DNA of 64,000 bases from Dehalococcoidia bacterium (GTDB lineage: Bacteria; Chloroflexota; Dehalococcoidia; Lucifugimonadales; JAGWBF01), in NCBI GenBank assembly GCA_965247055.1, contig CBDFGE010000006.1, positions 31,205-95,204 on the forward strand. The letters are read 5' to 3'. The translations under genes and the position numbers were made by a program. This document shows positions 1-64,000 of the stretch, piece by piece (positions within the stretch are counted from its first letter, which is position 1; every line of letters begins with the position of its first letter). Below the pieces are notes generated by a model that saw nothing but the letters and a program-made list of their open reading frames with translations, did no database searches and was not told the DNA's origin.

Positions 1-1
1 G

Positions 2-328
2 GTTTCTTTCCACGATGCCTTCAGCCATTTCGCCCGGCAGTACGGTTGGCGGGCTTCGGCCTTCGTGCGGAGCGACGCCGGCGAGGTGACCCCGGGGAGG
101 GTCGTCTCTGTAATGGAGAATATCCGGGCAGATGGCATCCCCCTGGTGTTCGCCGAGCCCCAGCTGTCCTCCGACATCCTGTACCGGGCGGCCGCCGACG
201 CCGGCGTAGGGGTAGGTGCCATCTACTCGGACATCATCGACGACGTTACCTCGTACATCGAAATGATGAGGTTCAACGCCACGAGCTTGTCACGGCTCGG
301 CGTAGAGGAGGTCGTAAGCGTCCCATGA
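2..328 (+). CDS. metal ABC transporter substrate-binding protein, C-terminal fragment (ZnuA/TroA/MntC family); 5' end outside window
   Basis: Frame is open from the window edge (VSFHDAFSHFARQYGW...ENIRADGIPLVFAEPQLSS...), which is typical of the C-terminal lobe of cluster A-I metal-binding proteins. Its stop overlaps the downstream ATPase start (ATGA at 325-328). Confidence 0.75.
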   Translation, partial: VSFHDAFSHFARQYGWRASAFVRSDAGEVTPGRVVSVMENIRADGIPLVFAEPQLSSDILYRAAADAGVGVGAIYSDIIDDVTSYIEMMRFNATSLSRLGVEEVVSVP

Positions 329-1131
329 GCTACGTGAACGGAGGGACACCCGTCCTTGAGGTCAGGGGGCTCTGGGCCGGCTACGGCGACACGGTGGCCC
401 TGGAGGATGTCAGCCTGACAGTGTCCCAGGGAGAGATACTGGGCGTCATCGGGCCCAACGGCTCGGGTAAGTCCACCATGTTCAAGGTCATCCTGGGGCT
501 GCTGACCCCCTGGCGCGGCGAGGTGCTGGCCTTCGGACAGCCCGGACCGTCCCAGCGGTCTCTGGTGGGTTACATGCCCCAGCTGGAGCTGGTGGACTGG
601 AAATTTCCCGTGACCGTGGGGGATGTAGCCCTTATGGGCCGCTACGGGAAGCTGGGGCTTCTGAGGCGTCCTACCAGAGCGGACCGCCTGGCTTCGGAGG
701 GGGCGCTGGAAAGGGTCGGCATCGTCCATCTGCGTAAGCGTCTCATCGGCGAGCTCTCGGGCGGAGAGCGGCGCAGGGTGCTCCTTGCCCGGGCCCTAGC
801 CCACAACCCCAAGCTGCTCCTTCTGGACGAACCTCTGGCGGGCCTGGACGCCACCGCCCAGCACCAGCTGCTGGACATCGTGCGGGACCTCCAGCAGGCA
901 GGGACCACCGTGGTGCTCAGCACCCACGACCTGTCCTGCGTATCGGGCGCCTGCCACCATGCAGCCTGCTTGAACCACCGCCTTGTGGCCTACGGGACCC
1001 CCGAGGAGGTGCTGACGGAGGGCATCCTCAGCGAGACCTTTGGCACCCACCTGCTCATGGTGCACCTTGACGGCCAGGCCTACGCCTACCAGCATCACCG
1101 CCACGACCGGCGAGCCGGCCAGGAGGAGTAG
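325..1131 (+). CDS. metal (Zn/Mn) ABC transporter ATP-binding protein
   Basis: Walker A GPNGSGKST, signature LSGGERRRV and Walker B LLLLDEP. The start was chosen at MSYVNGG (ATGA coupling to the upstream gene). The Arg-rich 93-aa N-terminal extension in the ORF track is rejected. Confidence 0.88.
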   Translation: MSYVNGGTPVLEVRGLWAGYGDTVALEDVSLTVSQGEILGVIGPNGSGKSTMFKVILGLLTPWRGEVLAFGQPGPSQRSLVGYMPQLELVDWKFPVTVGDVALMGRYGKLGLLRRPTRADRLASEGALERVGIVHLRKRLIGELSGGERRRVLLARALAHNPKLLLLDEPLAGLDATAQHQLLDIVRDLQQAGTTVVLSTHDLSCVSGACHHAACLNHRLVAYGTPEEVLTEGILSETFGTHLLMVHLDGQAYAYQHHRHDRRAGQEE

Positions 1132-1139
1132 GCTAGCCC

Positions 1140-2036
1140 ATGGTCGATGCGCTGGCCGATCCCTTCCAGTTCCCCTTTATGCAGAGGGCCTTGATGGCGG
1201 CCGCCCTCGCCGGTGTCGCCTGCGCCGTGGTGGGCACCTTCGTGGTGCTGAGGGGCCTGGCCTTCATGGGCGATGCCGTGGCCCACTCCTCTCTGGCGGG
1301 CATAGCGACGGCGTACCTACTCGGGGGAAGCGTGGTCCTCGGCGCCTTCGCCTGGGCCGTGCCGGCCTCGATAGCCATAACCTACATCAGCCGCCGGACG
1401 CACATCCGCCTGGATACCTCCGTTGGCATCATCTATGCCGGCGGATTCGCCCTCGGCATCATCATCGCCAGCCGGGCGACCAACTACACGGCCGACCTGT
1501 TCGGCTTCCTCTTCGGCAACGTTCTGGGCGCTTCCTGGAACGAGGTCTACGTCATAGGCGCGGTTGCAGGTGTGGTATTGCTGGTGGTGGGCGGCTTCTA
1601 CAAGGAGCTGCTCTTTTCCTCCTATGATGCCTCAATGGCGGCTGCCTCCGGTATTCCCGTTCGCCTTATGCAGTATCTGTTGCCCGTCCTCGTGGCCATT
1701 ACCACCGTGGCCGCCCTAAAGACTGTGGGTATCGTGCTGGTCCTGGCGCTGTTGGTGACCCCTCCAGCTACGGCTGGCCTCCTCGCCCGCCGGCTGCCCG
1801 GCATAATGGCCACGTCGGTGGTGGTGTCGCTGGTCGCCATTGTGGCGGGGCTGTACCTCTCCTTCCATCTGGACCTGCCCACAGGGCCCAGCATCGTCAT
1901 CGTGTCCACGGGGCTGTTCCTGGTGGCGATGCTCCTTTCGCCCTCGAAGGGTCTCGTGTCCCACTGGAGACGCGCCATGCCCGGTCCAATGGCCCGCTCC
2001 CCCACGCCTCCGCCCGGCAGCTTCCCAGCTTCCTGA
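1140..2036 (+). CDS. metal ABC transporter permease (ZnuB/MntC/TroC family)
   Basis: Polytopic membrane protein (FMQRALMAAALAGVACAVVGTFVVLRGLAFMGDAVAHSSLAGIA...), 8 bp after the ATPase gene. It completes an A-C-B metal uptake operon. Confidence 0.88.
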   Translation: MVDALADPFQFPFMQRALMAAALAGVACAVVGTFVVLRGLAFMGDAVAHSSLAGIATAYLLGGSVVLGAFAWAVPASIAITYISRRTHIRLDTSVGIIYAGGFALGIIIASRATNYTADLFGFLFGNVLGASWNEVYVIGAVAGVVLLVVGGFYKELLFSSYDASMAAASGIPVRLMQYLLPVLVAITTVAALKTVGIVLVLALLVTPPATAGLLARRLPGIMATSVVVSLVAIVAGLYLSFHLDLPTGPSIVIVSTGLFLVAMLLSPSKGLVSHWRRAMPGPMARSPTPPPGSFPAS

Positions 2037-2098
2037 GAGTCCGTGGCAAGGGTCTGACCACCGAATCGCCGTGCCCGGACCTGGCCCGAGGCCGTTCC

Positions 2099-2127
2099 TT
2101 GACACCTAAAAGGGTGGACGATATAGT
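2099..2127 (+). promoter_or_regulatory. sigma70-like promoter upstream of trxB
   Basis: TTGACA (2099-2104), a 17-nt spacer, then TATAGT (2122-2127), 25 nt before the trxB ATG. Confidence 0.5.
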
Positions 2128-2151
2128 TACGCCATCGCCAGGGCCCGGCGT

Positions 2152-3096
2152 ATGGGAGGTTCTAGGTTGGCCAACGATTACGACGTGGTGATCGTGGGAG
2201 CGGGCGCCGGAGGGCTAACCGCCGGGATGTACGCCGCCCGCCACGGGCTGAGGACGGCCGTAATCGAGCGGATGATGGGCGGGAACCAGATCATCAATGT
2301 TCAGACCATCGAGGACTTCCCCGGCTTTCCCCAGGGCATATCGGGGGCGGAGCTGGGCCCCCTGATGCAGGAGCAGGCCATGAATGCCGGGGCCGAGTTT
2401 ATTATGACGGAGGCCACAGGGGTCATCCTGGACGGGCCCTACAGGACCTTGGCCACCACCGAAGGCCAGTACAGGGCCAAGGCGCTCATCGTGGCCACCG
2501 GCTCGAGCCTTGCCAAGCTGGGCATTCCCGGGGAAGAGGAGTTCTACGGCAGCGGGGTATCCCACTGCGCCACTTGCGATGGCCCCCTGTTCAACGGAGA
2601 GGTCGTGGGTGTGGTGGGAGGAGGGGACTCGGCAGGGGACGAGGCGCTGACATTGACGGAGTACGCCGACAGGGTCATCCTTTTCCACCGCAGGGACCGG
2701 CTTCGGGCCCAGAAGGTGGTCCAGGACCGTCTTTTCAGCCATCCCAAGGTGGACGTAGCCGTCAACACCGTGGTGGAGTCCGTACTGGGCAACAAAATGG
2801 TCACCGGGGTCCAGGTGCGCAATGTCATCACCAACCTGGTTGACCGTGTGGACCTGTCCGGGCTGTTCGTGTACGTAGGGCTGGAGCCCAACACGGACCT
2901 CGTGCGGGGCATCCTCAAGACCGACAACGCGGGCCACATTCCCGCGAACATCTGGATGGAGACCCAGGTGCCCGGGATCTATGCCGCTGGCGACGTACGG
3001 CAGAGCTCTGCGGCCCAGCTGGTCAGCGCCGCTGGCGACGGCGCCACGGCGGCCATCGCCGCCTACCGGTATGTGTCTGGGCGTCAATGGACCTAA
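2152..3096 (+). CDS. trxB: thioredoxin-disulfide reductase
   Basis: N-terminal FAD motif VIVGAGAGGLTAG, redox-active CATCDG, NADPH motif GVVGGGDSAGDEA and C-terminal GIYAAGDV. Confidence 0.9.
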   Translation: MGGSRLANDYDVVIVGAGAGGLTAGMYAARHGLRTAVIERMMGGNQIINVQTIEDFPGFPQGISGAELGPLMQEQAMNAGAEFIMTEATGVILDGPYRTLATTEGQYRAKALIVATGSSLAKLGIPGEEEFYGSGVSHCATCDGPLFNGEVVGVVGGGDSAGDEALTLTEYADRVILFHRRDRLRAQKVVQDRLFSHPKVDVAVNTVVESVLGNKMVTGVQVRNVITNLVDRVDLSGLFVYVGLEPNTDLVRGILKTDNAGHIPANIWMETQVPGIYAAGDVRQSSAAQLVSAAGDGATAAIAAYRYVSGRQWT

Positions 3097-3150
3097 GGCG
3101 GCGCCAGGACAGGGACACACGTCCACAGATCCAACATCAAGGAGGTAGTT

Positions 3151-4005
3151 ATGAAGGCAACAACGCGACTCAGGCAGATGCTCAACTCGAGTGGGATGGT
3201 GGTGGCGCCCTTCGTGGTGAACGCCCTCCACGCCAAGGTGGCCCATGCCACGGGATTTGAAGCCGTGTACATGACCGGGGCAGGCACCGCCGCGGAGAGG
3301 GGCTTCCCCGACGTGGGACTGATTACCCAGACCGAGATGGTGCAGAACGCCAGGTACATCGTGAAGTCCGTGCCGGTGCCGGTGGTGTGCGATGCCGACA
3401 CCGGATACGGCAACCCCATCAACGTCTTGCGCACCGTCCGGGAGTACGAAGATGCGGGGGTGGCGGGTATTCACATCGAGGACCAGGTCTTCCCCAAAAA
3501 GTGCGGCTTCCTCGAGGGAAAGCTGGTAATCCCCCAGCAGGAGATGGTCCAGAAGATCCGTGCGGCCCTCGACGCCCGTACCGACCCAGACTTCCTAGTC
3601 ATAGCCCGATGCGACGCCTACGCCGTCACCGGGTGGGAGGACACCGTCCGCAGGTGCCGCGCCTACGCGGAGGCGGGAGCGGACATGGTGTTCGTGGACG
3701 GCATCAAGAAGGTGGACGACCTGTACGCCTACGCCAGGGACCTCGAAGACCTCCCCAAGCTCTACAACGGCGACCTGCTCTCCACCCAGGAGGTGGAGAA
3801 GCTGGGCTACAAGCTCATGATCTGCGGTCGGACCATCTGGCTGGTGTATAAAGCCGTCAAAGAGGCTTACGAGGAGCTAAGGGACACCGGCCAGGTTAAC
3901 GCCGAACGGGCCGTGGACCGCTCGGAGGTGTTGAATCTTCTGGGACTGCAGGACACTTACGAGCTAGAGCGCAAGTATGGGGTGCCGGGAGTGCCCGTGG
4001 GGTAG
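3151..4005 (+). CDS. isocitrate lyase/PEP mutase family protein (methylisocitrate lyase / carboxyvinyl-carboxyphosphonate phosphorylmutase-like)
   Basis: DADTGYG metal motif, GIHIEDQVFPKKCGF catalytic loop with Cys, AGGAGG RBS 6 nt upstream. Confidence 0.85.
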   Translation: MKATTRLRQMLNSSGMVVAPFVVNALHAKVAHATGFEAVYMTGAGTAAERGFPDVGLITQTEMVQNARYIVKSVPVPVVCDADTGYGNPINVLRTVREYEDAGVAGIHIEDQVFPKKCGFLEGKLVIPQQEMVQKIRAALDARTDPDFLVIARCDAYAVTGWEDTVRRCRAYAEAGADMVFVDGIKKVDDLYAYARDLEDLPKLYNGDLLSTQEVEKLGYKLMICGRTIWLVYKAVKEAYEELRDTGQVNAERAVDRSEVLNLLGLQDTYELERKYGVPGVPVG

Positions 4006-4007
4006 GT

Positions 4008-4901
4008 TCAGTGGGCGCTCCTCCGGTCCTGGTACGCCTTCTCGGTGGTCTCGGCCTCCACCTGGTAGTACTCGGGCAGACTGATAAGCTGCTCTACCCG
4101 GTTCCTCTGCTCCACGACGGTGTGAGAGTCGATGTCCAGGGAACCGGTGTCTTTTAGGCAACGGTAGGTGTTGTAGATGGCGTTGACCGCCAGGTGTATG
4201 GGCGTCGTGGCGTAGATGATCAGCTGGTAGCCGAGGCCTTCGTACTCCTTGACGGAGATGTCCTCGAGGCCCGCGATCACGATCAGGGGGATATCCCGCA
4301 CGCCCTCCCTGAACCGGGCCAGGTCCTCCTTCTTGCGCGCCCCACGGGGCATCACCACGTCTACGCCCAGGTCCCGCAGGGCACATCCCCGCCGTATCGC
4401 CTCCTCCATGGAGCCCTCGACGGCGGTGAAGGCGTCGGTACGGCCTATGATGACGAAGTCTTTGTCTCGCCGGGCACTGAGCGCATAGCGCATCTTGTCC
4501 AGGAACTCGTCCACAGGTGTGACGTGCTCAAGGCCCATATGATAGGAGGCCCGCTTGGGGAAGACCTGGTCCTCGATATGCATCCCCGCCAGGCCGGCGT
4601 CCTCGCAGGTACGCACGGTGCGCATGGTGTGCACGGGGTCGCCGTAACCAGCACCGGCATCCACGATGACGGGAAGGTCCACGGCGTTGGCCACCTTTCG
4701 CGCGACCTCCACCTGCTCCGTCATGGTCATCAGCGGCTCCGTGACGGCGAGGTGGGCGCCGGACACGTAGCCTCCGGTGTAGACGGCGGGGAATCCCAGG
4801 GACTGCACTATCCGGGCACTGATGGGGTCGTAGGCCCCCGGCGCGACGATGGTCTCCCCGCTATTTAGCCTGGCCCGCAGTGCACTTCGTACCGATGGCA
4901 T
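4008..4901 (-). CDS. isocitrate lyase/PEP mutase family protein, divergent paralog
   Basis: Same fold signature (GMHIEDQVFPKR...), but the motifs are altered: DAGAGYG and no loop Cys. GAGGAGG RBS. Tail-to-tail with the paralog, with 2 bp between the stop codons. Confidence 0.85.
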   Translation of the reverse strand: MPSVRSALRARLNSGETIVAPGAYDPISARIVQSLGFPAVYTGGYVSGAHLAVTEPLMTMTEQVEVARKVANAVDLPVIVDAGAGYGDPVHTMRTVRTCEDAGLAGMHIEDQVFPKRASYHMGLEHVTPVDEFLDKMRYALSARRDKDFVIIGRTDAFTAVEGSMEEAIRRGCALRDLGVDVVMPRGARKKEDLARFREGVRDIPLIVIAGLEDISVKEYEGLGYQLIIYATTPIHLAVNAIYNTYRCLKDTGSLDIDSHTVVEQRNRVEQLISLPEYYQVEAETTEKAYQDRRSAH

Positions 4902-5104
4902 ATCCGACCTCCTCGGCTACTTCCTGAGTCTAACCCCGCTCCGGCCGTCCGGTCTGGGCCGGCCGTCTGCCCTCAGCAGCACCCCATATCTATAGGGGCG
5001 ACTCTCGCTATCTTATTTTGGGCCTGACGCCGTGTCAAGCGAGATGCCGGTCAGGATCGTCCCCGGAGAAACGGTCCCGAGTCGGGGTAACCCCAGCACC
5101 TAGC

Positions 5105-5133
5105 TCGACTGGTAGGGGAACAGGTGCTATATT
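5105..5133 (+). promoter_or_regulatory. promoter-like element upstream of the 5168 ORF
   Basis: TCGACT (5105-5110), a 17-nt spacer, then TATATT (5128-5133). Confidence 0.35.
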
Positions 5134-5167
5134 GGCAGGGATACACTCAGGCAAGGAACGTGCGGAC

Positions 5168-5638
5168 TTGACGGAACCTCTGGGTACCTTCGAAACGGGA
5201 CCTTATCTCCAGGCCGCGCTGTTTTGTGAGCGGGTCCTCGAAGAGAAAGACGACGTCAAGTCCGTAATCCGCATCATCGACCGCATGCGGGTCCAGGCCA
5301 GCGGCACGGGACCTCCCCAGGTGATGCCGGAATTTCAGAGGGACCTGGTCGCCTTTCTGATCTTCAAGTCCGGGGACGCCAGGGGGCCCGTCTCCATCAA
5401 GATCACCCTGACCAGGCCGTCCGGCTTGACCGACGCGAATCCCGTGTGGCATGGGACCGTCCATTTCGAGGGAGGCAGCAGGGGCAATAACCTGACCCTC
5501 CGCCTTCGAATCAGCTTCAGAGATGCCGGCCCTTACTGGTTCAACGTATACGTGGAAGACCGGCTGGCGACGCGGATGCCCTTCGAGGTCATATATACTA
5601 CTCTGGCAACTACCGGGCCTGCCCCGCCTCCGGCATAG
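5168..5638 (+). CDS. hypothetical beta-rich protein (distant paralog of the 56504-56941 product)
   Basis: The ORF-track frame is 5018-5638. I shortened it to the TTG at 5168, which sits downstream of the promoter-like element with AAGGAA 8 nt upstream. No family was recognised with certainty. Architecture resembles the 145-aa protein at 56504-56941. Confidence 0.55.
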   Translation: MTEPLGTFETGPYLQAALFCERVLEEKDDVKSVIRIIDRMRVQASGTGPPQVMPEFQRDLVAFLIFKSGDARGPVSIKITLTRPSGLTDANPVWHGTVHFEGGSRGNNLTLRLRISFRDAGPYWFNVYVEDRLATRMPFEVIYTTLATTGPAPPPA

Positions 5639-5729
5639 CGGTCTGGCGGCGGTGCGAGGCCCATCGTCACGAGGGGCGGGGGGTGGCGTGGTATAATCCC
5701 CACTGGAGCTCTCAGGCACGGAGGTAGAG

Positions 5730-6914
5730 TTGGCCGGAGCCCTGGATGGGATCAGGGTGGTGGACCTGACGCGGACCCTGGCGGGACCCTTCTGCACCAT
5801 GATGCTGGGCGATATGGGGGCCGACGTCATCAAGGTTGAGGAGCCGTCCTTGGGGGACGAGACCAGGGCCTGGAGTCCCCTCTGGAACGGGGTGTCAACT
5901 CAGTTCCTGACTTTCAACCGCAACAAGCGGGGCATCACCCTTAACCTCAGGGACAGGCGTGCGGTGGACATATGCCTCAACCTGGCAGGCCGGGCCGACG
6001 TGATGGTGGAGAGCTACCGCACGGGGACCGCCGACAGGATGGGAATAGGATACGAGGCGGTCAGACGGATCAACCCGCGCGTTGTCTACTGCTCCGTCTC
6101 AGGCTTCGGCAGGACGGGGCCTCTGGCAGACCGGCCTGGCTATGACCTGGTCATGCAGGGATATGGCGGCCTGATGAGCACCACCGGGGAGGATGGCGGG
6201 CCGCCCATTCGCGCCGGATTCTCTCTGGCGGACCTGTTCGCCGGAATGATGGCCTACGGCTCGATTGTCACCGCGCTGTTCGCCCGCGATAGGACCGGCG
6301 AGGGCCAGCTCGTCGAAGCCTCCCTCCTGGACGGGCAGGTGGCTACCCTGAGCTATCATGCCACGGCCTACCTGGCCACCGGGCGCGTACCCGGGCGGGT
6401 AGGATCGGCCCATCCAACTCTGACCCCATACCAGGCCTTCCCGACCCGGGACGGCCACTTTATTCTGGGCTGCGCCAGCGACGGCCAGTGGAAAGTCCTG
6501 TGTCCCACCATTGGCCGTGAGGACCTGGCCGTCGACCCCAGGTTCAGCACCAATGCCGAACGCCTCCGGCACCGCGATGAGCTGGTCTCCCTGCTGAGCG
6601 ACTACTTCCGGACCAGGACCGCCTCGGAGTGGGTGGAGCTGATTAACGGGGCGGGCGTGCCCTGCGGCCCCATCAACCCGGTCTCGGCGGTGGTCAGCGA
6701 CCCCCAGGTGCTGGCCAGAGACATGATAGTGTCCGTGCCCCATCCCCAGGTGCCGGACCTGAAGGTGCCCGGCTGTCCCCTCAAGCTCACCGACATGCCG
6801 CCGGACATCAGGCGCCCCCCGCCTGCCCTGGGAGAGCACAACGTCGAGGTAATGGGAGAGATCGGCTACGGAGGGGAGGAGATCGCCCGGCTCAAAGAGG
6901 AGGGGGTAATCTAG
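5730..6914 (+). CDS. CoA transferase, family III (CaiB/BaiF/formyl-CoA transferase-like)
   Basis: N-terminal LDGIRVVDLTRTLAGPFCTMMLGDMGADVIKVE, with overall length and motifs of family III CoA-transferases. TTG start with a GGAGG RBS. Confidence 0.88.
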   Translation: MAGALDGIRVVDLTRTLAGPFCTMMLGDMGADVIKVEEPSLGDETRAWSPLWNGVSTQFLTFNRNKRGITLNLRDRRAVDICLNLAGRADVMVESYRTGTADRMGIGYEAVRRINPRVVYCSVSGFGRTGPLADRPGYDLVMQGYGGLMSTTGEDGGPPIRAGFSLADLFAGMMAYGSIVTALFARDRTGEGQLVEASLLDGQVATLSYHATAYLATGRVPGRVGSAHPTLTPYQAFPTRDGHFILGCASDGQWKVLCPTIGREDLAVDPRFSTNAERLRHRDELVSLLSDYFRTRTASEWVELINGAGVPCGPINPVSAVVSDPQVLARDMIVSVPHPQVPDLKVPGCPLKLTDMPPDIRRPPPALGEHNVEVMGEIGYGGEEIARLKEEGVI

Positions 6915-7040
6915 CGCACGGGACGCGTCGCGCCGGTGGTCCCTTGACGGGCAAACCTCCCTGCAGTAGAGTTCAGCAGTTGGCTGCTGAGACCAGGTGG
7001 CTCGGCGCCCCCCCCACTAGCAGAAGAAGGAGGTACTCCC

Positions 7041-7415
7041 ATGCCAGCGCGCAACCCTGAAGACGCGGACATCATGGTAGGTCAGGCCGTCACCGCGGGC
7101 GACATAGAGGCTGCCCTGTCCCTCTACGAGCCGGGAGCGACCTTTGTGCCTGAACCCGGGCAGACGGTCACCGGCAGCGATGGGATCCGCCAGGTGCTGG
7201 CGGGTTTCATCGCCACTAAACCCCAGCTTGCCGTTAAAGTGGACAAGGTTATCCAGGCGGGCGATCTGGCGCTGCTTTACTCAAGCTGGTCCCTCAAAGG
7301 GACGGGGCCCGACGGCGGCGAGCTGAACCTGTCGGGCAAGGGGACCGAGGTGGTGAGGCAGCAGGCCGACGGGACGTGGCGCTTCGTGATAGACAACCCC
7401 TTTGGGGTGGCATGA
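7041..7415 (+). CDS. NTF2-fold protein (SnoaL-like/DUF4440, YybH-type)
   Basis: 124 aa with the typical pattern ...DIEAALSLYEPGATFVPEPG...DGTWRFVIDNPFG. AAGGAGG RBS. Confidence 0.75.
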   Translation: MPARNPEDADIMVGQAVTAGDIEAALSLYEPGATFVPEPGQTVTGSDGIRQVLAGFIATKPQLAVKVDKVIQAGDLALLYSSWSLKGTGPDGGELNLSGKGTEVVRQQADGTWRFVIDNPFGVA

Positions 7416-8197
7416 GGCAAGCAAACGACGTGACATCGAGTACGCAACTGCGGCTGGTCCACACCTCGGACATCCACCTGGGCACGGGCAGGAGCGGCCA
7501 GGAGGCGATGGATGCCCTGACAGCGGTGGCAGACACAGTCCGTGACTTGCGAGCGGACATGCTGCTCATAGTGGGCGACCTGTTCGACCATCCCAGGGTG
7601 CCCGACGGCTTGCTGGAGTTCTTTACCAGGCAGGTGGACCGTCTGTCGGTACCGGTGGTGGTGTTGCCCGGCAACCACGACTGCTATGGCGACGACTCGG
7701 TGTACCGGAGAGGGCCATTCCTCGGCCCGCCGGAAAACCTACACGTCATATCCTCCCTCGAGGGGGAGACCATCGCCTTCCCACACCTGGGCCTCAGGGT
7801 CTGGGGTAGGGCGATGGTCCAACACTCTCCCAGCTTCCGCCCTCTGGACGGGATGCCTGACCACGCCAGTGAAGGCTGGTACGTGGCCATGGCCCACGGA
7901 CACTTCCACTACGAGTACGACAGGGACGAGCGGTCGGCACCCATTCTTCCCCAGGAGGTCCTTGCGGCGGAGTGCGACTATCTGGCTCTGGGACATTGGG
8001 ACAGGTACGTGGATGTGTCCCAGGGTGGGGCGAAGGCTTTCTACTCCGGCACTCCCACCATGTGGATGTCGGGTGGGCCTGGAGGTGGCGTGGCGGTGGT
8101 GGAGCTTGACCCGGAGAGGGGCGTTCGGGTAAGACGGGCGCTTCTGAACGGGCGCGAAGAGGATGCGCCGGCACCGGCCGGAAGGGGGATGGAATGA
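7412..8197 (+). CDS. metallophosphoesterase (SbcD/Mre11-like calcineurin-fold phosphoesterase)
   Basis: Motifs LVHTSDIHLG, IVGDLFDH, LPGNHD and AHGH. The start was chosen at the ATG overlapping the upstream stop (ATGA at 7412-7415). Confidence 0.8.
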   Translation: MRQANDVTSSTQLRLVHTSDIHLGTGRSGQEAMDALTAVADTVRDLRADMLLIVGDLFDHPRVPDGLLEFFTRQVDRLSVPVVVLPGNHDCYGDDSVYRRGPFLGPPENLHVISSLEGETIAFPHLGLRVWGRAMVQHSPSFRPLDGMPDHASEGWYVAMAHGHFHYEYDRDERSAPILPQEVLAAECDYLALGHWDRYVDVSQGGAKAFYSGTPTMWMSGGPGGGVAVVELDPERGVRVRRALLNGREEDAPAPAGRGME

Positions 8198-8469
8198 AAC
8201 GGCTCACCCGGAATAAACACGTCTTCGTCCTGGAGCCGGGCGCTACCCCCGCCATCACCATCGCCTCGGGGGAGGAGCTCATAGTGGAGACCTGGGACGC
8301 CTTTGAGGGGCTGAGGGACCCGCGCCAGATCCAGGAGAAGGGCATGGAGCCCTACGACGCCTACAGCCTCCTCAGCCTTGCGGGAGATATCCGAGTGTCA
8401 CGAGCGTTCCGCCCCACCAGTCCGGTGAAAATGATGCTGTCCCGGCGGGTGTTGGAACAGATCGGCTAG
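8194..8469 (+). CDS. acetamidase/formamidase-family remnant (in-frame internally deleted mini-ORF, 91 aa)
   Basis: The N-terminal ~50 aa (HVFVLEPGATPAITIASGEELIVETWDAFEG) and C-terminal ~40 aa (YDAYSLLSLAGDIRVSRAFRPTSPVKMML) match the two ends of ~300-aa FmdA/AmdA proteins. The catalytic core is absent. Confidence 0.55.
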   Translation: MKRLTRNKHVFVLEPGATPAITIASGEELIVETWDAFEGLRDPRQIQEKGMEPYDAYSLLSLAGDIRVSRAFRPTSPVKMMLSRRVLEQIG

Positions 8470-8472
8470 TCT

Positions 8473-16727: not shown

Positions 16728-18050
16728 ATGGCTCAACCCCTGGTAGCCATCGTCGGCCGGCCCAACGTGGGCAAGTCCACCCTCTTCAACCGCATCACCG
16801 GCCAGAGGCAGGCCATCGTCACCGATCTACCCGGCACCACCCGGGACCGTCTCCTGGCCGAGGTGTCCTGGGAGGGGCGACGGTTTACCCTGGTGGACAC
16901 CGGCGGACTGGAACCCAGGCCCCAGGACCCCATGTTCGAGAAGGTCAAGGCCCAGGTGGAGGCCGCGGTCTCCGAGGCCGACCTGATCATCTTCATGACG
17001 GACGCCGGCGATGGCCTTACTCCTGCGGATGAGGAGGTCGCTGCCTGGCTGAGGCGTACCAGCAAACCCCTTGTGGTCGCGGTAAACAAGGTGGACAACC
17101 AGATGCGGGAGGCCTCCGCCAGCGAGTTCTACCAGCTGGGCCTCGCGGACCCCCTCCTGGTGAGCGCGTACCACAACCTGGGCATCTATGACCTCATGGA
17201 GAGGGTGCTGTCCCTCCTCCCGGCTCCTCATGACGAGGAAGAGCCGGCTCCGGATGAGGCGATCAGGTTGGCCATCGTTGGCAGGACCAACGTAGGCAAG
17301 TCGATGCTCCTCAACGCCATCCTTGGGGAGGAACGGGCCATCGTGAGCGAGATTCCCGGCACCACCCGGGACGCCCTGGACACCCGCTTCATCTTTGGGG
17401 ACCAGCCGGTGGTCGTGATAGATACCGCGGGTATACGGCGCCGGGGCAGAGTGGAGAAGGGCATCGAGTATTTCAGCGTGCTCCGGGCCGTCCGGGCCGT
17501 CCAGCGGTGCGACGTCGTCCTTCTGGTGATGGACGCCACCGAGCTGGCCACCGCCCAGGACGCCCACATATCGGCTTACGCCTGGGACGGCTACAAGGGG
17601 CTGATTGGGGTGATAAACAAGTGGGACCTGGCATCCCAGGGAGAGGGTATGGAGCGCGAGGAGGCCGTGCACACGGTCAGGAAGCGGCTCCACTTCATGC
17701 CCTACGTGCCCCTAAGCTTTACGTCGGCGCTGCTGGGGGAGGGCATCGGGGAGCTGATGGCCCTGGCGATCCAGATATACAAGGAGCGGATGACCCGCAT
17801 TCCCACAGGACAGCTACAGAGGGCCCTGAGGGAGGCCCTGGTAGATCACCTCCCTCCCCGCGTCAAGGGCAAGAGGCCCAAGATCGACGAAGTGAGGCAG
17901 GTCGACGTAAATCCGCCGACCCTTGTCTTCGCCGTGAGGGACCCGAAACTGATACACTTTTCCTACGAGCGCTACCTGCAAAACCGGTTCAGGTCCAGCT
18001 TTGGCTTTACCCACACGCACCTGAGGATCATTTTCCGGGAGAAGATCTGA
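16728..18050 (+). CDS. der: ribosome biogenesis GTPase Der (EngA)
   Basis: Two tandem GTPase domains (GRPNVGKSTLFN and GRTNVGKSMLLN) plus a KH-like C-terminus. The start was taken at MAQPLVAIVG; an alternative GTG lies at 16719. Confidence 0.92.
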   Translation: MAQPLVAIVGRPNVGKSTLFNRITGQRQAIVTDLPGTTRDRLLAEVSWEGRRFTLVDTGGLEPRPQDPMFEKVKAQVEAAVSEADLIIFMTDAGDGLTPADEEVAAWLRRTSKPLVVAVNKVDNQMREASASEFYQLGLADPLLVSAYHNLGIYDLMERVLSLLPAPHDEEEPAPDEAIRLAIVGRTNVGKSMLLNAILGEERAIVSEIPGTTRDALDTRFIFGDQPVVVIDTAGIRRRGRVEKGIEYFSVLRAVRAVQRCDVVLLVMDATELATAQDAHISAYAWDGYKGLIGVINKWDLASQGEGMEREEAVHTVRKRLHFMPYVPLSFTSALLGEGIGELMALAIQIYKERMTRIPTGQLQRALREALVDHLPPRVKGKRPKIDEVRQVDVNPPTLVFAVRDPKLIHFSYERYLQNRFRSSFGFTHTHLRIIFREKI

Positions 18051-18054
18051 GGGT

Positions 18055-18792
18055 ATGGTCGCCATCATATTGAGCCTCTTCGTGCTGCCCATCCTGGCTA
18101 TATACGTGACGGTGATTCTTGTTGTGCTGGACATGGACCGCACCTACGGCCAGTACGCCCTCATCCTTCCCGTCGCCTACGTGCTGGGCTCCATACCATG
18201 GGGTGTCCTTATAGCCCAGGGGCTAAAGGGCGTAGACATACGAGAGTACGGGAGCGGGAAGACCGGCACCTCTAACGTGCTCAGGACAGCCGGGGGTCCC
18301 TACGCGGCCCTTGCGTTGGCCTTGGACCTGAGCAAGGGTCTGACGGCGGTATTCCTGGCCAGCGTGGTCGCCGACAGCGCCAGCGCCGAGGCGGCTACGG
18401 GACTTGCAGCCCTGATAGGGCACAACTGGTCGATTTTCTTGAGCTTCAAAGGGGGAAGGGGGATAGCCACGGGACTGGGCGGGCTGCTGGTCATGGAACC
18501 ACTGGCCGGCGCTATAGCGTTGGCCGGCTTCATCCCGGTTACCCTCCTTACCCGGTACCTGTCCCTGGGGTCCATCGTAGCGGTCTTGCTGGCCTTTCTC
18601 TCGGTGTTAGCGATGGTCCTCCTGGACCGCTCTCCCACGGTCTACCTCTCCTACACGGGGATAGGCGGCGCCATCATTATCTGGCAGCACAGGGACAACA
18701 TCCGGCGCCTTCTCCACGGGGATGAGCGCAGACTTGGGCAACGGGCCAAGAGGATCGGCAAAGCCTCCACGCCCGGTGTAGGCCCAGGCTGA
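18055..18792 (+). CDS. plsY: glycerol-3-phosphate acyltransferase PlsY
   Basis: YVLGSIPWGVLI...REYGSGKTGTSNVLR...DLSKG...GHNWSIFLSFKGGRGIAT. This is the conserved der-plsY-gpsA order. Confidence 0.9.
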   Translation: MVAIILSLFVLPILAIYVTVILVVLDMDRTYGQYALILPVAYVLGSIPWGVLIAQGLKGVDIREYGSGKTGTSNVLRTAGGPYAALALALDLSKGLTAVFLASVVADSASAEAATGLAALIGHNWSIFLSFKGGRGIATGLGGLLVMEPLAGAIALAGFIPVTLLTRYLSLGSIVAVLLAFLSVLAMVLLDRSPTVYLSYTGIGGAIIIWQHRDNIRRLLHGDERRLGQRAKRIGKASTPGVGPG

Positions 18793-18795
18793 CCG

Positions 18796-19803
18796 TTGGA
18801 CAAGGTCACCGTCATAGGGACTACCACGTGGGGCACCGTCCTGGGCATCATCCTCGCCCGAAGGGACATCCCCGTCTCCCTCCTGGCGCGGACACCGGAG
18901 GAGTCCCGAGAGCTGGAGTCTAGGAGGGAGAACACCCGGTTCCTTCCCGGGGTACTCTTCCCCGAGCGCCTGAAGGTGACCCACGACCCCCAGAAGGCCC
19001 TGGGGGGTACCGGAATGGTCATCCTGGCCATCCCTTCGGGCAGCTTCAGGGATAACCTGCGCCGGATAAGGGGGGCCATCGAGGGAGAGCCCATACTGCT
19101 GAGCGCGTCCAAGGGGCTGGAGATGGCCACGGGCCTTCGCATGAGCCAGGTCCTGGACGAGGAGATTCCCCCTACGCTCCGGCCCCGGATATGCGTGCTT
19201 TCGGGGCCGAATCTCGCCCTGGAGATCGTCGAGGGGAAGCCCGCGTCCACGGTTGTGGCCGCGGGCCAGGCCCGGGTGGCTGAGCAGGCACGGAGAGTGC
19301 TGATGTCTCCCACCTTCCGGGTGTACACCAACGACGATACCGTCGGCGTGGAGCTGGGCGGGGCGTTGAAGAACATCATCGCCCTGGGCGCGGGCATATG
19401 CCAGGGCTTGGGTTACGGTGACAATGGTAAGGCGGCCTTCATGACCCGCGGCCTGGCGGAGATCACCCGGCTTGGGGTGGCCGCGGGGGCCAGCCCCGCA
19501 ACCTTCGCCGGCCTGGCCGGGCTGGGTGACCTGGTGGCGACCTGTGCCAGCCGCCTCAGCCGCAACCACTACGTGGGAGAGCAGCTGGCCGCTGGCCGGT
19601 CCCTTGAGGAGGTGCTGGCCTCAATGAAGAACGTGGCCGAAGGGGTGTACACGACGGTGGCAGCCCTGAAGATGGCCGACGAACTTGGGGTACAGATGCC
19701 CATAACCAGGGCTACCTACCAGATACTCTTCGAGCGCCTCGACCCCAGGAAGGCCGTCGCGAGCCTGATGGAGAGGCCTCCCAGGGCCGAGGGGGAGGGT
19801 TAG
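18796..19803 (+). CDS. gpsA: NAD(P)H-dependent glycerol-3-phosphate dehydrogenase
   Basis: GTTTWGT Rossmann motif, SASKGLE, LSGPNLALEI and GALKNIIALGAGI motifs. TTG start. Confidence 0.92.
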   Translation: MDKVTVIGTTTWGTVLGIILARRDIPVSLLARTPEESRELESRRENTRFLPGVLFPERLKVTHDPQKALGGTGMVILAIPSGSFRDNLRRIRGAIEGEPILLSASKGLEMATGLRMSQVLDEEIPPTLRPRICVLSGPNLALEIVEGKPASTVVAAGQARVAEQARRVLMSPTFRVYTNDDTVGVELGGALKNIIALGAGICQGLGYGDNGKAAFMTRGLAEITRLGVAAGASPATFAGLAGLGDLVATCASRLSRNHYVGEQLAAGRSLEEVLASMKNVAEGVYTTVAALKMADELGVQMPITRATYQILFERLDPRKAVASLMERPPRAEGEG

Positions 19804-19851
19804 GACTGAGGCCGCCGACGCCCGGGTAACGATGCTCCCTCCGAAACGACG

Positions 19852-20592
19852 TCACATCGAGAGATCCCCCACCTCGTAAAGCACCGCCGCCACGGTCGCT
19901 ATGGCCGCCGTCTCCGACCGCAGGATACGCCTTCCCAGGCTCACTGGGACCACGCCATGGGAGCGGCCAAGCTCCACCTCCCCCTCCTGGAAGCCCCCTT
20001 CCGGGCCGATGAACACGCGTACCCGGGACGTGTCCCTGTCCATTAGCACCGAGCGCAGTCCGGTGGCCCTCTCATTCTCCCATGGGATGATGGAGAGACC
20101 GGAGCCCTCCGTCCCGCGGCAGGCCTCTTCGAAGGGTACTGGCTCGCCCAGGGTGGGCAGCAGGCTGCGGCCCGACTGCTCCGCCGCCTCGGCGATGATC
20201 TTGCGCCAGCGAGGGTACCGGCTTTCGCTCCGGCCATCCCGCTGCCGCGGCACCGACCGCTTGCAGACGATGGGCACGAAGTTGGCCACCCCCAGCTCGG
20301 TCCCTTTCTGAAGCACCCACTGGAACTTGTCCCCCTTCAGGATACCCTGGTAAAGGGTGATCTGTATGAAGGGTTCGCCACGCCCCGCCACTGCGGACAG
20401 CACCTCCGCCTCTACCGTATTTATGGCGCACCGGCTAAGCCGGGAAAGGTACTCCATGCCCGTGTTGTCCAGAAGGGTTATCTCGTCTCCCGGGGACATG
20501 CGGAGGACCCGGCTGATCTGACGGGCCACCTCACCAGTAAGGCGGGCGTGGCCCTCGGTTATCCAGGAAGGGGGCACGAAGAACCTGTTCAT
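19852..20592 (-). CDS. rsmE: 16S rRNA (uracil1498-N3)-methyltransferase
   Basis: MNRFFVP...L.GEVA.QI..VLRM..GDEI.L.D..G; C-terminal SPOUT motif IGPEGGF...E...LG.RILR.ETAA. Confidence 0.9.
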   Translation of the reverse strand: MNRFFVPPSWITEGHARLTGEVARQISRVLRMSPGDEITLLDNTGMEYLSRLSRCAINTVEAEVLSAVAGRGEPFIQITLYQGILKGDKFQWVLQKGTELGVANFVPIVCKRSVPRQRDGRSESRYPRWRKIIAEAAEQSGRSLLPTLGEPVPFEEACRGTEGSGLSIIPWENERATGLRSVLMDRDTSRVRVFIGPEGGFQEGEVELGRSHGVVPVSLGRRILRSETAAIATVAAVLYEVGDLSM

Positions 20593-20600
20593 GGACGGTA

Positions 20601-21461
20601 CTACGGGTCCCTGGAGACGACCTGGGCTACCCAGTCATCCGTGCCGCAGGTCTCCAGGTGGCGGAACCCGGCACCCTTCAGGGCGACCTCGAGTTCGCCT
20701 TGCTGTTTCTGCAGGAACCCGGAGGCTATGAGAATACCCTCCGGCGCCAGAGCCCTGTGCAGATGGGGTGCCGCGTTCAGGACTGTTTTGGCGCTTATGT
20801 TGGCCATGGCTAGGTTGAATCGCCCCTCCGAGGCCAGCGGGTGTGGCAGCGTGCCCCTGGCCAGATGTACTTTGCCCCTCAGGCCGCTGGCCCGGATATT
20901 CTTCCTTGCGGCCTTGACGGCCGTGGGGTCCACGTCCAGGGCCAGGACGGTTGCGGCCCCCAGCCGGGCGGCCGCTATGGACAGGATCCCGGAGCCCGTG
21001 CCCAGGTCCAGCACCTGGGAGTCGGCCCGCAAATGCCCTTCCAACAGCTCCAGACACATCCTCGTGGTGGGGTGATAGCCCGTGCCGAAGGCCATGCCGG
21101 GGTCCAGCTCAACCACCACTTCATTCTCTTGGGGCTCGTACCCTATCCATGAGGGCTTTATTATCAGCCTCCGCCCGACTCTGAGCAGCTTGAAGTGGGA
21201 CTTCCAGGCGGTCTCCCAGTCGGCGTCCTCTAGCGGAATAACCGACAGTTCCCCCATGGGTTGAAGGAGCTTCACGAGCTTTACCCCCACCTCGATACGG
21301 GCGAGCCTGCGCCTCGAGGAGCTGGGGAGATAAGTCCGGAGGCCTACCATCCCGCTTCCCAGCTCCTCCGTGGAGAGCCCGTGCCCGTACCTGCTAAAGA
21401 GGTAGGAGACGGGTTCCGCGTACTCCGACGGGACCTCGATGCTGAGCTCTTGCCAGACCAC
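20601..21461 (-). CDS. prmA: ribosomal protein L11 methyltransferase
   Basis: ...IKPSW...IELDPGMAFGTGYHPTTRMCLELL...VLDLGTGSGILSIAAARLGA. Confidence 0.9.
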   Translation of the reverse strand: MVWQELSIEVPSEYAEPVSYLFSRYGHGLSTEELGSGMVGLRTYLPSSSRRRLARIEVGVKLVKLLQPMGELSVIPLEDADWETAWKSHFKLLRVGRRLIIKPSWIGYEPQENEVVVELDPGMAFGTGYHPTTRMCLELLEGHLRADSQVLDLGTGSGILSIAAARLGAATVLALDVDPTAVKAARKNIRASGLRGKVHLARGTLPHPLASEGRFNLAMANISAKTVLNAAPHLHRALAPEGILIASGFLQKQQGELEVALKGAGFRHLETCGTDDWVAQVVSRDP

Positions 21462-21557
21462 GTCCTCCTCGCAAAAAGCCCCGGCCCTTTTATCCTGACG
21501 TGAGCCAGTGGGTCGGGGTGCGCCCGGGGCGTCCCGGGGCTCTGTGCTCCAGTGGGC

Positions 21558-22682
21558 CTAGCTAAAGGCGTCTTTAATCTTGTCGAAGAGCCCCTTGTCC
21601 TTGGCACCGGACTCGCTGGGCTTCTCCATAATACTGCCCAGCTCCTCCAACAGCTTCTCCTGGCGGGAGTCGAGGGAGGTCGGCACTTCGAGCTTTATGG
21701 GGATTAGCAGGTCGCCGCGGCGGTGTGCATTGAGATGGGGTACACCTTTACCCTTGATGCGAAACACCGATCCCGGCTGGGTCCCTGGGGGTATCCTAAG
21801 GGTCTCGTTGCCGTTCAGCGTAGGTACCTGCAGCTCATCCCCCAGAGCCGCCTGGACGAAGTTGATGGGAAGCACGTACACAAGGTCGTCTCCGTCACGG
21901 CCGAACAACTCGTGCTCCTTGACCGTTATGTGGATGTAAAGATTCCCGGGAGGGCCACCGTTTGTGCCCACCTCACCTTCACCAGAGAGGCGCACCTGCA
22001 TCCCGTCCTCTACCCCCGGGGGTATCTTCACGGCGATCTTCCTGTTGCGCCTCTCTGTACCGACGCCATGGCAGATGGTGCAGGGCGTGGTTATGACGGT
22101 GCCCTTGCCCCGGCAGGTGGGGCAGCGAGTTACCTGGGAAAACTGGCCGAACACGCTCCTCTGGGACCGCCGCACCTGTCCCATCCCACGGCAGGTGGAG
22201 CACGTGTCCGGCTTGGTGCCGGCCTTGCTGCCCGAGCCGACGCACTCATGGCACCGCTCCTGCCGGGCGACTTCTACTTGGCGCTCGACGCCAAAGACGG
22301 CCTCTTCAAAGGGGAGGGAAACCCCGTATTGGATGTCGCCGCCCCGCTGGGCCCCACGGTGCCGACCTCTTCCCGTGACGTCTCCGAAGAAGGAGTCGAA
22401 GATGTCGCCGAAGCCTCCGAATACGTCGACCCCCTCGAAGTCCCTCCCACCGGACCCAGCGACCACACCAGCGTGGCCGAAGCGGTCGTACTGAGCCCGC
22501 TTTTGAGAGTCTATGAGTACCTGGTATGCCTCATTGACCTCCTTGAACTTCTCTTCGGCGTCGGGGTTCTTGTTCCTGTCAGGGTGGTACTCCATCGCCT
22601 TCTTGCGGAAGGCTTTTCGTATCGCCTCCTCAGAGGTACCCTTGGAGACGCCCAGCACTTCGTAGTAGTCCCGCTTAGCCAT
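21558..22682 (-). CDS. dnaJ: molecular chaperone DnaJ
   Basis: J domain ([15 protein letters not shown]...HPDRN), G/F-rich region, and four CxxCxGxG zinc-finger repeats. The ORF-track 37-aa N-terminal extension is rejected. Confidence 0.93.
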
Positions 22683-22813
22683 ACGTTTCAACCCGGCCCA
22701 CTGTACTCCGTTGGTATGACGATTTCGCCAGCGCAGATCCTTGAAGCCATCGACCGCCTCCGGCCGAGCTCGTACCGGAAGCCGGTGTCCCACATCTCGA
22801 GGCGTGGCCTAGG

Positions 22814-23836
22814 CTAGGACCTGCCGTGCACTCCCATAACCAGTTCGCTCATAAAGGAAGAGAGGAACCTTATGCCGCCGATGGCATTCCCATACTCCAT
22901 GCGGGTGGGGCCGATCACTCCGATAGTCCCCGACGCCTCGTCGGGGATACCGTAGCGGCCCAGGACCACGCTGAAAGGCCTAAGGGCCTCCTCCTGGTTT
23001 TCTTCGCCAATAAAGATTGCCATGCCCTGCTGGCGGGTTGCTTCCGAGAGGATACTCTTCAGCAACACCCTGTCCTCAAGGATCTGCACGACTTCCTTGG
23101 CCCTTCGGGTCTCGACGAACTCAGGCTGGCTCAGGAGCAACCGCAGCCCGTCCACGCAGTGGTCCAGCTCCGCCTCGGCCTCGATCTCCTTGAGCATGGA
23201 GATGGTGTCGGACATCACCATCTCTTCCAGGGGGACCAGCTCCATCTGTTTTGTCTCGATCTCCCCGTAGCTGAGCCCTGCCAGCTGGTCGTTAAGCTTG
23301 TTGGCCACCTGGGTTAGCTCACTCTGGCTGGTGTGCTCTTCGAGGGGCAACAGGTGCTGCCTTAGCCTGGCCTCCTGAAGCACGACGATGAGCAGGGCTA
23401 GGAACTCTTGAATGTAGACCAACTGAACGTACTTGAGCCGGGACGAGGCGGCCCGAGGGAAGGTGACGATGGCTAGGTTGTCCACCATCCCGGAGAGCGC
23501 CGTCGCCGTGAGCTGTACCCAGACCTCCATGTCCATCTGGGCCTGCTTAAACTGCTCTTTTACCCGCAGCCTCTGCTCCAGCGGCAGCTCCAGCGACTCG
23601 TCCAGAGATTCCACGTAGAACCTGTAGCCCTTGTCGGAGGGTATGCCCCCTGCGGAGACGTGGGGACGTATGATGTACCCCTCTTCCTCCAGCCCCGCCA
23701 TCTCGCTCCTCACGGTGGCGGCGCTAACCTTTTTCGGCCACCGGCGGGCAATGTCGTCCGACGCCACTGGGGTGGCGATCTTGATGTACTCGTCGACTAG
23801 GAGCTTGAGGACCGCACCCGTCCTTGGCTTAAACAT
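22814..23836 (-). CDS. hrcA: heat-inducible transcriptional repressor HrcA
   Basis: N-terminal wHTH (RTGAVLKLLVDEYIKIATPVASDDIA...SAATVRSEMAGLEEEGYI.RPHVSAGGIPSDKGYRFYV). A CIRCE operator lies upstream. Confidence 0.9.
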   Translation of the reverse strand: MFKPRTGAVLKLLVDEYIKIATPVASDDIARRWPKKVSAATVRSEMAGLEEEGYIIRPHVSAGGIPSDKGYRFYVESLDESLELPLEQRLRVKEQFKQAQMDMEVWVQLTATALSGMVDNLAIVTFPRAASSRLKYVQLVYIQEFLALLIVVLQEARLRQHLLPLEEHTSQSELTQVANKLNDQLAGLSYGEIETKQMELVPLEEMVMSDTISMLKEIEAEAELDHCVDGLRLLLSQPEFVETRRAKEVVQILEDRVLLKSILSEATRQQGMAIFIGEENQEEALRPFSVVLGRYGIPDEASGTIGVIGPTRMEYGNAIGGIRFLSSFMSELVMGVHGRS

Positions 23837-23854
23837 CTCACCATCGACACATAT

Positions 23855-23881
23855 TTAGCACCCGGCTCCCCGGAGTGCCAG
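23855..23881. promoter_or_regulatory. CIRCE-like HrcA operator
   Basis: TTAGCACCC-N9-GAGTGCCAG compared with the consensus TTAGCACTC-N9-GAGTGCTAA (8/9 and 7/9 matches). It sits between the hrcA promoter and the hrcA start. Confidence 0.65.
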
Positions 23882-23892
23882 GATTCCCACGA

Positions 23893-23921
23893 AATTTAAC
23901 ATGGGGCCCCGTGCCTGTCAA
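23893..23921 (-). promoter_or_regulatory. sigma70-like promoter of hrcA
   Basis: On the minus strand: TTGACA (23921-23916), a 17-nt spacer, then TAAATT (23898-23893). CIRCE follows immediately downstream of the predicted TSS. Confidence 0.5.
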
Positions 23922-23924
23922 GCG

Positions 23925-23953
23925 TTGACTGAGGCCTCACTTAATATTATACT
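23925..23953 (+). promoter_or_regulatory. sigma70-like promoter of bioY
   Basis: TTGACT (23925-23930), a 17-nt spacer, then TATACT (23948-23953). It lies back-to-back with the hrcA -35 hexamer, 3 bp apart. Confidence 0.5.
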
Positions 23954-23993
23954 CTCCCAGGGTCATATCACCTAGCCACGAGGAGGACCGAAT

Positions 23994-24710
23994 TTGGCGA
24001 CACTCTCCGGTTCCGGCACTCTGGCCGAGGCGTTTTTTCCCATTCCGCGGGCGGGCAGACTGGAGCACAGGTTAGCACGGGAAGCAATACTGGTCTTGGG
24101 GTTCGCCGGCTTCGTTGCCATCTGCGCCCAGATCGTCGTGCGGCTGCCGTGGACCACCGTGCCCATCACCGGCCAGACCTTCGCCGTGCTGGTCACGGGC
24201 GGAGCGCTGGGCGCGTGGCGCGGGGCCGGCGCCCTTAGTGTGTACATGCTCATGGGTATGATTGGAATCCCTGCATTCGCACCGGAAAACAGCGCTACCG
24301 TGGGAACCTGGGACGTCCATTTTATCTTCCCCTGGAGTGGCAGCGACGCCCTGCCGTGGGATATCTCCAGCGGCGGCTACATCGTGGGCTTCATCTTCGC
24401 CGCGGCACTGGTGGGGTTCCTGGCGGAGCGGCAGTGGGACCGGAGGCCCTGGGTACACCTGGGGCTGTTCATGGGCAACGTAGTCCTGTACATACCAGGC
24501 ATCCTGTGGCTCGCCTATCTCATAGCCACCGACTGGGTCCACCCCGCGGCGGGGAAGCCCCTGGGAGAGCTCATCGCCGGGTCCGGCACCTGGGACAAGG
24601 CGCTGAAGGGCGGGCTCTACCCATTTATTGTCGGAGACATGATGAAGCTGCTGCTGGCCTCGGCGGTGCTCCCCTCGGCCTGGGCAATCCTGAGCCTTCG
24701 GAGGAGATAG
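23994..24710 (+). CDS. bioY: biotin transporter BioY (ECF S-component)
   Basis: ...ICAQIVVRLPWTTVPITGQTFAVLVTGGALGAWRGAGALSVYMLMGMIGIPAFA... TTG start 6 nt after AGGAGGA. Confidence 0.85.
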   Translation: MATLSGSGTLAEAFFPIPRAGRLEHRLAREAILVLGFAGFVAICAQIVVRLPWTTVPITGQTFAVLVTGGALGAWRGAGALSVYMLMGMIGIPAFAPENSATVGTWDVHFIFPWSGSDALPWDISSGGYIVGFIFAAALVGFLAERQWDRRPWVHLGLFMGNVVLYIPGILWLAYLIATDWVHPAAGKPLGELIAGSGTWDKALKGGLYPFIVGDMMKLLLASAVLPSAWAILSLRRR

Positions 24711-24714
24711 GACT

Positions 24715-25365
24715 TTGGAGATTACCTGGCTGGGTCACTCCTGTTTCCGCCTTCGTGCCGGGGAGCTAGCTGTGGTCACTGACCCGTTCCCCGAGTCGAT
24801 CGGCCTGCGCATGGGACAGCCCCAGGCGCTGGCCGTGACGGTGAGCCAAAGGCACGCCAACCACAACCACTGGCAGGACGTCGCCGGGGACCCCAAGGTG
24901 CTCCGGGGCCCTGGCGAGTACGAGCTTTCAGGTATCTACATCACCGGGCTGATGACCTCCAGAGGAGAGGGGGACCCGGAGGACAAACGGAACACAGCCT
25001 ATCTCATCGAGATGGAGAACCTGAGGCTGTGCCATCTGGGGGACGTGAGCAGGGTCCTGTCCACCGGGCAGGTTGAGGAGCTAACGCCGGTGGACGTTCT
25101 GTTCCTGCCCGCCGGCGGCAGCTGCACCGTGGAGATTCCCGAGGCGATCCAGATGGTGCGCGAACTGTCCCCCCGGGTCGTGATACCCATGCACTACGGC
25201 CTGCCCGGCCTTTCTGTGGAGCTGGGCGGGTTGGATGCACTACTCAGGGAGATGGGCTTACGCGACGTACAGCCCCAGGCCCGCTTCAGCGTGACCGCTT
25301 CGAACCTGCCCCCGGAGATGCGAGTGGTGGTCCTAGAGCCCCTTGGCGTCATGGCCCGGGGCTAG
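24715..25365 (+). CDS. MBL-fold metal-dependent hydrolase (UPF0173-like)
   Basis: MEITWLGHSCFRL...VVTDPF..., with a later H..H and VVIPMHYG pattern typical of the family. TTG start. Confidence 0.8.
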   Translation: MEITWLGHSCFRLRAGELAVVTDPFPESIGLRMGQPQALAVTVSQRHANHNHWQDVAGDPKVLRGPGEYELSGIYITGLMTSRGEGDPEDKRNTAYLIEMENLRLCHLGDVSRVLSTGQVEELTPVDVLFLPAGGSCTVEIPEAIQMVRELSPRVVIPMHYGLPGLSVELGGLDALLREMGLRDVQPQARFSVTASNLPPEMRVVVLEPLGVMARG

Positions 25366-25961
25366 AAGGCCCTGCTAGGCCGGCGCACCAGGTACAGCAT
25401 GACCCCGCCTATGACCACGGCCGCCACACCGAACAGGAGGGCCAGCCTTGGCATATTGGATACCGACGGGTCCCCGGGTATGGGCAGTACTGGGGTTAAG
25501 GTCGGTTGGGGTGTCCGCGTGGGGGTGGGAGTGGCCGTGGGGGGCAACGGTGTAGGCACAGCCTGGTCGAAGTCCAGGTTCAGGTCGCGCTGTACGTTAA
25601 TGTCTGGAGCGTAAGTATCCGTTTGACTTGCCCTGATTCTTCCTACGCCCTCCACGACGATCCAGAAGGTGATCTCCTCATCCAGGAGAGCCTCTGGCGC
25701 CCTTATAGTTAGGCCAACGTACCTGCTATCTTCGGTGGTCAACACGGGAGCGCTCTCCCAGGCGCTACACCCTCCGACGCATCCAACGACGGACAGGCCC
25801 TCGCTGGCCGGCTGGCCCTGGATGGCCACGTTCCCTATGTATACTATCGGGAATGGGGGCAGGCCGCCCTGCCCCTGCGCCGCTCCCATGACGGCGAGCG
25901 CCGCGATAAGGCACGAGACTATCGCTGCCAGACTGAATACCCTGCGCCACATCACGAGCAC
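25362..25961 (-). CDS. hypothetical secreted protein with PT-rich linker and C-terminal membrane anchor
   Basis: Signal peptide (RRVFSLAAIVSCLIAALAVMGAAQG), a ~110-aa domain, the linker PTPLPPTATPTPTRTPQPTLTP, then PGDPS + hydrophobic helix + RRPSR. GAGGAGG RBS. Confidence 0.7.
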   Translation of the reverse strand: MLVMWRRVFSLAAIVSCLIAALAVMGAAQGQGGLPPFPIVYIGNVAIQGQPASEGLSVVGCVGGCSAWESAPVLTTEDSRYVGLTIRAPEALLDEEITFWIVVEGVGRIRASQTDTYAPDINVQRDLNLDFDQAVPTPLPPTATPTPTRTPQPTLTPVLPIPGDPSVSNMPRLALLFGVAAVVIGGVMLYLVRRPSRAF

Positions 25962-26168
25962 CCCCCTGCCCCTCCTCTGCCCCGGAGAACCGGTGTCAGG
26001 TAATTATATGTTGCATCCCTTCGATAACTGAAGGGTTTTACCGGCCTGGTTCCACGGAATTGTCCCGGCGATAGTTGCTGTGGGTATCACCGGGGCCTAT
26101 TGACCCAACAACCTCTGGGACCGCGGGCATCGCCTTCCTAAACCGGAGTGGCTGATGGAGCCGGGTTC

Positions 26169-29100
26169 CTACCGCTTGATGCCCGGCGTTAGGTTAGTGT
26201 TCGTCGTGTACAGCACCCAGTACCCTCTCCCTATCTGGGCCGCGTCGGAGATGGTGGTAACATTGTTGTCCGGCGCCGCCTGGTTCGGGGATATGCCGAT
26301 CCACTGGCCATGATCGAAGGTGAAGGCCTTGCTCCAGGTGGCCAGGCCGAAGTAGTTGTCCACGTCCAACTCGGTGCCCTCCTGTATGTCCGCCGTCGAG
26401 GCTAGAGGAGTTCCCGCGATGGCGATGGGGGCCAGGCTGATGACCGGTACCAGGTTCCACTCGCCGGCGATCACGGCTATGGTGGGCGGCACCTGGTCCG
26501 CCTGGAGCGGCGGCGTGGCTATGGACACGACCACGGTGGCGGTGGCCTTGACCCAGTAGGCGTGCCTGGCGTCTATGGTCTTCAGGTCGCCCACGAACAG
26601 GCCCGTTACCGGGTCGCGTACCGCTATGAGCCACGGCACGTTGGCCTCACCAGACAGTGGCCGCGTGAACACCAGGTTGACCTCGTCCACGCCGCCGAAT
26701 ACTGCTCCAATGGTCTTGTCTTTGGGGTCCCGGGGCACGGATTTCAGGTTCATGCCGGGGGACAGAGTTACCAGGAAGGGGGGCGGCTCCACCACCGTGA
26801 AGGTAACGCTGGCGGCGGTGGCCAGGGTGTTCCCCAGATCGTCGGTGCCGTTGAAGGTCAGGGTATGGGAGCCGATCCCGATCTTGGAGATGGCGATGCT
26901 GAAGGTGCGGTTGTCCCTCGTCCCCGACAGGCCCAGGACGTTGCGCTCGGTGGCCGTGCCGGCGTCCAGCACCGCGCTGGTGAGGGTGACGCCGGTATGG
27001 GTGTCGCCGTCGTACTCGGCCTCGGACGCCCAGTCGATCTCTACGACGAAGGGCTCCTGGTCGGGGGACTGCGATGCGGCCGCCGGCGTGGTGCCCACGG
27101 GCGCGGCCAGGGCGGGGTCTATCTCGACGGTCTCCGTCTTGGTCCCCAGGTTGCCGGCGGCGTCCCGGGCGGTTACCGTGATGTTGTACTGCCCGGCGTT
27201 GAATCCGGTGAGGTCAAAACTCCACTCCACCTGCGGCGTGACGATCCTGCTGGAAGTGGTGGAAGGGTTGTCGCCGGTGCACACCAGCGTGGGGGCGTTC
27301 ACGCACCGGTTGATGGCTCGCTGGGGCAGAGCGCCTACAATAGGCTCGTCGGAGGTTACCGTCATCGCGATGGTGCCCGTGGTGAAGGAATTAGCGATGT
27401 TGACCGTTAGTCCGGGCGAGATCCCGTCGGCGGCTGCCTCGACGACCGACGCCGTCACGTCATTCGTGTCCACAAAGTTGCTGCCCAGGTCCGCCACGTC
27501 GCCCACGATCTCTACCCGAGGCGTCGCAGTCGGGGCTAGCGTCGGCACCTGGAGGAACACGCTGTCAGGAAGATCGGCGGCGGGGTCGATCCCCGTCGGC
27601 TCTACGCCGTCCACCAGGAAGTCGCTGGTCTGGAAGCTGGTGGAGTCCATAGCTCGGTCGAAGACCACCCTGATCCACTCCCGCGAGCTGACTAGGCGCT
27701 CGTCTGCGGCCGTGGCTGGGTCGTCCGTTATCGTGGAGTCGAACCTAGTACCGGCGACGACGCTGTTCAGCTCCGGCCTCCTGTTGTCCACGAACAGCGT
27801 GAAGGGCTGTGCCCCAGCCGTGGCGGCGTCAGCGTCCGTCGACCCCAGATTGCCCGCGTTGTCCCGGGCCTCGATGCGCCAGGTTATGGTAGCCCGTCCC
27901 GCGGTGGTCGCCAGGTCCGCGATGGGAGTGAGGTTGTTTATGCTGTATTTGATACTGTATACCCCGGACCCGGAGAAGGTCTCGGCCACGCTGATGTCGC
28001 TGGTACTAACCGCCTGTGGGATGTTGTTCACGGAGGCGAACACGGCAACGGACGCACCGACCTCGGCCGAGGGATTTACACCGGCGATGGTGTCGGTGAC
28101 CTCAACGGTGAGCTCGGTGGTCAGGACGTTGACCGTTGCGTTATCCGCCGGGCTCGACACGGGGAAGGTGGGTGCCCCCGACTCCACGCTGACCCGCGCG
28201 GGAGACGGTGCGCGCCCGTTCTGGTCGTTGTAGCTGACGGTGATGGCGCCGCCATCGAATCCCGCCAGGTGGGGCCGCACAGCGTCCCCGGTGAGGGTGG
28301 GGTCCAGGTTGGCGTTGTCGGCGCCGTCTGCGTCCACGTTACCGTCGATCACGATGACGGTGGTGGAGTATATCCCGGTGTTGGGCCCCGTCTCCCTCAT
28401 ACGCAGCGGGATCTCCCTGGCAGCGGCATCTTTCACCGTCACCAAGTCGGCCAGCCCGAGGTAGTTGATATTGATGGTGGTGCCGACGGCAAGGGCATCT
28501 CCCGAGTGCGCGAGGGTGATTGTGTTCCCGCCGGCCAGCCCGTTGTCGGCGTTGGCCAGGGTGGCGACCCGACCCAGGTCGGTGATCACCGGTGTGTTGG
28601 CCACACTTCTCCCAGCGATGCTCAGGTTTATGTCGGCGGTGCTAACCGCACCGGAAGCGTTGGTGTCCTGCAAGGGCAGCCAGTCGAGATTCAGGCCCAG
28701 GGTGAAGGCTTCGCCGTTGGTCAGCCCCGTGTTAGGTATGGTCACTGCCTGCCGGCCGAGGTAGGTCACCGTAAAGGTGGCGCCGTTGGCAAGGGTGGTG
28801 TTGAACGTCACCGTCTTGTTGTCCCCTGAGATGGCGGTGGCCGTGGCGGTCCCGGTGATGACGATGTCCGCCACTGTGACGGTGCCTGAGACGTTGTTAT
28901 CGAGGACCACGTTGTTCAGGGCTGCCGTGAAGTCGCCGGTAGCGTCCTTGCCCGCTACTGAAACGGTCTGGGACTGAAGGTAGTCCAGGAAGTTGGTGGC
29001 GTTGCCGGCGACCAGGGTCGCCGGCGTGTTGTTCGTCAGAGTCACTGAGGTCTGAGCCTGGGAGAGGGCCGTCACGGTCAGGGTGCTGGACCCCCCGGTC

Positions 29101-29861
29101 ACTGTCACGTCGGCGCTGCTGACGGCGCCGGAGACGTTGGTGTCCAGCAAGGTGTTGCCGAGGCTCTGGCTGAAGCCCTCTCCTTCTATAAGGTTGGTTC
29201 CCGGGGACGCGGGCGCCTCCGGGAACAGCTTCGGGAACCGCGTCAGCTCCCGGCCGGGCGTTGCGTAGCGCAGATCGAAAGTTTTCCCGCCCAGGGAAGC
29301 CCGGAAGATGCTGACCTGGATGATACCCGCGTCCGCGTTGAAGATGCTCTGGACGGCGATATCGGCTGCTACGCCGTCACCGTCCACGTCGGTATTCACG
29401 ATGAACACGTCGGCCACGGTTATAAAGCCATCGTCGTCGCGGTCGGCCAAGGGGGTAGCGTCCGCGGCGCCGATGGGGTTGGCCGCCAAGACGACCGTCA
29501 GGGTGGAGCCCTGGGTCTGGCCGGCGGGTATAATCACCCGCTCACCGTTACCCCCGGTGATGGCGGGTCCGCTCACTCCCACCGTGTTCGCGATCTGGTC
29601 GAGGTTGGCTAGTTCGTTGTTTGGCCCGGTGCCCACGAAGAGGGGGGTGTTGAGGTTGGCGTCTGTAAGAGTGATGGTGATGGTACGGTCGACGGTGGAC
29701 ACGGCGTTGTCGTGAGACACCACCGCCGGAGTTGCCGTCAGGGTCCCCGTTACGGGCCCCTTGTGAACGGCCCCTGCAGGGAGGGCCCACAATGCCAGAG
29801 TCAGGACCAGGAGTGTGATAGCTCCCAGACTAACGTAGGGCCAGATACTATTCCTTTTCAT
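26169..29861 (-). CDS. large secreted cell-surface (S-layer-like) protein with Ig-like domains
   Basis: 1230 aa with signal peptide (LVLTLALWALPAGA|VHKG). T/V/A/N/G-rich with many N-x-S/T sequons. Repeated D.AGN(L)G motifs (RDNAGNLGS, RDAAGNLGT) and VDNRRPEL are typical of bacterial Ig-like (SbsA/Big-type) domains. No C-terminal anchor. Confidence 0.85.
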   Translation of the reverse strand: MKRNSIWPYVSLGAITLLVLTLALWALPAGAVHKGPVTGTLTATPAVVSHDNAVSTVDRTITITLTDANLNTPLFVGTGPNNELANLDQIANTVGVSGPAITGGNGERVIIPAGQTQGSTLTVVLAANPIGAADATPLADRDDDGFITVADVFIVNTDVDGDGVAADIAVQSIFNADAGIIQVSIFRASLGGKTFDLRYATPGRELTRFPKLFPEAPASPGTNLIEGEGFSQSLGNTLLDTNVSGAVSSADVTVTGGSSTLTVTALSQAQTSVTLTNNTPATLVAGNATNFLDYLQSQTVSVAGKDATGDFTAALNNVVLDNNVSGTVTVADIVITGTATATAISGDNKTVTFNTTLANGATFTVTYLGRQAVTIPNTGLTNGEAFTLGLNLDWLPLQDTNASGAVSTADINLSIAGRSVANTPVITDLGRVATLANADNGLAGGNTITLAHSGDALAVGTTININYLGLADLVTVKDAAAREIPLRMRETGPNTGIYSTTVIVIDGNVDADGADNANLDPTLTGDAVRPHLAGFDGGAITVSYNDQNGRAPSPARVSVESGAPTFPVSSPADNATVNVLTTELTVEVTDTIAGVNPSAEVGASVAVFASVNNIPQAVSTSDISVAETFSGSGVYSIKYSINNLTPIADLATTAGRATITWRIEARDNAGNLGSTDADAATAGAQPFTLFVDNRRPELNSVVAGTRFDSTITDDPATAADERLVSSREWIRVVFDRAMDSTSFQTSDFLVDGVEPTGIDPAADLPDSVFLQVPTLAPTATPRVEIVGDVADLGSNFVDTNDVTASVVEAAADGISPGLTVNIANSFTTGTIAMTVTSDEPIVGALPQRAINRCVNAPTLVCTGDNPSTTSSRIVTPQVEWSFDLTGFNAGQYNITVTARDAAGNLGTKTETVEIDPALAAPVGTTPAAASQSPDQEPFVVEIDWASEAEYDGDTHTGVTLTSAVLDAGTATERNVLGLSGTRDNRTFSIAISKIGIGSHTLTFNGTDDLGNTLATAASVTFTVVEPPPFLVTLSPGMNLKSVPRDPKDKTIGAVFGGVDEVNLVFTRPLSGEANVPWLIAVRDPVTGLFVGDLKTIDARHAYWVKATATVVVSIATPPLQADQVPPTIAVIAGEWNLVPVISLAPIAIAGTPLASTADIQEGTELDVDNYFGLATWSKAFTFDHGQWIGISPNQAAPDNNVTTISDAAQIGRGYWVLYTTNTNLTPGIKR
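28452..29177 (-). repeat. three internal ~75-85-aa protein repeats within the surface protein
   Basis: Units start GFSQSLGNTLLDTNVSGAVSSADVTVTG (aa 229), DFTAALNNVVLDNNVSGTVTVADIVITG (aa 310) and AFTLGLNLDWLPLQDTNASGAVSTADINLS (aa 384). Each ends ...T(V/I)..YL(G/Q). Confidence 0.8.
29337..29444 (-). other. dockerin/EF-hand-like paired Ca-binding loop segment in the surface protein
   Basis: aa 140-175: DRDDDGFITVADVFIV followed by NTDVDGDGVAADIAVQSI. The first loop fits D-x-D-x-D-G-x-I-x-x-x-D. Confidence 0.5.
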
Positions 29862-30019
29862 TGGGTCCCCCTTGCGTAACGTTGTTCAGGTTGAGATTAG
29901 AGGCCCGCCTTATCGCCCCATAGTCAGGGCGAGCCTTGGGGATTACCGAGGGGTCCGCCTGAGACGGGGTATACCGGCAATATTGCATAGAATAGCTTCT
30001 CCTGAAAAACACTGACCCT

Positions 30020-30049
30020 ATTCAAACACCATCTGGTTTTCGTTGTCAA
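30020..30049 (-). promoter_or_regulatory. promoter-like element for the surface-protein gene (about 150-nt 5' UTR)
   Basis: On the minus strand: TTGACA (30049-30044), an 18-nt spacer, then TTGAAT (30025-20020 region, 30025-30020). Confidence 0.4.
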
Positions 30050-30416
30050 GGTATTGTGCGCAGCTTTTCGGCTCTAAAATGGCCCCGGCCGCTGCACTCG
30101 GTGGGGCTTAGGGCTCCCGGCTGGCCCACCGGCCATGACGCGACATGGCCGCTCACAGAGATTTCGTCACCAGCACAATCAAACCCGTCGGGACTATACT
30201 AGGAAACGCGGCGGTTGTCAAGTGGTGTGTGGGGGCTTATAGGGCCGTTTCCCGGGGCGCAGGGGTGATGCCACCTGCTTCGTGGAGGCTGCCCTGCGCC
30301 CATGATCCCCTCCCCAAGGGACGAGGGGCCATCAGAGGCGTTTTCGGACGCCGGTACGCCGCGCTTGGCAGGGCCTAACGTGGTGGAGGACGTGGAGGGT
30401 AACGAACGCTGCCTGG

Positions 30417-31709
30417 CTAGGCGTCCTTGGCCAGGTTGGCCAGGAATTCCTGGTTGTTGGGGGTCTTGGCCAGCCGGTCCAGGACCCGTTCTGTGGCGTC
30501 GTGGCTGTTCACTGAGTCGGAGGACAGGAGCCCGACCATGCGCCGGAGGAGGACTACCTGTTTCTGGGTGACTTCGACTTCGTCGAAGAACAGCTCCTCC
30601 CGGCGGGTGCCGCTGCGCTGGATGTCTATCGCGGGGAAGAAGCGCTTCTCCGCCAGCCTGCGGTCCAGGTGCAACTCCATGTTGCCCGTGCCCTTGAACT
30701 CCTCGTAGATCACCTCGTCCATGCGGCTGCCGGTGTCGACCAGGCAGTTGGCGATGATGGTGAGGCTCCCTCCCTCCTCCACGTTGCGGGCGGCCCCGAA
30801 GAACCGCTTGGGAGGATAGAGGGCCACGGGGTCTATGCCCCCGGAGAGGGTGCGCCCACTGCTGGGGAGCGCCAGGTTATAGGCCCTGGTGAAGCGAGTG
30901 ATGCTGTCCAGGAGGATAACCACGTCCTTTCCGGTTTCAACCAGACGTTTCGCCCGCTCGATGGCAAGCTCGCCGACACGGCACTGGTCTTCCACGGACT
31001 CGTCAAAGGTAGAGCCGAAGACATCGCCTCTGATGGAGCGGCGCATGTCGGTCACCTCTTCCGGGCGCTCGCCGATGAGCACCACCATCAGCACAGCGTC
31101 GGGGCAGCTGGAGGCCACTCCGTTGGCGATGTGCTTGAGCACGGTGGTCTTGCCGGCCTTGGGAGGAGATACGATCATACCGCGCTGGCCCAGGCCGATG
31201 GGCGCGAAGAGGTCTATCATTCTTGTGGTGAGGTTGCCCGCCTCGGTTTCCAGCTTGATCTGGGTGTCGGGGAAGATGGGAGTGAGATTCTCGAAATGGG
31301 GCCTGGCGCGGGCGCTTTCGGGGTCCACGCCATTGACCTTCTCCACCCTGATGAGCCCGAAGTACCTCTCGCCGTCCTTCGGGGGCCTGACCTGCCCGGC
31401 AACGGTGTCCCCCGTCCTCAGGGCGAACCGCCTTATCTGGGACTGGGAGATGTACACGTCACCGGCGGCGGGACGGAGCCCGTTCTGGCGGAGGAAGCCA
31501 TAGCCTTCGCCCATGAGCTCCAGAGTGCCGCTGGCCATGAGTCCCTGCTGGTCGGAGACCCCTTGAAGGATTCGGCCAAGCACCTCTTCCCGGCGGAGAT
31601 TGGCCAGGGGAGCGCCGTCTTCAAGGCCCAGCTCCCGGGCCACTCCGATTAGCTCATCCCTGGACTTTCCGTCCAGGTCCGCAACGTTGATTGCCCGTTC
31701 CGTAGCCAC
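30417..31709 (-). CDS. rho: transcription termination factor Rho
   Basis: N-terminal rho_N ([18 protein letters not shown]), the CSD-like RNA-binding region, Walker A PPKAGKT, and C-terminal ...[16 protein letters not shown]. The GTG at 31709 follows AAGAGGTG by 6 nt; an alternative GTG lies at 31718. Confidence 0.92.
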
Positions 31710-31736
31710 TGAGTTCACCTCTTTCAGGTAGAATTT

Positions 31737-31777
31737 CGGCCTCGTGCCGCTCCCGGCGGAGCCCCCGCACGAGGCCG
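31737..31777 (-). promoter_or_regulatory. strong stem-loop in the rho leader
   Basis: Perfect 11-bp inverted repeat, CGGCCTCGTGC (31737-31747) and GCACGAGGCCG (31767-31777), with a 19-nt loop that contains a CTCC/GGAG sub-stem. It lies about 20-30 nt upstream of the rho start. Confidence 0.45.
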
Positions 31778-31929
31778 GTGAGCATATTCAGCCGCGCGGT
31801 TGGGGTGCCCCGGCCCCATCGATTTGTCTCAGAGAATCGATCTATCCCATCTGGCCCTTTGATCCGGGATGCCGGCGGTAGGTCCCGGCTGATGCCCGGC
31901 CATCGGCGTACCAGGGTTCCTGGTCTCGC

Positions 31930-32586
31930 TCACGACGAGGCACGCTGCCAGTCTTGGAGGAAGCGGGTCTGGCCGGCATCGGTGAGGGGATGCTTTATCA
32001 TCTGCATCAGCACTGAGAGGGGTATGGTGGCGATGTCCGCGCCCGCCTTGGCGGCCATCAGACAGTGCAGTGGATGGCGTATGCTGGCGGCCAGCACCTT
32101 GGTCTTGATGCCGTAGCGCCGAAAGACCGATACGATGTCCTCGACGATGACCATGCCCTCGTTGCCAACGTCGTCGACCCGGCCCACAAAGGGGCTTACC
32201 GCCGTGGCGCCCGCGTGGGCGCCCAGTAGCGCCTGGTTCAGGGAGAAGCAGAGGGTCTGATTAACCTTGATGTTATCCCTGGTAAGGTTCGCCATCGCCT
32301 CCACCCCTGCGAGGGTGCTGGGGAGCTTTACCCAAGGATTGGGGATCCAGCCGGCGATGTCCCGCCCCTCCGTGATCATACCTTCCACATCCGTGCTGAT
32401 GACCTCCACCGATATGGGGCCGTCTATTATCCGCGCTATCTCCTGGACAGCGAACTTGTACGCATCCGGCTTGCCGATGCCTTCCTTGGCGGCCAGAGAG
32501 GGGTTGGTGGTGACTCCGCGAACCACTCCGAGGCGCGCTCCCTGTTGAATCTCGTCGATGTTGGCTGTATCGAGAAACAGCTCCAT
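31930..32586 (-). CDS. fsa: fructose-6-phosphate aldolase / transaldolase (TalC-MipB subfamily)
   Basis: MELFLDTANIDEI..G...GV..GVTTNPSL...VKLP.T..G...TLCFS..QA..A..AGA..VSPFVGR. Confidence 0.9.
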   Translation of the reverse strand: MELFLDTANIDEIQQGARLGVVRGVTTNPSLAAKEGIGKPDAYKFAVQEIARIIDGPISVEVISTDVEGMITEGRDIAGWIPNPWVKLPSTLAGVEAMANLTRDNIKVNQTLCFSLNQALLGAHAGATAVSPFVGRVDDVGNEGMVIVEDIVSVFRRYGIKTKVLAASIRHPLHCLMAAKAGADIATIPLSVLMQMIKHPLTDAGQTRFLQDWQRASS

Positions 32587-32799
32587 ACGGTGCCTCCCCC
32601 AGAAGCCAGACTATAATCGCCTATAAATACTTAAAGATAATAATAGTAAGGAGGTGGCCACTCCTGCCACCAGCATGGGATCCGCTTCCCGCAGCTTCTG
32701 CCGAGCTGCTCTCTGCGCAGAGAACCTCTCACGGGTCGGTGACATCATCCTCAGGCCGCCAGAGGTGAGGGACTCAGCTCCATGCCGGCGAAGGGTCGA

Positions 32800-34446
32800 T
32801 CATCGCACTGCTTCCCCAAAGGGCAGGGGCGGCTGGGCGCCTTCCCTCAAGGTCACCTTGGCGGCGGCCACAAAATCCTGGAACAGGGGATGAGGCCGGC
32901 CGGGTCGGGAAAGGAACTCGGGGTGGAACTGGACTCCCACCATGAAGGGATGGTCCGTTGCCTCAGTGATCTCTACCAGGTTCCCGTCGGGCGATAAGCC
33001 ACTGAAGAACATCCCAGCGTTTTCCAGGGCCTCACGGTAGGCGTTGTTAAGCTCGAAGCGGTGCCGATGGCGCTCGTAGACCAGCGCCTCTGAGTAGGCC
33101 CTTTGCGCCCGGCTGCCCTCCACGAGACGGCACGGGTAGACTCCCAACCTCATGGTACCGCCCTTATCGGTAACGGAGCGTTGGTCTGGCATGATGTCGA
33201 TTACGGGGTAAGGAGTACCCGGGTCGATCTCCGAGGAGTTGGCCGACTCCAGGCCCACAACGTTCCTGGCGTATTCCACCACCATGACCTGGAGTCCCAG
33301 GCACAGGCCAAGGTAGGGTATGTTGTTCTCCCGGGCGTACCTGGCGGCCTCCATCATACCCTGCACACCCCTCGAGCCAAAGCCCCCAGGTACGACAATG
33401 CCACAGGCGGTCTTGAGTAGGGAGTCGGGCCCCTCCCTTTCTACGTCCTCGGCGTGGACCCACTGGATCTCGATGTCCCGATCATGGCAGAGGCCGGCAT
33501 GGTTAAGGGCTTCGGTGACAGAGATGTAGGAGTCGGGCAGCTCTACGTACTTGCCCACTAGCGCTATGGGCACCTTCTTTTTGGGCTCGTTCATGCGCTT
33601 GACCATCGAGGCCCAGTCGGCCATGTCCCTGCCATGCTGAGCAAGCCCCAGAGACGTTATGAGTAGGTCGCCCAACCCGTACTCCTCCAGGATGAGGGGC
33701 ACCTCGTACACTGTTGGCACCGTGACCAGCCGAATGACGGCCTCGGCCGGTACGTCGCAGAAGAGGGAGATCTTGTCGCTGATAGACGGTGGTATGGGGC
33801 GATCGCTGCGGCAGATGATGGCGTCGGGCTGAATGCCTATGCTGCGCAGCTCCTTGACGCTGTGCTGGGTAGGCTTGGTCTTCAGCTCGCCCGTGGCGGA
33901 CATATGGGGCAGCAGGGTCATGTGGATGTAGAAGACGTTTTTCCTACCCACGTCGTTGCGCATTTGGCGTATCGCTTCGAGGAAGGGCAGGCCCTCTATG
34001 TCCCCCACCGTGCCCCCGACCTCTACTACAATGACCTCGGCACGCGTCTCCTCGGCAATGGCCGTCATCCTGGCCTTTATCTCGTTGGTTACGTGGGGCA
34101 CGGCCTGTATAGTGCCCCCAAGGAAGTCCCCTCGACGCTCTTTGCCCAAGATGGAAAGGTATACCTGCCCTGCCGTGAGGTTGGACGACCTGCTCAGCTC
34201 CAGGTCTATGAACCGTTCGTAGTGGCCTAGGTCCATGTCCGTCTCCCCGCCGTCCCGGGTAACGAACACCTCGCCGTGCTGATAAGGAGACATGGTGCCC
34301 GGGTCCACGTTGAGGTAGGGGTCCAGTTTCATAACAGAGACGGAGATTCCGCGGCTCTTGAGAATACGACCGATGGAGGCGACGCCGATCCCTTTGCCGA
34401 CTGAGCTGACAACGCCTCCAGTGACAAAGATGTATTTAGCGCTCAT
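32800..34446 (-). CDS. pyrG: CTP synthase
   Basis: [20 protein letters not shown]..., with a GATase domain (GLCLGLQ, HRHRFE). Confidence 0.95.
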
Positions 34447-34568
34447 GGGTCATCGAACGTACCTTACCAAACCAATGGGGGGACAGAACCTCATACATGG
34501 AGAACAGTGTGGCAGACAGCGGAGTAAACCTGGGGAACAGACCCCATCTGCACCGGGTCTTCATGCTG

Positions 34569-34598
34569 ATTATAGGCCGCCAATCTTGCATGTGTCAA
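34569..34598 (-). promoter_or_regulatory. consensus sigma70 promoter of pyrG with a 5'-proximal stem-loop
   Basis: On the minus strand: TTGACA (34598-34593), an 18-nt spacer, then TATAAT (34574-34569). An AGACCC/GGGTCT hairpin at 34539-34560 starts within a few nt of the predicted TSS. The 5' UTR is about 115 nt. Confidence 0.55.
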
Positions 34599-34686
34599 TA
34601 GCCTTTCCTCCCTTACCCGACGAGTCCTCGACGTTATCGGAGTTCCGCCGGAGCTGAGATGATCGGGTGTCTGATATACTCTCCTC

Positions 34687-35115
34687 ATGGGCGGGGGTTC
34701 ATTCCAGATACTGGACCATACGGGCGAGACCGGTATCCTGGCCCGTGGCCGGAGTCGGGCCGATCTCTTTTGCCAGGTAGCCAGGGGCATGTTCTCCTTC
34801 ATGGTGGACCTGGATTCAGTGAACGAGCGGGAGGAGCGGTGTGTAGAGGCAGACGCCCCCGATGGGGAAGCCCTTCTGGTGGCCTGGCTCAACGAGCTTA
34901 TCTACCTTTTCGATGTGGAGGGGCTGGTGTTCAGCAGGGCTCGAATCCTGGAGATTGGCGATACCCACCTGAAGCCGGTCTGCTACGGGGAGAGGCTAGA
35001 CCTGGATAGACACGGGTTCAGCATCAGCCCAAAGGCGGCCACCTACCATATGCTGGAGGTAGCGAAAGAGCCCGGAGGCTCGGACTGGACGGCCAAGATC
35101 ATCCTCGACATATAG
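34687..35115 (+). CDS. archease (RtcB activator)
   Basis: 142 aa: ...FQILDHTGETGILARG.S..DLF...A.GMFS.M.D...EALLVAWLNELIYLFD...KAATYHMLEV...W.AKIILDI. An extended -10 (TGaTATACT) ends 6 nt before the ATG. Confidence 0.9.
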   Translation: MGGGSFQILDHTGETGILARGRSRADLFCQVARGMFSFMVDLDSVNEREERCVEADAPDGEALLVAWLNELIYLFDVEGLVFSRARILEIGDTHLKPVCYGERLDLDRHGFSISPKAATYHMLEVAKEPGGSDWTAKIILDI

Positions 35116-35137
35116 GACGGCGATCGCGGAAACGGAG

Positions 35138-35855
35138 GTGGTGGTGATGGAGTCCCACTGGCAGAAGGTGCTCAGGCAGATCGACGACCACCGATGGGAG
35201 ATCCCCACCGATTACAAGCCGGGCATGCGTGTTCTCCGGAGGGCCGGGCCTATCTGGGCGCCATGCGCTGTGCCGCCAACTTCGCCTGGGCCAACCGCCA
35301 GTGCATCGCCCACTGGACTCGGGAGTCCTTCCAGGAAGTGTTTGGCAAAGGGTGGCGGGAGCTGGGCATAAGGCAGGTGTACGACGTGGCCCACAATATC
35401 GCCAAGATGGAGCGTCACACTGTCGAGGGCGTATCCCTCGACCTCTGCATCCGCCGCAAGGGAGCGACCCGATCCTTTCCTGCGGGCAGCAAGGACGTCC
35501 CGGAACGGTACAGGGACGTGGGTCAGCCGGTCCTGGTCCCTGGGGACATGGGCCGCTACTCTTTCCTGGCGGTGGGTTCTGGCGGGGCGATGGAGGGGGC
35601 CCTGGGATCGTCTTGCCATGGCGCCGGAAGGTCCGAAAGCCGTGGCGCCGCCAAACGCATGCTCAAGGGCCGGGATATAAGGCGGGAGCTTCGAGACCAG
35701 GGAATAATTGTCAAGGCCCACGGGGGCTGGTCGTCTCTGGCGGAGGGGGCCTCGGTAGCCTACAAGGACGTGGCAGACGTTGTAGAGGTGTGCGACAGGG
35801 CCAGGCTGTGCAAGAAGGTGGCGCGCCTGCGCCCCTGGGGGTCATCAAGGGATAG
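35138..35855 (+). pseudogene. rtcB: rtcB (RNA 3'-phosphate ligase) pseudogene: internal deletion of roughly 250 codons plus two frame changes
   Basis: The N-terminal 32 aa (WQKVLRQIDDHRWEIPTDYKPGMRV) are in one frame. From about 35234 the C-terminal half (EGRAYLGAMRCAANFAWANRQ...GSSCHGAGR...) continues in another frame. The canonical end RLRP-LGVIKG* is reached only after a -1 shift in the C4 run at 35832-35835. Confidence 0.8.
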
Positions 35856-35870
35856 GCGTTATGGTCTACC

Positions 35871-36812
35871 CTACTGGCCGGTGCCGGGAGCGAACCCGGC
35901 CTGGGGGTCCTCGAGGAACTGGAAGAGCTCCGAGTCCGAGGACAGGATTATGGTGGTGTTGGTGCTAAGGAACTTCCTGTAGGCTTCCAGGCTCCGGTCG
36001 AAGGCATAGAAGTCCTCGTCCTGCTCCAGGGCTTCGGCCAGGATCTTGATAGCCTCCGCCAGGCCTTCACCCCTTGTCAGGTTGGCCTGCCTCTCGGCCT
36101 CGGCCAGGATCTGGGCCTTGTCTCTGTCCACCTCGGCCACGATCTTGGCCTCCTCCCTGGCCCCCTCGGCGCGGAACTCCCCCGAGATCCGTTCCCGCTC
36201 CGAGATCATCCTGTTGAATATATTCGTCAGAGCGACCTCGGGGAAGTCGGCGCGCTTTATCCTGACGTCGAGCACCGCGACGCCAAAGTCGTTCTGCGGG
36301 GCTTTCACGGCCAGGTCGGTAGCGGCAAGCACCCTACCCAGGATCTCCTGGCGTGTTCCCGTGGGAATGACCCGCCTCTCGCCGTCCTCTGTTGTCTCCA
36401 CCCTGGCGCCGATGATCTCCTCCTTGGTCCTCTCGCCTATCTCATTCCTCAGTGCGGAGATAACTATCCTGCCGATACGCTCCTCGGCACGGTCCAGGTT
36501 GGCCAGCTTTTCGAAAAACTTCCTGACGTCCGTTATCTGATACCGGGCGTAGGCGTCAATATTCAGGAACTCCTTTTCTTTGTCGGGCAGGGTCGACGAG
36601 GGCACGTCCACCCTGAGCACCCTCCGGTCGAACGTGTTCACGGAGTCGATAAAGGGAGTCTTGACCTTGAGTCCCGGGCTGGTGTGAATCGTCTTGATCT
36701 CGCCGAACCGGGTGACCACCGCCAGCTGGGTCTCGTCCACGGTGAAGAGGGCCTGAGGGCCGACGATGCTCAGGAGGAGCACCACCACTATAGCTATTAT
36801 TGCTGTTTTCAT
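35871..36812 (-). CDS. hflC: protease modulator HflC (SPFH/band 7)
   Basis: N-terminal TM segment followed by an SPFH domain (LFTVDETQLAVVTRFGE...). It lies immediately downstream of hflK. Confidence 0.88.
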   Translation of the reverse strand: MKTAIIAIVVVLLLSIVGPQALFTVDETQLAVVTRFGEIKTIHTSPGLKVKTPFIDSVNTFDRRVLRVDVPSSTLPDKEKEFLNIDAYARYQITDVRKFFEKLANLDRAEERIGRIVISALRNEIGERTKEEIIGARVETTEDGERRVIPTGTRQEILGRVLAATDLAVKAPQNDFGVAVLDVRIKRADFPEVALTNIFNRMISERERISGEFRAEGAREEAKIVAEVDRDKAQILAEAERQANLTRGEGLAEAIKILAEALEQDEDFYAFDRSLEAYRKFLSTNTTIILSSDSELFQFLEDPQAGFAPGTGQ

Positions 36813-36820
36813 GGCGGCCG

Positions 36821-37981
36821 CTATCCCCCCTCGCCGGGAGTTGGGTTGGCGGCTGGTGGTTGGAGGGAGGTGGGGCTCGGGACCGGCACCACGTTGGTCC
36901 CCGCGTTAAGTATGATGGCTCCCCCGGCCCCGGGGGAGACGACGAACTTGGAGATGCCCGGCAGTACGTCCTCCATGGCCTCGAGGTAAAGCCTCTGGCG
37001 GGTCACGTCCGGGGATTTTCGGTACTCCTGGAGGATGGATAGGAACCGGCCGGCCTCACCCTCGGCTTTGTTGACCCGCTCTATCTTGAAGGCGTTGGCG
37101 CCCTGGATGATCTTTTCCGCATCGCCTTCGGCCCTGGGAATCTGGTCGAACTTGTAAGCCTCTCCCTTGTTTATAGCGGTATCCCGGTCCTGTCTGGCCC
37201 GGTTGACTTCCTGAAAGGCGTCAAACACCTCCGCAGGTGGTTGCACCTCCTGTAGTCTCACGCTCAGGATTAGTATGCCTGTGCCGTAGCTATCGAGGAT
37301 CTCCTGAAGTAGAGTCTGTGTTCTGGTCTGTACGTCCTCCCTCTTTCCCGTGAGGACGTCGTCGATGGAGCTTTCCCCCACCACCAGCCTCAGGGCCGCC
37401 TCGGTGGCGTCCTTCAGGGTGCGCCCCTCCGGCCGTCCCTGGGCTATATTCCTCGTGCCCGGCGGGATACTTTCTCCCGGATCAGAGACCTTGAACAGGA
37501 AGCTCTCCAGGTCTTGTATGCGGTACTGGACCACGAGCGGCACGTCCACGATGTTCAGGTCCCCCGCGATCATCTGGGCTTCCTCTTGCACCTTCACCTC
37601 CACGCCTCCGGAGGTGTTGATGCCCAGCTGCATGCTGCGGATCTCCTCGGTGGACTCGATATTTTTGGTGCCGATGGGGGCGGGCCACCACCAGTGAAGC
37701 CCCTGTCCCGTGGTCCTGCAGCATTCGCCGAAGGTCCGGTGCACCGCCTGCTCTCCGGGCCTTACCTGGTATGTCCCACTAGCCATCCAGATGATGAAAG
37801 ACAGCCCCAGAATGCCGAAGACCGCCAGGCTAACGAGCCTTCCGCTCCCCGACCTTCCGCTCATCCCGGCGAAGACCGACCGCACCCGGTTAAGGATCTG
37901 CTCGAAGTCGATCTCGGGCTCTCTTCTGGGTGGATGTTGCATACTTGTTTCCGGCGACTCTGCCCGCCGATGTTTCTCCAC
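36821..37981 (-). CDS. hflK: protease modulator HflK (SPFH/band 7)
   Basis: TM segment followed by an SPFH domain (YQVRPGEQAVHRTFGE...AEGDAEKIIQGANAFK...). The start is uncertain: GTG at 37981 or ATG at 37942. Confidence 0.85.
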   Translation of the reverse strand: MEKHRRAESPETSMQHPPRREPEIDFEQILNRVRSVFAGMSGRSGSGRLVSLAVFGILGLSFIIWMASGTYQVRPGEQAVHRTFGECCRTTGQGLHWWWPAPIGTKNIESTEEIRSMQLGINTSGGVEVKVQEEAQMIAGDLNIVDVPLVVQYRIQDLESFLFKVSDPGESIPPGTRNIAQGRPEGRTLKDATEAALRLVVGESSIDDVLTGKREDVQTRTQTLLQEILDSYGTGILILSVRLQEVQPPAEVFDAFQEVNRARQDRDTAINKGEAYKFDQIPRAEGDAEKIIQGANAFKIERVNKAEGEAGRFLSILQEYRKSPDVTRQRLYLEAMEDVLPGISKFVVSPGAGGAIILNAGTNVVPVPSPTSLQPPAANPTPGEGG

Positions 37982-38084
37982 GGGACCGGCCAGATTGGCG
38001 CAATCCCAATTGTACCACAGATGACAAGCTCAAGACACAGATCATGAAACCGTTTTGACGAGATTCGGCGGGGCCGGCTCGACT

Positions 38085-38113
38085 TTGACCCGCACCCGAA
38101 AGTCGGTGATAAT
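38085..38113 (+). promoter_or_regulatory. sigma70-like promoter of the small orphan ORF
   Basis: TTGACC (38085-38090), a 17-nt spacer, then GATAAT (38108-38113). A GAGGGAGG RBS sits 6 nt before the ATG at 38138. Confidence 0.5.
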
Positions 38114-38137
38114 GGTTGCAGCGAGGGAGGTCTTCTA

Positions 38138-38401
38138 ATGGCTGAGTATGGACTTCAGGTGAAACATGGTCAGGGTATGACCCGCCTCCAGATCGGCTGC
38201 ATGCACCAGAGGGGGCTGCTCTACGTGGTCCCGTCGGAGAAAAGCTGGGTATGCACTCAGGAGCACATCACAGCCCACGCGCTTGCCGGTTTTCTCGATG
38301 AGCTGAAGGAGCTGAACGACCCCAGGGTACATGGGCTAATGCAGAGGTGGGGAATATATTTTCGCAAGCTCCCTCTGGAAGATGATCTGGAGGACGGCTG
38401 A
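38138..38401 (+). CDS. hypothetical small protein (87 aa), orphan
   Basis: Good promoter and strong RBS. GC content is visibly lower than the flanks. Contains C21...C39-x3-H-x3-H spacing and an acidic C-terminus (LEDDLEDG). No family recognised. Confidence 0.6.
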   Translation: MAEYGLQVKHGQGMTRLQIGCMHQRGLLYVVPSEKSWVCTQEHITAHALAGFLDELKELNDPRVHGLMQRWGIYFRKLPLEDDLEDG

Positions 38402-38512
38402 TCTGACTGTGGCAGAGGCGGGTGCCCGGTGGCCCTTCAGGCGAAGCGAGTCGGCGGCCAGGGCCTTCGAGGCTGGCTGCGGCGCAGGAAGGCGCTCCCC
38501 ACCCGCGCGCCA

Positions 38513-40456
38513 CTAACCATGTCCGGCGGCATCGACACTGTCGCCCGGGTTGGGATCGTGCTGGATGGGCATGCTCGGGCTGGGCTGTGGGGTGGGCTGG
38601 GCGCTGGGGGGCGTTACTGGAGAGGGCCGTAGGTCCGGCGCCAGCGCCTCCTTAGGCGGTCGGCCTCCGAAAAGGCGCTTCAGCTCCTCCCCTTCCACTG
38701 ACTCGTGCTGTACGAGATAGACGGCGACTTCCTCCAGCTTGGGCCTGTTGGCGACGAGGATCTCCTCCGCCCGGCGGTAGGCGTGCTCAATCAGGCGCTG
38801 GACCTCCTTATCTATCTCCTCGGCCACACTGTTGCTGTAGTCCCGCTCCTCATGGATCTCCCGGCCCAGGAAGACCAACTCCTCCCTCTTGCCGAAGGTC
38901 CGCGGGCCCAGGGTCGTGCTCATGCCGTACTGCTTCACCATGCGCAGGGCAACCTTGGTGGCGTGCTCCAGGTCGTTGCTGGCGCCGGTGGTCACCTCCG
39001 AGAATACGAGCTGCTCTGCGATGCGGCCCCCCAGGGCCGTCGCCAGCATGTCGTCGAACTGGTTCTTGGTCCAGAGGTACCGGTCCTCTTCGGGAAGGAG
39101 CCTGGTATACCCGCCCATGTTGCCCCGGGCGACGATGGAGATCTTATGCACCGGGTCCGCATTGGGGAGCTTCCAGGCCACAAGGGCGTGGCCCGCCTCG
39201 TGATAGGCCGTCATGTCCCTTTGCCTGGGACTGATGACACGGCCCTTGCGCTCGGGCCCGGCGATAACCCGGTCTATCGACTCCTGGAACTCTGACATGC
39301 CGATGAGCTTCTTGTCCAGCCGCGCCGTCAGCAGGGCTGCCTCATTCACCAGGCTGGCCAGGTCGGCGCCGCTGAAGCCGGGGGTCTGCTTGGCGAGGGT
39401 CTCGAGACTGACCCCCGGGGCCAGCGGCTTGCCGCTGGAATGCACGTTAAGTATGTCCTTCCGCCCGTTTACGTCCGGCAAGTCGAGGACTACCCTCCGG
39501 TCGAACCGGCCTGGACGGAGCAGCGCCGGGTCCAGGATATCCGGCCGGTTGGTGGCGGCGATGAGGATGATGTTTGTGCCGGAGTCGAAACCGTCCATCT
39601 CCACCAGGATCTGGTTAAGGGTCTGCTCTCGCTCGTCGTGGCCGCCGCCGATGCCGGTCCCACGATGCCGCCCGACGGCGTCTATCTCGTCCACGAAGAC
39701 GATACAGGGCGCGTTACGCTTTGCCTGATCGAACAGGTCCCTGACCCTGGCGGCTCCAACCCCAACGAACATCTCCACGAACTCGCTGCCGCTGATGGAG
39801 AAAAAGGGCACCCCCGCTTCGCCCGCGACAGCCCGCGCCATCAGGGTCTTGCCAGTGCCGGGCTGCCCCACCAGCAGCACGCCCCTGGGTATGCGCGCGC
39901 CCAGGGACAGGAACCGGTCGGGGAACTTGAGGAATTCCACCACCTCCTGGAGCTCGGCCTTGGCCTCTTCTACGCCGGCCACGTCGGTGAAGGTGACGGT
40001 AGGTCTGGTGTTGGTAAAGAGTCGCGCCCTGCTCTTGCCGAAACTGAGGGTCTGGTTGTTGCCGCCCTGGGCCTGGCGCATCATGAACAGGATGAGGGCG
40101 CCGAAAAAGATCAGAGGGAGGAAGGTTATGAGTATCCCGAAGAGGCTCCCCAGGCCGCCCCCGCCCGCGAACTCGACGTTGACGCCGCCGGGGCCCGTCT
40201 TCACCTCCTCCTCACGGAGGACCTGCATGATGTCGGTGTTCTTCCCGATACGGCTCTTGAATTTCTCGCCGCCGCGGGTGACGGTGACCTTCTCGCCCTT
40301 CACCACGATCTCCTGGACCTGTCCCTCCTGCGCCCAGGCCAGGATGTCGCTGAAGGGCCGCTCCTCCGTACCGCTGAAGCCGCCTCGCATCATCGCGTAG
40401 AAGATGGCTACAACGGCGACGATTATGAGCAGATATATGAAGCTATTTCTTCTCAT
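38513..40456 (-). CDS. ftsH: ATP-dependent zinc metalloprotease FtsH
   Basis: Two N-terminal TM segments, an AAA+ module ([25 protein letters not shown]), the HEAGHA zinc motif, and a P-rich C-terminal tail. Confidence 0.95.
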
Positions 40457-40526
40457 ATGCCTATCGGTCTCGGCGCAGCCTGCGGACAGATGGCCGCCAC
40501 TCCCCTGAGAAGGGATTCACACTAAT

Positions 40527-40555
40527 ATATTAATGTAGGCGCAGCACAAAAGTAA
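40527..40555 (-). promoter_or_regulatory. promoter-like element of ftsH
   Basis: On the minus strand: TTACTT (40555-40550), a 17-nt spacer, then TAATAT (40532-40527). Confidence 0.35.
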
Positions 40556-40561
40556 AGGGCT

Positions 40562-40595
40562 GTTCCTGCTGTTCCCTGAGTTCCTTGACCGTTCC
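40562..40595. repeat. four phased GTTCC (GGAAC on the ftsH strand) direct repeats
   Basis: GTTCC at 40562, 40571, 40580 and 40591 (spacing 9, 9 and 11 bp), directly upstream of the putative ftsH -35 hexamer. Confidence 0.6.
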
Positions 40596-40817
40596 TTGGC
40601 TGGGTACGTCCCGGCGGAGAAGCGCCCACCAACCTGGGGCAGCGGTTACACCCTTCGCCCATCGTTACGTATCCGGTGGACCCCGGCTGCCGGGACAGCC
40701 CACCGGCCTCGCCTACCGCCGACGGTACGGAGTACGAGGTAAAACGCTACCTGCCCAGCCTGTAGCCCGGCGCGCCGCTGCCCGGAAAAGTCCCCGCCCG
40801 TTGGGTCTATCCAACCA

Positions 40818-40847
40818 TTGACTAAGTAGTTATAATGTCGTTTTAAT
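40818..40847 (+). promoter_or_regulatory. promoter-like region upstream of gltB (hexamer phasing ambiguous)
   Basis: TTGACT (40818-40823) with an 18-nt spacer to TTTAAT (40842-40847). A perfect TATAAT at 40831-40836 lacks a properly spaced -35. Confidence 0.35.
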
Positions 40848-40921
40848 CTCAGATAGGCGGGCTGCACGGGCTGAAGCCTGTCCTTTACCCACGCAGGGCG
40901 GAGAGGGATCGTTCACCGTAT

Positions 40922-43900
40922 ATGGCACGGATGCCGAAACTGGTAAAGCAGGGACTTTACGATCCACAGTACGAGCACGACGCCTGTGGCGTTGGTGTCG
41001 TCGCCAGCATCAATGGCACCAGGTCTCACGACATAATCGAGAAGGGGCTCCAGGTGCTGGTCAACCTGGGCCACAGGGGGGCCTGCGGCTCCGACCCCAA
41101 GACCGGCGATGGCGCCGGGATACTGGTCCAGATGCCCCACGAGTTCTTTCGCAAGGAGTGCGCCGGGCTCGACATCTCCCTCCCGCCGCCCGGAGACTAT
41201 GGGGTAGGGATGGTCTTTCTGCCCCGGGACCCGGCCCATGGGGAGCGCTGCCAGAAGCTGCTCGAAGGAATAGTCCGCGAAGAGGGGCAGACCCTACTGG
41301 GCTGGCGCGACGTTCCCGTGGACGACACCGGCATAGGTGCCCACTCCAGGGAGGTCCGGCCTCTTATCCGGCAGATATTCATTGGCCGGGGGCCCGATAC
41401 GGCCGGCGAGGGCCAGTTCGTCCGCAAGCTCTACGTCATTCGTAGGCTGGTAGAGAAGGCCGTCGCAGAGTCCGACATCGAGGATCGGGAGGCCTTCTAC
41501 ATATCCAGCCTGTTCAGCAACCGTATCGTCTACAAGGGTCTCCTCATGGCGGACCAGATGTCCGGCTTCTATCGGGACCTGGCCGACCCGGAGATGGTAA
41601 CTCGCTTCGCCATGGTCCATTCCAGGTTCAGCACCAACACATTGGGGTCCTGGAAGCTTGCCCACCCTTATCGGTTTCTGGAGCACAACGGCGAGATCAA
41701 CACCCTGCGGGGCAACCTGAACTGGATGGCGGCCCGCCAGGCGATGTTCTCGTCGCCCCTCTTCGGGGAGGACATGCAGAAGCTGTTCCCCATCATAGTT
41801 CCGGGCCAGAGCGATACGGCCTGTATAGATAACGTCCTCGAGCTGCTCCTGGCCACCGGCAGGTCGTTGCCCCACTCCCTGATGATGCTGGTCCCCGAAG
41901 CCTGGGGCGATCATGTGGAGATCGACCCCATCAAAAAGGACTTCTACGAGTACCATTCCTCTATGATGGAGCCCTGGGATGGGCCGGCGCTTCTGGTGTG
42001 TACCGACGGCGTGAGAGTAGCTGCCATCCTGGACCGCAACGGCCTGCGCCCCTTCCGATACCTGGTCACGAAGGGCGGCCTGTTGGTGATGGCCTCGGAG
42101 GTGGGGGTCCTGGACGTGCCCGCCGAGGACGTGCTTTTCAAGGCGAGGCTGAAGCCCGGCCGCATGTTCCTGGTGGACCCCGACGAGGGGAGGATCATCG
42201 AGGACGAGGAGATAAAACGGGAGCTCTCGACCAGCCGGCCCTACGGGGAGTGGCTGGCGGAGAACGTGGTGAAGCTGGAGGAGCTACCCGAGCGCACCCA
42301 AGGCCCGCCTTTCGACCGGGATGCTCTTCTCAAGTGTCAGCAGGTCATGGGTTACACGCTGGAGGACCTGCGAATAATAATGGAGCCCATGGCCGCCACC
42401 GGCGCCGAGGCGGTGGGGTCCATGGGGAACGACACCCCCTTGGCGGTGCTGTCGGACAGGCCCCAGCTTGTGTTCAACTACTTCAAGCAGATCTTCGCCC
42501 AGGTAACCAACCCGCCCCTGGACGCCATCAGGGAGGAGCTGGTCACCTCGACCGACAGTTTTATCGGGTCGGAGCGGAACCTGTTCGAGGAGACACCCCA
42601 GCACTGCCGACAGCTCAAGCTGAAGGAGCCTGTGCTCACCAATGCCGAGCTGGAGAAGGTGCGCAATATCGACGTCGGAGACATACGGGCCGCCACCCTC
42701 TCTACCCTCTTCCCGGTCGGTGAAGGGACCGGAGCGTTGGAGCGCGCGCTGGGGGAGCTTTGCCGCGGGGCGTCCAGGGCCATCGGGGAAGGCTTCAGCA
42801 TCCTCATACTTTCGGACCGGGGCGTGGACGAGCGTCACGCACCCATACCGAGCCTGCTGGCTACGTCCACCGTACACCACCACCTGATAAGGGAGGGTAC
42901 CCGGATGAGGGTGGGGTTGGTGGTCGAGTCCGGCGAGCCCAGGGAGGTAGCCCATTTTGCCTTCCTCATCGGGTACGGGGCCGGGGCCGTGAACCCCTAC
43001 CTCGCCTTCGAGACCCTGGATGAGATGGTACGGCAGGAGCTTCTCCCCCCAGGCATGGACTCCAAAACGGCCCGGAACAACTACATCAAGGCGGTGCACA
43101 AGGGTGTGGTGAAGGTGATGTCGAAGATGGGCATCTCCACCATCCACAGTTACCAGGGCGCCCAGATCTTCGAGGCGGTGGGCCTGTCCCAGGAGCTGGT
43201 GGACCGCTGTTTCACATCGACGCCCTCCCGTGTAGGGGGAGTAGGTCTGGAGGTCCTGGAGGAGGAGGCGAGGCAACGCCACGCCCGTGCCTATCCCGAC
43301 AGGGAGGTCGCCGCCAATCTCGAGCTGGACGCGGGAGGTTTCTATCAGTGGCGTCGCGACGGTGAGTATCACATGTACAATCCCGAGACCATCGCCACGC
43401 TCCAGCACGCCGTACGCATCAACAGCTACCAGACCTACAAGGAGTTCGCCCAGCAGATTGACGACCGGAGCAGGAACCGGGCTACCCTGCGCGGTCTGCT
43501 GGAATTCAAGACCCTGGATGATCCCATCCCCCTGGACGAGGTGGAGCCGGCCAAGGAGATCGTAAAGCGCTTCGCCACCGGGGCCATATCCCTCGGCTCC
43601 ATCAGCAAAGAGGCCCATGAGACCCTGGCCATCGCCACAAACCGCATAGGCGCCAGAAGCAATACCGGAGAAGGCGGCGAGGACTACCATCGGTTCAAGC
43701 CCGACACCAACGGCGACTCCCGCAGCAGCGCTATGAAGCAGGTCGCCTCGGGCAGGTTTGGAGTAACTAACAACTACCTGATCAGCGCCAGGGACCTTCA
43801 GATAAAGATGGCCCAGGGCTCCAAGCCTGGGGAGGGCGGGCAGCTCCCGGGCCACAAGGTGGACGAGTACATCGGCTGGATCCGCCACTCCACTCCTGGT

Positions 43901-45472
43901 GTGGAGCTCATCTCGCCTCCCCCCCACCACGATATCTACTCCATCGAGGACCTGGCCCAGCTCATCTACGATCTGAAGTACACCAACCCGCGGGCCCGCG
44001 TCCACGTAAAGCTGGTGGCCGAGGTGGGTGTAGGGACGATAGCCGCGGGGGTATCCAAGGGACACGCCGATGTCGTGCTGATCAGCGGCGACAGCGGCGG
44101 CACCGGCGCCTCCCCCGAGTCGTCCATCAAGTATGCGGGCCTTCCCTGGGAGCTTGGTCTTGCCGAGACCCAGCAGGTGCTCGTGATGAACGATCTCAGG
44201 GGCCGTATCGTCGTGCAGACCGACGGCCAGCTGAAGACGGGTCGAGACGTGGCCATCGCCTGTCTGTTGGGCGCCGACGAGTTCGGCTTCTCCACCGCGC
44301 CCCTCGTAAGCCTGGGGTGCATCATGCTGCGCAAGTGCCACCTTAACACCTGCTCCGTCGGCATCGCTACCCAGGACCCGGAGCTGCGCAAGAAGTTCGC
44401 CGGCCAGCCGGAGCACGTGATCAACTTCTTCTTCTTCGTGGCCGAGCATCTGCGGGAGATCATGGCCCAGATGGGCTTCCGATCCGTAGATGAGATGGTA
44501 GGACGGGCCGACAAACTGGAGACCAGCAGGGCGATAGACCACTGGAAGGCCAAGGGCTTGGACCTGAGCACACTGCTTTACAAGCCCCAGGTGCCCGAGT
44601 GGGTGGCGACCCATCACTGCCAGTCCCAGGACCACGGTCTGGACAAAGCCATTGACCACACCCTCATCCAGCTGTGCCGCGACGCGCTGGATCACAAGAC
44701 TCCCGTGCGGATAGAGCTCCCGATCCGGAACGCCAACCGCACCGTTGGGGCGATGCTGAGCGGAGAAGTGTCCCTGCGCTACGGCGAAGATGGGCTGCCC
44801 GACGACACCATCCAGATCAAATTCACGGGCTCCGCCGGGCAGAGCTTCGGTGCCTTCCTGACGAAGGGAGTGTCCCTGACCCTCGAGGGGGACTCCAACG
44901 ACTATCTCGCCAAGGGTCTGTCTGGGGGCACTATTGTGCTCTACCCGCCCGCGGGCTCGCGCTTCCCTGCGGAAGAGAATATTATCGCGGGTAACGTCTG
45001 CCTGTATGGAGCCACCGGCGGCAAGGTGTTCATCCGCGGCGTCGCCGGAGAGCGTTTCGGCGTGCGGAATAGCGGGGCCCACGCGGTGGTGGAGGGGATA
45101 GGAGACCACGGGTGTGAGTACATGACCCGGGGCGTGGTGGTTGTACTGGGCCCGACAGGACGTAACTTCGCCGCTGGAATGAGCGGCGGCTTCGCCTACG
45201 TCCTGGACGAGGACGGGAGCTTCCCCCGGCGGTGCAATCAGGAGATGGTGGACCTGGAGCCGGTGGCCGAGAAAGAGGAGATGGCTATGCTCCAGAAACT
45301 CGTACGGGAGCACTTTGAGCGCACAGGGAGCGAAAGGGCGCGAAGGGTACTCCAGGCATGGGATGAGATGGTACCCAGGTTCGTCAAGATATTTCCCCGG
45401 GACTATCGGCGGGTCTTAGGAGAGCGGAAAGGAAAGACGGCGACAGAGCTCGAACTGGTGAGCAGTGGGTAA
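40922..45472 (+). CDS. gltB: glutamate synthase large subunit
   Basis: 1516 aa with the Ntn-amidotransferase start ...YEHDACGVG, plus FMN/Fe-S central and GXGXG C-terminal domains. Confidence 0.96.
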
Positions 45473-46916
45473 GCCGACAGGGTTCAAAGAGCACGCCCGG
45501 GAGACTCCAGGGCGGCGCCCTGTCCGGGAGCGCATAGGGGACTACCGGGAGGTTTACCAGGAGTGGCCCGAAGCGAGCATAAAGGCCCAGGGAGCCCGGT
45601 GCATGGGCTGCGCTGTCCCCTTCTGCCACACCGGCTGTCCCCTGGGGAACGTCATCCCCGACTGGAACGACCTGGTCTACCGGGGCCGCTGGAAGGAGGC
45701 CCTGGACGCGCTGCACTCCACCAACAACTTCCCCGAGTTCACCGGCAGGATCTGCCCCGCACCCTGTGAAGCGTCCTGCGTCCTCGCCATTAACCAGGAC
45801 CCGGTGACCATCGAGTACATCGAGATGGCCATCGCCGACAGGGGATTCAAGGAGGGTTGGATCGTCCCCAGGCCTCCCAAGCTGCGCACAGGCAAGATGG
45901 TCGCCGTGGTGGGCTCGGGTCCTGCCGGGCTCGCCTGCGCCCAGCAGCTTAACCGCGCCGGCCACTGGGTCACCGTGTTCGAGAAGGACAACTACATCGG
46001 CGGCCTGCTTACGCTTGGTATTCCCGACTTCAAGCTTGACAAGGCGATAGTGAAGCGGCGGGCTGACCTTATGGCGGAGGAAGGGGTTGAGTTCCGGACC
46101 GGAGCTAACGTGGGTAAGAACCTGCCCGTAGACACTCTGGCCAGGGATTTCGACGCGGTGTGCATAGCTATTGGGTCTACCCGTGCCCGTGACCTGGACG
46201 TACCGGGACGTGGGTTGGAAGGTATCCATCTGGCCATGGAGTACCTGCCCCAGCAGAACAGGCTGATCGCCGGGGAGCAAATCGCTCCGGACGAGAGGAT
46301 CACAGCGGAGGGCAAACGGGTGGTTATCCTGGGCGGCGGAGATACAGGGGCGGACTGTCTGGGGACTGCCCACCGCCAGGGCGCGGAGATGGTCCACCAG
46401 TTCGAGCTATTACCGGAGCCCCCAGCGACGAGAGGTCCCGGTAACCCCTGGCCCCAGTGGCCGATCATACTCAGGACATCGGCGGCCCACGAAGAGGGCG
46501 GCATCCGGGACTACGGCATATCGACCAAGGGATTCTCGGGGAGCAATGGCCACGTGGAGAAGCTCCACGGGGTGAGGCTCGACGGGAGCCAGAAGGACCC
46601 TAACGGACGTCCCATGATGGTCGAGAGCCCTGACAGCGAGTTCGAGCTGGAGACTGATCTGGTGCTGCTGGCCCTCGGATTCGTGCATCCTGAGCACGAG
46701 GGGATGCTGGAAGAGATGGGGGTTGAGCTGGACCCTCGGGGTAACGTGAAGGCGGACCAGGCCCGGATGACCAGCATTCCGGGCATTTTCGCGGCCGGGG
46801 ACGCGGCCCGTGGGCAGTCCCTGGTGGTGTGGGCCATCGCCGAGGGCCGGGAGGCAGCCCACCATATGGACAAATACCTGATGGGCTCCACCAGCCTGCC
46901 CAGGTCCCTGCGTTAG
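45465..46916 (+). CDS. gltD: glutamate synthase small subunit (NADPH)
   Basis: Fe-S Cys clusters ([16 protein letters not shown]), [14 protein letters not shown] and GIFAAGD. It overlaps the gltB stop by 8 bp. Confidence 0.94.
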
Positions 46917-46976
46917 TGGCAGGCGGCAGCGGACTGGTGTAGCGGCCTCACCCGACCCCACGTAACGCCGGCCTAG

Positions 46977-48029
46977 TCACCCCCCTAGAGCCAGAGAGAG
47001 GGCCTCACTTATACCCACCGTCGCGCTGGCCCGCACCCTGCTTCCCCCCGCCAACTCCTCCACCCGGGCGGCGCCCTTTGATCTGGCGGCCAGGTCCCGG
47101 GCTATATCTACTAGGGCAGACCGGCCCGCATCCGGGGACGAGAAGTCTAATATCCAGTCGACGGTGCCCTCCTCGCCCTCTACCCTAGCGCTCACGGCCA
47201 GCCCCACGCAGCCCTCGTACCGCCCGATGAGCCGGCAGTCCCTGGACACAATCATGGCGCTCCCTGGAGGAAGGCCCGGGACCAGTCGGCTCACCTCGGG
47301 GTCAGAGAGGAAGCCCGCCCCTGGTGCTTCGGCCGTGTCCAGGACGGCCTCCACCAGATCTGCGCTCGACCTACCGGGGGAGAGAGCAAGAGCGAACACC
47401 GCCGTCTTGGCATCGATGAGGCTCATGGTCAAGGGCAGGGTAAGGAACGGGAGCTTGACGTCCACCGTGAACATTTCAAAAGCGCCATGCCCTTGGGACC
47501 GGGTCTCGGACTCCGGCGCCTTCACCGCGTTGAGGAAGTCCTCAATGTCCAGCGACCACCTTACTGCCCCTAACACTGCCCCCGATGCTACGGCCAGCGC
47601 CATCGCATCTGCCTGCTCCCTGAGGGGGGCTGCCACGGGGCCCAGCAGAGCCCATATTCCCAGATCGTCGAGGGCGTCCCCCAGCAGCGGGTTGGCCCGG
47701 ATAGCGGCGATGTCCACGTAGGTCACAGAGCTGGAGTCCGCGGGGATCACCGACAGCAGCTCCTCGAACGACCCCCGGTCCACCGGCAGGTTGGCGCCTT
47801 CTTGGGCCGAGGTGTCCGGGGCTGGCGCGGTGGTGGGCTGGGGCGTGGGAGTAGGACCAGGCGTCGGAGCCTTGGTTGGTGTCGTCGTAGGGACGGCAGT
47901 AGCCGCAGGGGAGGGGGTGGCCAGAGGGCTAGTCGCGGTGCATCCAATCATCGCCGCGACGAGAAGGAGGGACCCGCCCAAGAAGGCGTCCGCTCTAACC
48001 CTGCTCCTGCTATGGGAATCCCCCACCAT
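46977..48029 (-). CDS. hypothetical lipoprotein with PT-rich linker
   Basis: The start was chosen at MVGDSHSRSRVRADAFLGGSLLLVAAMIGC (lipobox-like AMIGC). The linker is TPSPAATAVPTTTPTKAPTPGPTPTPQPTTAPAP. The ORF-track 70-aa G/P-rich extension is rejected. Confidence 0.7.
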   Translation of the reverse strand: MVGDSHSRSRVRADAFLGGSLLLVAAMIGCTATSPLATPSPAATAVPTTTPTKAPTPGPTPTPQPTTAPAPDTSAQEGANLPVDRGSFEELLSVIPADSSSVTYVDIAAIRANPLLGDALDDLGIWALLGPVAAPLREQADAMALAVASGAVLGAVRWSLDIEDFLNAVKAPESETRSQGHGAFEMFTVDVKLPFLTLPLTMSLIDAKTAVFALALSPGRSSADLVEAVLDTAEAPGAGFLSDPEVSRLVPGLPPGSAMIVSRDCRLIGRYEGCVGLAVSARVEGEEGTVDWILDFSSPDAGRSALVDIARDLAARSKGAARVEELAGGSRVRASATVGISEALSLALGG

Positions 48030-48038
48030 CGGTTGGGC

Positions 48039-48067
48039 ATTGTAGCAGCTGGGCGTGGTGGTTTCAA
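48039..48067 (-). promoter_or_regulatory. sigma70-like promoter giving a (near-)leaderless lipoprotein mRNA
   Basis: On the minus strand: TTGAAA (48067-48062), a 17-nt spacer, then TACAAT (48044-48039). The ATG at 48029 begins 9 nt after the -10 hexamer, and there is no SD sequence. Confidence 0.45.
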
Positions 48068-48112
48068 CCAACGGCGGCAAGCGGCGCGGTGTTACCCGCC
48101 CATGGGAGTCGC

Positions 48113-49282
48113 CTACACCAACTCCCGCACTGCCTCCACCACCGAGCCGACCTCCTCCTCGGTATTGAAGAAGTGGAGGGACACCCGAAGGCAAGGGGGG
48201 TAGGTCACCGAACGGGCCACTATCCGGTGCCGCTCCCACAGCTGGGACGCGGCGAGCGTAGGGTCTACCCCGGCCACTACGAAGGACACCAGGCCCGAGG
48301 AGCTACGCCTGTCCAGGGGCGACAGCACAGTAACGCCGGGTATCTCCTGCAGCGCGTGCTTCATCGACGTCGCCAGGTCCAGGTTGCGGCGCTCGATCTC
48401 CTCGACCCCGATGTCCTGGATGAACCTCATGGCCTCCAGCATCCCGGCGCGCAGGGCGGTGCTGGATGAGGTGAGAAGGAACCTGTCTATCGAGGGGGCG
48501 CTTGGCTCGAAGCGCGTTGGGTCCTTCTGGGGGACAGCCGCCCGGCCCGACACGTACACCGGCTCCACCTGTGGTATCAGGTCCTTTCGTATGTATAGTG
48601 CCCCGGCCCCCTCGGACCCCAGGAGCCATTTCTGCCCAGGGATGGAGTAGAAGTCGCAGCCCAGGTCCCTCATGTCCAGAGGGATGTGGCCCGCCGTTTG
48701 CGCCCCATCCAGCAGCAGCAGGATGCCCCGATCCTTAGTAAGGCCCCGTATCTCTTTAACGGGCATCCGCAGGCCGCAAGAGTACTGGATATGGCTCAGG
48801 AAGATCAGGCGAGTGTGCTGTGTGAGGGCGTCCTCCAGTTTGGCGAGAATCGCGTCCGGCGGCTCGTCGGGGGCCAGGGACAGGATCTTGACCACCGCGC
48901 CGTGCCGCCGCTCCTGGTAGAAGCTGGGCACCAGCACCGAGCTGTGCTCCAGGTTGCAGGTGATGATCTCGTCCCCCGTCGCCCAGGTGAGCCCGTTTAT
49001 GACGATGTTGAGCCCCTCGGTGGTGTTGCAGGTGAGGCATATCTCCTCGGAGGAGGCGTTGAGCAGACCTGCCACCGCCTCTTTGGCCCTCGTCTGAAGC
49101 TCTCTGCCGCTCTCGTAGACCTTTGGACTCGTGGGTCCCTGGTCCATCTCGTAGTCCAGGCGCTCCTTGATGGCCGCCGTGACGGAAATCGGAGACGGAC
49201 CCGACCAGCCGGTGTTCATGTAGACCATGCTCCGGCAAGCAGGTAGCTGCTCCCTCAGTTGGGCAACGTCCATGCCAAGCAA
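48113..49282 (-). CDS. aminotransferase class V-fold PLP-dependent enzyme (cysteine desulfurase/isopenicillin-N epimerase-like)
   Basis: ...VYMNTGWSGP...CNTTEGLNIVINGL...LFLSHIQYSCG...DGAQTAGHIPLDMRDLGCDFYSIPGQKWLLG (Lys in the PGQKW context). Confidence 0.85.
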   Translation of the reverse strand: MLGMDVAQLREQLPACRSMVYMNTGWSGPSPISVTAAIKERLDYEMDQGPTSPKVYESGRELQTRAKEAVAGLLNASSEEICLTCNTTEGLNIVINGLTWATGDEIITCNLEHSSVLVPSFYQERRHGAVVKILSLAPDEPPDAILAKLEDALTQHTRLIFLSHIQYSCGLRMPVKEIRGLTKDRGILLLLDGAQTAGHIPLDMRDLGCDFYSIPGQKWLLGSEGAGALYIRKDLIPQVEPVYVSGRAAVPQKDPTRFEPSAPSIDRFLLTSSSTALRAGMLEAMRFIQDIGVEEIERRNLDLATSMKHALQEIPGVTVLSPLDRRSSSGLVSFVVAGVDPTLAASQLWERHRIVARSVTYPPCLRVSLHFFNTEEEVGSVVEAVRELV

Positions 49283-49452
49283 CCCCCGATCGCGAGCAAG
49301 TAGGCGCGGAATCGTAGTATACCATGGCAGACGGCCCCCAGGTCACTCACGCCTTGCTATGGCGGGCTATAGCGGCTGGGCGGAGCGGGGTGAGACGGGC
49401 CACCGGTGCTTCTGGCCCCCCCGGATGCCGCCCGAGAGGGGACCCCGTAACG

Positions 49453-49482
49453 TTGACATGATGCGGCAGTGTGGCGTACCAT
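49453..49482 (+). promoter_or_regulatory. sigma70-like promoter of the Fur-family gene
   Basis: TTGACA (49453-49458), an 18-nt spacer, then TACCAT (49477-49482). Confidence 0.4.
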
Positions 49483-49502
49483 CGTAAACTGACGCGTACA
49501 CG

Positions 49503-49994
49503 GTGAACGGTCTTAGGGAGGCTGTACAAGACAAACCGATGACACAAGAGCAGTTGGCCGAAAAACTGAAGCGTTGGGGGATACGACTCACCCCCCAGCG
49601 TCTTGCCATAGCAGAGGTGGTCATTAACTCCAGTGACCACCCATCAGTGCAGCAGATCTACGAGCGGGTCTCCCAGCGGTTCCCCTACATCACCCTGGCC
49701 ACGGTCTACTCGACGCTGGCTGTGTTGCAGAAAAAGGGCCTGGTACAGGAGCTGCCCTTCCAGAAGCTGTCCCGGTATGATGCCAACCTGACCCCCCACG
49801 CCAACCTGGTGTGCGTCTCTTGCGGAACCGTGGTGGATACCGAGGTGGGGCAAGACATGATCGAGCGCCTCAGGGCGGAGCTGGCGAGTAAAGCAGAGTT
49901 TGACATCGCTTCCCAGCGTGTGGACTTTTACGGCTGGTGCCCTCAATGCGCCATAAGCGCCGAGGAGTTTGCCGTCGTTCAAAGTCCTTCCTAG
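49503..49994 (+). CDS. Fur family transcriptional regulator (PerR/Zur-like)
   Basis: ...RLTPQRLAIAEVV......PSVQQIYERV....P.ITLATVYSTL..L...GLV.EL, with two CxxC pairs (CVSCG, CPQC). The start is either GTG at 49503 or ATG at 49539. Confidence 0.85.
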   Translation: MNGLREAVQDKPMTQEQLAEKLKRWGIRLTPQRLAIAEVVINSSDHPSVQQIYERVSQRFPYITLATVYSTLAVLQKKGLVQELPFQKLSRYDANLTPHANLVCVSCGTVVDTEVGQDMIERLRAELASKAEFDIASQRVDFYGWCPQCAISAEEFAVVQSPS

Positions 49995-50000
49995 GCGGTC

Positions 50001-52454
50001 CTACTCAAGCTCCCCCAGCACATCGGTGTCGGACACTTCCTTCCAGCATCTGATGAACGCATCATCCCCCATCCTGGACCTCAGACTGGAGAGGTGCGCC
50101 CTGGCGGCTTGGAGTAGGGGTAGCCCGTGGGCGGCGGCGATCTCGTAGGTGTGGGCCACGTACCATACCGCGTGGGGGTAGTTGCGACGCTGATCGGCCA
50201 GCAGTCCTAGCTGACCCCACGTGCTGGCCGCAGCAACATCACCCTCCACGCGCACAAGCAGATCCAACGCCCGGTGGTACAACTCCTCGGCCTCGTTGTG
50301 GCGTCCTTGCGCATGGGCGGCCACTCCAAGCTGGTGGTAGCTATTGGCTACGCCGGCGGCGTCCCCCAGCCGTTCGTAGGCGGCCAGCGCTTGCCGCAGG
50401 AGTGCCTCGGCCTCGTCGTACTCGTAGCGCCGGAGGGCGATAACCCCAACCTGGTAGTAGTCGCCGGCCGCCGCGGCCTCGTCACCCAGCTCCTCGTAAA
50501 CCAACAGGGCCCTTTGGTACCACCCCATGGCCTCCTCGTAGTCGAACCGAGCCTGGGACATCAGTCCCAGCCGATGGAAAATAGCGGCCTCTCCGGCCTT
50601 GTCCCCCAGGTGCTCATAGACGGCCCTTGCCCGGTGGTACAGTTCCAGGGCTTCCTCGGGTCTGGACCGTGCCTCGACCACCAGGGCCAGCTGGTGATAC
50701 TCGCTGGCCGACTCGGCCTCATCCCCCAGCCGCTCCCGAATCTCCACGGCCCTCCTGTGCCATGTCTCGGCGTCCTCGTAGCTTTGTCCCAGCTGGGCTA
50801 GCAGGCCCAGCTGGTGGTAGCTGTCCGCGCACTCCGCCTCGTTCTTCAGGGGTTCATTAATGTTCAATGCCTTGCCGTACCAGCCCTCCGCCTCCGGGGC
50901 GTTGCCTCTGCCTTGGGCGGCCAGGCCCAAGAGGTGACATGCCGACGCTATCCGGGGCTGGTCGGCCGGGTCCCGTGACGACTCCAGGTACCCCAGGACG
51001 GAGGAGCATATGCTCTCAGCCCTGTCCATCTCTCCCCGCTGGATGGCTTCGCTGGCATCGGTCATCTGGACGTACATCCACAGCTCCGTTGCATCCCGCC
51101 GCTCAGTCTGAGCGCCCTCGGATCCCAGGCGGGACAGCAGGCTGTCCTTGATGCGGCGCAGCTCCAGGACCCGGTCCTGCATCTTGTACACCTGTGCCAG
51201 CGGCTGGAGGAGGAGCTGGGCGCTGTCCCACTGCTCTGCCGCCACCGCCATCTCTAGCGCCCACAGCAGGTTGGCCTCCTCCGCGAGGACCCCGGTGACG
51301 GTCGACTGGGCGCTCTCCGATGAGAGGTTTTCGAGGAAATACTCGCCCATTCCCGCGTAGACCTGGACGAACTCCCGCTCCAGAGCTTCGATCTGGTCTA
51401 CCCCGAGACGGCGCCGGAGCTGCCGGGACAGCGTCGGGGCGACCGAGGGAGGGATCACGTAGGCACTCGGGGATACGGAGTCCAGAATGCCAAAGTCCCT
51501 TGCCTCCCTCAGGAAGCTGCGGCAGGCGCCCCACCCCATCTCCTCTCCCATGACCTTCCTGTACACCTCGCCCTGGGTGATGAAGGTCACCACGTCGAGG
51601 AGCACCCGCTGCCGGAGGACGGCCAGGAAGGGCAGGTGGGACCTGGTGCGGGGGGACAGGAGGGAGAAGGAGCAGTCCAGAGCGGCATCCATGATCTCCC
51701 ACTCTCCGGGGCCCGCCTCGCCGGGACCATTCAGAGAGAGGACGAGGTCGGCGGCCGAATGCTGCTTCAGATGGGGCAGCATCACCCTTGTGGCCATGGG
51801 GTTCCCTCGGAGAAGCCGTAGCAGCTCTGCATAGCCGGGTCCCGCTTCCGCCTCGCCTGTCTCCGAGCTTGCCAGGACCTCCCGTGCCAGGTCCCGGGCG
51901 TCCCCTTCCTTCAGGGGCCCGAGCTCTTGCCGCCTGTAGCCGATCCCGGCACCTTCTATCCACCCCGCGCTCTGGCCGGTGATCAGGACACAGGTGGGTC
52001 CGGGGTGTATGTCCTTGAGGAACTCCATGAGCTCCTGGCACTCACCTCGGTCCAGGTAGTCGAAGACGCGCTCGAAGTTGTCCCAGACGAGCAGGCAAGG
52101 GTGCTGCTTGACATAGTCCAAGACCCACTGCCGCTGCTGGTCCAGAGAGAGGCGGGCGAAGCCGATGCCCCGAAGGGTGGTCCCCACCTCGTGAAGCAGG
52201 CGGCACAACCCAGCCCCGTACTCGAAGGAGGTGTAGAGTATCCCTCCCTGCCTGTCGTCCCCCGCCGCCTGCCTACGCGCCAGCTCACAGGCCAGCTCTG
52301 TCTTGCCCACCCCTGGAGGCCCGGTGAGAAGTACGACGGATGGCTCTATCAGGGCCGCCGCCAACTCCTCTTCCCGGCCGACGAAGCCGTACCGACCCTG
52401 CGGCGGCAGGTCTACCGTCTGCTTGCCGCCGGTCTCCGGGCCTACGGGCTGCAT
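50001..52454 (-). CDS. STAND (NB-ARC-like) NTPase with C-terminal TPR array and no recognisable effector domain
   Basis: Walker A GPPGVGKTE (aa 44-52), Walker B CLLVWDNFE (aa 120-128), VLITGQS, and GNPMA (the GxP motif). Seven 40-aa TPR units follow. Only about 20 aa precede the NTPase core. Confidence 0.85.
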   Translation of the reverse strand: MQPVGPETGGKQTVDLPPQGRYGFVGREEELAAALIEPSVVLLTGPPGVGKTELACELARRQAAGDDRQGGILYTSFEYGAGLCRLLHEVGTTLRGIGFARLSLDQQRQWVLDYVKQHPCLLVWDNFERVFDYLDRGECQELMEFLKDIHPGPTCVLITGQSAGWIEGAGIGYRRQELGPLKEGDARDLAREVLASSETGEAEAGPGYAELLRLLRGNPMATRVMLPHLKQHSAADLVLSLNGPGEAGPGEWEIMDAALDCSFSLLSPRTRSHLPFLAVLRQRVLLDVVTFITQGEVYRKVMGEEMGWGACRSFLREARDFGILDSVSPSAYVIPPSVAPTLSRQLRRRLGVDQIEALEREFVQVYAGMGEYFLENLSSESAQSTVTGVLAEEANLLWALEMAVAAEQWDSAQLLLQPLAQVYKMQDRVLELRRIKDSLLSRLGSEGAQTERRDATELWMYVQMTDASEAIQRGEMDRAESICSSVLGYLESSRDPADQPRIASACHLLGLAAQGRGNAPEAEGWYGKALNINEPLKNEAECADSYHQLGLLAQLGQSYEDAETWHRRAVEIRERLGDEAESASEYHQLALVVEARSRPEEALELYHRARAVYEHLGDKAGEAAIFHRLGLMSQARFDYEEAMGWYQRALLVYEELGDEAAAAGDYYQVGVIALRRYEYDEAEALLRQALAAYERLGDAAGVANSYHQLGVAAHAQGRHNEAEELYHRALDLLVRVEGDVAAASTWGQLGLLADQRRNYPHAVWYVAHTYEIAAAHGLPLLQAARAHLSSLRSRMGDDAFIRCWKEVSDTDVLGELE
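50112..50951 (-). repeat. seven tandem 40-aa (120-bp) TPR-type coding repeats
   Basis: (Y/F/W/C)(H/Y/G)(Q/R/L)(L/V)G motifs fall at aa 506, 546, 586, 626, 666, 706 and 746, an exact 40-aa period. Units resemble YHQLG....G.Y.EAE..Y.RAL..YE.LGD.A..A. Confidence 0.85.
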
Positions 52455-52466
52455 ATTGGTGTCAAC

Positions 52467-53711
52467 TTATTCCACCAGGTCGGCCGCAGGGTAACTGACC
52501 CGGACCGTGACCATGTTCAATACAGCACAGGATATGACGAGGCAACCTATCAGGCCCAGCAGGGCCATGGGCTGCCCCAGCCCAAGGGTGCTCGATATGA
52601 GTGCCCACAAGAAGGGGCCGGCTACTCTCCCCAGTTTGCCCACCATCCCGTGGAGGCCGAAGAACTCCCCCAGGTACTGGGGAGGCGTAAGGCTCAGCAT
52701 GTAAGGCCGGTCCGCCGTCCAGCCGCCGGCCATCGCCACACCGGTGAGACATCCCACCAGCCACCACAGATGACTAGTCAAGGATAGCCACGCCATGCCC
52801 ACGGCGATCAGGAGCAGGACTATCCAGATGGTCAGCGCCGCGGTTAGGACCGATTTTGGGCCCAGACGGTCCACCATAGTACCCCAGATCACTCCACTAG
52901 GAACCGCGACGGAGATGCCCGCCAGCAGCACCAGCTGTATCTCTCTGTCGCTGAGGCCGACGGTCTGGAACGCGTAGACCACGGCGAAGGCCACGGCGGT
53001 GTTGATCCCCATACAGTAGAGCAGCCGGGCCAGCAGGAACTGGCGCAGTCCCGGGAACTGGTCCAGGTTCCGCAGGTTGCGACGGAGCTGTGAAAATCCT
53101 TCTATGACCTTGTCCCACGCCGTGGAGGCCGGTACCGGCCTCGGTGCCTCTTTCAGCAGGAAGAATATGGGGAGGGAGAACAGTAGAAAGAGGAGGGCCA
53201 CCACATGGATGACGAAGACATATCCCCTGGAGTCGGAAAAGATAGCCGCGACCCCCACCGCTATGAAGGCCCCCACGTAGCCGATACCCGTGCCCATTCC
53301 GGAGATTTTCCCTCGGTTGGACTCGGTGCTTACCTCCACGAGCAGCGCGTTGTAGAAGATGGTGCCCAGCTCCATACTGGCGAGGGCCAGGGCGAAAATG
53401 GAGAGGGTGACCACGAAGCCGCCCGTTCCCAAAACGAGGGTAGAGGCTACGCACAGGAGGGTCGTGGCCACCAGCAGAGGCATCCTGCGATTAGCGTGGT
53501 CGGAGATGGCCCCGAGAATGGGGGCCGTAACCAGCACTACGAACATGGCTGCGGCCAGCGTGTAGCCCAGGGTGGCGTCGTCTCCCCGCAGGTCCTTGGT
53601 TAGCCACAGGGGGAAACTGACGCCTACCACCCCGGTCCAGAAGACGGTGTTGGCCACATCGTAGGTCACCCAGGCGCCTACCGCGGCGCGCCTCGACCGC
53701 TGTTCCTTCAA
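52467..53711 (-). CDS. MFS transporter (UMF1/Atg22-like family)
   Basis: 414 aa with about 12 TM segments. N-terminal ...AWVTYDVANTVFWTGVVGVSFPLWL... is typical of the UMF1 family. Confidence 0.85.
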   Translation of the reverse strand: MKEQRSRRAAVGAWVTYDVANTVFWTGVVGVSFPLWLTKDLRGDDATLGYTLAAAMFVVLVTAPILGAISDHANRRMPLLVATTLLCVASTLVLGTGGFVVTLSIFALALASMELGTIFYNALLVEVSTESNRGKISGMGTGIGYVGAFIAVGVAAIFSDSRGYVFVIHVVALLFLLFSLPIFFLLKEAPRPVPASTAWDKVIEGFSQLRRNLRNLDQFPGLRQFLLARLLYCMGINTAVAFAVVYAFQTVGLSDREIQLVLLAGISVAVPSGVIWGTMVDRLGPKSVLTAALTIWIVLLLIAVGMAWLSLTSHLWWLVGCLTGVAMAGGWTADRPYMLSLTPPQYLGEFFGLHGMVGKLGRVAGPFLWALISSTLGLGQPMALLGLIGCLVISCAVLNMVTVRVSYPAADLVE

Positions 53712-53759
53712 GGGAGCGCCTCCCGAGGCGGTATATACTCAGCGACGGAGTATCACGGT

Positions 53760-53840
53760 CTAGCGTACTGGCCGGCCGGATACTACTGGGTTGTCTTCAT
53801 CGACGAACCGGCGGATGACCGCCTCGTTCTGCTCCGGCAT
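53760..53840 (-). pseudogene. possible 26-codon remnant of a SnoaL-like/ester-cyclase gene
   Basis: AGGAGG RBS, then MPEQNEAVIRRFVDEDNPVVSGRPVR*. The first 15 aa match the stereotyped N-terminus of ester cyclases (M..E.NKA.VRRF.EE). Too short for certainty. Confidence 0.25.
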
Positions 53841-54037
53841 CGGCTCGGCACCTCCTCGTAGTACACGAGAGCCCGAGATACCCGCCCGGCCTCAGGCCAA
53901 TATAGCGCCGGGAGCTACCGGCGTCAAGGCTAGGAGGACGCTGCCGCTGGCGTGCTCTTCGAGTAAGATATGGTACGGGGGTGTGGAGGTGTGGGGCAGC
54001 GTCCTCCGGTCCCCGGTATATCGATGAGGTGGAGCCC

Positions 54038-56497
54038 ATGTGGGCCGTGGTCTTCATAGGCGCCTGGATAGCGGGGCTCCTGGTAGGGCTGGAAGCCGAT
54101 GTGTACGTTCCCGCCCTGGTATCCTTCTCCCTGGCGACGGCTATCCTGGCGTACCTTTTGAAGCTCAGAGGCGTTTCGCCCTGGCCCGGCGTTCTGGCCG
54201 TTGTCCTGCTCGTGGGCGTTGTCAGGGTGGAGGCCGCCGAGCGGCCTGCTTCCGGGGTGCCGGCTGACAGTCTCCGATCCATCACGATTGTTGGGGAGGT
54301 GGTCAGCGATCCCGAGCTGTCCGCACGCGGGGTGGAGTTCACCGTATCGGTCCGTGCGGTGGACCTGGGAGCAGGCTGGGTAGAGGACAGGGGCAAGGTG
54401 TTGGTGTTCGCCAGGCCGACCAGCGAGCTGGTCCGGACAAGGGGCGCGCCATATTTCCGCTATGGTGACAGCCTGGAGCTCACGGGGAGGTTGGAGGCCC
54501 CACTTTCCTTTGGGGGGTTCGACTACGGGGCTTACCTGGCAAACCAGGGGATACGCTCCACCATGGCCTTCCCCCAGGTCCGAGTGCTGGAGGAGGGGGG
54601 AGGCAACCCGGTCCTTCGGGAGGTGTACGGGCTCAGGCGGAAGCTGTCCGGGGGGATCGACGAGGCGTTACCCGAGCCCCAGGCCTCCCTGGGGCGGGCC
54701 CTTCTGCTGGGGCTGCGCGGCCGGCTCCCCGCGGACGTCAAGGACGAGTTCAGGTCCACGGGCACGTCCCACCTGCTGGCGATCTCCGGCCTTCACGTTG
54801 GCATCGTCCTGGCCTTGAGTGCGGCGGCTGGGGCCTGGCTGATGGGTAGGAGGAGGCAGGTGTACCTGTTCCTGCCCCTGGTTGCCATCTGGCTCTATAC
54901 GCTGCTTAGCGGGCTGGCCCCTTCGGTGGAGCGTGCGGCGGTGATGGGAAGTATCTACCTCCTTGCAATGGCGTTGGGGAGGCCAAGGAGCATTCTGCCT
55001 GCCCTGGCGTTGGCCGGCGGGGTGATGGCGGGAGTCGATCCCCAGGTCCTGGAGCAGGTGTCGTTTCAGCTCAGCTTCACGGCCATGGCCGGGATAGCGC
55101 TGCTTAGTTCCACCGAGCCGCCGCTGTGGAGACGGCTCCCGGGAATCTCCGTGGAGGGGCCGGGACCGTGGAGGGGCTTACTGAGGGGGCTGGCCCTGGC
55201 TGTGGTGGTCTCGGTGGCGGCGACCGTCGCCACGTTGCCCCTGATAGCCTTCAACTTCCAGCGCATCCCTACCCTGGGGGTTCCCACCACCATTCTGGCG
55301 CTGCCCGCCATGCCCGCCTTGCTGGTGGCCACGGCGATGGCGGCCGTGGCCGGCCTGGTCCACCCCCAGGCGGGTCAGGTGCTTGGCTGGGTCGCCTGGG
55401 TACCGCTGGAGTACCTCATAAGACTGGCCAGCCTGGCTTCGAAGGTGCCGGGTAGCACGCTCTCGGTGCCGGCCTTCAGCGGCGTCCTGGTGTGGGCGTA
55501 CTATGGAGTCCTGGCGGTACTCCTTCTGCTTCCCGGCGGGCCCCGGGGCCTGTGGAGGTGGCTGGTGAGGCTCGTCGCTGAAGGGAGGGACAGGGCCGGC
55601 CGGGCCGGGTCGCCGGGCCCCGGTCTCGCCGTCCCCATAGGGGCGATGGTCCCGATGGTGGGCCTCGCGGTCCTCGGCGCCGTCCTCTGGTGGCAGGTCG
55701 TTGGCGGGACCGATGGGCGGCTCCATGTGCACTTTCTGGACGTGGGCCAAGGTGACAGCGTGCTAATCGTAACCCCGGAGGGCAGGCAAGTGCTGGTGGA
55801 CGGGGGGCCGGGGGCCGATGCGGCGGCCCGCGCGGTCGGCGACAGGACGGCCTTCTGGGACAGGGACCTGGACATGGTCGTGCTCACCCATCCCAACGAG
55901 GACCATTTCCGAGGGCTGGTGGAGGTGGTGGACCGGTACGGCGTGGGCATCGTCCTCGAAGGGGGCGGCCGCTCCGAGAACCCCCTTTACCTGGAGTGGG
56001 AGCGGACTCTGCAAGGAAAAGAGATTCTCCGTGTAACCGCCTCCCAGGGACAGACCGTATCCCTGGGGGGCGATACGTGGATGGAGGTGCTGGGCCCTCC
56101 CTCCAACCCCATGCGGGGCACCGGCTCGGACGTGAACAACAACGGCGTGGTGCTGAGGTTGGTGTACGGCGGGGTCAGCTTTCTTCTGACGGGGGACATC
56201 GAGGCCGGGGCTGAGGAGCGGCTGCTACTTTCGGGGCTGCCGCTGCGGAGCACCGTGCTGAAGGTGGCCCACCACGGCAGCAGGACCTCGACGACGGAGC
56301 AGTTCCTGTCGGCGGTGAGCCCGGCGGTGGCGGTGGTCTCCGCAGGCGCCGCCAACCCCTATGGCCATCCCCACCCAGAGGTGACCGACAGGCTGGCGGC
56401 CATGCCCGGGGAGAGCAGGACTTACGTGACCGCCGAGCGGGGCGCCATAGAGTTCACCACCGACGGCGAGCGCCTCTGGGTCAGGACGGAGCGGTAG
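54038..56497 (+). CDS. comEC: DNA internalization-related competence protein ComEC/Rec2 (with C-terminal MBL domain)
   Basis: Polytopic competence domain (...FRSTGTSHLLAISGLHVGIV...) and a C-terminal beta-lactamase fold (FLDVGQGDSVLI...VLTHPNEDHFRG...KVAHHGS). The start was chosen at MWAVVFIG. Confidence 0.9.
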   Translation: MWAVVFIGAWIAGLLVGLEADVYVPALVSFSLATAILAYLLKLRGVSPWPGVLAVVLLVGVVRVEAAERPASGVPADSLRSITIVGEVVSDPELSARGVEFTVSVRAVDLGAGWVEDRGKVLVFARPTSELVRTRGAPYFRYGDSLELTGRLEAPLSFGGFDYGAYLANQGIRSTMAFPQVRVLEEGGGNPVLREVYGLRRKLSGGIDEALPEPQASLGRALLLGLRGRLPADVKDEFRSTGTSHLLAISGLHVGIVLALSAAAGAWLMGRRRQVYLFLPLVAIWLYTLLSGLAPSVERAAVMGSIYLLAMALGRPRSILPALALAGGVMAGVDPQVLEQVSFQLSFTAMAGIALLSSTEPPLWRRLPGISVEGPGPWRGLLRGLALAVVVSVAATVATLPLIAFNFQRIPTLGVPTTILALPAMPALLVATAMAAVAGLVHPQAGQVLGWVAWVPLEYLIRLASLASKVPGSTLSVPAFSGVLVWAYYGVLAVLLLLPGGPRGLWRWLVRLVAEGRDRAGRAGSPGPGLAVPIGAMVPMVGLAVLGAVLWWQVVGGTDGRLHVHFLDVGQGDSVLIVTPEGRQVLVDGGPGADAAARAVGDRTAFWDRDLDMVVLTHPNEDHFRGLVEVVDRYGVGIVLEGGGRSENPLYLEWERTLQGKEILRVTASQGQTVSLGGDTWMEVLGPPSNPMRGTGSDVNNNGVVLRLVYGGVSFLLTGDIEAGAEERLLLSGLPLRSTVLKVAHHGSRTSTTEQFLSAVSPAVAVVSAGAANPYGHPHPEVTDRLAAMPGESRTYVTAERGAIEFTTDGERLWVRTER

Positions 56498-56503
56498 GGA
56501 GGC

Positions 56504-56941
56504 CTATGGGGCTTTCATCGATACCATAGGTCCTGGGACCACATTGAAGCGTGTGCGCCACATCTCCTGCCCTTCGATTCGCGCAACGATGACCTTAGTG
56601 CCTGGGTCCTCCAGGCGGAGATTCATGTCGATTGCAAGTTGGACACGCTGATCTTGCCCCTGAGGGATGCCTGCCGGCCGCCCGACCTCGAATTGCCCTC
56701 CTACCTTCAAGAGATCCTTGGGCTCTTCCGTGGAGGGATCCTCGCTTGTTACCTCGACCTCAAAGGTGTGCCTCTGGTTGGTCTCATTCCAGGGAACCTT
56801 TACCGAGAGCGCTACGCCACAGCGTCGGTCAAGCGGGAACCCACTGTTCACGGTGAGCGTGTCCCAGCCACCCCCCAGAAGGTACAGCTTGTTGCCGACC
56901 ACCTGGGCCGAGTCGGCCAAGATAAGCCACTCAACTTCCAC
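56504..56941 (-). CDS. hypothetical beta-rich protein (distant paralog of the 5168-5638 product)
   Basis: 145 aa: MEVEWLILADSAQVVGNKLYLLGGGWDTL... ...GTKVIVARIEGQEMWRTRFNVV. It shows the same three-block architecture as the 5168 ORF. Possibly a DUF-type family, not identified with certainty. Confidence 0.65.
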   Translation of the reverse strand: MEVEWLILADSAQVVGNKLYLLGGGWDTLTVNSGFPLDRRCGVALSVKVPWNETNQRHTFEVEVTSEDPSTEEPKDLLKVGGQFEVGRPAGIPQGQDQRVQLAIDMNLRLEDPGTKVIVARIEGQEMWRTRFNVVPGPMVSMKAP

Positions 56942-56991
56942 TTGACACCTCCCCTACATTATCCTACAATCGCACTACCATTGTAGGATAA
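56942..56991 (+). promoter_or_regulatory. consensus promoter plus 12-bp palindromic operator of the toxin-antitoxin cassette
   Basis: TTGACA (56942-56947), a 17-nt spacer, then TACAAT (56965-56970). A perfect inverted repeat, TTATCCTACAAT (56959-56970) and ATTGTAGGATAA (56980-56991) with a 9-nt spacer, overlaps the -10 hexamer. Confidence 0.65.
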
Positions 56992-56995
56992 TGGT

Positions 56996-57291
56996 ATGAC
57001 GGCGTCAACCCCACGCATAGACACCTTCCTGATTGACGATGAGAATGAAGAAAAGATGGCCGCGCTTGGGCTATCAACGCGTAGCGTGGTAGAGATCCTA
57101 GGTAATACGCATGTGATCCTCAGGAACAGGAAGCGACGCCGCGGACTCTATCTGGTCGTGGGTACGGACAACTCTGGGCATGCATCGCCGCCCCCGTTGA
57201 ACGGACCCGTACGCCTACACTTTGGCGTCCCATCACAGCTTGGCCGTGCAAACCCTGGGAACGCGCGTTACTTGAAAAGAGGAGGAGATAA
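56996..57291 (+). pseudogene. BrnT-like small toxin gene carrying a frameshift (about 98 aa when repaired)
   Basis: Frame 1 reads MTASTPRIDTFLIDDENEEKMAALGLSTRSVVEIL...RRGLYLVVGTDNSG. From 57181 the family-typical C-terminus CIAAPVERTRTPTLWRPITAWPCKPWERALLEKRRR* continues in the +2 frame (stop 57289-57291). One base is missing near 57179-57180. Confidence 0.6.
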
Positions 57292-57292
57292 A

Positions 57293-57634
57293 ATGAGTAG
57301 CGAAGGTGACCACGACCTGGAGAAGCCCGAGAGCTGGAATCTAAACCGACCTATTATTCGGGAGCCGGTGAGGTCCCCGCGAGTCGTGGTGTCTGTTGCT
57401 TTCCGCAGGGCGGACTTCGCCTTAGTCTCCGAATATGCCGAGGGGGTTGGCAAAAAGACCTCGGAGTTCATCCGCGAGGCGGCGATAGATAAAGCTATGG
57501 GGCAGCATGCCAGGGACCCGCTGTACCCTACCTCCAGTGCGGGGACACTGTGGTCGACCCCGCGGATGCCGGACATCACCCGATTGTACACATCGGTGGT
57601 GGAGTACCCTGTGGAGGCAGGTGCGACGAAGTAG
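57293..57634 (+). CDS. ribbon-helix-helix (BrnA/CopG-like) antitoxin
   Basis: The ATG lies 1 nt after the toxin stop, preceded by AAGAGGAGGAG. ...PRVVVSVAFRRADFALVSEYAEGVGKKTSEFIREAAIDKA is a typical RHH motif. Confidence 0.65.
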   Translation: MSSEGDHDLEKPESWNLNRPIIREPVRSPRVVVSVAFRRADFALVSEYAEGVGKKTSEFIREAAIDKAMGQHARDPLYPTSSAGTLWSTPRMPDITRLYTSVVEYPVEAGATK

Positions 57635-57739
57635 CGGCTCCCGTTGTAGCCTGACTCCATACTTGTTAAACAACCGCGGCAGCCAGCGGCCGATCACGAT
57701 TGGACGGCGTGCGGACGGGCCCCTCCCTCCGCGCAGCGC

Positions 57740-58171
57740 CTAGTAGTGGCGCAGCTCTACGGTGTTGCCCTCCCAGTCCTTGATGTAGATGGAGTTGCCC
57801 GTCCCCCGGGCACCTGAGCGCTGGGCGGGGCCGTCGCTCACAACGGTCACCCCACGCTCGCGTAGCGAATCGGCCAGCCGCACCAGGTCCGTGGGCTCGA
57901 TGGTCAGGCAGTAGTGGTCCATGTTGTGGGGGCCGTCCCCAACGGGCTCCTGGTCGGGGGTGGGTACCAGGTCTATGATGGTGTCGCTGTTGATCCTGGC
58001 GCAGGGGAAGGGCACCTTGCCCGCATGGAACTCCTCTACTCTGTAGGGAGTGAGCCCCAGGACCTGGGTGTAGAACCGTATCGCCCCCTCCACATCCTTG
58101 CACCTGAGGACTATGTGGTCCATCTCCACCACTTTGAGTTTTACCGAAGTCTCCGCAGAATGCGTCGCCAT
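57740..58171 (-). CDS. VOC family protein (glyoxalase/bleomycin resistance/dioxygenase fold)
   Basis: ...MDHIVLRCKDVEGAIRFYTQVLGL...DHYCLTIE...GNSIYIKDWEGNTVEL. The start was chosen at MATHSAE, which has GGAGGG 6 nt upstream. Confidence 0.82.
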   Translation of the reverse strand: MATHSAETSVKLKVVEMDHIVLRCKDVEGAIRFYTQVLGLTPYRVEEFHAGKVPFPCARINSDTIIDLVPTPDQEPVGDGPHNMDHYCLTIEPTDLVRLADSLRERGVTVVSDGPAQRSGARGTGNSIYIKDWEGNTVELRHY

Positions 58172-58303
58172 TTCCGTCCCTCCAGCAGCATGCAGCGCTC
58201 TATAATATAGCCTTGCCGGTGGGGACATTGTATTTCGAGGTGGCGGAGGGGTCAAGCCCGTTGAACGCCCCAGGGGGGGTGGTCTCGGAGTCCGGAGGTT
58301 TGC

Positions 58304-59299
58304 ATGGGCGGTGATCTGGCCCAGGGGCTGCTCCTCTTTTTCGGCGGCGCGGCACTGGTAATCCTTAGCGGGGTGTACCTCGCCAGGTACGGGGACGCGC
58401 TGGCGGGCCTGCTGGGCTGGGGCCGGCTGTGGGTGGGCACCATCCTGGTCGCCGCCGCTACCTCCCTCCCCGAGCTGATTACCAGCGTCACCGCTGCCAG
58501 CCGGGACCAGCCGGCGTTGGCGGCGGGGAACATCCTGGGGTCGAACATGGTCAACATGTTCGCCCTGGCCATGGTAGCGATACTCTTCGGTGGCGCCGGC
58601 TTCTTCCGGATGGTTGCACCGGAGCAGCGATACCTGGTGCTAACGGCCATCTCCCTTACGGTGTTGGCGGTGGTCCTCGGGTCCCTTCCCCTGGGCATCT
58701 CCATCCTGGAGGTCGGCCTGGCTTCGGTGCTGCTCCTGGCGCTGTACCTGGGGGGGATGCGGCTGGTGTACCTGCGGAGGCCCAGCGAAGCCACGCGCCA
58801 GGAGGTCGGTGAGACCGGATCAATAGGGCTCCGAAAGGCCTGGCTGCTGTTCGGCCTCGCGGCCCTGGGGGTGATGGTGGCCGCTTCATCCCTTGCGGTG
58901 GGCGCGGAGCGTATAGCCGAGTCCACGTTCCTGGCGAGCAGCTTCATGGGTGTGGTGGCCCTGGCCATGGTGACCTCGATGCCCGAAATCTCCACGGCCA
59001 TCGCGTCGGTACGGCTGGGAGCCGTGGACCTGGGAGTGGGAAACATCTACGGCAGCTGCGCCTTCAATATCGTGATCTTCGCCCTGGCAGACCCCTTGTA
59101 CCGCCAGGGCGTCCTCGTCGAGACTCTGGGCTCCGAGCACGTAGCCGCCGGCGTTGTGGCCGTTTGCTTGATGGGCTGCGGGCTGGCCCTGATCCTTACC
59201 AGGGGGAGCTACCGGTACCTGCCCGCTGTACCTATCCTGGTCCTCATGGGGCTGGGCTACCTCGGGGCGGTGTACCTCGTCTTCTCCCTCTCCCGCTGA
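58304..59299 (+). CDS. sodium/calcium exchanger family (CaCA, YrbG-like) membrane protein
   Basis: Two alpha-repeat motifs (AATSLPELITSVTAA...GNILGSNMVN and TSMPEISTAIASV...GNIYGSCAFN), with about 10 TM segments. Confidence 0.85.
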   Translation: MGGDLAQGLLLFFGGAALVILSGVYLARYGDALAGLLGWGRLWVGTILVAAATSLPELITSVTAASRDQPALAAGNILGSNMVNMFALAMVAILFGGAGFFRMVAPEQRYLVLTAISLTVLAVVLGSLPLGISILEVGLASVLLLALYLGGMRLVYLRRPSEATRQEVGETGSIGLRKAWLLFGLAALGVMVAASSLAVGAERIAESTFLASSFMGVVALAMVTSMPEISTAIASVRLGAVDLGVGNIYGSCAFNIVIFALADPLYRQGVLVETLGSEHVAAGVVAVCLMGCGLALILTRGSYRYLPAVPILVLMGLGYLGAVYLVFSLSR

Positions 59300-59440
59300 A
59301 GTGGTGGGGGTTGACAAGGGCCAGCCACGGGTATAGGTTAGGGCAGCAGGCACGGGCGCCGGCGTAGGCCCTGGACGGCAGGCGTAAGGCAGAAGCGCCG
59401 AAGACCGTCTCGCCGTAGGGGGATGGACCAGGAGGGACGG

Positions 59441-60823
59441 ATGGACCACTACGATATGGTGGTCATCGGCACAGGACCCGGGGGCCACGGTGCGGCCATC
59501 CAGGCCGCCAAGCTGGGCAAGTCGGTGGTGGCCGTCGAGAGGCAGCCGGTCGTCGGGGGCAACGCCGTCAACACCGGTACAATCCCCAGCAAGACCCTCC
59601 GGGAGGCCGTCATGTACCTGACCGGCTATCTCCAGAGGGGTCTCTACGGTCTCAGCTACTCGGTGAAAGAGCATATCACCGTCCAGGACCTGACCTACCG
59701 CTGCCAGCAGGTGACACGGGACAGGGTCCAGGTGCTCAAGGCCCAGTTTGACCGCAACGACGTGCAGCTAAAGTTCGGCGAGGCGTCCCTCGCCGGGCCC
59801 CACCGGGTGAAGGTCCGCGGTTTGGATGGAAGCTACGAAGAGATGGAGACCGAGTACATCGCCATCGCTGCGGGCAGTACCCCTGCCCACTCGCCCAAGG
59901 TGCCCGTCAATCAGGCCACCATCTTAGATTCGGACGGGCTCTTTCCCCTGACCCATATCCCCAAGACACTAATCGTCGTTGGAGCCGGCGCAATTGGTAT
60001 CGAGTACGCCTGTGTTTTCGCTGCCCTGGGGGCCGAGGTCACCCTGGTGGATATGCGGAAGGACATCCTCGAGTTCCTGGACCACGAGATACTGGAGGCT
60101 CTGAGCTATCACATGAGGCAGAACGGGGTGACCTTCCGCCTGGGTGAGGAGGTCACGGAGGTGGTGGAAGAGGGACGTCAGGTCGTGGCCCGGACCAAGA
60201 GCCGCAAGACCATAAAGAGCGCCAGCCTCCTGTATACGGTAGGCTGGCTGGGTGCTACCAGCGAGCTCAACCTGGAGTCGGTGGGGCTGGAGCCCGACGC
60301 ACGGGGCCGTATCCCCGTGAACGGGCACTACCAGACTGAGGTGGATCATATCTACGCCCTGGGCGACGTGATTGGGGCCCCCTCCCTTGCCTCCACATCC
60401 ATGGAGCAGGGACGGCTCGCTTCCAGGCACGCCTTCGGCCAGCCGGACCACGCGTCCGCCGAGTTCTTGCCCATCGGCCTCTATACGATCCCCGAGATAT
60501 CCCAGGTAGGCCAGACCGAGGAGAGCCTTACCAGGGACGAGGTGCCCTACGAGTTCGGGATTGCCCACTACAGGGAGACCGCCCGGTGCAAGATCATGGG
60601 CGATCCAACCGGCATGCTCAAGCTTCTCTTCCACTCCGAGGACCGTCGGCTGCTAGGAGTCCACATCATCGGTGAGGGAGCGGCGGAGCTGGTCCACATT
60701 GGCCAGGCGGTCATGGCCCTGGGTGGTAACCTGGACTTCTTCGTGGACAACGTGTTCAACTACCCCACGCTGGCGGAGTGCTACAAGGTGGCGACCCTGG
60801 ATGCCTTCAACAAGCTGAACTGA
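59441..60823 (+). CDS. sthA: Si-specific NAD(P)+ transhydrogenase-like flavoprotein (pyridine nucleotide-disulfide oxidoreductase without the redox disulfide)
   Basis: DMVVIGTGPGG; GGNAVNTGTIPSK replaces the GGxCxxxGCxPSK disulfide motif, as in SthA; C-terminal dimerisation domain ...YPTLAE. The ATG follows AGGAGGG. Confidence 0.75.
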   Translation: MDHYDMVVIGTGPGGHGAAIQAAKLGKSVVAVERQPVVGGNAVNTGTIPSKTLREAVMYLTGYLQRGLYGLSYSVKEHITVQDLTYRCQQVTRDRVQVLKAQFDRNDVQLKFGEASLAGPHRVKVRGLDGSYEEMETEYIAIAAGSTPAHSPKVPVNQATILDSDGLFPLTHIPKTLIVVGAGAIGIEYACVFAALGAEVTLVDMRKDILEFLDHEILEALSYHMRQNGVTFRLGEEVTEVVEEGRQVVARTKSRKTIKSASLLYTVGWLGATSELNLESVGLEPDARGRIPVNGHYQTEVDHIYALGDVIGAPSLASTSMEQGRLASRHAFGQPDHASAEFLPIGLYTIPEISQVGQTEESLTRDEVPYEFGIAHYRETARCKIMGDPTGMLKLLFHSEDRRLLGVHIIGEGAAELVHIGQAVMALGGNLDFFVDNVFNYPTLAECYKVATLDAFNKLN

Positions 60824-61091
60824 GGTCCCGTCGCGGCCCCGTGTCTGCCCGAGCCTCCGCCACGGTGGCGATGGCCCACCAGAAGGCAAGGCCCCGGTGA
60901 ACCTGTCCCCCCACGTTCGCATCAAACCAGATGATTTGGTACCCCGGGCAACTCGCCTAGTCCCCGGGAACGCGGCGTCAGGTTACGTCGTCCCACGTGA
61001 CTCCCCCCGGAACGTTTCACGGCTAGATCCCCTTCCCGGTGGCACGTGCCCCAGGGGCGTGGTGAGGGCGGAGCCCTGCGTTGGGTGACCC

Positions 61092-61880
61092 ATGACCACG
61101 AAGGAGGACCATCGACTACAACGTCAGGCCGAGAGATTCGAGGTAGAGATACTGCCAGCCCAGGAGGTCACATCTCTGGCCACGGAAGGGAAATATCTCT
61201 CCATAGGCGTCCAGTCGGGAGGGGAGTACTGCGCCGCCGCGGTGGTGCTGGCCACCGGCTCCACTTACCGACGCCTGGGGGTGCCCGGCGAGGAGGACTT
61301 CATTGGGGCGGGCGTCCACTTCTGCGCCACCTGTGACGGGCCGTTCTACAAGGGGCAAGAGATCGTGGTGGTCGGTGGCGGCAACAGCGGTTTCCAGGAG
61401 GGGCTGTTCCTGACCAAGTTCGCCAGCAGTGTAACCATACTGGAGAGGTCCAATGCGGCGCGTGCCAGCGCGGCGCTCCAGGAGAAGGTGGCGAGCCGAG
61501 GCGACATGCAGGTTCTCCCTCGGACGACAGTCAAGGAGTTCCGGGGCAACGGCAGGCTGACCTCTATCCTGGTGGAGGACCTGGCGACGGGAGAAACAAG
61601 GGAGATGCGGCCGGGGGCCGTGTTCGTGTTCATCGGCCTCCTCCCCAACACCGGATTCCTCAGGGGCGTCGTGGAGCTGGACCAGTACGGCTTTATCGCC
61701 ACGGGCACCAGCCTGGAGACGAGTCTGCCCGGCGTCTTCGCCGCGGGCGACTGTCGAGTGAGGAGCACCAAGCAGGTGGTGAGCGCCATGGGAGAGGGTG
61801 CCACCGCCGCCCTCATGGTGCGGGAGTACCTGGAGAGGGAGGGGGAGAGGGCGGCCACCCCATCCCAGGCGCCCCAGTGA
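61092..61880 (+). CDS. thioredoxin-reductase-like protein lacking the N-terminal FAD-binding ~60 aa (probable 5'-truncated paralog)
   Basis: It begins at the position equivalent to about aa 60 of TrxR (QAERFEVEI...). It retains CATCDG, VVGGGNSGFQEG and GVFAAGDC. An in-frame TGA lies 1 codon upstream of the ATG, and no GxGxxG is encoded in the 270-bp upstream gap. Confidence 0.7.
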   Translation: MTTKEDHRLQRQAERFEVEILPAQEVTSLATEGKYLSIGVQSGGEYCAAAVVLATGSTYRRLGVPGEEDFIGAGVHFCATCDGPFYKGQEIVVVGGGNSGFQEGLFLTKFASSVTILERSNAARASAALQEKVASRGDMQVLPRTTVKEFRGNGRLTSILVEDLATGETREMRPGAVFVFIGLLPNTGFLRGVVELDQYGFIATGTSLETSLPGVFAAGDCRVRSTKQVVSAMGEGATAALMVREYLEREGERAATPSQAPQ

Positions 61881-62018
61881 CCCGGACCATCTCCCTCGCC
61901 CACAGGGGTTGCCTTGGGTGTCGAGGCCACAGTATCATACAGCTGCCTCTTGAGGTCCGCTTGGGACGCCTCGACCGAAAGGACGGCCTGGTCGGCAGTG
62001 GAAAGCTTGGAAGCAAGG

Positions 62019-64000: not shown

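What the first reader, a model, noticed from the sequence alone, without database searches (positions are those of the whole stretch)
50001..53711. Effector-less STAND NTPase with seven exact 40-aa TPR units, 12 bp downstream of and in frame with an MFS transporter
Seen in sequence: the 817-aa protein has NB-ARC-type motifs (GPPGVGKTE, LLVWDNFE, VLITGQS, GNPMA). A helical middle region follows, then seven TPR-like units with an exact 40-aa period. Only about 20 aa precede the NTPase, so there is no nuclease, protease, TIR or DNA-binding effector. Its ATG (52454) lies 12 nt after the TAA of the UMF1-type MFS gene (52467-53711). No SD sequence lies between them, and both ORFs are in the same reading frame (53711-52454 = 1257 = 3 x 419). 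They are separated only by TAA plus 4 codons. Established: STAND NTPases with TPR sensors act as bacterial Avs-type immune sensors or as regulators (AfsR/MalT type), normally with a fused effector or DNA-binding domain. Inference: this may be either a split remnant of a membrane-tethered STAND protein or a two-gene module in which the transporter is the output. The shared frame has a 1 in 3 chance of being coincidence.
Basis: partly seen in the sequence, partly recalled or inferred. Interest (0 to 1): 0.55.

Follow-up and report, generated by a model that had tools for sequence, protein, structure and literature searches.

The report
Protease-less STAND–TPR switch beside a transporter
This is an intact, conserved ATP-switch protein with a repeat sensor that has lost the protease domain its relatives carry; its tight, in-frame position behind a transporter gene is inherited gene order plus chance, not a split fusion.

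Summary
The sequence observation holds. An 817-aa ORF (50001-52454, minus strand) encodes a P-loop STAND core, a helical arm and seven exact 40-aa TPR units. Its ATG lies 12 nt after the TAA of a UMF1/ATG22-type MFS gene, in the same frame.

- No NB-ARC Pfam hit was found. The best structural match is PH0952 (STAND-TPR), then Apaf-1.
- The protein is effector-less by descent. Full-length relatives (36-40% identity, about 1,220 aa) carry an N-terminal CHAT protease, and the short forms are one clade nested among them.
- The short form occupies a fixed chromosomal block in Dehalococcoidia: ComEC | MFS, then optional DinB and DUF4286-like genes, then STAND, then convergent Fur.
- MFS lies upstream in 18 of 20 testable loci. 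The gap runs from -1 to 4,267 nt, other genes intervene in 8 loci, and only 2 of 8 tight junctions are in frame.
- No MFS-STAND fusion was found, and no shared terminal motif.
- More distant STAND homologues do not sit beside this UMF1-type MFS, and more distant MFS homologues do not sit beside a STAND.

Best reading: a vertically inherited, ATP-dependent TPR switch or scaffold with its output in trans, probably co-transcribed with the MFS here. Function is unknown. Interest is modest.

The parts
50001..52454 (-). Whole gene for the 817-aa CHAT-less STAND-TPR protein (stop codon 50001-50003)
   Evidence: ORF. A 99%-identical protein and 59 aligned short-form homologues at 38-63% identity. AF2 model pLDDT 91, pTM 0.81. 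Best PDB fold match 6mfv, PH0952 STAND-TPR.
52392..52454 (-). N-terminal tail, aa 1-21. Variable and disordered except the conserved 'DLPPxG' linker. No effector.
   Evidence: Mean identity among orthologues 0.39. First 10 residues pLDDT 31. P17 is conserved even in CHAT-bearing relatives. No similarity to the MFS C-terminus.
51855..52391 (-). Nucleotide-binding domain, aa 22-200. Walker A GPPGVGKTE is nt 52296-52322, Walker B LLVWDNFE is nt 52071-52094, and VLITGQ (Q161 at the family's Arg position) is aa 156-161.
   Evidence: AAA_25 and AAA_22 score above cut-off; AAA_16, NACHT and nSTAND3 score below. G48, G50, K51 and D125 are invariant in 91 sequences. Position 161 is R in 47/59 short forms and 28/31 CHAT forms, but Q here.
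51420..51854 (-). Helical domain with the GxP motif (GNPMA, aa 217-221) and winged-helix domain (about aa 246-345) ending in 'AYVIPP' (P335 at the MHD-like position)
   Evidence: Secondary structure of the model: helices, then a beta-hairpin at 325-333. Fold matches to PH0952 and Apaf-1. The NOD profile matches the Roq1 NB-ARC region. CHAT relatives have 'YQIHP', with H in 23/31; short forms have P 29, S 16, H 11.
50949..51419 (-). Helical arm / pre-TPR region, aa 346-502
   Evidence: All-helical hairpins in the model. Highly conserved: TGVLAEEANLL and QPLAQVYKMQ are near-invariant. Corresponds to the arm of PH0952 (PMC6468293).
50109..50948 (-). Seven TPR-like units of exactly 40 aa, aa 503-782
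   Evidence: Lag-40 identity 32%. TPR_12 and TPR_10. Structural matches to LGN/Pins and KLC TPRs. Ortholog identity 0.58, not lower than the NBD at 0.51.
50001..50108 (-). C-terminal capping helices and tail, aa 783-817, plus the stop codon
   Evidence: Helices 780-804 in the model. Conserved HLSxLRSKMG...W...SD motif.
52455..52466 (-). 12-nt spacer GTTGACACCAAT between the MFS TAA and the STAND ATG
   Evidence: No promoter-like or terminator-like site here. Spacer length is not conserved in relatives.
52467..53711 (-). UMF1/ATG22-type MFS transporter gene, 414 aa, TTG start with GGAGG at -12
   Evidence: Pfam MFS_1 and ATG22. 9 hydrophobic segments. Homologues named UMF1 family. SD-like GGAGG upstream.
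53899..53927 (-). Only sigma-70-like promoter match upstream of the MFS-STAND pair (TTGACG-17-TATATT)
   Evidence: This is a consensus match only, not evidence of function.
49503..49994 (+). Fur-family regulator gene, convergent; 6 nt between the two stop codons. Part of the conserved block, not shown to be functionally linked.
   Evidence: Pfam FUR, E=1e-26. Present downstream in 18 of 22 related loci.
53981..56497 (+). ComEC gene, divergent from the MFS. The other edge of the conserved block.
   Evidence: Pfam Competence, DUF4131 and Lactamase_B. Present in 15 of 22 related loci.

Best explanation
The gene encodes an intact STAND-family ATP switch. Its order is nucleotide-binding domain, helical domain, winged helix, helical arm, then seven 40-aa TPRs and a cap. 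It descends from a family of CHAT-protease-STAND-TPR proteins and has lost the N-terminal protease. It is a single-locus, vertically inherited chromosomal gene of one Dehalococcoidia lineage.

Most likely mechanism, inferred by analogy with PH0952, MalT and Apaf-1:
1. At rest, the arm and TPR sensor clamp the nucleotide-binding domain.
2. A conserved, probably cellular, ligand binds the TPR groove and opens the core.
3. ATP replaces ADP and the protein multimerises.
4. With no effector domain of its own, the output must be protein-protein contact, by scaffolding or sequestering a partner encoded elsewhere.

In this genome the gene is probably co-transcribed with the upstream MFS transporter and translated by re-initiation 12 nt after its stop codon. 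That juxtaposition arose because intervening genes present in relatives are absent here. The shared reading frame is coincidence.

Shown: architecture, conservation, loss of CHAT, synteny, absence of fusions. Inferred: switch behaviour, ligand, partner, co-transcription.
For: Architecture:
- Pfam P-loop and TPR hits.
- AF2 model with pLDDT 91.
- Top fold match is PH0952-deltaN (6mfv, E=1e-13, 803 aligned columns), followed by TPR proteins, Apaf-1 and Avs3. The profile also hits PH0952 by sequence.

Functional constraint:
- Walker A G48, G50, K51 and Walker B D125 are invariant in 91 sequences.
- Full-length conservation at 47-63% identity across 22 genomic loci and more than 50 protein clusters.

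CHAT ancestry:
- Relatives at 36-40% identity over the whole length carry CHAT at about aa 100-370.
- 97 of the 146 nearest 50%-identity representatives match the CHAT-region profile.
- In an NJ tree the short forms are one clade, sister to Dehalococcoidia CHAT forms, with CHAT-bearing cyanobacterial and actinobacterial sequences outside.

Vertical inheritance:
- Same block (ComEC, MFS, STAND, Fur, aminotransferase) in the related loci.
- STAND identity to the window tracks ComEC (r=0.93), Fur (0.90) and MFS (0.78).
- GC content is flat across the region and the neighbours are housekeeping genes.

Sensor and operon:
- The sensor is not diversifying: TPR identity 0.58 against NBD 0.51.
- The operon reading rests on the 12-nt gap, no promoter-like or terminator-like site between the genes, and the only promoter-like site lying upstream of the MFS.

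Mechanistic precedent: PMC6468293.
Against: - No experiment, ligand or partner is known, so 'scaffold with trans output' is inferred by elimination.
- The window protein has Q161 where most of the family has the sensor-I-type Arg. Like most short forms, it lacks the MHD-like His of the CHAT relatives. The classical ADP-locked switch may therefore be altered or lost.
- These position equivalences rest on motif order and a Roq1 NB-ARC profile match, not on a superposition.
- The NJ tree has no support values, and it was rooted on the most distant sequences.
- The promoter scan uses only a sigma-70 consensus.
Confidence: 0.5

Rival explanations
1. Two-gene module: the STAND-TPR protein and the UMF1-type MFS transporter work together. 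Either the transporter is the output (gated or stabilised by the oligomer), or transporter activity is the input that controls the switch, as MalK controls MalT.
For: - MFS is upstream on the same strand in 18 of 20 testable orthologous loci.
- The junction is very tight (-1 to 43 nt) in the window and seven loci, including the divergent 47%-identity clade.
- Where other genes intervene they are also tightly packed and co-directional, i.e. operon-like.
- The distant short clade also has an MFS gene nearby, but of another family and on the opposite strand.
- There is a precedent for transporter-to-STAND control in MalK-MalT (PMC6468293).
Against: - The adjacency is no more conserved than STAND-Fur or ComEC-MFS, so it looks like block synteny.
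- A DUF4286-like gene, a DinB gene or IS elements separate the two genes in 8 loci.
- L005 has an intact STAND with ComEC directly upstream and no MFS.
- In one MAG the MFS is split by an IS while STAND remains intact.
- MFS homologues at 50% identity or less have no STAND neighbour.
- The CHAT relatives checked have no MFS neighbour, and the distant short clade has no UMF1-type MFS neighbour.
- No complementary terminal motifs.
Confidence: 0.2
2. Antiviral or conflict sensor (Avs/bacterial-NLR type) whose effector is supplied in trans, for example a separately encoded caspase-like protease.
For: - Its closest relatives are CHAT-STAND-TPR proteins.
- CHAT proteases fused to NACHT or repeat domains act in bacterial gasdermin cell-death systems (bioRxiv 10.1101/2021.06.07.447441).
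- Avs3 is among the fold matches.
Against: - No PADLOC system model matches beyond generic TPR or P-loop.
- Neighbours are housekeeping genes and the region shows no compositional anomaly.
- The locus is fixed and co-diverges with the chromosome.
- The sensor repeats are conserved, not diversified.
- No CHAT-like sequence in the 64-kb window or within 8 kb in 22 related loci.
- Among the megabase-size contigs listed, short and CHAT forms never share a contig length. This is weak evidence.
Confidence: 0.1
3. Split or readthrough fusion: MFS and STAND were, or still are through TAA readthrough, one membrane-tethered polypeptide.
For: Same frame, with only TAA plus four sense codons between the ORFs.
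Against: - The frame is shared in only 2 of 8 tight junctions.
- Gaps run from -1 to 4,267 nt.
- The aligned short-form homologues start at or near the same N-terminus.
- No MFS homologue carries NTPase or TPR domains.
- None of 146 nearest representatives has an MFS-like N-terminus.
- TAA is an efficient bacterial stop codon (general knowledge).
Confidence: 0.02
4. Decaying relic of a CHAT-NLR with no remaining function.
For: - The effector has been lost.
- The MHD-like His is lost in most short forms, and the Arg at position 161 is lost in the window protein.
Against: - The ORF is full-length and uninterrupted in 22 loci and more than 50 clusters.
- Walker motifs are invariant.
- Column identity is 58% over the whole length, including the repeats and the C-terminal tail.
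Confidence: 0.03

Closest known systems
PH0952 of Pyrococcus horikoshii (STAND with TPR sensor; PDB 6mfv; PMC6468293)
   Same: Same order of NBD, HD, WHD, helical arm, TPR sensor and capping helix. It is the best fold match over the whole length and the only STAND found by sequence profile in the PDB at E of about 1e-8. The crystallised form (deltaN) has exactly the domain set of the window protein.
   Different: [quoted passage not shown] Sequence identity is about 14%. PH0952 has six repeats, the window protein seven of 40 aa.
CHAT-STAND-TPR proteins of Dehalococcoidia, Cyanobacteria and Actinobacteria (uncharacterised; annotated 'tetratricopeptide repeat protein')
   Same: True homologues over the entire 817 aa (28-40% identity, 84-100% coverage), including the linker motif before the P-loop.
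   Different: They have about 400 extra N-terminal residues with a CHAT caspase-like protease domain, keep the 'YQIHP' His, and sit in different genomic contexts.
Apaf-1 / NB-ARC (AP-ATPase) clade of STAND NTPases
   Same: Walker A, Walker B, hhhT[GS]R, GxP and a winged helix in the same order. Apaf-1 structures are among the fold matches, and the NOD profile hits the Roq1 NB-ARC region.
   Different: No PF00931 match at E<=0.01. The MHD-like His is replaced by Pro. TPR sensor rather than WD40 or LRR. No CARD, TIR or CC effector.
MalT and AfsR (STAND transcription factors with TPR/SUPR sensors)
   Same: NOD plus a TPR-type sensor. Weak TPR_MalT and AfsR-TPR matches. MalT is controlled by a transporter subunit (MalK), a precedent for STAND-transporter coupling.
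   Different: No LuxR or SARP DNA-binding domain. The matches are confined to the TPR region.
Avs / bacterial NLR-related antiphage sensors
   Same: STAND core with a C-terminal repeat sensor. Avs3 appears among the fold matches.
   Different: No N-terminal effector, no PADLOC model match, housekeeping context, conserved sensor.
NLR/effector gene pairs with amyloid signalling motifs (BASS/RHIM-like; bioRxiv 10.1101/2020.01.06.895854)
   Same: An NLR-like protein with only about 20 aa before the NTPase, encoded immediately downstream of a membrane-protein gene.
   Different: The N-terminal tail is variable and disordered. It shares no motif with the MFS C-terminus in 9 loci, scoring no better than shuffles. 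The upstream gene is a transporter, not a Bell/HeLo-type effector.

Membership tests
STAND NTPase superfamily | P-loop NBD with Walker A (GxxGxGKT) and Walker B (hhhhD) | tested here: met
   GPPGVGKTE at aa 45-53 and LLVWD at aa 121-125. G48, G50, K51 and D125 are invariant in 91 homologues.
STAND NTPase superfamily | NBD-HD followed by a STAND-specific winged-helix domain, then arm and repeat sensor | tested here: met
   AF2 model (pLDDT 91) shows this order. Best fold hit is PH0952 (6mfv), and Apaf-1 also matches.
STAND NTPase superfamily | Sensor-I-type Arg after the fourth strand (hhhT[ST]R) | tested here: not met
   The window has Q161. The family has R in 47/59 short forms and 28/31 CHAT forms. 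Equivalence of the position is inferred from motif order and the Roq1 match.
STAND NTPase superfamily | At least one effector domain at a terminus (usual, not universal) | tested here: not met
   No domain besides P-loop and TPR in Pfam, NCBIfam or PADLOC. The model is all NOD, arm and TPR.
NB-ARC (Pfam PF00931) | Match to the NB-ARC profile | tested here: not met
   No PF00931 hit at E<=0.01. There is only a weak profile match to the Roq1 NB-ARC segment in the PDB (E=1e-4).
NB-ARC (Pfam PF00931) | MHD-type His at the end of the winged helix | tested here: not met
   'AYVIPP', with P335. CHAT relatives have 'YQIHP'.
NACHT (Pfam PF05729) | Match above the Pfam gathering score | tested here: not met
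   23.6 bits against a cut-off of 26.7. Some homologues carry precomputed PF05729 or PF20703 hits.
CHAT-STAND-TPR family | Homologous NOD-arm-TPR body | tested here: met
   36-40% identity over 97-100% of the query to proteins of about 1,220 aa.
CHAT-STAND-TPR family | N-terminal CHAT caspase-like protease domain | tested here: not met
   Absent from the protein, and absent from the window by tblastn.
Avs / antiphage STAND | Fused immune effector, defence-gene neighbourhood, or a match to known defence models | tested here: not met
   PADLOC gives only generic TPR or P-loop hits. Neighbours are ComEC, Fur, aminotransferase and glutamate synthase.
Avs / antiphage STAND | Activation by a phage protein and protection from phage | not testable with these tools
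   Requires experiment.
MalT/AfsR-type STAND regulators | DNA-binding effector domain (LuxR HTH or SARP) | tested here: not met
   No HTH or SARP domain. The matches are to TPR regions only.
Amyloid-motif NLR/effector pair | Short N-terminal motif shared with the C-terminus of the adjacent effector | tested here: not met
   Local alignment scores are within the shuffle range in the window and 8 loci.
TPR repeat proteins (TPR_12/TPR_10 type) | Tandem helix-turn-helix repeats matching TPR profiles | tested here: met
   TPR_12 E=2e-41 and TPR_10 E=1e-27. Seven units of 40 aa. LGN and KLC TPR structures match.
UMF1 / ATG22-like MFS (upstream gene) | MFS fold with an ATG22-family match | tested here: met
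   MFS_1 at 99 bits and ATG22 at 87 bits, both above cut-off. Homologues are named UMF1 family.

The most novel reading that the evidence does not exclude
A former cell-death NLR (CHAT-STAND-TPR) was domesticated in one Dehalococcoidia lineage. It lost its protease and its ADP-lock histidine. It has since been kept as a core chromosomal gene in an operon with a UMF1 transporter (and, in many relatives, a DUF4286-like alpha+beta-barrel protein). There it works as a transporter-linked or metabolite-linked ATP switch with a purely protein-protein output. That would be a bacterial NLR re-purposed for physiology rather than immunity.
Probability: 0.12. Interest if true: 0.6.

Novelty: new variant of a known kind. 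Interest (0 to 1): 0.3.

Why it matters
STAND/NLR proteins are usually read as sensor plus switch plus fused effector. This is a clean natural case where the effector was deleted yet the sensor and switch stayed under constraint, in a fixed locus, across a whole lineage. That implies an output which does not need a fused domain. If the partner were found, it would show how an NLR-type switch can be re-used outside immunity, and what a bare NOD-TPR can signal to.

For annotation, the practical result is negative:
- The MFS juxtaposition and shared frame do not indicate a fusion.
- They do not indicate a readthrough product.
- They do not indicate a defence system.

Tried and rejected
- **Readthrough or split fusion.** Rejected by variable gaps and frames, the consistent N-terminus, and the absence of any fusion in two database searches.
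- **Amyloid-type paired motif** between the MFS C-terminus and the STAND N-terminus. No signal.
- **NB-ARC, HTH, nuclease, TIR or protease domains** in the protein. None found in Pfam, NCBIfam or PADLOC.
- **DNA-level tandem repeats** under the TPRs. None.
- **CHAT gene elsewhere** in the window or in the flanks of 22 loci. None.
- **Homology between the DUF4286-like gene of relatives and the NIPSNAP gene of the distant short clade.** Not detectable by BLASTP or hhalign with shallow profiles.
- **Rfam scan of the window.** No hits.
- **Residue-level mapping of Q161 and P335 onto PH0952.** The printed alignments were taken up by Clp ATPase hits, so the mapping stays inferred.
- **SD argument.** Uninformative, because most genes here lack a clear SD.
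- **Literature search for Dehalococcoidia STAND/TPR work.** Nothing relevant.

Full report
**1. Observation**

- ORF 50001..52454 (-) encodes 817 aa and ORF 52467..53711 (-) encodes 414 aa.
- The junction reads GTG GAA TAA GTT GAC ACC AAT ATG. That is 12 nt between stop and start, in the same frame.
- The four motifs sit at aa 45-53, 121-128, 156-162 and 217-221.
- Residues 503-782 form seven units of exactly 40 aa. Identity at lag 40 is 32%, against 4-11% at neighbouring lags.
- Pfam gives TPR_12 at E=2e-41. The periodicity is in the protein only; Tandem Repeats Finder sees no DNA repeat.
- The upstream gene is an MFS_1/ATG22 (UMF1-type) transporter.

**2. What the protein is**

Domain searches:
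- Pfam finds generic P-loop families. AAA_25 and AAA_22 are above cut-off; AAA_16, NACHT and nSTAND3 are below.
- There is no NB-ARC match at E<=0.01.
- NCBIfam and PADLOC add nothing beyond TPR or P-loop similarity.

Structure:
- An AlphaFold2 model built on a 91-sequence alignment is confident, with pLDDT 91 and pTM 0.81.
- It shows a five-stranded P-loop domain, a small helical domain carrying GNPMA, and a winged helix with a beta-hairpin at 325-333.
- About 150 residues of helical hairpins follow, then the TPR solenoid and capping helices.
- Only the first 10 residues are disordered.
- Foldseek against the PDB puts PH0952 (6mfv), a STAND with a TPR sensor, first over the whole length. LGN/Pins and KLC TPR domains, Apaf-1 and Avs3 follow.
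- Profile searches also reach PH0952, and weakly the NB-ARC region of Roq1.
- According to PMC6468293, the PH0952 clade lies between the Apaf-1 and MalT clades. Native PH0952 has an N-terminal ArsR-type effector that was removed for crystallisation.

The window protein therefore has the domain set of PH0952-deltaN. 'STAND with TPR sensor' is confirmed, 'NB-ARC-type' is a near miss, and no effector or HTH was found in the tail or the middle region.

**3. Why it is effector-less**

The homologue search shows two tiers.
- The first tier holds more than 50 clusters of 790-880 aa at 47-63% identity. All that carry a name are from Dehalococcoidia.
- The second tier holds about 45 clusters of roughly 1,220 aa at 36-40% identity over the full query. 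These carry PF12770 (CHAT).
- Pfam places CHAT at about residues 100-370, directly before the same NOD-TPR body.
- In an exhaustive profile search of 1.84 billion representatives, 97 of the 146 best non-query hits match a profile of that CHAT region.
- A neighbour-joining tree of the shared 812 columns makes the short forms one clade. That clade is sister to the Dehalococcoidia CHAT forms, with CHAT-bearing cyanobacterial and actinobacterial proteins outside.

The most economical reading is one loss of the protease. Two caveats apply: the tree has no support values, and it is rooted on the most distant sequences.

Two regulatory positions changed as well.
- CHAT forms have 'YQIHP' at the end of the winged helix, with His in 23 of 31. 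This is the place of the MHD/LHD histidine. Short forms have Pro (29), Ser (16) or His (11), and the window has Pro.
- The Arg after the fourth strand (47/59 short forms, 28/31 CHAT forms) is Gln in the window protein.
- Walker A and Walker B are invariant.

**4. The MFS linkage**

Twenty-two loci from GTDB species genomes, all Dehalococcoidia MAGs, encode an orthologue. tblastn with the window's neighbours shows one conserved block:
- ComEC
- MFS
- sometimes a DinB_2 gene
- sometimes a 238-aa gene with a DUF4286/EthD-like domain
- STAND
- convergent Fur
- class-V aminotransferase

MFS lies upstream on the same strand in 18 of 20 testable loci. The distance from its stop to the STAND start varies widely:

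| Gap (nt) | Loci |
|---|---|
| -1 (TAATG) | L015 |
| 12 | window |
| 14 | L016, L018, L022 |
| 21 | L019 |
| 43 | L006, L014 |
| 145-242 | three loci |
| 761-4,267 | eight loci, with other genes or IS elements between |

- Only 2 of the 8 tight junctions are in frame, as chance predicts.
- L005 has ComEC directly upstream and no MFS.
- In one MAG an IS is inserted in the MFS while STAND remains intact.
- STAND identity to the window co-varies with ComEC (r=0.93), Fur (0.90) and MFS (0.78). The whole block has diverged together.

Outside this clade the link vanishes.
- The 40%-identity short forms have a NIPSNAP gene upstream and a different, divergently oriented MFS.
- Two CHAT relatives have unrelated neighbours.
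- Three MFS homologues at 48-50% identity have no STAND nearby.
- The MFS homologues listed are 250-641 aa and none carries NTPase or TPR domains.
- None of the 146 nearest STAND representatives has an MFS-like N-terminus.
- The MFS C-terminus and STAND N-terminus share no motif. This rules out the amyloid-motif pair model of bioRxiv 10.1101/2020.01.06.895854.

The split-fusion and readthrough ideas are rejected. A functional pair is not excluded, but it is no better supported than inherited gene order.

**5. Expression**

- The 12-nt spacer holds no promoter-like or terminator-like site.
- The only sigma-70-like match is about 190 nt upstream of the MFS.
- Lack of an SD is not distinctive, because most genes checked here lack one.

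Co-transcription with re-initiation is therefore plausible but unproven.

**6. Mechanism and rivals**

The conserved Walker motifs, arm and sensor point to an ATP-dependent switch of the PH0952/MalT/Apaf-1 type. Several features argue for a cellular ligand and against a phage sensor:
- conserved rather than diversified repeats
- fixed locus and housekeeping context
- no defence-model match

With no effector, the output must be protein-protein contact with something encoded elsewhere.

| Reading | Confidence |
|---|---|
| ATP-dependent TPR switch or scaffold with trans output | about 0.5 |
| MFS-linked module | 0.2 |
| Defence sensor with a trans effector | 0.1 |
| Relic | 0.03 |
| Fusion or readthrough | 0.02 |

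**7. Novelty**

- STAND-TPR proteins are well known, and so are CHAT-NLR fusions. CHAT proteases fused to NACHT or repeats occur in gasdermin systems.
- This particular protease-less, lineage-fixed clade is uncharacterised. My literature searches found nothing on it.
- It is a new variant of a known kind, of modest interest.

Noticed in passing
L002 7244-7960; also L003, L007, L008, L010, L011, L012, L013, L020 (absent from the window): A conserved 238-aa gene with a DUF4286/EthD-like domain sits directly upstream of STAND in 9 of 22 related loci, between MFS and STAND (L003 and L010 are cut by the contig end, so MFS is not seen there). The distant short clade (L028 7297-7917, L030 5300-5917) instead has a two-domain NIPSNAP gene 83 nt upstream. 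A link between the two could not be shown by BLASTP or hhalign.
   Followed up: partly
window 51972-51974 (Q161) and 51450-51452 (P335) within the STAND gene: The window protein has Gln where most of the family has the sensor-I-type Arg. It has Pro where the CHAT relatives have the MHD-like His. The nucleotide switch may be altered. The position equivalences are inferred, not superposed.
   Followed up: partly
L006 and L014 (same MAG), about 6023-14607: An 8.6-kb segment carrying the MFS 3' fragment and STAND is 99.8% identical on two contigs. It is bracketed by 1.7-kb copies of an IS encoding a 441-aa transposase-like ORF, which interrupts the MFS gene. This looks like a composite-transposon-like duplication, or an assembly of strain variants.
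   Followed up: partly
window 26169-29861 (-): A 1,230-aa ORF with an N-terminal hydrophobic segment and a long Thr/Ser/Ala/Val/Asp-rich sequence. It has no Pfam family at E<=1e-5. It looks like a secreted or cell-surface (S-layer-like) protein.
   Followed up: no
L023 and L029 (CHAT-STAND-TPR relatives): Both CHAT-form loci share downstream Bac_luciferase, MmgE/PrpD and Thy1 genes. The protease-bearing forms therefore also sit in a conserved chromosomal location rather than in mobile defence islands.
   Followed up: no
window 49995-50000: The Fur-family gene and the STAND gene converge with only 6 nt between their stop codons, and no terminator-like site was found there. Their transcripts would overlap or collide. 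The Fur neighbour is conserved in 18 of 22 related loci, at variable distance.
   Followed up: partly
window 56504-56941 (-) and 46977-48239 (-): A DUF6941 protein with a strong GGAGGTG SD lies next to ComEC. A 420-aa ORF with a Pro/Thr-rich linker and no Pfam match lies next to the aminotransferase; the latter has homologues in L008 and L017.
   Followed up: no
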